This document shows positions 1 through 15,446 of a stretch of 15,446 bases of DNA, one piece after another; positions within the stretch are counted from its first letter, which is position 1; the number at the start of each line of letters is the position of its first letter. The DNA comes from a virus: positions 1 to 15,446 of the IMG/VR virus record IMGVR_UViG_3300000478_000009. The stretch is one strand, 5' to 3'. The position numbers and the translations under genes are program-made. Below the pieces are notes generated by a model, which searched no databases, was not told the origin of the DNA, and worked only from the letters and a program-made list of their open reading frames with translations.

Positions 1-1005
1 TGAATATCATGGTCGCCAATTTCAACGTTTAGGACTTCGACGTCATAGACTCTCATTCCATTTTCGTTGAAAACCATTCCTGGACGTGGAGAACCATCTT
101 CTGATTTCTTACCAAGAATGATGTTACGAACATGATCTTCGCTTGCCGACCAGAAATCTTCTACTCTAATCTTGCGAAGAGAGGCTTTCACCACACTTCG
201 TACGTGATCGCAGAGAAGTTTTACATAGTTGGATACGCTAAACCACTTCGTGGGATCGTCTCCTTCAAAGTTGACTCTTAGAGCAACCTTTAGTTGCACC
301 TTGACATGATCAGCAGTTTCGGCCGTGATAATGTCGGTTACTTTGTTGTGCTCAACCTGGAGATAAGCAGTCTTGAACAACTTATCTGTGGTCTTTGGAC
401 GCCAGTGCTTAGAGCAAGAGTTTCCAAAGTTTCATTGAATCCAAGTAGAACACGCTGTGGTCCTCTTTCTACACGGCGATTACCGGCAGTATCAACTACC
501 ATAACAGCATAACCTGTCCACGGGTTGATTTTTGGAACGCGGCAAATTTGTCATTTCCAAGCGTGACGGTTCGAGGTTCGGAATAAGTTGCGGCACGAGT
601 AAACTCGTCACCACCCATTTCTGCTCCGGACTGATAAGCCGAAAAACTTGCATCGGCAAATACAGCTTCCTCTAGGCGCATGCTGTTAGCAGCAAGGCCC
701 TTCTTTTTCATCGTAGTTGCTAGATCACCCTCAGAAACCATGCCCCGACGAGTAGTCGGAGAACGTTGCTGGATAGCTCTAAGAGTACGGTTGTACTCCA
801 TCGCCTCAGCATTTCCAGGATACATTGCCTCAGATTCGGCATCAGTTAGAACACGACGAACAAACACCTCTTTTCGAGGATCGGGTAGGCACATTGTGCC
901 ATCCTTGCCGCCATGAACCATTCGAATTGCTCCGGTATGACGGTCGAGAACATATCGTCCATCACCAGCCGGAATAGCCGTTGCAAAATGCTTTGTTTTC
1001 CGTCA
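1..1005 (-). pseudogene. Downstream continuation of the major-vault-protein (MVP) homolog, readable only by switching frames at least three times. Segment 1003->499 is the listed 496..921 ORF. Segment 552->381 is in a second frame. Segment 431->1 is in the original frame and runs off the window.
   Basis: Manual translation of the minus strand gives three stretches that each match MVP. 'TAIPAGDGRYVLDRHTGAIRMVHGG' corresponds to MVP '[27 protein letters not shown]'. 'RVPKINPWTGYAVMVVDTAGNRRVERGPQRVLLGF' corresponds to MVP '[30 protein letters not shown]'. 'RPKTTDKLFKTAYLQVEHNKVTDIITAETADHVKVQLKVALRVNFEGDDP...VEVLNVEIGDHDI' corresponds to the MVP shoulder '[52 protein letters not shown]...VVSSVDVQSVEPVD'. 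The three stretches are in three different frames. The MVP comparison is from memory, not a database search. Confidence 0.5.
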
Positions 1006-2051
1006 TAGCGAATGGCAGAATGCTGTTCGCATGGGAAATAAATTGGCGTAGTTTCGCCAGTAATGAAAAGCTCGTCGCCTTCCTTGTAGGTTTTACCCTT
1101 TGGACCATGATCACCACTGGTATCAGTGTACTCGGCAATAACCTTGATATGAAGGCCCTGAATAGAACCATTCAATTCGATTGGTCGGAAAATGCGCTCG
1201 CCATCATTGTTTGTGTAAAACGTTTCGGTTGGAAGTGGGAAAACCACGTCTGGTCCACGAACATAACGCTTGTTTCCGTTTTCGTCGATAAGAATGCAGT
1301 ATTGGAGACGCTCTAGGGTAAGAGCTTCACGAACATACTTGCCTCTCTCGTCAGCTACAACTTCGATACCGGTCGGAGGAATGTAGAAGCTAACTTCCGT
1401 TCCTCTAATAACCAATAGTCGGCCTACGGAAAGATCCTCAGGGATGCTTTCGGTTGCAACCAAAACTTCTGCTTCGGTTTCATCAGGTGAACCGGAGGAT
1501 TTTTTGGTTGTAGCATCGGCCGATGCTTTCTTCATAACTGCATCGGTCCAGTTTTCCTTTGCTGCTTGCTCGTCGTACACACGTACGATAAGATACTGGT
1601 TACTGCGAAGCTGATGGCCTTCAATAACCTTGACATGCTGTCGAGGCCAAAGAGCAAAGCTTACAGGGCCAGGAATATGTACACGCTGACCAATCAGAAG
1701 CTCCACATCAACAGACTTGGTGCCTGCTTCTGGAAATTTTCCATCCTTGGTCGGGTTGTACATTACTGCATAGTGACCAGTTGGCACCACAGTATTAACC
1801 TGTGCTGCTTCACTAAGAGGCACTGCCTCAAAGCGACCAGACTGGATATTGTAGACAACTGGTTCATCCTGCGCTTGTGCGTTAACAACAGTAGGACCGC
1901 AACGAACACAGGTTACACCATTGGTTGTATCACGAGTATACACGAATTCACCACGTGGCAATACTAACTCATTGGTCGTACGCCTGCTGGCTCTACGCCG
2001 TGGTATGCCTCGTTCGTCGAGTTCATCGACATAATCAAGTTCATCAGCCAT
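846..2051 (-). CDS. Major vault protein (MVP) homolog, N-terminal MVP-repeat region. This is an intact 401-aa ORF whose native reading appears to continue beyond its stop in other frames.
   Basis: ATG at 2051 with GGAG 9 nt upstream. 'VNTVVPTGHYAVMYNPTKDG' matches MVP '[24 protein letters not shown]'. 'FYIPPTGIEVVADERGKYVREALTLERLQYCILIDENGNKRYVRGPDVVF' matches the MVP repeat '[49 protein letters not shown]'. 'GDELFITGETTPIYFP' matches 'GDHWLIRGPLEYVPS'. The last ~45 codons before the stop at 846 do not match, because the real frame switches near 996-1003. Confidence 0.7.
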   Translation of the reverse strand: MADELDYVDELDERGIPRRRASRRTTNELVLPRGEFVYTRDTTNGVTCVRCGPTVVNAQAQDEPVVYNIQSGRFEAVPLSEAAQVNTVVPTGHYAVMYNPTKDGKFPEAGTKSVDVELLIGQRVHIPGPVSFALWPRQHVKVIEGHQLRSNQYLIVRVYDEQAAKENWTDAVMKKASADATTKKSSGSPDETEAEVLVATESIPEDLSVGRLLVIRGTEVSFYIPPTGIEVVADERGKYVREALTLERLQYCILIDENGNKRYVRGPDVVFPLPTETFYTNNDGERIFRPIELNGSIQGLHIKVIAEYTDTSGDHGPKGKTYKEGDELFITGETTPIYFPCEQHSAIRYDGKQSILQRLFRLVMDDMFSTVIPEQFEWFMAARMAQCAYPILEKRCLFVVF

Positions 2052-2064
2052 TTTGTTTCTCCGT

Positions 2065-2118
2065 TTTGTAAGATCCGGAGCTAGCTTGACCTTTGTAAGA
2101 TCCGGAGCTAGCTTGACC
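2065..2118. promoter_or_regulatory. Perfect tandem direct repeat, 2 x 27 bp (TTTGTAAGATCCGGAGCTAGCTTGACC), 14 nt upstream of the MVP-like start codon. Each unit carries the palindromes TCCGGA and AGCTAGCT, a GATC site and a TTGACC -35-like hexamer. Candidate operator/promoter.
   Basis: Units at 2065-2091 and 2092-2118 are identical base for base. The palindromes are read directly from the sequence. On the plus strand TTGACC(2086-2091)-17 nt-TAGCTT(2109-2114) resembles a sigma70 promoter, but it points away from the MVP gene. Confidence 0.6.
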
Positions 2119-2149
2119 GACGTGGATTACTTCATAAACCGGGATATGA

Positions 2150-2185
2150 ATCTTAGAATAAGAAAGAATTCGGGTGGTCGAATTT
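2150..2185 (-). terminator. Weak hairpin (AATTCG/CGAATT, loop GGTGGT) followed by a T-rich tract on the minus strand. It lies between the 99-aa gene and the MVP-like gene.
   Basis: Inverted repeat at 2167-2172 / 2179-2184. The minus-strand downstream sequence is TTCTTTCTTATTCT. The stem is short and AT-rich, so this is weak. Confidence 0.25.
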
Positions 2186-2191
2186 GATAAA

Positions 2192-2491
2192 TTAAACAGT
2201 GGCTTTTGCTTTTAGGGCTACCTGTTCTAGCCAAGCAAGCAGATTATCATCAACTAAATCTACTTCCCTTTTAAGCTCTTCAATCATGGCTTCATCGGCT
2301 TCTTCGGAAGGCTCGAAATACTTGTGTAGATCAGACCAAGCTTTTGTTGCTTCTTGCATGGCCTGTATAAACTCTTTGAGAATATCTTTTCCTTCACCAC
2401 CAAGATTGCGTTGTAAAACATCGCCTGTATCAATTTGTTCTTGAATGGCTTCTCGAATTAGCTGTCTGAGTTGTGACCTGGTGATTTTCAT
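2192..2491 (-). CDS. Hypothetical acidic 99-aa protein.
   Basis: ATG start. It overlaps the upstream gene by 1 nt (TAATG coupling). No recognisable motif. Confidence 0.5.
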   Translation of the reverse strand: MKITRSQLRQLIREAIQEQIDTGDVLQRNLGGEGKDILKEFIQAMQEATKAWSDLHKYFEPSEEADEAMIEELKREVDLVDDNLLAWLEQVALKAKATV

Positions 2492-2745
2492 TATTGCGTC
2501 CGTTTCTCTTCGAAAAGATATTCTAACAAATATCCTAGTTTCTGTTCTTCGAGATTTTCTCTTGATTTCTTACTTTGCTTTTCTTTCGGCAAAAGCTTTT
2601 CAATGCGGAAATTTAGCAAAGGTTTGCCATTGATGGTTGGTTGTCCAAGTTCGTTGACTCCAATAGACTTCACTTTAATTCGTTTATTCTTAAATTTACC
2701 GCCTAAAAGGATATCACCAACTTCTATGTCTAGTTCTATGGACAT
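2491..2745 (-). CDS. Hypothetical basic 84-aa protein.
   Basis: ATG at 2745. It is translationally coupled to the 99-aa gene. The lysine-rich middle (GGKFKNKRIKVKSIGVNELGQPTINGKPL) suggests a small nucleic-acid-binding protein, but this is speculative. Confidence 0.5.
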   Translation of the reverse strand: MSIELDIEVGDILLGGKFKNKRIKVKSIGVNELGQPTINGKPLLNFRIEKLLPKEKQSKKSRENLEEQKLGYLLEYLFEEKRTQ

Positions 2746-2761
2746 TGAACTTAAATAGCAA

Positions 2762-2784
2762 AAGCCCGATGGAAAATCGGGCTT
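2762..2784 (-). terminator. 9-bp stem-loop (AAGCCCGAT-GGAAA-ATCGGGCTT) between the HNH gene and the 84-aa gene. Putative terminator or attenuator.
   Basis: Perfect inverted repeat 2762-2770 / 2776-2784 with a 5-nt loop. Both strands have U-rich flanks (GCUUUGGGUUUG on plus, UUGCUAUUU on minus). It sits only ~17 nt upstream of the 84-aa start, so attenuation or RNA processing is as likely as full termination. Confidence 0.45.
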
Positions 2785-2877
2785 GCTTTGGGTTTGTAAA
2801 GCAGAAACTTATCTTAAGTTGGGTTTTAGGAACATTGTACTACAATCATTGCAATACTGCGTTATCAAACCTGGATA

Positions 2878-3723
2878 TTAGAAGTTGAGATTTGGATGCT
2901 CTTTTTTATGACATTCAGAACACAATACCAGACCCGACACGTTATTTTTAATATGATAATCAGCTACCTGTTCTGCTATGTGAATTTTTAGATTGAACAT
3001 TTTATCATTATTGGGATGAATGGATTTTGAAATAAAATATTCCCAATTATTTTCTTCTGCTACTGTTTTCAAGATGGTTGAAAAATTTTCTTTGTCATGG
3101 TGTACGTGCAAATTTTTTGGCGACTTACATTTTTTACATTTAAATTGCGCAGCTGCTAACAAGGGGTATTTCCATTCCTTGTAAAGTTTGGTGTTTGAAT
3201 AGGAAACCTCATAAAGAGATGAAATTCCGCCTTTCCATTGTGAATGTTCTGGTCCGTAGAGTGTTGGCACGGTTCCATTCAAGCGACCTTTCTTCATACG
3301 TTCAGCCCGAACTTTGAGTTCTTCAGAGTTGGAAGAGATTGTTTCAGAACCTTTTACTCCGTATTGAGCTACAGAAGAGTGGTCTTCTTTAGTTAAGCCC
3401 TTGTTCCAGATTCTTAATTCACCTTCCTTCCACATTCTGTTTCGTGTCTTTTGACTTTTTTCTTGAGCTTTTTTATTGTTGCCCCAATTGTTTTTACCGG
3501 ATACACAGGCGGCGTGCCCTCGAACAAATTCTCGAAATCCACGTGACATGTCAAGATACTTTACTTCGCCACCGCAACCACACCCACACGTGGGTTCAAT
3601 GCCATTGCGGTATAAAAGTGTATAAAGCTTCTTCGATGTTCCTTTGTGCAATTTACGAAAATGCACAGACAAAGAAATTAGTTTGGAATATTGTTTATCA
3701 CAAATGGGACAGTTAAAAGACAT
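2878..3723 (-). CDS. HNH homing-endonuclease-like protein with an N-terminal C2H2 zinc finger. The likely true start is the ATG at 3723; the ORF track starts at an in-frame TTG at 3759.
   Basis: N-terminus 'MSFNCPICDKQY...HFRKLH' is a C2H2 finger. A CGCGCGG cysteine cluster follows. C-terminus 'CKKCKS...HVHHD...N...CSECHKKEH' is the HNH motif with flanking CxxC pairs. The gene is AT-rich relative to the structural genes. GGAG lies 10 nt upstream of ATG 3723. Confidence 0.8.
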   Translation of the reverse strand: MSFNCPICDKQYSKLISLSVHFRKLHKGTSKKLYTLLYRNGIEPTCGCGCGGEVKYLDMSRGFREFVRGHAACVSGKNNWGNNKKAQEKSQKTRNRMWKEGELRIWNKGLTKEDHSSVAQYGVKGSETISSNSEELKVRAERMKKGRLNGTVPTLYGPEHSQWKGGISSLYEVSYSNTKLYKEWKYPLLAAAQFKCKKCKSPKNLHVHHDKENFSTILKTVAEENNWEYFISKSIHPNNDKMFNLKIHIAEQVADYHIKNNVSGLVLCSECHKKEHPNLNF

Positions 3724-3757
3724 GAGCCATACTCCATTGTTAGTTTGAGTATGGCTC
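3724..3757 (-). promoter_or_regulatory. 11-bp perfect stem-loop (GAGCCATACTC ... GAGTATGGCTC, 12-nt loop) whose 3' arm ends exactly at the HNH start codon. The GGAG Shine-Dalgarno sits in the stem.
   Basis: Inverted repeat 3724-3734 / 3747-3757. The SD GGAG is the complement of CTCC at 3733-3736. Phage homing endonucleases such as I-TevI are classically controlled by this kind of RBS-sequestering hairpin. Confidence 0.6.
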
Positions 3758-3853
3758 AAATGCTGTTAGTTGTATAGGTTACTGTATGTTTTGATATTGC
3801 TTGTTGCTTCCCCATATACTCGTAAGCCCTTGAAAACACAGGGGAAAAATAAC

Positions 3854-4345
3854 TCAAAATTGTAAAACTGCGTTGTCGAAGCGGATGGTCAGCGAAATTT
3901 CTGCAAGGTCAGCAGTTGAGTCGTAAGAAACGTCATTGAAGTTAGCTTCTGTAATAAATGCGCCCTTGATATCCCATAGCTGAACTACGGTACCAACTGG
4001 GTCAAGCATTTTGAGCTGAATGTCACGCTTGTAGAAATCTGCGTAACCACCACGGCCGGAAACTGATTCGAAGCAGAGTCGGATCCATTCCATTACCTGT
4101 TGTGCGCCTGCTGGTGCGATTGGATCGTGAAGAGTAACCGAAATCGTACCAAAGGTTGTCTTACCTGCGAGGTAACGAGTGTGGTTAATCCAATTGACCG
4201 TAACTTCTTCTGTGGTGTAAGTTGGTCTTGCTGCGGTCTTCACAATGAAAGAGTCAATGCCTTCAATAGCAAGTAAGAATCTACGCTTTGCAAGCGGTTC
4301 AAACTTGGTAGGTAGCATATCGGTTACTGAAAGAGTTTCTGCCAT
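3854..4345 (-). CDS. Tail tube protein, T4 gp19-like.
   Basis: ATG start with GGAGA 8 nt upstream. 'RRFLLAIEG...FIVKTAARPTYTTEEVTVNWINHTRYLAGKTTFGTISVTLHDP...AQQVMEWI...LWDIKGAFITEANFNDVSYDS...ISLTIRFDNAVLQF' runs parallel to T4 gp19 'PNLFQVEIS...FQCKATALPAGIVEKIPVGFMNRKINVAGDRTFDDWTVTVMND...ARQKFVDWQ...IKGLWPTNVGELQLDWDSNNEIQTFEVTLALDYWE'. The T4 sequence is from memory. Confidence 0.7.
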   Translation of the reverse strand: MAETLSVTDMLPTKFEPLAKRRFLLAIEGIDSFIVKTAARPTYTTEEVTVNWINHTRYLAGKTTFGTISVTLHDPIAPAGAQQVMEWIRLCFESVSGRGGYADFYKRDIQLKMLDPVGTVVQLWDIKGAFITEANFNDVSYDSTADLAEISLTIRFDNAVLQF

Positions 4346-4398
4346 GGTTTATTCTCCGAACTGTTCCTTTTCTTAAATAGTGGTTTCAACAGTTTTTA

Positions 4399-4890
4399 GT
4401 GGATGCTCAAATCCTTGTAGATGTAAATAGTCATGTTTTAGATTTTCTACTTACTTACACTATCGTTCTTCTTGTTTTGATGAATTTAGTCATTTTCAGG
4501 TTACATCAAACAAACATAACTATCATCATGAGTTTTTATTGCAATGGTTCTGTTGGTGGTATGCCAATAAAATTGAAAATTCTAAGCACGTCGGAAGAAC
4601 GTACAAAAGGTTTCCAATTCCAAAAAAACCCACCCATGTTAGGAGAAGGGTTGCTGTTTCTCTTTGACGAACAAGAACCGCAAACATTTCATATGAGAAA
4701 TGTCGGCTTCGATATTGACTTACTTGGATTTGACTCTGTTGGTCGAATGGTTTGTAAACTGCCGATGAAAGCACAAGCAGAAAAACTCTATAAGACGCCA
4801 CCGGTCAAGTTTGTCATTGAGGCACCGAGAGGTTGGGCAAAATGTTTAGAGCCAGGAGAATGCGTTCTGAGGGTAAGAAGAATATCTTGA
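4399..4890 (+). CDS. DUF192 (COG1430)-like small protein with an N-terminal hydrophobic anchor. The start is uncertain: GTG at 4399 as in the track, or ATG at 4480, 4528 or 4561.
   Basis: Core 'ERTKGFQFQKNPPMLGEGLLFLFDEQEPQTFHMRNVGFDIDLLGFD..GRMVCKLPM........YVIEAPRGWAKCLEPGECV' fits the DUF192 pattern (GLM.R...GMLF.F....FWMKNT..PLDI.F.D..G.V.....M.P......VLE...GW.....GD.V). 'LLTYTIVLLVLMNLVIF' is TM-like. No good SD before any candidate start. AT-rich. Confidence 0.5.
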   Translation: MDAQILVDVNSHVLDFLLTYTIVLLVLMNLVIFRLHQTNITIIMSFYCNGSVGGMPIKLKILSTSEERTKGFQFQKNPPMLGEGLLFLFDEQEPQTFHMRNVGFDIDLLGFDSVGRMVCKLPMKAQAEKLYKTPPVKFVIEAPRGWAKCLEPGECVLRVRRIS

Positions 4891-4894
4891 GACC

Positions 4895-5512
4895 CTACTT
4901 TACTCTTTGTTGAAGCAAGTACACATAGGTCTCATGAGTGTTTGCCGATGCTGCTAGTTGATCATTTAGACCAAGAGTAAGAGCACCCATTTCCTCTAAT
5001 GATGCAAACATAGACTCAAGAAAGTCAAGATACGCCTTTTCAAGCCTAAGGCCAGATTCAGCAATTTCGTCAGCTGAAGCATCTACCATACAACCAGCTT
5101 CCTCCATAATTTTGACAGCATTTGAAGCAATCATCAATGGGCAAGCAAGATTTTCATCATTAGTAACACCAACGGCTTTCTCAATCGCACCGTCGATCTC
5201 ATCTTGAACTTCTGTATAGATGCGATCATAAAGTTCAGCATGATCACCAGAGAAGCCGGTACCTTTTGTTAGATGATGTGCTGCATGAAACCAAAGATGA
5301 ATGGCTCTAAGATAAGAAACATATCCTGCCAAAAAATTTTTGCAATCAGCAGAAATTTCTTTGGTTGAAAGTTTGTCAACTGGTTCGGTGTTAAATTGAA
5401 TAGGAGCAAGTTCAGGTTCAACAGAAACAATTGGTGCATGCATGTCTGCGACCATGTCTACCTGTTCTTTTAGAATTCCTGCCAGTTGTTGCCATCTTTG
5501 TTTGGTACTCAT
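4895..5512 (-). CDS. Dps/ferritin-like four-helix-bundle protein with a ~70-aa N-terminal extension.
   Basis: ATG start with GGAAG 5 nt upstream. 'LRAIHLWFHAAHHLTKGTGFSGDHAELYDRIYTEVQDEIDGAIEKAVGV' parallels E. coli Dps '[47 protein letters not shown]'. The Dps sequence is from memory. Confidence 0.5.
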   Translation of the reverse strand: MSTKQRWQQLAGILKEQVDMVADMHAPIVSVEPELAPIQFNTEPVDKLSTKEISADCKNFLAGYVSYLRAIHLWFHAAHHLTKGTGFSGDHAELYDRIYTEVQDEIDGAIEKAVGVTNDENLACPLMIASNAVKIMEEAGCMVDASADEIAESGLRLEKAYLDFLESMFASLEEMGALTLGLNDQLAASANTHETYVYLLQQRVK

Positions 5513-5534
5513 TGTTCTTCCAATGTTCCAATAT

Positions 5535-6455
5535 TTACTCAGATAAGTAGTTCAATAAAACTTCAATAGGCATTCTTGATTCGACCATCCGATCTTCATC
5601 TGATTTCTTTTCTTGTTCAACCAACTCCATGACCTGTTCAACAATGTTGCTAAAGGCAAGCTCGCCCAATCTAGAACCACCAATCTCTATATATTGCAGC
5701 TTGTCAACCAGACGTTCCTTATCAATCTTTGCCAGACGTTTAAAATAATCAAGGTAACTCTGTTCTCTTCCTTCACGTTCTTCGAATTTGGCAAGAGCTT
5801 TGACAAAATCTTTTAGCTTTAGATTCGGATCTGACATGTCAATGCCAGCATCAAAAAAGTATTCATACTCAGGCTTTGAACCGCCACGATAAACAGCATT
5901 GTAATATGGTTTGGACTGTAGATACTCCTCACGGGAATATTCCTGCCATTGTTCTTTCCCTGGTGGTTGAATCCAAACACGGGTAATTTGAGAAGGTTTT
6001 ACCAATCCCATCAATAATGCTTGAGGCTCAGCCCCGCTGGAAAGAAGCGTGTAAGACATCCAGGGTCTAAAGGAATTTGGAAACTTTTCTTTGACCCAAT
6101 CAAGAGCGGTTTGACCTTTCTCTCTCGTTATGTCTCGTCCAGTAACACCACTCCAATCAGTACCGTGGAGAAATTTTGCGTATGTTTTTATTTCTATAAC
6201 TGCTCCACTACCAAATTGCCTAGCAGTTTCAAAATCTGGAGCAACGAAAACGCCTCTGTGTTCACTACCACCATATACACGTCGATAAACTTGGCGTGCA
6301 TCAAAACCATTAATCATTCTGGCTAATTCAAGCGGTGTTGTTCCATGATAAACTGTAATAACGTCTGTTGGTTTAGCATTGGCAATTTCTTCTCGTTTTT
6401 CGGGGTCAATTGCCTCAAGAAGAAGAAATAGATTGTTTTTTTTAGCTAATTTCAT
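5535..6455 (-). CDS. ADP-ribosyltransferase-fold protein of the H-G-T-motif clade (KptA/Tpt1 RNA 2'-phosphotransferase or PARP-like NAD-binding lobe), plus a ~200-aa C-terminal region of unknown function. The track starts at TTG 6479; ATG at 6455 is preferred.
   Basis: 'ITVYHGTTPLELARMINGFDARQVYRRVYGGSEHRGVFVAPDFETARQFGSGAVIEIKT' parallels E. coli KptA '[53 protein letters not shown]' (from memory). The N-terminal Arg-rich RNA-binding half of KptA is absent. Confidence 0.5.
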   Translation of the reverse strand: MKLAKKNNLFLLLEAIDPEKREEIANAKPTDVITVYHGTTPLELARMINGFDARQVYRRVYGGSEHRGVFVAPDFETARQFGSGAVIEIKTYAKFLHGTDWSGVTGRDITREKGQTALDWVKEKFPNSFRPWMSYTLLSSGAEPQALLMGLVKPSQITRVWIQPPGKEQWQEYSREEYLQSKPYYNAVYRGGSKPEYEYFFDAGIDMSDPNLKLKDFVKALAKFEEREGREQSYLDYFKRLAKIDKERLVDKLQYIEIGGSRLGELAFSNIVEQVMELVEQEKKSDEDRMVESRMPIEVLLNYLSE

Positions 6456-6722
6456 GGTTCTAACAGCAGCATCTTTCAAGAATAATTAGGATAGTAAGGC
6501 AAGTAACGAATAAAAATACCCTTAAAGAAGCAACTTAGTTTATTTAGTCTTGTGATTAATGATTTCATTTTTATGTTTTTATGGTCAATTGTCGAAACTT
6601 ATGAAGGAAAACCTATTTATTCAAGCCAATACTTGGCACCGTGTAATCAAAGGACCCAATGCGAAACTACCATTGGTTGTCAAAATCTTCAAATATCTAA
6701 AGAAGAACGGATAATTACAAAC

Positions 6723-7574
6723 ATGGCAAACTTAGAACAACTTTTGGAATGGCTTCTCAATGAACAAGAGGACCAAAAATATGATATCGATTACGTTTTA
6801 CATGAGCCAAAGCGTAAAAAAATTCCTCACGAGAAGCTAAATCTCTACAAAAATGAGGGAGCACATAACATTCTAGCTGCGCTCAAAAAGGCTTCAAAAG
6901 AAGAGATAGATTATTGGAGCAATTGGTATCAACATGCTCATGGCCACGTTAGAGAACTTGCCGAACAATACGATATTCCTGTTGAAATAGCAGCAGCAGT
7001 TGCCGCAGTTCTAAGTCCAAATCTTGGATGGAATGCAAGCCTAATGGCCGCTAAAAGAGTTCTGGATAACTGGATGCATCTCGGCGGTGCCGAAGGATAC
7101 CAATTCTGGCCAAATATTCCTGCATACAAAACCAATGTAAACAAGGCAATGAAGATTCTTGAAACTGGGAATCTTGATTTGGTTAAAGGTCCAAAAGTTA
7201 CCGTATTCTATCACTCTCTTTTAAACCCAGACAGAGTTGAACGTGAACTTGTATTGGATGGTCATGCTATTAACGTCTGGAGAGGAATCAAAACTCCACT
7301 CAAAAATCTTAGACAACCAACCAAAGAAGAACGCAAAGCCATCATTCAAGATTATAGAAAAGTGGCAGATCTTGTTGGTTTAACTCCACAACAACTTCAA
7401 GCTGTAACTTGGTTTATCTGGAAGGCTGTAACATCACCACCTGAAGTTCATGGTCAGGTAGAAGTAGAGCAGCCAGCAGTAAAAGAAGCTCGACGACGGC
7501 TTATGCCAATGATCAAAGAGGTTGTTTCAGAACAATTGAGACGTCGAAAAATGCTCAATTCCTTTTCACTCTAA
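6723..7574 (+). CDS. Hypothetical protein, 283 aa from ATG 6723 (the track extends to GTG 6552). The only plus-strand gene inside the accessory block, convergent with the GNAT-ParB gene. It contains a 'LVLDGHAINVWRG' segment weakly reminiscent of a ParB/Srx motif.
   Basis: Long open frame with protein-like composition. The 20-nt 3' overlap with the convergent gene is acceptable. No confident family assignment. Confidence 0.5.
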   Translation: MANLEQLLEWLLNEQEDQKYDIDYVLHEPKRKKIPHEKLNLYKNEGAHNILAALKKASKEEIDYWSNWYQHAHGHVRELAEQYDIPVEIAAAVAAVLSPNLGWNASLMAAKRVLDNWMHLGGAEGYQFWPNIPAYKTNVNKAMKILETGNLDLVKGPKVTVFYHSLLNPDRVERELVLDGHAINVWRGIKTPLKNLRQPTKEERKAIIQDYRKVADLVGLTPQQLQAVTWFIWKAVTSPPEVHGQVEVEQPAVKEARRRLMPMIKEVVSEQLRRRKMLNSFSL

Positions 7575-8691
7575 TAGGAATGCCGGTTTGATGAGCCGCC
7601 CAAGCTCTATTGTGCCCGTCGGTCACATAGGCGTATTCCATTCCAAGATCATCATCTGAAAGTGGACGAGACCAGTCCAATTCGTGCTCATATCCGCCTT
7701 CTTCTGCTTCTTTGTATTGTTCAAGGTCTTGTTCATCCACAATGTGGATACCACCACGAATAGGTGGCATTCGACCCCAACCATTTTTCTTCATATAAGC
7801 AGAGAATTTAGGTATTTTTTCTTCAAAGTCTGTAGAAGCATTTACACCTGAACCACGAAAAAGTTCTGATTGAACCTCGTCCCAAGTTTTCTTTCCTTCA
7901 TTGAAAAGACCTGCCAGCCGCTTGAAACGTCTGTTTGAAAAAACCCCTTCTTCTATTGGTTTTGCATCTTTGTATCTCAATTCCCACACGTGGAGTGGAA
8001 TACCTTTATAATTGGCATAAGTAACCCTACCTCTACCGTCACCAATAGTAGAGAAAGTTTCTCCTGTCACAACAATAACCGGAGGAGGGTTGTCGCCCCA
8101 CTCCTTTGTCATTTGAGCCCAATGTTTTCCTCGAAATGCTTCGAGTTCATTGTCATCCTCTATGTCTTCCATCCATGAACTAAGATCATCATAATAGCCA
8201 AGTTCATCAACTGTAAGCTTACCAAGATATCTCAAATCGAAATCATCGTAGGATGAATCTTCGTCAACTTCTTCAAATGACATCGCAGTGTGATCAATGG
8301 CATCTGAAATATCATTGTAAGATGGCTGAGGAATGGTATTGACCGTTTCCAAACTTTCTTTAAGATGTCCAGGAGGTCGGTACATCAATTCCATAAAGTC
8401 ATAATTTTTGTAACGGCCTTTGTTTAACACAAAACCCAAACTCTTATAAAAGTTTGTTAGTTTGTTTTTGTTATAACCCCATTCTGAACTTGGAGTCAGG
8501 GTTACTATTTTTTGGACTTTGTCAGCATATTCATTGATGGCTTTAAAAATTTCTCTACCAATGCCACGACCACGAAATTTCGGGTTGACAACTATCAATG
8601 CTACAGAAATGTAATTTGGGTGTTCATAAACAACCCATTTGTCCAAATATGGCAAATATTTTTGTTTAATTTCTTTTATAGACATTGTCAT
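7555..8691 (-). CDS. Fusion protein: N-terminal GNAT acetyltransferase, then an acidic linker, then two ParB/Sulfiredoxin-like segments.
   Basis: GNAT motif A is 'LIVVNPKFRGRGIGREIFKAI' and motif B is 'FYKSLGFV'. The ParB/Srx-like signatures are 'PPVIVVTGETFSTIGDGRGRVTYANYKGIPLHV' and C-terminal 'YVTDGHNRAWAAHQTGIPIRV'. The ATG overlaps the upstream HAD gene stop as ATGA. Confidence 0.6.
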   Translation of the reverse strand: MTMSIKEIKQKYLPYLDKWVVYEHPNYISVALIVVNPKFRGRGIGREIFKAINEYADKVQKIVTLTPSSEWGYNKNKLTNFYKSLGFVLNKGRYKNYDFMELMYRPPGHLKESLETVNTIPQPSYNDISDAIDHTAMSFEEVDEDSSYDDFDLRYLGKLTVDELGYYDDLSSWMEDIEDDNELEAFRGKHWAQMTKEWGDNPPPVIVVTGETFSTIGDGRGRVTYANYKGIPLHVWELRYKDAKPIEEGVFSNRRFKRLAGLFNEGKKTWDEVQSELFRGSGVNASTDFEEKIPKFSAYMKKNGWGRMPPIRGGIHIVDEQDLEQYKEAEEGGYEHELDWSRPLSDDDLGMEYAYVTDGHNRAWAAHQTGIPIRVKRN

Positions 8692-9209
8692 TGACTGTTG
8701 TTAATTAGCAAATTAATAATCTTTTCTTTATGTTCTTTAGTAAGTCCATCCTTATCAAACGACGTTTGAACCCAATATTTTGACAATGGTCTTGCTTTAT
8801 AATACGTCCTAGACCAACCCAGGTCTTGGTCGTCCAAAATTACATATCTATCAACGCCAATATTATATTTTAACCATTCAACAACTTCTTCGGCACGTTC
8901 TGTTGGTTCATATTCGGTTCCATTGTTACTGGTTCGCCAAAGCAATACTGGAGTTGAAGAATAAATCGGATATTTCAATCCTGCTCTGGCTAAAACAACA
9001 CTCATTCGTGGGTCTACACGGGTACTGGAAGACAAAACAATTTTACACCCCGTTCTGGTCACTATGTCATTAATCATGGCAACCCTAACAGGGTCTAGGT
9101 GTTTTACCAGCTCATCTATCGTTGCCGTAAAGCTTGGTTTTGGAGCGTTTGTTTTAATCCATTCCAAATCGTTTAGAACGCCGTCTACGTCAAGAAACAA
9201 TACTTTCAT
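8688..9209 (-). CDS. HAD-superfamily phosphatase (DxDGxL motif). It resembles the small HAD phosphatases found in RNA-repair-type gene neighbourhoods.
   Basis: N-terminal 'KVLFLDVDGVLND' is the HAD motif I. A later 'VILDDQD' is an HAD motif-IV-like acidic cluster. ATG start. Confidence 0.65.
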   Translation of the reverse strand: MKVLFLDVDGVLNDLEWIKTNAPKPSFTATIDELVKHLDPVRVAMINDIVTRTGCKIVLSSSTRVDPRMSVVLARAGLKYPIYSSTPVLLWRTSNNGTEYEPTERAEEVVEWLKYNIGVDRYVILDDQDLGWSRTYYKARPLSKYWVQTSFDKDGLTKEHKEKIINLLINNSQ

Positions 9210-9251
9210 GTGTCCATGTTGAGCTAAAAACTTTAGCGTTTAAACGACGAA

Positions 9252-9272
9252 AGCCTCGTCTTAGACGAGGCT
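9252..9272 (-). terminator. 9-bp GC-rich stem-loop (AGCCTCGTC-TTA-GACGAGGCT) between the 82-aa gene and the HAD gene.
   Basis: Perfect inverted repeat. On the minus strand it is followed by UUUCGUCGUUU. Candidate intrinsic terminator or RNA-stability hairpin. Confidence 0.45.
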
Positions 9273-9297
9273 CTCAAATCTTTCTAGTAAGACTAGG

Positions 9298-9546
9298 TTA
9301 TGATTTTATTAACCAATCTTCATGTATTATCTCTACAGAGTTTCCTAAAATTAGGAAGAGCCATTTTCCTTCGTCAGGAAAAGGAAAATTTTGTAAATTT
9401 TGCCACCCACTAGCATCAAACCAATATTGTGGAATTGATACACTTTTTTTGCTTAATAAGAATCGATCAACAACAAGACAAAATTGAGGTCTGTCAGAAG
9501 GAAATTTTCGTTTCACGAGACTGCCTATTGCAAATGGTTTACGCAT
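9298..9546 (-). CDS. Hypothetical 82-aa protein.
   Basis: ATG start overlapping the GIY-YIG stop by 8 nt. No recognisable motif. Confidence 0.4.
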   Translation of the reverse strand: MRKPFAIGSLVKRKFPSDRPQFCLVVDRFLLSKKSVSIPQYWFDASGWQNLQNFPFPDEGKWLFLILGNSVEIIHEDWLIKS

Positions 9547-10414
9547 TTACCCACCCTGAGGCGCTCTTGCATTTACCTTTCACCATTTTGGTGAAGCTAG
9601 AATAAGAGATGCCTCGCTGTCTACAATCTTCTTTAGCATTTTCACTTATTATAAACTGTTCGCCAGTTATCTTGTGTTTTAAGATAATACCAGCATACTT
9701 GGCACCGGCTATCTTAGCTCTATGTTCCTCAGTCAACGGTCTTCTCTTTTCACCTTTGCGCTCAATGTATGTTGGAGGTTTCGTACCTAAAAACCAACCA
9801 CTAGATGATTTAATTTTTCTTTTGAGCATCAGGTGGAAGGATTTGTAAGAGAGATTGCGGGCCTCACACCAGGCTCTAACAGATCCTTCTATTGTGGTCG
9901 TCTCGCCCGTTTTTTTATTGGATACTGTCACATTAGCAGAATGGGCATTCCAACGTTTATGAGCATAATCTTTTGCCTTTTCTCTTAAGGAAGGATCTGA
10001 ATAAATCTTTGTCATTATTTTACTCATTTTTTCTTTTCTATCTTCCTTCCATGGATGGTAACCAATATCAACAGCATACTTTGTTCCATTATAACACATG
10101 TTCCTATTATCAAATGCTTCATCTATATATTTTTGTTCTTCTGTTACACGAAGAAGTGACCACTCGTCTTTATCGCCCGATGTTGGGAGTTTTACGACTT
10201 TTACAACCTCATATTGGAAAGCATCTTTACCACATTTATTAAAATCTCTTTGTAAAAAGAGATTGTGGTGAGTTCCCTTTTTTAGGGCAGAAAGATGTTC
10301 TCTTGAACGTTGTTTAAATCTAGCGGCAGAGCCATAATACACTCTGCCGTTTTTTTTATTTAAAATTCTATACACGCCACCGTCATTTGCGTGACCTTTG
10401 AAAATGTTTTCCAT
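9539..10414 (-). CDS. GIY-YIG homing endonuclease (Seg / I-TevI-like), free-standing, with a basic C-terminal DNA-binding region.
   Basis: 'GVYRILNKKNGRVYYGSAARFKQRSREHLSALKKGTHHNLFLQRDFNKCG...FQYEVV' carries the GIY...YIG, Arg, Glu and Asn signature. The lysine-rich C-terminus has repeated 'SSSGWFLG' / 'SASGWVNA' modules. AT-rich. AGAGG lies immediately before the ATG. Confidence 0.8.
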   Translation of the reverse strand: MENIFKGHANDGGVYRILNKKNGRVYYGSAARFKQRSREHLSALKKGTHHNLFLQRDFNKCGKDAFQYEVVKVVKLPTSGDKDEWSLLRVTEEQKYIDEAFDNRNMCYNGTKYAVDIGYHPWKEDRKEKMSKIMTKIYSDPSLREKAKDYAHKRWNAHSANVTVSNKKTGETTTIEGSVRAWCEARNLSYKSFHLMLKRKIKSSSGWFLGTKPPTYIERKGEKRRPLTEEHRAKIAGAKYAGIILKHKITGEQFIISENAKEDCRQRGISYSSFTKMVKGKCKSASGWVNA

Positions 10415-10585
10415 ATGACCTCTATATTTGCTACTGTTAGTAGTTTAGATACTTGAAGGTCATATGTCTAACGGATATCAAACACAATATTTTTTGCACA
10501 TAGAATAAAAACAAAACGAAAAAGGCCACCTTTTTCGAAGGTGGCCTTAGTCAAACTATTCATAACCTATTATTTAGGTCATATG
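10412..10585. repeat. Three copies of the 10-mer AGGTCATATG within 175 bp. One is inverted at 10412-10421, covering the GIY-YIG SD and start codon. Two are direct, at 10457-10466 and 10576-10585, and the last overlaps the MCP stop codon.
   Basis: Exact matches read from the sequence. The two direct copies are 119 bp apart and bracket the MCP terminator hairpin. Confidence 0.5.
10504..10548 (-). terminator. Rho-independent terminator downstream of the major capsid gene.
   Basis: On the minus strand, stem AAGGCCACC / GGTGGCCTT (9 bp, GC-rich) with loop TTCGAAAAA is followed by UUUUUCGUUUUGUUUUU. Confidence 0.8.
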
Positions 10586-12501
10586 ATACCCATGTCAAGA
10601 ATGGTTACGGTTGCGTAGAAGTCATTTCTGACCATCTTCTTACCGTAACGGGTCATGACACCCTTACGTGGAGTAAAGTCTTCCTGAGCGTAGATAACTG
10701 GAGTAAGGATAAGTGGCACGTATGGTGCGTAGATGAATCCTGACTCAAGGAAGGTGTTACCCTTCAATCCGACAAGAACCTTGTTGCTTGGGAAGTATGG
10801 ATCCTTGTAAACAGTGTATCTGTTGTTCAAGGTACCGACTGCCTCTGCTCCGATTACCATGTTGTCACGAACCTGACCGTCAGCATCTACTCTGTAGGAA
10901 GGCTTGTAGGCAACAAGGTGCTCAAGGATGGTGCAGACATCTGGGGAGGTAACAATGAAGTTACCGGAACCACGGAGTGTCTTACGGTGAATGGTGTTTG
11001 CTGCGTCCGTAATCGTCTCAAGAAGGGTCTGGTACCACTCTTGAATGTTTACGAAGGCCATTGGACCTGGGGAAAGCGTGCTGCTCTGAAGAGCCTCTTG
11101 TCCGGTGAACTTGTTGACAAGCTTACCTGGAGCACGAGACCAGTAGAGGTTAGCTGCGCCTGCCTGCGTAAGAAGGTCGTTCAAGATTTCACGGTCAATG
11201 TCAAGCGTGATCATCTCAGAGAGAATGTTCGTAAGCTCAACTTCTACGTCGATTGAGTAGAATGCCGTAAGGTCTTGAGCCATTTCTGGCGACCAACGAG
11301 CCCTAAGCTTACGGGTCTGAGCCGTTACGCTGGTGGACTCAATGCGGATGTCAACTTCTGGGATTCGTGGGCTGGAATCGACTGCAAAGTCAGATTCGAA
11401 GCTTGGAATCGTAAGAGTAGAACCATCAGCATTTACGCTAAGTGCGTCTGCGATTGCTGCGGAAGCGGTAACTGCGTTACCTACTGTACCATCAGGATCT
11501 GGTGGGGTACCTGCGTTTGCAAGACGAACAACGTGTAGAACGTGGGAGCCATTAAGCGGATCTGGTGTGAAGATACCGGTTGTAGCATTCCAGTTACCAC
11601 GCTGGTTCATCTGACGAAGGTTGAGCACGCCACGACCACCCTGGTACTTCTCGCCCCACTCAACAGCAGAGTTGGTTGCTGCACCGAAACCGGTGAGTGC
11701 AATCTGGTTGAGGTTGTTGAGGTCAGCACCTGTGATCTTGCCCGTGAACTCGGATGCGCTTACGAATACGAATGCGTAGTCAAGCACGCCGTCGGTAAGA
11801 TCGTTCTCAACACGGGTGTCGTACATGACGAAACGTGCGTTGAGACCTAGGAAGTCATCAGCGGTTGCTACGGAGCCACCTGGGGTCCAAATAGAACCTG
11901 ATGCCCAATAACCGACTGAGTCGGTTGAACCAGAAAGGAAACGGCTCTGCTTGTGAACCTTTGAGTAGCCGTGACCTACAAGGTCATACTGACCACCGGT
12001 TGCAAGAGAACCGGAACGGATGCCAACACCACGTGGGTTGTTGTATACCGAATCCTGGCTGGTGTAAGTTGATGGATTCACAACGCTCGTTGTTGCGAAC
12101 TGGTTAGCTGCGGTTCCAGCGTCACCACCAACCGAGCTGCCGTAGGTGTAATCGAGGTAGAAAAGAAGACCGGTTGGAAGGCTCATTGGCTGAACCGATA
12201 CGATCTCATTTGAAATCAAACCTGCGAAAACACGGCGAACGATTGGGAATGCAACGTTTGTGAAACCTGCAATCTTACCGCTTGAGGTCAAAGAAGCACC
12301 ACCGAGGGAAAGTGCGTTGGTTTCCTTGAGAAGCTCAGCTGCCTGGTTCTCAAGAAGACGTGCCATTCCGTCACGGTTCATGCCTTTGAGGCCCTCAAGA
12401 AGACCAGTTGCTCCCCACTTCTTTACAAGTCGTGGTGAGTCTGCACCAAGAGAGCGACGGTGTACGCCTTCTGCTAGTTGCTCTAAAGTAAAAGTCTTCA
12501 T
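10579..12501 (-). CDS. Major capsid protein, T4 gp23-like, 640 aa with an enlarged insertion domain.
   Basis: 'LVKKWGATGLLEGL' matches T4 'LLNKWKPLLEGEGL'. 'FPIVRRVFAGLISNEIVSVQPMSLPTGLLFYLDYTYG' matches T4 'AVMGMVRRAIPNLIAFDICGVQPMNSPTGQVFALRAVYG'. 'TRKLRARWSPEMAQDL' matches T4 'KSRQLKAAYSIELAQDL'. C-terminal 'GFIYAPYVPL...TRYG' matches T4 'GIYYAPYVALTPL...KTRYG'. ATG start with GGAG 8 nt upstream. 'LLKE|TNALSLGGAS' is a candidate propeptide cleavage site at the position equivalent to T4 'FLTE|AEIGGDHG'. Confidence 0.9.
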   Translation of the reverse strand: MKTFTLEQLAEGVHRRSLGADSPRLVKKWGATGLLEGLKGMNRDGMARLLENQAAELLKETNALSLGGASLTSSGKIAGFTNVAFPIVRRVFAGLISNEIVSVQPMSLPTGLLFYLDYTYGSSVGGDAGTAANQFATTSVVNPSTYTSQDSVYNNPRGVGIRSGSLATGGQYDLVGHGYSKVHKQSRFLSGSTDSVGYWASGSIWTPGGSVATADDFLGLNARFVMYDTRVENDLTDGVLDYAFVFVSASEFTGKITGADLNNLNQIALTGFGAATNSAVEWGEKYQGGRGVLNLRQMNQRGNWNATTGIFTPDPLNGSHVLHVVRLANAGTPPDPDGTVGNAVTASAAIADALSVNADGSTLTIPSFESDFAVDSSPRIPEVDIRIESTSVTAQTRKLRARWSPEMAQDLTAFYSIDVEVELTNILSEMITLDIDREILNDLLTQAGAANLYWSRAPGKLVNKFTGQEALQSSTLSPGPMAFVNIQEWYQTLLETITDAANTIHRKTLRGSGNFIVTSPDVCTILEHLVAYKPSYRVDADGQVRDNMVIGAEAVGTLNNRYTVYKDPYFPSNKVLVGLKGNTFLESGFIYAPYVPLILTPVIYAQEDFTPRKGVMTRYGKKMVRNDFYATVTILDMGII

Positions 12502-12556
12502 GGTATTCTCCTCGAATCTCCTGTTTCTAAGTATGTGTTAGAATATCTATTTTCCG

Positions 12557-13336
12557 TTAGTCAACCTTTTTGATCCCGGCAAGTACCTGCCAGCGATTTG
12601 GAGATTGTCCATTGGATTCATGACCTGTCTGTGGCTGAGCGGCCTCAGTGAGGTTTGCGCTCCCTGGTTTGGTCACCTTTGAGGAAGAACCACCCAATTT
12701 GCGGGAAGCTGATGCATGCTCGTCGAGCCTGCGCTTAATCTTTGTGTAAATAGCCTTTGTTTCGGCTACGCTTGTACCCTTGTCAAGGTGCTCAACAATT
12801 TGTTGTAGAGCTTTCTTGGTAAGAGCCTTTTCAGAGAGTGCTCTCTGAAGGAACTTGCTGTAATAAACTGCCTTTGAAGTAAAGAGGTTGGTCTCGGCAA
12901 GCTGCTTATTCAAACCGGCCACCTGCTTTTCTTTTGCTTCAAGCAATTTCATTGCCTTGCTGAGCTTCTTCTCAAGAAGCTTGTTCTTGCGAGCAAGGTG
13001 ACTGAGCTTACGGGATTCCATCTTCATTCCTGCCTCTTCTAGATCCATGTCTACGTCCATGCCTTCTCCAAGGTCTTCTTCATCGGCAAGAAGAACATCT
13101 TCTTCGCCAGACTCTGCATCGGCCATGTCCATATCAAGGTCCATATCCATTTCTTCGTCTTCGCCTTCGTCGTCAACAATTTCGACTTCTTCGTCATCGT
13201 CGCCACCGACATTGAGGGCTACATCGACATCAAGGTCGTCGATGCCAAGAGCAGCAAGCTCTTCTTCAACCTCAGGTGGAAGATCGACGGAAAGAACCAA
13301 GTCTGCGTCGTCTTCAACTTCAAGATCTTCCATCAT
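12557..13336 (-). CDS. Prohead scaffolding protein, T4 gp22-like.
   Basis: Position immediately upstream of the MCP. The N-terminal third is hyper-acidic (MDMDLDMDMADAESGEEDV...) and is followed by a K/E/L-rich coiled-coil-like region. L/I-x-E motifs (LAE, LTE, IVE) typical of gp21 cleavage sites are present. The ATG overlaps the upstream gene's stop as ATGA. Confidence 0.7.
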   Translation of the reverse strand: MMEDLEVEDDADLVLSVDLPPEVEEELAALGIDDLDVDVALNVGGDDDEEVEIVDDEGEDEEMDMDLDMDMADAESGEEDVLLADEEDLGEGMDVDMDLEEAGMKMESRKLSHLARKNKLLEKKLSKAMKLLEAKEKQVAGLNKQLAETNLFTSKAVYYSKFLQRALSEKALTKKALQQIVEHLDKGTSVAETKAIYTKIKRRLDEHASASRKLGGSSSKVTKPGSANLTEAAQPQTGHESNGQSPNRWQVLAGIKKVD

Positions 13337-14844
13337 GCCATCTCGTACATGCTTTCCTTCATCTTGAGGTTGCTCTTGTGCTTCTTGTCTTTGAGGTTGT
13401 CATGAGACTCATCTTCGCCACCTTCTGGTTCGGCGTCTTCCCAAGACTCGGCTTCTTTGCCGTCAGAAGCTTCTCTAAGAGCTTCGAGCTTGCGCTTAAT
13501 ATTTTCCTTACGGATTGCTCTTACAGCCTCTGCAAGTTCTTTGTCATCGACTTCAAACTCCGCAACTGGCTCTTCATCCGTGTCACCAAATCCGGCTGCG
13601 CCTTCTGCAACGTCGTCGTTTGCATCAGTGTTGGCGTCAGCACTGTTTTCGTTCATTGAACGGGTAACGGTCTCGTCCTGATCTTCCTCGTCAATAACAG
13701 GCTCACCTTCATCCCAAGGACGTGAGTGAACTTTGCCACTGATCGACTTTGCATCAACAGAACCTGCGGTTCCGCCCTTCATCTCCTCAGCAAGCTTGCC
13801 CTCTTGAGCAACTTCGATGTCTTCAGGGCCACCGAGGTGTGGGTCAACACCAGAGACGTTGGCTGCATGACGTGAATACTCATCGTCAACCTTCACACCG
13901 GTCTCATCAGTGTGTACAGAATCTTTTGCGAGATTCTCATCTTCCTCGAAAAGCTTTGCTGCGAATTCCTTAAGACTTGTCATGTCGGTACCTTTACCTT
14001 GTTCTTTCTTCAAGTAACTATGATCCAAACTAGCCTCTTTCAGCTTTAAGAACAAAAATTCTAACTTGTTTTCGTTGAGGCGTGCTTGTTTACTTGTAAT
14101 TAGGCCCCTATCTCGCATATCATCCAAAGCTTCCATTAAATCGAACAATCTTTGTTTAATTGAGCCTTTTGAAACATCTGAAATGCGACCTGTGAAATAT
14201 GCCCGATCAATTCGTTCGGAAATATTGCTAAGGACTCTATTGTATTCCCTATAAGTAACCGCTTCAGTTGGTAGCGGTGGAACTTCTTCTTCTGTCTCGG
14301 CTGGTTCAACAGGAGCAGCACCGGCAGCTGGTTCGGTAGCTGTTTCTGGTGCTGGAACTGCTTCGGTACCAGTGGTTGAGGCTGGAGGTGTTGTGCCAGT
14401 TGGTTGTACTGGAGCCTGACCTGGAGTAATAGTAACTTTGTCTGTTTCTGCATCCACAAACAGATCATCAAAGTCAACTACGATTTTTCCTTCTTCGTCA
14501 GGCATAGAAGCACCAACCAAATCCTCTCCAGATGGAGCAGGAACAGGTGCGTCAACTGGTTGATCGCCAAGTTCTGCTCCAAGAGCCTGAGTTGGATCAG
14601 TAGTTCCGGCTGGTGCAGTGGTAGCCATTGGACCACCCATACCCTGAGGATCTGGTGGAGTTGGAAGGTCTTCCACATCTTCATCTTGTTCAAAGAAGAA
14701 GTCAGTTGAACCAGCAACTTCCTTTGCGATCACTCGCTTGATGTAAGGGGTGAGCTTTTCAATTAGACGATTCTTCGCATCTTGTTCTGCGATTTCTCGT
14801 AGCTTCTCAGCGTCCCTTAGTGCTTCTGTAAAAAGGTCTGTCAT
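13333..14844 (-). CDS. Large (503 aa) hyper-acidic Pro/Thr/Ala-rich protein. Putative second scaffold or prohead-core protein.
   Basis: ATG start with GAGGAAA SD. It is translationally coupled to the gp22-like gene. There is a long low-complexity segment (PTPPDPQGMGGPMATTAPAGTTDPTQ...TTPPASTTGTEAVPAPETATEPAAGAAPVEPAETEEEVPP) and D/E-rich tails. No enzymatic motif found. Confidence 0.6.
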   Translation of the reverse strand: MTDLFTEALRDAEKLREIAEQDAKNRLIEKLTPYIKRVIAKEVAGSTDFFFEQDEDVEDLPTPPDPQGMGGPMATTAPAGTTDPTQALGAELGDQPVDAPVPAPSGEDLVGASMPDEEGKIVVDFDDLFVDAETDKVTITPGQAPVQPTGTTPPASTTGTEAVPAPETATEPAAGAAPVEPAETEEEVPPLPTEAVTYREYNRVLSNISERIDRAYFTGRISDVSKGSIKQRLFDLMEALDDMRDRGLITSKQARLNENKLEFLFLKLKEASLDHSYLKKEQGKGTDMTSLKEFAAKLFEEDENLAKDSVHTDETGVKVDDEYSRHAANVSGVDPHLGGPEDIEVAQEGKLAEEMKGGTAGSVDAKSISGKVHSRPWDEGEPVIDEEDQDETVTRSMNENSADANTDANDDVAEGAAGFGDTDEEPVAEFEVDDKELAEAVRAIRKENIKRKLEALREASDGKEAESWEDAEPEGGEDESHDNLKDKKHKSNLKMKESMYEMA

Positions 14845-14872
14845 CCTATTTCCTCAGTGGGGGAAGATGGTG

Positions 14873-15364
14873 TTATCTTGGAGTTGAACTTCCGAGTGTG
14901 AGAGAGCCAATGGTTTGACGACCAATGTTTTCTCTTGTGTCGGATGGAGATGCTAGTCCGTCACCATCAAATGCACCACCACCTCCACGTGCAGCTTGCG
15001 TTACTTCTACACCAGCTGCTGGAATATCAGCTGGGTTCTGTCCTTCTGCGGGAACAGCAATGTTTGGAGCATAAGGCGATCCAGGCAGACCACCACCACC
15101 AAGAACTACTTCTTCAAGATTTGGCGAATCGCCATAATCTCGGTTGTAGCTGGTTGGTAGATCCCAATAAGCAATTGCCGCAACATCCGCACCCAATTCA
15201 CCACCAATAAGAAGAGTATTTCCCTGCTCAGTAACGATCTCGTCGTTGATTTCGTTTCTGTAAATGGGTGAACCTGGGTGAGCGGTCTGTAATGACTCAG
15301 TGTCAGAAGAACCGTTTCCTCGTGTTCTGGCTGGTACGTTAATCTTGAATTGTTCGAATGGCAT
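14873..15364 (-). CDS. Hypothetical Gly/Pro-rich 163-aa protein at the 5' end of the head-assembly operon.
   Basis: ATG start with AAGGA SD. Low-complexity GGGG/PxxP-rich composition. Its place in the operon suggests an internal or core protein, but this is an inference. Confidence 0.45.
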   Translation of the reverse strand: MPFEQFKINVPARTRGNGSSDTESLQTAHPGSPIYRNEINDEIVTEQGNTLLIGGELGADVAAIAYWDLPTSYNRDYGDSPNLEEVVLGGGGLPGSPYAPNIAVPAEGQNPADIPAAGVEVTQAARGGGGAFDGDGLASPSDTRENIGRQTIGSLTLGSSTPR

Positions 15365-15446
15365 TGCTTATTCCTTTTGCTATCTGCTTACTAAATATTA
15401 CGCAACAAAAAGTTTTACTTCTTCTCGTATTTTCCAAACGCTAAAG

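What the first reader, a model, noticed from the sequence alone, without database searches (positions are those of the whole stretch)
1..2051. Eukaryote-type major vault protein (MVP) homolog in a T4-like phage
The minus-strand gene starting at 2051 aligns along its whole visible length with MVP. It contains several MVP repeats: the YIPP...EVV...YCILIDENGN...VRGP pattern, and a VVPTGHYAVMYNP segment matching [14 protein letters not shown]. The shoulder domain follows (TDIITAETADHVKVQLKV...). The protein continues past position 1 toward the cap-helix. MVP builds the 78-mer vault shell in eukaryotes, and only a few bacterial homologs are known. A copy next to a T4-type capsid module is unexpected. 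It could mean a phage-borne vault-like protein cage, or a decoy or compartment acquired by horizontal transfer. The fact that this region also carries a Dps/ferritin-like cage protein is noted only as a coincidence.
Basis: partly seen in the sequence, partly recalled or inferred. Interest (0 to 1): 0.85.

Follow-up and report, generated by a model that had tools for sequence, protein, structure and literature searches.

The report
Broken phage copy of vault protein
The window carries the first three quarters of a real major-vault-protein gene in a T4-type phage, but it is the bacterial and phage kind rather than the eukaryotic kind, such genes are already on record in phages, and this copy is interrupted by three single-base deletions.

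Summary
The minus-strand gene starting at 2051 encodes a major vault protein (MVP) homologue. Pfam MVP_shoulder scores 97.5 bits against a cut-off of 25. Near-identical phage contigs carry an intact 899-aa orthologue, P0001. Its AlphaFold model hits only solved human, rat and rabbit MVP chains at the top (Foldseek E 1e-24 to 1e-28), including the N-terminal repeats and a 136-residue cap helix.

The interpretation needs correcting on four points.
- The protein belongs to the bacterial and phage MVP clade. It is about 50% identical to chromosomal Myxococcota proteins and about 17% identical to human MVP.
- The family is large: about 600 clusters at 50% identity, 432 loci in bacterial species genomes, and 251 IMG/VR viral contigs, many over 100 kb.
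- Phage MVPs were reported in a 2023 preprint.
- In this window the gene is broken by three 1-nt deletions. One is shared with an independent assembly. All 37 substitutions against the intact orthologue are synonymous.

It most likely forms a soluble vault-like cage, probably made late in infection. The cage and its timing are inferred, and its cargo and role are unknown. This is a new member of a known kind, of moderate interest.

The parts
1..2051 (-). MVP homologue gene, codons 1-684 of an 899-codon gene. It runs off the window at position 1 and is interrupted by three 1-nt deletions.
   Evidence: Translations. The intact orthologue P0001 matches the repaired reading at all but one guessed junction residue, listed as 100%. 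DNA alignments to L001, L002 and L085.
348..2051 (-). N-terminal region (P0001 residues 1-569): short charged N-terminus, beta-rich vault-type repeats, a disordered acidic insert (aa 163-210), and a helical plus disordered insert (aa 404-501) before the last repeat.
   Evidence: AF2 secondary structure. Foldseek hit to the murine MVP R1-R7 crystal structure, E=3e-9. Colinear weak profile match of positions 237-361 to human MVP 295-409.
378..493 (-). Last vault repeat (R9-like), the Pfam Vault_3 match. It lies in the stretch displaced into frame 2.
   Evidence: PF17795 at 32.0 bits (cut-off 28.8) on P0001 residues 521-559. 22.6 bits on the window fragment.
12..347 (-). Shoulder (SPFH-type) domain, P0001 residues 570-681.
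   Evidence: PF11978 MVP_shoulder at 97.5 and 93.1 bits, cut-off 25. pLDDT 85-93. Aligned to human MVP 520-646.
996..999 (.). Frameshift 1: an A4 run on the coding strand where L001 and L002 have A5 (codon 351). The same deletion is present in the independent assembly L085.
540..541 (.). Frameshift 2: one G lost (GCCGGCG to GCCGCG). Private to the window.
401..402 (.). Frameshift 3: one base lost (TGGTCG or TGGCCG to TGGCG). Private to the window. It returns the reading to frame 1.
2075..2100 (-). 26-nt perfect tandem duplication in the 5' untranslated region just upstream of the GGAG ribosome-binding site. L001 and L002 carry a single copy.
2192..2745 (-). Two small co-oriented ORFs (84 aa and 99 aa) directly upstream. 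They are probably in the same transcription unit. They have no family match and are conserved only in the closest relatives.
2750..2758 (-). CTATTTAAG motif, a candidate phage promoter 13 nt before the start codon of orf84. The same 9-mer lies upstream of the tail-tube gene at 4372-4380.
   Evidence: Two exact copies in the window, both intergenic. Four exact copies in L001, all 13-35 nt upstream of co-oriented genes.
2762..2784 (.). 9-bp GC-rich hairpin flanked by T-runs (terminator-like on both strands), separating the HNH gene from the orf84-orf99-MVP block.

Best explanation
Window 1-2051 (minus strand) is the 5' three quarters of a gene for a major vault protein homologue of the bacterial and phage clade. 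It is carried by a phage with a T4-type capsid whose closest MVP-bearing relatives lie on contigs of about 350 kb.

The intact protein is 899 aa. It has a short charged N-terminus, a run of small beta-sandwich vault repeats, an SPFH-type shoulder domain, a roughly 136-residue cap helix and a C-terminal tail. It has no membrane anchor.

By analogy with eukaryotic MVP and with other SPFH cage proteins, many copies most likely associate side by side through the shoulder and the long helix. This would form a soluble vault-like barrel or half-barrel in the infected cell. It is probably made together with virion genes, because its transcription unit begins with the same promoter-like motif as the tail-tube gene.

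The cargo and purpose are not known. The likeliest role is a cage that sequesters or shelters something during infection.

In this window the gene is interrupted by three single-base deletions. Either this genome copy is inactive or the sequence contains errors.

Shown: homology, domain order, intact orthologues, purifying selection, distribution. Inferred: oligomerisation into a cage, late expression, sequestering role.
For: **Homology and architecture**
- MVP_shoulder scores 97.5 bits against a cut-off of 25. On the intact orthologue, shoulder scores 93 bits and Vault_3 32 bits, above its cut-off.
- phmmer against human MVP gives E=1.2e-18 over residues 516-848 aligned to 467-829. A family profile gives E=1.5e-33.
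- The AF2 model has a high-confidence shoulder and a continuous helix at 682-817.
- The top 12 Foldseek PDB hits are all MVP chains, E 6.5e-28 to 1.7e-23, with full-length alignments. The R1-R7 crystal structure hits at E=3e-9. SPFH cages follow only at E around 1e-6.
- There is no hydrophobic segment; the maximum Kyte-Doolittle 19-residue score is 1.02.

**Functional constraint**
- Window versus L001 shows 37 substitutions, all third-position and synonymous, with 0 non-synonymous. This matches the tail-tube gene (0 of 15) and contrasts with the neighbouring acetyltransferase (16 of 88).

**Phage residence**
- The same gene sits at the same place in three independent assemblies (L001, L002, L085).
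- Its GC3 of 0.40 resembles the tail tube (0.415) rather than Myxococcota DNA at about 0.70 GC.
- 251 IMG/VR contigs carry a relative. Of the best 80, 44 are at least 100 kb and 20 at least 200 kb.
- Relatives occur in deposited huge-phage genomes LR756500, LR756501 and LR756503.

**Promoter motif**
Against: - No experiment or multimer model shows that this protein forms a cage.
- Mean pLDDT is only 66.9, with several low-confidence stretches.
- The N-terminal repeats are not significant by sequence alone (PF01505 E=0.024-0.096).
- No conserved neighbouring gene across 84 loci points to a cargo or partner.
- No vault-RNA, Y-RNA, TROVE or PARP-type partner was seen in the flanks.
- The promoter motif rests on 2 copies in the window and 4 in L001, and the timing of expression was not measured.
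- The copy in this window cannot make the full-length protein as written.
Confidence: 0.7

Rival explanations
1. In this particular genome the gene is a pseudogene. A first frameshift (A5 to A4 at codon 351) inactivated it, and further deletions then accumulated. On this reading the phage in the window makes no vault protein.
For: There are three frame-breaking deletions within 600 nt. The first is shared with an independent, non-identical assembly, L085, which differs from the window at 99 sites, so it is unlikely to be a private error. None of the sites has a canonical slippery heptamer.
Against: There are no non-synonymous changes among 37 substitutions against L001. Differences between the window and L085 downstream of the shared frameshift are also nearly all third-position in the original frame. 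The window has a fourth private 1-nt deletion at about 13340. It splits a 763-aa head-scaffold-like ORF that is intact in L085. This suggests the window-specific deletions are sequence errors rather than decay. All four indels are deletions and none are insertions.
Confidence: 0.3
2. It is a virion component, for example a head-internal, decoration or assembly protein, rather than a free cytoplasmic cage.
For: It lies on the same strand as the capsid, scaffold-like and tail-tube genes and within that block. It shares the promoter-like motif class with the tail tube. It shows equally strict purifying selection and similar GC3.
Against: In the other 80 viral loci there is no conserved linkage to structural genes. 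The same family is chromosomal, often in two copies, in Myxococcota, which have no virions. No PHROG structural family matches.
Confidence: 0.1
3. It is a generic SPFH/band-7 scaffold like HflK/C, flotillin or prohibitin, and not a vault protein.
For: The shoulder is an SPFH fold. Foldseek finds flotillin, HflK/C, prohibitin, erlin and stomatin at E 1e-5 to 1e-7. Annotated viral structural relatives in BFVD are band-7 proteins.
Against: MVP chains score about 20 orders of magnitude better and align over the full length. The 570-residue N-terminal repeat region matches MVP R1-R7. There is no membrane segment. Pfam Band_7 reaches only E=0.031, against 6.6e-28 for MVP_shoulder.
Confidence: 0.03
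4. The MVP gene is bacterial DNA joined to phage sequence by a chimeric assembly.
For: The closest named proteins are from Myxococcota MAGs. The gene is richer in GC than its immediate neighbours.
Against: The same junctions appear in three other independent assemblies. GC is 0.47 against about 0.70 for Myxococcota loci, and GC3 matches the phage structural genes. Hundreds of viral contigs spanning GC 0.22-0.67 carry the family.
Confidence: 0.01

Closest known systems
Bacterial MVP homologues of Myxococcota and other gliding bacteria (for example Plesiocystis pacifica, two copies, and Corallococcus coralloides; Daly et al. 2013, PMC3762200; Sokolskyi 2019, bioRxiv 10.1101/872010)
   Same: Same length class (about 830-900 aa) and full-length colinearity. 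They are 44-51% identical. Pfam shows shoulder plus Vault_3. They are the nearest cellular relatives in a scan of 185,579 species genomes.
   Different: Those genes are chromosomal in genomes of about 70% GC, often with two paralogues. This one sits in a phage of about 40% GC next to capsid and tail genes, with phage-like codon composition. No function is known for either.
Phage MVPs of Caudoviricetes sp. ctOa11 and ct2Ri15 (Santos et al. 2023, bioRxiv 10.1101/2023.11.10.566534)
   Same: They are MVP homologues encoded by tailed phages, predicted to have repeats, shoulder and cap helix, and closer to bacterial than to eukaryotic MVP.
   Different: Those come from human-gut phages linked to Firmicutes. 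They were not retrieved by my tblastn of the phage collection, so direct similarity was not measured. The present gene belongs to a lineage with a gp23-type capsid whose relatives lie on 340-370 kb contigs.
Eukaryotic major vault protein and the vault particle (rat 4V60, human 9BW5 and 9MXV)
   Same: Same domain order and fold. The shoulder and cap helix are alignable by sequence (E=1e-18 for a single sequence, 1.5e-33 for the profile). The G-R/K-P-K start of the 'keyhole loop' is conserved: G551, P553 and K554 are invariant or nearly invariant in 61 family members.
   Different: Identity is only about 17%. The protein has extra disordered inserts (aa 163-210, 433-501). Five residues of the human NAD+/ADP-ribose pocket described in PMC12280208 are replaced (H509 to D, R511 to F, W545 to V, P565 to S, K573 to D in the alignment). 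No vault RNA, TEP1 or PARP4 partner was seen nearby. Assembly into a 78-mer is untested.
SPFH cage proteins (HflK/C, flotillin, prohibitin, stomatin)
   Same: An SPFH domain followed by a long helix that builds the wall and cap of a large homo-oligomeric dome (Foldseek E 1e-5 to 1e-7).
   Different: Those proteins are membrane-anchored and lack the N-terminal repeat barrel. This protein has no hydrophobic segment.

Membership tests
Major vault protein family (Pfam MVP_shoulder plus Vault repeats) | Shoulder domain scoring above the Pfam gathering threshold | tested here: met
   PF11978 scores 97.5 bits on the window fragment and 93.1 bits on P0001, against a cut-off of 25.
Major vault protein family (Pfam MVP_shoulder plus Vault repeats) | N-terminal array of vault repeats preceding the shoulder | tested here: met
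   Vault_3 scores 32.0 bits (cut-off 28.8) on the intact orthologue. PF01505 is only sub-threshold (E 0.024-0.096). The AF2 model hits murine MVP R1-R7 at Foldseek E=3e-9 and aligns full length to MVP chains. The repeat number was not determined.
Major vault protein family (Pfam MVP_shoulder plus Vault repeats) | Long cap helix directly after the shoulder | tested here: met
   A continuous predicted helix spans residues 682-817 (pLDDT 75-92) and aligns to human MVP about 647-803. It lies beyond position 1 of the window and is seen in orthologue P0001 (L001).
Major vault protein family (Pfam MVP_shoulder plus Vault repeats) | Intact open reading frame in this window | tested here: not met
   Three 1-nt deletions are present. 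The first ORF ends at 846 after 401 aa.
Eukaryotic MVP clade ('eukaryote-type') | Closest relatives are eukaryotic MVPs | tested here: not met
   The best cellular relatives are Myxococcota proteins at 44-51% identity. Human, rat and rabbit MVP are 16-18% identical in the structure alignment. The NJ tree places the query among phage and bacterial sequences. No eukaryotic sequence was in that tree.
Vault ribonucleoprotein particle | Self-assembly of MVP into a closed D39 78-mer barrel | not testable with these tools
   Only single-chain prediction was available. It needs expression and electron microscopy.
Vault ribonucleoprotein particle | Associated vault RNA, TEP1 (TROVE) and PARP4 | tested here: not met
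   There is no Rfam family in the window, L001, L002 or L085. There are no TROVE or PARP Pfam hits among called genes within 10 kb. Only the flanks were examined, not whole genomes.
SPFH/band-7 membrane scaffolds | Membrane anchor (TM segment or hairpin) N-terminal to the SPFH domain | tested here: not met
   The maximum Kyte-Doolittle 19-residue hydropathy is 1.02. Pfam Band_7 reaches only E=0.031.
T4-like phage | gp23-type major capsid protein and gp19-type tail tube | tested here: met
   The capsid protein matches PHROG 138 at E=1.6e-73, and PF07068 is recorded on the orthologue. The tail tube matches PHROG 4542 at E=4e-29. Pfam gp19 scores 24.5 bits, below its cut-off of 28.2.
T4-like phage | T4 late promoter TATAAATA, and close relationship to cultured T4-like phages | tested here: not met
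   There are no TATAAATA matches and no megablast hit to 50,697 phage records. The capsid protein is only 31-45% identical to the best deposited phages.

The most novel reading that the evidence does not exclude
Hundreds of jumbo and huge phages, including this lineage, build a vault-like protein cage inside the infected bacterium. The cage acts as a counter-defence or sheltering compartment, for example by sequestering NAD+-derived or other nucleotide immune signals in its many shoulder pockets, or by enclosing phage or host macromolecules. That would give the vault its first genetically tractable function and link it to virus-host conflict.
Probability: 0.08. Interest if true: 0.85.

Novelty: new member of a known kind. 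Interest (0 to 1): 0.45.

Why it matters
The function of vaults has been unknown since 1986. This analysis shows that a full-length MVP homologue is maintained under very strict purifying selection in a phage lineage. It also shows that relatives occur in at least 251 viral contigs, many of jumbo size, spanning GC 0.22 to 0.67. This suggests the cage has a role that is useful during infection of very different bacteria.

That offers a simpler, prokaryotic setting in which to ask what a vault does. The protein can be expressed alone in E. coli, imaged and tested for ligands.

The basic fact that phages can carry MVP genes is already published as a preprint, and bacterial MVPs have been known since 2013. 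The new points are the breadth, the association with large phages and the strength of constraint, not the existence of the gene. For this window specifically, the copy is disrupted, which limits its value.

Tried and rejected
- **Nucleotide search.** Megablast of the whole window against 50,697 phage records found no match.
- **PHROGs.** No family matched either half of the protein.
- **Window's own contig.** An exact 36-mer across frameshift 1 gave 0 hits in IMG/VR. An exact-protein look-up of the GIY-YIG gene found a 99.3% identical relative, L085, but not the source itself.
- **Programmed frameshifting or transcriptional slippage.** At site 1, a -1 slip of tRNA-Lys on GGA-AAA-C would recreate exactly the intact protein. 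I rejected this as unlikely: there is no X-XXY-YYZ heptamer, the run is only four A's, relatives read straight through with A5, and sites 2 and 3 have no slippery sequence.
- **Conserved partner or cargo gene.** All-against-all clustering of ORFs within 6 kb in 84 loci found nothing shared apart from antisense shadow ORFs inside the MVP gene. The adjacent small ORFs are conserved only in the closest relatives.
- **RNA partners.** There were no Rfam hits and no tRNAs.
- **Promoters.** The T4 late promoter TATAAATA is absent. The sigma-70 and terminator scan was at background level.
- **NAD+/ADP-ribose pocket of human MVP.** Only the GxPK loop start is conserved, so ligand binding cannot be inferred.
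- **Dps/ferritin neighbour.** Only sub-significant Dps hits were found.
Full report
**1. The observation**

It is not a single open frame. The ORF from 2051 ends at 846 after 401 aa. Three-frame translation shows the homologous reading passing from frame 1 to frame 3, then frame 2, then back to frame 1.

Pfam on the pieces gives the following:
- MVP_shoulder PF11978: E=6.6e-28, 97.5 bits (cut-off 25) on the last 143 residues
- Vault_3 PF17795: E=1.1e-4, 22.6 bits, below its cut-off
- Vault PF01505: E=0.096

The resemblance to MVP is therefore real and far beyond chance for the shoulder. On the window alone it is weaker for the repeats.

**2. Intact orthologues and the nature of the frame breaks**

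A search with my conceptually repaired 684-aa protein found P0001 (899 aa), listed as 100% identical over 100% of the query. A single residue differs, A for G, at my guessed junction for the 541 deletion. P0001 is encoded on two Logan assemblies: L001, from a 73.9 kb contig, and L002, from a 26 kb contig. Both are about 97% identical to the window in DNA and share the same neighbours.

Alignment shows that the window differs inside the gene by exactly three single-base deletions:
- A5 to A4 at 996-999 (codon 351)
- GG to G at about 540/541
- one base lost at about 401/402

A third assembly, L085 (SRR5011273), is 99.3% identical to the whole window. It shares only the first deletion. Relative to L085 the window has one more private 1-nt deletion at about 13340. 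This splits a 763-aa acidic, scaffold-like ORF into 503 + 259 aa.

All 37 substitutions between the window and L001 in the MVP gene are third-position and synonymous. Across four sequences, every variable site but one is third-position in the original frame, including sites downstream of the shared frameshift. Neighbouring genes show ordinary ratios. The acetyltransferase has 16 non-synonymous and 72 synonymous codon changes. The tail tube has 0 and 15.

My reading is that the gene family is under very strong purifying selection in this lineage. The two MVP deletions private to the window, and the one in the scaffold-like gene, look like sequence errors. The shared A4 variant may be a real allele. 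Only the reads can decide. Programmed frameshifting is unlikely (see the tried-and-rejected field).

**3. What the protein is**

On intact P0001, Pfam gives MVP_shoulder at 93.1 bits and Vault_3 at 32.0 bits, above its 28.8 cut-off. Against PDB sequences the only hits are MVP. Human MVP scores E=1.2e-18, aligning residues 516-848 to 467-829, which covers the last repeat, shoulder and cap helix. A 61-sequence family profile raises this to E=1.5e-33 and adds a weak colinear match of the repeat region.

An AlphaFold2 model built on that alignment has mean pLDDT 66.9. Confidence is above 85 for residues 30-150 and 510-700. It shows beta-rich repeats, an SPFH-like shoulder at 570-680 and a continuous helix at 682-817.

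Foldseek against the PDB gives these results:
- The 12 best hits are all human, rabbit or rat MVP chains, E 6.5e-28 to 1.7e-23, with alignments of 870-1000 columns.
- Next come four crystal-structure chains of murine MVP repeats R1-R7, E=3e-9 to 1e-8.
- SPFH cages (flotillin, HflK/C, prohibitin, erlin, stomatin) follow at E 1e-5 to 1e-7.

TM-scores are low (0.2-0.3), as expected for a long flexible multi-domain chain. No hydrophobic segment exists. The protein is a full-architecture, soluble MVP homologue.

**4. Which kind of MVP, and how common**

- *Protein databases.* The first search returned more than 2,759 significant proteins. JGI already names some of them 'major vault protein', and the first named organisms are Myxococcales and Kofleriaceae MAGs at about 52% identity. 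An exhaustive phmmer search of 1.84 billion cluster representatives found 1181 clusters at E<=1e-3 and 609 at E<=1e-30.
- *Bacterial genomes.* A scan of one genome per bacterial and archaeal species found 432 loci. The best 80 are almost all Myxococcota (Nannocystaceae, Kofleriaceae, Haliangiales, Polyangia). They are 44-51% identical, lie on contigs up to 2.9 Mb, have a median GC of 0.70, and several genomes carry two copies.
- *Viral contigs.* IMG/VR holds 251 viral contigs with a relative. Of the best 80, 44 are at least 100 kb and 20 are at least 200 kb, and their GC ranges from 0.22 to 0.67.
- *Deposited phages.* The only hits are the huge-phage genomes LR756500 (462 kb) and LR756501 and LR756503 (735 kb), at 37-40% identity and unannotated.
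- *Close relatives.* Proteins 65-73% identical lie on contigs of 343-372 kb, one of them an NCBI assembly whose flanks are dense with small ORFs.

A neighbour-joining tree of 165 sequences shows large virus-only clades. The query's clade lies next to a small bacterial group and then the main Myxococcota clade. This tree is indicative only. It uses NJ, the sample was chosen by similarity to the query, and there is no eukaryotic outgroup.

The gene's GC3 is 0.40. That matches the tail tube (0.415) and lies between the capsid gene (0.50) and the accessory genes (about 0.30). It is not a recent import from a 70% GC genome. 'Eukaryote-type' and 'only a few bacterial homologs' are therefore both wrong.

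**5. Context**

| Window feature | Coordinates (strand) | Evidence |
|---|---|---|
| gp23-family capsid gene | 10579-12501 (-) | |
| Acidic scaffold-like ORFs | 12557-14844 (-) | |
| gp19-like tail tube | 3854-4345 (-) | |
| HNH homing endonuclease, absent from L001 and L002 | 2878-3759 (-) | |
| GIY-YIG homing endonuclease, absent from L001 and L002 | 9539-10414 (-) | |

The capsid protein is only 31-45% identical to the nearest deposited phages, which are huge phage LR756508, Flavobacterium phage immuto and cyanomyoviruses. TATAAATA is absent.

The 9-mer CTATTTAAG occurs exactly twice in the window. Both copies are just upstream of minus-strand genes, orf84 and the tail tube. It occurs four times in L001, always 13-35 nt upstream of co-oriented genes, including the two genes after MVP. 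I take it as a candidate phage promoter. The block orf84-orf99-MVP, preceded by a terminator-like hairpin, would be one unit of the same class as the tail tube. Late expression is an inference.

No gene within 6 kb is conserved across the 84 MVP loci. No RNA family or tRNA is nearby.

**6. How it most likely works**

The protein has all the modules that eukaryotic MVP uses to self-assemble: a repeat barrel, an SPFH shoulder and a long helix. All solved SPFH relatives form large cyclic cages. The strict purifying selection, as tight as that on the tail tube, fits a protein whose whole surface is engaged in a regular assembly.

I therefore favour a soluble vault-like cage or half-cage made during infection. 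My confidence in the identity is about 0.97. My confidence in the cage is about 0.6-0.7. Its purpose is unknown.

The start of the human 'keyhole loop' that holds NAD+/ADP-ribose (PMC12280208; bioRxiv 10.64898/2026.05.01.722283) is conserved as G-R/K-P-K. Five other pocket residues are replaced, so nucleotide sequestration is only a testable idea.

**7. Comparison with what is known, and novelty**

- Bacterial MVP homologues were listed by Daly et al. 2013 (PMC3762200) and by Sokolskyi 2019 (bioRxiv 10.1101/872010).
- Phage MVPs were reported for two gut Caudoviricetes by Santos et al. 2023 (bioRxiv 10.1101/2023.11.10.566534).
- Borg elements carry a predicted vault protein (PMC12660748).
- The BFVD library of annotated viral proteins contains only band-7 proteins and one 802-aa Harvfovirus protein as structural relatives. 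Phage MVPs are therefore still poorly annotated.

The finding is a new member of a known kind. What this analysis adds is the scale of the family in viruses, its bias towards very large phages, the strength of selection, and the disruption of this copy.

**8. Verdict**

Interest is 0.45. The gene is real and biologically intriguing because vault function is an old open question. It is not unprecedented, not eukaryote-like, and is damaged in this window.

Noticed in passing
window 13340 (ORFs 12557-13336 and 13333-14844, minus strand): A private 1-nt deletion (GGG to GG) splits a very acidic, scaffold-like gene into 503-aa and 259-aa ORFs. The gene is a single 763-aa ORF in the 99.3% identical contig L085. 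With the two private deletions in the MVP gene, this suggests single-base deletion errors in the window sequence.
   Followed up: partly
window 2810-3865 and 9302-10578: Two free-standing homing-endonuclease insertions are present: HNH at 2878-3759 and GIY-YIG at 9539-10414. Both are absent from L001 and L002, where about 15 bp and about 7 bp occupy those sites. Both are present in L085.
   Followed up: partly
window 2750-2758 and 4372-4380 (minus strand); L001 8739, 9320, 12751, 13674: The motif CTATTTAAG is found only in intergenic DNA, 13-35 nt upstream of co-oriented genes. The shorter TATTTAA occurs 7 times in L001 and always in that position. It is a candidate promoter for this phage group, which lacks the T4 late promoter TATAAATA.
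   Followed up: partly
window 2075-2100: A perfect 26-nt tandem duplication (GGTCAAGCTAGCTCCGGATCTTACAAA repeated twice) lies immediately upstream of the MVP ribosome-binding site. L001 and L002 carry a single copy.
   Followed up: no
window 1-15446 versus L085: Divergence is mosaic. There are only 2 mismatches between about 1000 and 11000, but 17 in 1-1000 and 80 in 11000-15446. This indicates recent recombination, with one breakpoint near the first MVP frameshift.
   Followed up: no
It has only a weak PHROG 'DNA binding protein' match (E=4.7e-5). Its PDB sequence hits are sub-significant and colinear (E 0.15-0.3), three of the four chains being Dps or ferritin proteins. A Dps-like identity is plausible but unproven.
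   Followed up: partly
L001 16875-17879 and L002 15121-16125: [quoted passage not shown]
   Followed up: no
window 10579-12501 (minus strand): The gp23-family capsid protein is unusually long at 640 aa. The best-scoring stretch of its PHROG 138 match is residues 359-623 (two stretches in all), and most tblastn hits to deposited phages cover only 55-66% of it in two pieces. This suggests a large insertion domain in the N-terminal half.
   Followed up: no

What the first reader, a model, noticed from the sequence alone, without database searches (positions are those of the whole stretch)
380..1010. The MVP-like gene is broken by at least three frame shifts while all neighbouring genes are intact
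MVP-matching translation is in frame A from 2051 to about 1000. It moves to a second frame near the T4 run at 996-999; adding one base there would join 'TPIYFPCEQHSAIRYDG' to 'KTKHFATAIPAGDGRYVLD'. It moves to a third frame around 520-545 ('TVTLGN' to 'RVPKINPWTGYAVMVVD'). It returns to frame A around 385-430 ('NETLETLALSTGVQRPQ' / 'RPKTTDKLFK'). Three indels in ~600 bp contrast with clean open frames for MCP, scaffold, tail tube and the endonucleases. Possible explanations are a recently inactivated gene decaying to a pseudogene, a local homopolymer-rich assembly error, or deliberate modulation.
Basis: seen in the sequence. Interest (0 to 1): 0.7.

Follow-up and report, generated by a model that had tools for sequence, protein, structure and literature searches.

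The report
Three one-base gaps, likely assembly errors
A vault-protein gene of a very large phage is split by three one-base deletions in this sequence, but near-identical copies of the same strain from other datasets are intact, so the breaks are most likely assembly errors or a very recent lesion.

Summary
The major-vault-protein (MVP) homologue on the minus strand starts at ATG 2051 and runs off the left end of the window. It changes frame three times, at 996-999, 540 and 401/402, each time through a missing single base.

Restoring those three bases gives 684 codons that match, residue for residue, an intact 899-aa protein found in other public assemblies.

- **Relatives are intact.** Seven related contigs carry an open frame at all three sites.
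- **The same haplotype exists intact.** Two contigs have the window's own haplotype or that of its closest relative and differ from them almost only at these sites.
- **One deletion is shared.** Only the A5-to-A4 deletion recurs, in one other assembly. The other two are private and lie at or between strain-variable third-codon positions, close to where the window switches haplotype.
- **No sign of decay.** Of the nucleotide differences from four related contigs, 140 of 148 are at third codon positions of the true frame, and no amino acid has changed.
- **No recoding signal.** There is no slippery heptamer, no significant downstream structure, and no relative with the same frame structure.

Verdict: this is neither a decaying pseudogene nor programmed recoding. 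The most likely cause is consensus or assembly error, and the A4 variant may be a very young null allele. Interest is low.

The parts
1..2051 (-). MVP (major vault protein) homologue. The window holds the first 684 of 899 codons, and the gene runs off the left end.
   Evidence: Pfam MVP_shoulder and Vault_3. PDB major vault protein chains match at E=1e-18. The intact 899-aa protein P0001 is identical to the repaired translation.
996..999 (-). Site 1: an A4 run where seven related contigs have A5 (GACGGAAAAACAAAG). This -1 deletion moves the true reading from frame 0 to frame 2. It is shared only with L004.
539..541 (-). Site 2: GCCGCG where all eight related contigs have GCCGGCG or GCTGGTG. 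One G of a GG pair is missing (the remaining G is at 540). It is flanked by two C/T strain-variable third-codon positions (541, 539). The true reading moves from frame 2 to frame 1. Private to the window.
401..402 (-). Site 3: CTGG-CGTCC where relatives have CTGGTCGTCC or CTGGCCGTCC. The missing base is itself the C/T polymorphic third-codon position. The true reading moves from frame 1 back to frame 0. Private to the window.
846..848 (-). Stop codon that ends the 401-aa ORF (2051-846) created by the site 1 deletion. The last 51 codons of that ORF are out of frame.
2065..2118 (.). Perfect 27-bp x 2 tandem duplication ending 14 nt upstream of the MVP start codon. It marks the window/L004/L010/L011 lineage and is independent of the frame breaks.

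Best explanation
The gene is normally an intact 899-aa MVP homologue under strong selection, in a very large T4-like (gp23-type capsid) phage. The three frame breaks are single-base deletions specific to this one assembled sequence.

The two private deletions (540 and 401/402) are most likely consensus or merging errors. They would arise where the assembler passed through a stretch in which co-occurring strain variants differ. The window is a mosaic of haplotypes seen separately in other runs, and it switches between positions 889 and 751.

The A5-to-A4 deletion recurs in one other assembly on the same local haplotype. It is either a homopolymer miscall (or the same reads assembled twice) or a very young null allele segregating in the population.

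Shown: the positions of the deletions, their absence from near-identical haplotypes, and the lack of any decay or recoding signal. Inferred: the technical origin, because no reads could be examined.
For: 1. **Same haplotype, intact.** L010 (Logan SRR926290, 4,096 bp) covers window 304-4396 and carries the window's haplotype, including the 27-bp duplication. It differs by only 2 SNPs plus the three extra bases, and its ORF is open for 583 aa through all three sites.
2. **L004's haplotype, intact.** L011 (SRR28264341) matches L004 at every variable position of the gene but has A5 and an intact 899-aa ORF.
3. **Site table.** Seven of the eight related contigs are intact at all three sites. L004 has A4 only, and the window alone has all three deletions.
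4. **No protein change.** The repaired translation matches P0001 at 684 of 684 residues, against 37 nucleotide differences from L001.
5. **Third-position substitutions.** Differences fall at third positions of the true frame in 37/37 (L001), 32/32 (L002), 15/17 (L004) and 56/62 (L003) cases, both upstream and downstream of the breaks.
6. **Indels outnumber SNPs between assemblies of this strain.** Window against L010 shows 3 indels and 2 SNPs. Window against L005 shows 2 indels and 0 SNPs over 7,983 bp. L005's two indels shorten T runs and break two other genes that are intact in the window.
7. **Position of the private deletions.** Site 3 removes exactly a C/T polymorphic base, and site 2 lies between two such bases.
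8. **Strain mixing nearby.** The window is L004-like at 889-2158 but SRR926290-like at 304-751 and 4775-12757. The Logan contig L010 ends at 304, inside this variable stretch.
Against: - A4 occurs in two assemblies (the window and L004, from SRR5011273). In both it is linked to the same two SNPs (C889, T2158), as expected for a real inherited variant, unless both derive from the same reads.
- The three deletions span 600 bp of 15.4 kb. Uniformly placed events would do this with P of about 0.0045. The 20 homopolymers of 6 or more bases are not among the window's indel differences from L004, L005 and L010. A generic platform error model therefore fails, and a local cause has to be assumed.
- Clustering in one gene is also what selection would leave behind after a real first inactivation.
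- I could not learn the sequencing platform, the assembler or the read support of the source.
Confidence: 0.72

Rival explanations
1. Genuine, very recent inactivation. A5 to A4 arose first on the L004-type haplotype and broke the gene. The window's genome then acquired two further neutral deletions downstream, making it a young pseudogene.
For: - A4 is shared by two assemblies on the same local haplotype.
- All three lesions lie in one gene while 15 kb of neighbours are clean, as selection would allow.
- All three are deletions, in line with the known deletion bias of decaying genes (established knowledge).
Against: - There are no amino-acid changes and no excess of non-third-position changes.
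- The window has 0 substitutions against L010 across 304-751 and 0 against L005 over 8 kb, yet 2 private indels. At that divergence, about 0.03 neutral indels would be expected in the dead part of the gene (my estimate, assuming indels occur at about 15% of the substitution rate).
- Intact alleles exist on both parental haplotypes.
- L004 keeps a 513-aa open downstream frame.
Confidence: 0.2
2. Programmed recoding. The full-length protein would be made through -1 ribosomal frameshifts or transcriptional slippage at the three sites, or the gene would work as a deliberately split gene.
For: All three shifts are -1 and sum to a return to frame 0. At site 1, tRNA-Lys on AAA could in principle re-pair one base back on A_AAA (sequence).
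Against: - No relative has the same frame structure. Seven related contigs and 2,759 homologues, typically 830-920 aa among the 120 listed, read through in one frame.
- Sites 2 (GCC_GCG) and 3 (GGC_GUC) give the P-site tRNA nothing to re-pair with in the -1 frame, and none of the sites is an X_XXY_YYZ heptamer (sequence).
- The RNA downstream of site 1 is no more structured than shuffled sequence, z=-1.46.
- A run of four A is too short for efficient transcriptional slippage (established knowledge).
Confidence: 0.02
3. Several independent null alleles of the phage MVP segregate in the population because losing the gene is favoured, for example to escape a host defence. The assembler merged them into one contig.
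For: - Two different broken states are seen: A4 alone in L004, and A4 plus two more in the window.
- The window is a mosaic of haplotypes.
Against: - The gene is otherwise under very strong purifying selection in all sampled lineages.
- Only two of nine sequences carry any lesion.
- There is no independent evidence for a defence system that targets this protein.
Confidence: 0.05

Closest known systems
Single-base indel (frameshift) errors in metagenome-assembled contigs, especially where co-occurring strains are merged into one consensus
   Same: The 1-nt deletions are unique to one assembly and absent from the same haplotype assembled elsewhere. They sit at or beside polymorphic sites. Among assemblies of this strain, indels outnumber SNPs.
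   Different: One of the three (A4) recurs in a second assembly. The errors do not fall in the longest homopolymers. Read evidence is lacking.
Young pseudogene or null allele of an accessory phage gene
   Same: The ORF is interrupted by frameshifts and premature stops.
   Different: There is no relaxed selection and no amino-acid change, and intact alleles exist on the same haplotypes.
Programmed -1 ribosomal frameshifting (for example dnaX, or the phage tail chaperone G/GT)
   Same: The shifts are in the -1 direction. Site 1 lies in an A run.
   Different: There is no X_XXY_YYZ heptamer, no stimulatory structure and no conservation of the shift. Relatives encode the protein in one frame.
Viral MVP homologues reported from human-gut Caudoviricetes (Santos et al., bioRxiv 10.1101/2023.11.10.566534)
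   Same: A phage-encoded protein with MVP shoulder and vault-repeat domains, related to bacterial MVP homologues.
   Different: This one belongs to a gp23-type lineage found on contigs of up to 507,812 bp, and one close relative comes from hot-spring reads. I did not compare the sequences directly with ctOa11 or ctRi15.

Membership tests
Major vault protein (MVP) family | MVP shoulder domain (PF11978) above Pfam's gathering score | tested here: met
   97.5 bits (cut-off 25) in window piece 431-3. 93.1 bits in the intact P0001, residues 570-681.
Major vault protein (MVP) family | Vault repeat domains N-terminal to the shoulder | tested here: met
   Vault_3 scores 32.0 bits (cut-off 28.8) at residues 521-559 of P0001. 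In the window fragment alone it scores 22.6 bits, below the cut-off. The N-terminal repeats are not recognised by Pfam (Vault, E=0.12).
Major vault protein (MVP) family | Sequence similarity to solved MVP chains, and comparable length | tested here: met
   phmmer E=1.2e-18 to PDB major vault protein chains, residues 516-848 against 467-829. Length is 899 aa against 861-893 aa.
Major vault protein (MVP) family | Assembly into a vault-like shell | not testable with these tools
   No structure or assembly prediction was attempted, because it does not bear on the frameshift question.
Programmed -1 ribosomal frameshift | Slippery heptamer X_XXY_YYZ at the shift site | tested here: not met
   The zero-frame sequences read directly from the window are: site 1 GAC_GGA_AAA_CAA, site 2 GCC_GCG_TTC, site 3 GGC_GTC_CAA. 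None fits the heptamer.
Programmed -1 ribosomal frameshift | Stimulatory RNA structure downstream | tested here: not met
   The fold of 1010-900 has z=-1.46, and 15 of 200 shuffles fold as well. Only site 1 was tested.
Programmed -1 ribosomal frameshift | The frame structure is conserved in homologues | tested here: not met
   Seven related contigs read through in one frame, and L004 shares only site 1. The homologues listed are typically 830-920 aa.
Pseudogene (decaying gene) | Disrupted reading frame | tested here: met
   Three -1 deletions and premature stops at 846-848, 496-498 and 338-340.
Pseudogene (decaying gene) | Relaxed selection, shown by substitutions spread over codon positions or by amino-acid changes | tested here: not met
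   140 of 148 differences from four related contigs are at third positions. There are 0 of 684 amino-acid differences from P0001.
Pseudogene (decaying gene) | The lesions are reproducible in independent data from the same lineage | tested here: inconclusive
   Sites 2 and 3 are absent from L010, which has the same haplotype. Site 1 is present in L004 but absent from L010 and L011. No reads were available.
Homopolymer phase variation or transcriptional slippage | A long mononucleotide tract (about 7-9 or more) at the variable site | tested here: not met
   The tracts are A4/A5, G1/G2 and a single base.

The most novel reading that the evidence does not exclude
The deletions are real and mark repeated, independent loss-of-function of a megaphage MVP gene within a natural population. 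A4 would be present in two samples, with further lesions in the window. This would imply episodic selection to lose an otherwise tightly conserved vault-like protein, for example to escape a host defence that senses it.
Probability: 0.05. Interest if true: 0.5.

Novelty: not a real feature. Interest (0 to 1): 0.1.

Why it matters
The main value is as a caution. Taken at face value, this contig would be annotated with a broken or absent MVP gene, or read as recoding, whereas the lineage carries an intact and highly constrained 899-aa MVP homologue. If the A4 variant proved real, it would show only that the gene can be lost in some members of the population. The more interesting biology is a conserved vault-protein homologue in a phage found on a contig of about 0.5 Mb, and that does not depend on the frameshifts.

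Tried and rejected
- **Cultured or deposited phages.** Megablast of window 1-2200 against the phage collection found no match.
- **PHROGs.** Only a weak match of unknown function for the last piece (E=0.013).
- **Exact DNA patterns.** I searched across site 1 in viral contigs and metagenome contigs, and across site 2 in metagenome contigs. None matched, so neither the source contig nor more copies could be pulled from those collections.
- **Exact look-ups of the middle ORF piece.** The 141-aa and 132-aa versions are not on record.
- **Paper search for the run accessions.** This identified only DRR290133, as hot-spring reads. Nothing turned up for SRR926290 or SRR5011273, so their platforms remain unknown.
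- **Shorter homologues as possible recurrent frameshifts.** The 690-741-aa proteins P0039, P0043 and P0126 are complete short forms followed directly by the next gene, so this idea was rejected.
- **Stripped ambiguity codes.** Removal of an ambiguous base could explain site 3 (a C/T position) but not sites 1 and 2.
- **Promoter and terminator scan around the 27-bp duplication.** Nothing informative.

Full report
**What is in the sequence**

The minus strand carries a gene that starts at ATG 2051 and runs off the left end of the window. Translation in three frames shows that the homology-bearing reading moves between frames:
- frame 0 from 2051 to about 1000
- frame 2 from about 999 to 541
- frame 1 from 540 to 402
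- frame 0 again from 401 to position 1

Each wrong frame soon meets a stop, at 846-848, 496-498 and 338-340.

Pfam places the last piece in MVP_shoulder (97.5 bits, cut-off 25) and the third piece in Vault_3 (E=1e-4).

**The intact form**

I repaired the three junctions and searched the protein collection. This gave 2,759 hits; most of the 120 listed are 830-920 aa and several are named major vault protein by JGI. The best hit, P0001 (899 aa), is 100% identical.

With the bases restored exactly as in the relatives (A, G, T), the window's 684 codons match P0001 at 684 of 684 residues. P0001 has MVP_shoulder (93 bits) and Vault_3 (32 bits, above the cut-off). It matches solved MVP chains at E=1e-18.

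**Where the lesions are**

P0001 and P0002 are encoded on Logan contigs L001-L003, which are 96-97% identical to the window in DNA. Alignment shows exactly three 1-nt deletions inside the gene:
- A5 to A4 at 996-999
- GCCGGCG to GCCGCG, with the remaining G at 540
- CTGG[T/C]CGT to CTGGCGT, between 402 and 401

There is also a perfect 27-bp tandem duplication just upstream (2065-2118).

All other indels between the window and its relatives lie in intergenic DNA or at gene ends. The neighbouring genes are indeed intact.

**No sign of decay**

Differences from the relatives fall at third positions of the true, shifted frame in 37/37 (L001), 32/32 (L002), 15/17 (L004) and 56/62 (L003) cases. This holds on both sides of the breaks. 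Together with the complete absence of amino-acid change, it means the sequence was shaped by selection on the full-length protein until essentially the present.

**Near-identical haplotypes settle the matter**

The 401-aa ORF created by the first deletion is on record in JGI/IMG, which is probably the window's source. It is also on the Logan contig L004 (SRR5011273).

- **L004** is 99.65% identical to the window over 12 kb, with only 2 SNPs between 754 and 11317. It shares A4 and the duplication but lacks the other two deletions, so its gene reads as 401 aa plus 513 aa.
- **L005** (SRR926290) equals window 4775-12757 with no mismatch. It has two shortened T runs, T8 to T7 and T7 to T6, and each breaks a gene that is intact in the window.
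- **L010**, from the same run, covers window 304-4396. It has the window's haplotype, including all nine variable positions in 304-751 and the duplication. It differs by two SNPs (889, 2158) and by having all three bases present, and its ORF is open for 583 aa to the contig end.
- **L011** (SRR28264341) matches L004 at every variable position of the gene but has A5 and an intact 899-aa ORF.
- **L012 and L013** are also intact.

The site table sums this up. Seven related contigs are intact at all three sites, L004 carries A4 only, and the window alone carries all three deletions.

**Interpretation**

Programmed recoding can be set aside:
- No relative has the same frame structure.
- No site is an X_XXY_YYZ heptamer.
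- Sites 2 and 3 give the P-site tRNA nothing to re-pair with in the -1 frame.
- The RNA after site 1 is unremarkable, z=-1.46.

A decaying pseudogene is also unlikely for sites 2 and 3. The window shows no substitutions against L010 in 304-751 and none against L005 over 8 kb, yet it has two private indels. At that divergence, neutral decay would be expected to yield about 0.03 indels in the dead part of the gene. This is my own estimate and assumes indels arise at about 15% of the substitution rate.

Several observations point to a technical origin for sites 2 and 3:
- Among assemblies of this strain, indels (5) outnumber SNPs (2). All five are deletions that break an ORF in whichever assembly carries them, and all are absent from the sister assembly.
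- Site 3 removes exactly a C/T polymorphic base, and site 2 lies between two such bases.
- The window is a mosaic. It is L004-like at 889-2158 and SRR926290-like at 304-751 and 4775-12757, with the switch between 889 and 751.
- L010 ends at 304, inside the variable stretch, which suggests co-occurring variants in that sample.

I infer that the private deletions arose when a consensus was built across strain variants.

**What remains open**

A4 occurs in two assemblies on the same local haplotype (C889, T2158). That fits a real, very young variant unless both assemblies derive from the same reads.

The three lesions span 600 bp of 15.4 kb, which uniformly placed events would do with P of about 0.0045. 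They also avoid the 20 long homopolymers. A local cause is therefore needed, either an assembly junction or relaxed selection after a real first hit.

I put about 0.72 on the composite reading: sites 2 and 3 are artefacts, and site 1 is either an artefact or a very young null allele. I put about 0.2 on all three being real and recent, 0.05 on merged independent null alleles, and 0.02 on recoding. Only the reads can settle this.

**Comparison with what is known**

The gene is a member of the MVP family by Pfam and PDB criteria. Phage MVPs have already been reported from gut Caudoviricetes (bioRxiv 10.1101/2023.11.10.566534). Homologues at 37-40% identity occur in three uncultured huge phages, LR756500, LR756501 and LR756503.

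The frameshift finding itself is ordinary, being either an assembly artefact or a trivial null allele. Its novelty is low.

Noticed in passing
window 2065-2118: A perfect 27-bp x 2 tandem duplication (unit GGTCAAGCTAGCTCCGGATCTTACAAA on the minus strand) ends 14 nt upstream of the MVP start codon. It is present in the window, L004, L010 and L011, which come from at least three runs, so it is real. It is absent from L001-L003, L012 and L013. Any effect on expression is unknown, and the sigma-70 scan found nothing informative on the gene's strand.
   Followed up: partly
L012 (Logan SRR11476471_1340, contig 507,812 bp); L001 (73.9 kb): The same MVP gene (at least 90% identical) sits on a 507,812-bp contig, next to gp23-type capsid, tail sheath and tail tube genes. 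The window therefore probably comes from a phage with a genome of about half a megabase. One close relative, L003, comes from hot-spring reads (DRR290133).
   Followed up: partly
window 1-2051 and relatives: The phage MVP is under very strong purifying selection. There are 37 nucleotide differences from L001 and none of them changes an amino acid over 684 codons. This argues that the protein matters to the phage. Its role is unknown.
   Followed up: partly
window 11317-11788 (major capsid protein, minus strand): There is a cluster of 21 SNPs between the window and L004 in an otherwise near-identical 10 kb. Seven of them change an amino acid, within capsid residues 257-339. L005 carries the window's version exactly. 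This looks like a strain-variable patch of the capsid protein.
   Followed up: partly
window 6436-6443 and 9904-9910; L005: The Logan assembly of SRR926290 has T7 instead of T8, and T6 instead of T7. The first truncates a 306-aa gene to 260 aa, and the second splits the GIY-YIG endonuclease (291 aa) into 174 aa and 96 aa. This single-base indel noise affects other genes in other assemblies of this strain.
   Followed up: yes
window 9539-10414: A GIY-YIG endonuclease gene lies between the capsid gene and the HAD-like gene in the window, L004 and L005. It is absent at that position in L001, where the capsid gene is followed after 100 nt by the HAD-like gene. This looks like a presence/absence polymorphism of a mobile endonuclease.
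   Followed up: no
L001 16875-17879; L002 15121-16125; L006 9134-10141: An actin-like gene (Pfam Volactin, with a faint MreB_Mbl hit) lies a few kb downstream of the MVP gene in related contigs.
   Followed up: no
L006, L007, L008: Related phages at about 83% identity carry naturally shorter MVP genes (690-741 aa) that lack the C-terminal part. Each is followed directly by a DUF5661 gene.
   Followed up: partly

Follow-up and report, generated by a model that had tools for sequence, protein, structure and literature searches.

The window, by which we mean the whole 15,446-nt stretch of the virus record IMGVR_UViG_3300000478_000009 that was analyzed here, carries on its minus strand an MVP-like (vault-protein-like) gene that is preceded by a 99-aa gene and, further upstream, by an 84-aa gene. 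The gap between the 99-aa ORF and the MVP-like ORF measures 140 nt in the window, and it is in this gap, right beside the RBS, that a 27-nt sequence occurs twice in tandem. The features of this neighborhood, from upstream to downstream in the gene sense, are:

2750 to 2784, minus strand: GC-rich terminator-like hairpin (2762-2784), then CTATTTAAG (2750-2758), upstream of the 84-aa gene
2491 to 2745, minus strand: 84-aa gene, a variable cassette
2192 to 2491, minus strand: 99-aa gene, conserved, directly upstream of the leader, without a family match
2156 to 2184, minus strand: weak hairpin AAUUCG-ACCACC-CGAAUU (2167-2184) with a T-rich tail (2156-2166), from sequence and strain comparison
2092 to 2118, minus strand: repeat unit, 5' copy in the mRNA sense (GGTCAAGCTAGCTCCGGATCTTACAAA), from sequence and folding
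2065 to 2091, minus strand: repeat unit, 3' copy, which adjoins the RBS, from strain comparison
846 to 2051, minus strand: 5' part of the MVP-like gene (401-aa ORF), from the ORF and the Pfam domains of relatives

Three 1-nt deletions, at 995, 539 and 401, disrupt the MVP-like gene of the window. Relatives have an intact ORF of 899-902 aa with the Pfam domains MVP_shoulder and Vault_3 (1.5e-26 and 1.3e-07, respectively, in an intact relative of 899 aa), and the gene downstream of the leader is, by sequence, a full-length homologue of MVP. The deletions at 539 and 401 fall on strain-variable sites and are probably consensus errors. The A5-to-A4 frameshift at 995 is common to the window and SRR5011273, i.e. 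to two of the three assemblies that carry the repeat, and is absent from locus L002; it lies in a homopolymer run and may also be a sequence error. As for the two small upstream genes, their products gave no above-threshold match in Pfam or PHROGs and no informative match in the PDB. The 84-aa gene is present on four Logan contigs besides the window, other cassettes take its place in most strains, and in one strain (L026, ERR14788557) it occurs together with a single-copy leader. At another locus (L039) the sequence diverges just past the stop codon of the 99-aa gene and neither the MVP gene nor its leader is present; this joint loss suggests that the leader goes with MVP and not with the 99-aa gene.

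The repeat consists of TTTGTAAGATCCGGAGCTAGCTTGACC (plus strand) at 2065-2091 and again at 2092-2118 with zero mismatches, exactly as a preliminary description of this DNA had it. Tandem Repeats Finder reports a period of 27 with 2.0 copies and 100% matches, and dinucleotide-preserving shuffles match it in none of 200 trials. The copies are exact and head-to-tail, their flanks do not prolong the repeat, and the junction between them is unique. Read in the sense of the gene, the unit is GGTCAAGCTAGCTCCGGATCTTACAAA, and the 3' end of the gap runs ...CGTC, two units, ACGGAGAAACAAA and the ATG. The spacer from the repeat to the ATG is thus 13 nt long (2052-2064) and includes the Shine-Dalgarno GGAG (2059-2062): the closeness to the gene start that had been pointed out is real, but the distance given for it, 14 nt to the start codon and RBS, is not. 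The motifs listed for the unit, namely TCCGGA, the palindrome AGCTAGCT, GATC and TTGACC, are all found in each copy, TTGACC being on the antisense strand since the flanking genes all lie on the minus strand. By our own arithmetic, chance alone puts an 8-bp palindrome into about 8% of 27-mers and a 6-bp one into about a third, so that nested palindromes are too common in a sequence of this length to be significant on their own. We also considered the repeat as coding sequence and rejected it: the frame running into the ATG has an upstream stop and no start codon, and the MVP-like ORF hence starts at the first available ATG.

The history of the repeat becomes clear from a comparison of strains. 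Same-species contigs, the longest of which, SRR11476471_1340, has 507,812 bp, were gathered via the tail-tube, 84-aa and 99-aa proteins, and the gap between the 99-aa and MVP genes was compared over 27 loci from 21 assemblies, among which there are eight haplotypes. The unit is single-copy in 18 of the 21 assemblies, which cover six haplotypes with a gap of 113-114 nt; two copies, with the gap of 140 nt, are confined to the window and SRR5011273 (hap2) and to SRR926290 (hap7). The 2x27 array is identical in these three independent assemblies. The two Logan carrier contigs, 19.8 kb long in SRR5011273 and 4.1 kb in SRR926290, come from different runs and were located via the 99-aa protein of the window; SRR926290 is set apart by one SNP in the gap, and SRR5011273 differs from the window by 18 SNPs elsewhere. 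Five of the single-copy haplotypes carry a 28-nt variant of the unit, GGTCAAGCTAGCTCCGGAATCCTACAAA. The sixth (hap6; loci L040 and L041 from SRR8581213 and SRR12997672) has the exact 27-mer of the window once, in the same ACAAAATG context and followed by ACGGAGAAACAAAATG, also as in the window; going by these sequences, hap6 is the progenitor-type allele and is still segregating. With 18 samples single-copy, and two of them holding the identical 27-mer once, the repeat is a derived duplication. It is the sole indel of at least 4 nt over the 2.5-7 kb that can be aligned between the window and each relative, and its junction, CAAA/GGTC, is without microhomology.

The duplication is also young. 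Across the 99-aa gene and the opening 1,050 nt of the MVP gene, 1,350 flanking nt in all, the three carriers are indistinguishable, and the divergence within the carrier clade is at most 0.3%; the remaining strains depart from the window at 6-27 of the 300 sites of the 99-aa gene and at 20-47 of the 1,050 sites at the start of the MVP gene. The duplication is therefore real, derived and recent, and is confined to a shallow clade. Of the two causes that the preliminary description offered for the perfect identity of the copies, the very recent duplication holds and the strong selection is unnecessary: given so shallow a clade, that identity calls for neither selection nor gene conversion. Taken alone, the repeat is an ordinary strain polymorphism with the history of an ordinary small tandem duplication. 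The gap in which it arose is under modest constraint: 13 of its 114 sites vary, whereas in the flanking genes 46 of 209 fourfold-degenerate sites do (Fisher p = 0.023), which makes the gap about half as polymorphic. Beyond this species the trail is soon lost. The nearest non-conspecific relatives (L021, L022 and L023, with 72%, 68% and 56% aa identity) are without the repeat and have leaders that cannot be aligned with that of the window. MVP homologues were recovered from IMG/VR (15 loci), from JGI metagenomes (47 loci) and from two huge-phage GenBank records, with an identity of at most 53%, and these loci are unusable for a comparison of leaders because the upstream regions inspected (IMG/VR and GenBank) are unrelated. 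A blastn search with window positions 1-6500 gave no match among the INPHARED phages, and neither the unit nor its 20-nt core has an exact match in IMG/VR, JGI metagenomes or GTDB genomes.

How the gene is likely to be transcribed is suggested by a module that recurs in this species, in which a GC-rich hairpin is followed by CTATTTAAG; it is always on the sense strand, intergenic, and 4 to ~40 nt before a start codon. The module at 2750-2784 likely terminates the upstream transcription unit and likely serves as promoter for the block made up of the 84-aa, 99-aa and MVP genes. In relatives the module is also found after the MVP stop codon (AAGCCCGGCttttGCCGGGCTTagCTATTTAAG), and CTATTTAAG alone stands at 4372-4380 before the tail-tube gene. 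The module is absent from the gap between the 99-aa and MVP genes, and consensus scans of that gap in the window (2052-2191) and in L026 flagged neither a terminator nor, on the gene strand, a sigma-70-like promoter; in total, fewer promoter-like sites were found than the shuffles lead one to expect. The weak hairpin at 2156-2184, previously taken as terminator-like, does exist with its T-rich tail, and its 6-bp stem with two G-C pairs is kept in seven of the eight haplotypes while the loop varies among strains, but the terminator scan did not flag it as a terminator. A TATGAT upstream of the unit was examined as a candidate '-10' and discarded, being polymorphic (TACGAT, TATGAA), lacking a good -35 and lying within an arm of the predicted fold described below (P0). 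We infer from this arrangement that the 84-aa gene (or the cassette that replaces it), the 99-aa gene and the MVP gene probably form one transcription unit, in which MVP would be tuned at the level of translation. The suggestion that the vault-like gene is its own regulated transcription unit does not agree with a gap that has no promoter on the gene strand and with CTATTTAAG modules that flank the entire block.

Folding was predicted for the single-copy leader together with the first ten codons (95-96 nt). The predicted structure is one long irregular hairpin with three helices, P0, P1 and P2, whose elements lie in the window as follows:

2125 to 2138, minus strand: 5' arm of P0, UUUAUGAAGUAAUC, from folding and strain comparison
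2114 to 2122, minus strand: 5' arm of P1, CGUCGGUCA, the partner of the start-codon region, from folding
2059 to 2062, minus strand: Shine-Dalgarno GGAG of the MVP-like gene, within CGGAG (2059-2063), the 3' arm of P2
2042 to 2050, minus strand: 3' arm of P1, UGGCUGAUG, including the UG of the start codon (ATG at 2049-2051), from folding
2022 to 2036, minus strand: 3' arm of P0, GAUUAUGUCG-A-UGAA, in MVP codons 6-10, from folding

In the outermost helix, P0 (14 bp), the upstream UUUAYGAUGUAAUC is predicted to pair with GAUUAUGUCG-A-UGAA; P1 (9 bp) joins CRUCGGUCA to UGGCUGAUG, start codon included; and P2 (5 bp) joins the anti-SD CUCCG to the SD YGGAG. The 27-nt unit makes up the inner 5' half of the fold, i.e. 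the last 5 nt of the 5' arm of P1 and, from P2, the anti-SD arm and most of the loop. Single-copy leaders have an MFE of -29.4 to -32.4 kcal/mol with z of -4.4 to -6.0, and none of 200 shuffles was equally stable. RNAalifold, run on the six single-copy haplotypes, independently returned P0, P1 and P2, with standard pairing in 168 of 168 pair cells; 25 of the 28 pairs are invariant, three show one-sided compatible changes (U.G/C-G, G.U/A-U, G-C/G.U) and none is compensatory, the strains being too close and the shuffle control uninformative in this respect. The conservation of the 3' arms of P0 and P1 is not independent evidence since both arms are coding.

In the predicted ensemble of every single-copy strain the SD is unpaired with a probability of only 0.00-0.01, and the UG of the AUG falls within P1. 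When 28 distinct gene-start windows from the window and L025 were ranked by structure, that of MVP came first, and the MVP leader was the only one seen to enclose its RBS. This distinction is a property of the full-length fold alone, as simple RBS accessibility over -14 to -5 does not single out the MVP gene. The gene starts that rank next in structure (those of the 173-aa, 101-aa, 84-aa and 291-aa genes) have upstream hairpins that we read as terminator-type. The search of Rfam yielded nothing relevant, its sole hit being mir-981 at 2807-2885 at chance level (E 0.4; 15.8 bits versus a gathering threshold of 51). As a thermodynamic prediction, the folded leader is strong. The leaders of the relatives L021, L022 and L023 gave no significant shared fold. 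A box in L021, ACGTCGG, which can pair with its own start region, was rejected as support because chance alone should give two gaps of ~110 nt a 7-mer in common, and the fold of L021 has a z of only -1.1.

Against this background, the second copy of the unit acquires a potential effect. The first 5 nt of the 5' copy (2092-2118) form the end of the 5' arm of P1, and this copy carries AGCUAGCU (2106-2113) and the anti-SD CUCCG (2103-2107); the 3' copy brings a second AGCUAGCU (2079-2086) and a second anti-SD CUCCG (2076-2080). Since AGCUAGCU is self-complementary, the two copies are able to pair with one another. The predicted two-copy leader accordingly retains P1, has P2 reduced to 4 bp and gains a new inter-unit hairpin of 13 bp, formed by GCUAGCU:AGCUAGC and GAUCUU:AAGGUC. 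The predicted probability of an unpaired SD is 0.28-0.29 for two copies as opposed to 0.00 for one. When the leader of the window is varied in silico, the cost of opening the RBS region (-16 to +13) is 14.4 kcal/mol with one unit, 10.1 kcal/mol with two and 12.4 kcal/mol with three; under standard thermodynamic models, the drop of ~4 kcal/mol on going from one unit to two would correspond to a severalfold higher initiation rate.

Putting these observations together, we consider it somewhat probable that the repeat is a recent, lineage-specific 27-nt duplication within an RBS-locking MVP leader of a huge phage, a related contig of which reaches 508 kb. In such a system the message of the 84-aa, 99-aa and MVP genes would be transcribed through the leader, and the hairpin of the single-copy form would lock up the RBS, thereby limiting the translation of MVP. 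The inter-unit hairpin furnished by the second copy might then compete with the sequestration of the SD, and the duplication might loosen the translational limit severalfold; an effect that is nearly neutral is equally possible. It is conceivable, if rather improbable in our estimate, that the duplication went further and was an adaptive cis-regulatory mutation, in which the self-complementary octamer supplied an 'anti-anti-SD' hairpin that partly unlocks a repressed vault-protein-like gene.

The most serious competitor, which we regard as unlikely though well worth keeping in mind, is that the repeat is a neutral indel: an error of replication or repair that hitch-hiked in a shallow clade, with the hairpin being irrelevant or the gene decaying in the lineage. 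The restriction of the duplication to a clade of no more than 0.3% divergence is in line with this, as is the count of compensatory covariation, zero for the 28 pairs of the fold. Moreover, the lineage of the window has a U-to-A change in the 5' arm of P0 (TATGAT to TATGAA) that breaks one pair, and the A5-to-A4 frameshift of the MVP gene is present in two of the three carrier assemblies; the co-occurrence of these two changes in the same lineage leaves room for relaxed constraint and a neutral duplication. However, the frameshift, lying in a homopolymer and missing from L002, is possibly an error. Further, the polymorphism of the gap is half that of fourfold sites, the duplicated segment sits in the most structured start region of the locus, and the allele has been seen in three separate assemblies with two different sequencing runs among them, all of which count against a neutral indel.

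Far less probable is that MVP transcription is controlled by a dimeric DNA-binding regulator, such as the product of the 84-aa or 99-aa gene, for which the two units serve as tandem operators. The palindromes AGCTAGCT and TCCGGA within each unit and the adjoining small genes that lack an assigned function speak for this idea, and repeated units with short palindromes near a gene start do recall lambda-type OR/OL operators or iterons. Unlike the lambda-type OR/OL, however, neither the copy number nor the dyad is conserved here: 18 of 21 assemblies have a single copy, AGCTAGCT reads AGCTGGCT in hap5 such that the 8-bp palindrome is broken, and GATC is found only in hap2, hap6 and hap7, leaving most strains without it. 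The units are spaced 27 bp from center to center, or 2.6 helical turns, because of which the two dyads are out of helical phase. Nor does the motif recur. Allowing up to three mismatches, no further copy of the unit turned up in the window or across 415 kb of related loci, and the wider collections searched above (IMG/VR, JGI metagenomes and GTDB) have no exact match. No cognate DNA-binding gene was found nearby. The 84-aa product, which had been put forward as a candidate regulator, comes from a variable cassette that most strains do without, coexists with the single-copy leader in L026, and like the 99-aa product has no match to a DNA-binding family or in the PDB. Palindromes of such sizes are, as already stated, not rare by chance. 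The interpretation as binding sites of a dimeric regulator, with which the repeat had been introduced, thus finds no support here.

Its companion, that the repeat creates or doubles a promoter element, appears to us less probable still, be it for the MVP-like gene or for antisense transcription from the plus strand. In favor of the latter, the plus-strand junction of the two copies yields TTGACC, a 17-nt spacer and TAGCTT. However, TAGCTT fits TATAAT at only three of six positions and fails the scan. On the gene strand the scan of the gap is empty, the species motif CTATTTAAG is absent from the gap, promoter-like sites are in total below the shuffle expectation, and a start within the repeat would leave a leader of 13 nt or less. 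The earlier suggestion of duplicated promoter elements is not supported on the gene strand, the TTGACC of the unit being antisense.

The least credible account is an assembly artefact or a wrong copy number, which might be entertained given the probable consensus errors of the window at 539 and 401 but is contradicted by the exact agreement of the three assemblies, two of them independent Logan assemblies with the identical 2x27, by single-copy alleles that sit on distinct haplotypes, and by our own reasoning that all 31-mers are unique in a two-copy array of period 27, such that de Bruijn assembly would neither create nor collapse it; an assembler with 31-mers, as we assume for Logan, may show an array of at least three units as two, and the copy number in both Logan assemblies is therefore to be read as at least two.

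Leader hairpins that sequester the RBS have known precedents in phages, such as the early transcript of gene e (lysozyme) of T4 and the long-range pairing in MS2-type RNA phages. The MVP leader resembles these in that an upstream strand is predicted to pair with the SD and the start codon, such that the 5' arm would have to be opened or removed for translation. T4 gene e has a late promoter within its hairpin, and the transcript made from it is open; the present leader, the fold of which is a prediction, differs in having no sigma-70-like or CTATTTAAG promoter motif inside the structure. In its origin, the repeat compares with small cis-regulatory tandem duplications of the slippage or template-switch kind, with which it shares the exact head-to-tail copies, the single-copy progenitor that still segregates and the shallow clade. 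It departs from the usual small tandem duplications in having no microhomology at the junction and in bearing a self-complementary octamer, by virtue of which the predicted effect is one of RNA pairing and not of spacing.

One implication of these results is that the repeat should not be used to argue that the phage vault-like gene has a dedicated regulator or promoter. What emerges as a by-product is a testable picture of expression, with an operon that would be bounded by hairpin and CTATTTAAG modules and an RBS that is placed in an unusually stable predicted hairpin. The natural one-copy and two-copy alleles provide a ready pair for testing the extent to which the hairpin limits translation, and should the adaptive interpretation be true, the locus would represent a natural case in which one tandem duplication re-tuned a riboregulator of a huge phage. 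We know of no function for the phage MVP homologues, and the timing and level at which they are produced would guide experiments on them. Proteins of this kind have already been reported in two gut phages (bioRxiv 10.1101/2023.11.10.566534); its abstract makes no mention of leaders or regulation. The more distant MVP-like homologues that we recovered sit on huge-phage contigs of 150-735 kb.

The window comes from a huge phage; one related contig, SRR11476471_1340 (L025), is 507,812 bp long. Full-length homologues of the major vault protein (MVP), at 40-52% identity, occur widely among huge-phage contigs of 150-735 kb, as in records LR756500/LR756501 (462 and 735 kb) and IMG/VR loci L006-L020. 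In relatives, the MVP-like ORF is unbroken, spans 899-902 aa and carries the MVP_shoulder and Vault_3 domains; in the window it is interrupted, and two features mark its coding region:

496-2051, minus strand: split MVP-like gene, with 1-nt deletions at 995, 539 and 401
2012-2045, first MVP-like codons: 9-nt periodicity GTTCATCGA, 3.8 copies with 68% matches

The first of the three deletions, A5 to A4 at 995, is common to the window and SRR5011273, another carrier of the 2x27-bp repeat. Those at 539 and 401, which coincide exactly with strain-variable sites, resemble consensus errors arising from a strain mixture. The periodic stretch encodes the acidic peptide DELDYVDELDE and also makes up part of the 3' arm of P0, the outermost predicted leader helix. 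Separately, the closest non-conspecific relative, L021 (SRR31712303), keeps the order 85-aa gene, 104-aa gene, gap and MVP-like gene at 7318-9443, and its MVP-like ORF is just 480 aa.

Upstream, the region from the tail-tube gene to the 99-aa gene (window 2491-3853, compared with L024-L032 and L040 from same-species contigs) is a cassette mosaic. Among strains, the 84-aa gene swaps with a 101-aa gene plus genes of 139, 175 or 186 aa, and one further gene comes and goes:

2878-3759: HNH-endonuclease-like gene, present or absent by strain

SNP patterns show that strains have recombined with one another.

Within the gap between the 99-aa and MVP-like genes, a weak hairpin (2167-2184) lies 3' of the 99-aa gene. 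Of the 13 polymorphic sites in the gap, four are within or beside its 6-nt loop, while the stem is retained in seven of the eight haplotypes; this placement of the variation suggests that the hairpin has a function, either as a partial terminator or as a processing site. Its 5' arm also contains the point, immediately 3' of TTTATCAAATT, at which one contig diverges (L039, SRR26389815, 330-620): the 99-aa gene is present there, and both the MVP gene and its leader are missing from that position.

A short motif recurs between genes, in the window and in relatives:

2750-2758 and 4372-4380, minus strand, intergenic: CTATTTAAG
L025 5966, 6547, 10648 and 10742, and L026 9950-9986, sense strand: the same motif

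It is confined to the sense strand of intergenic DNA, with a start codon 4 to ~40 nt downstream, and is a candidate phage-specific promoter. Usually a GC-rich hairpin, with arms AAGCCCGA...TCGGGCTT or AAGCCCGGC...GCCGGGCTT, stands immediately 5' of it, and together the two resemble a phage module marking a terminator-promoter boundary.
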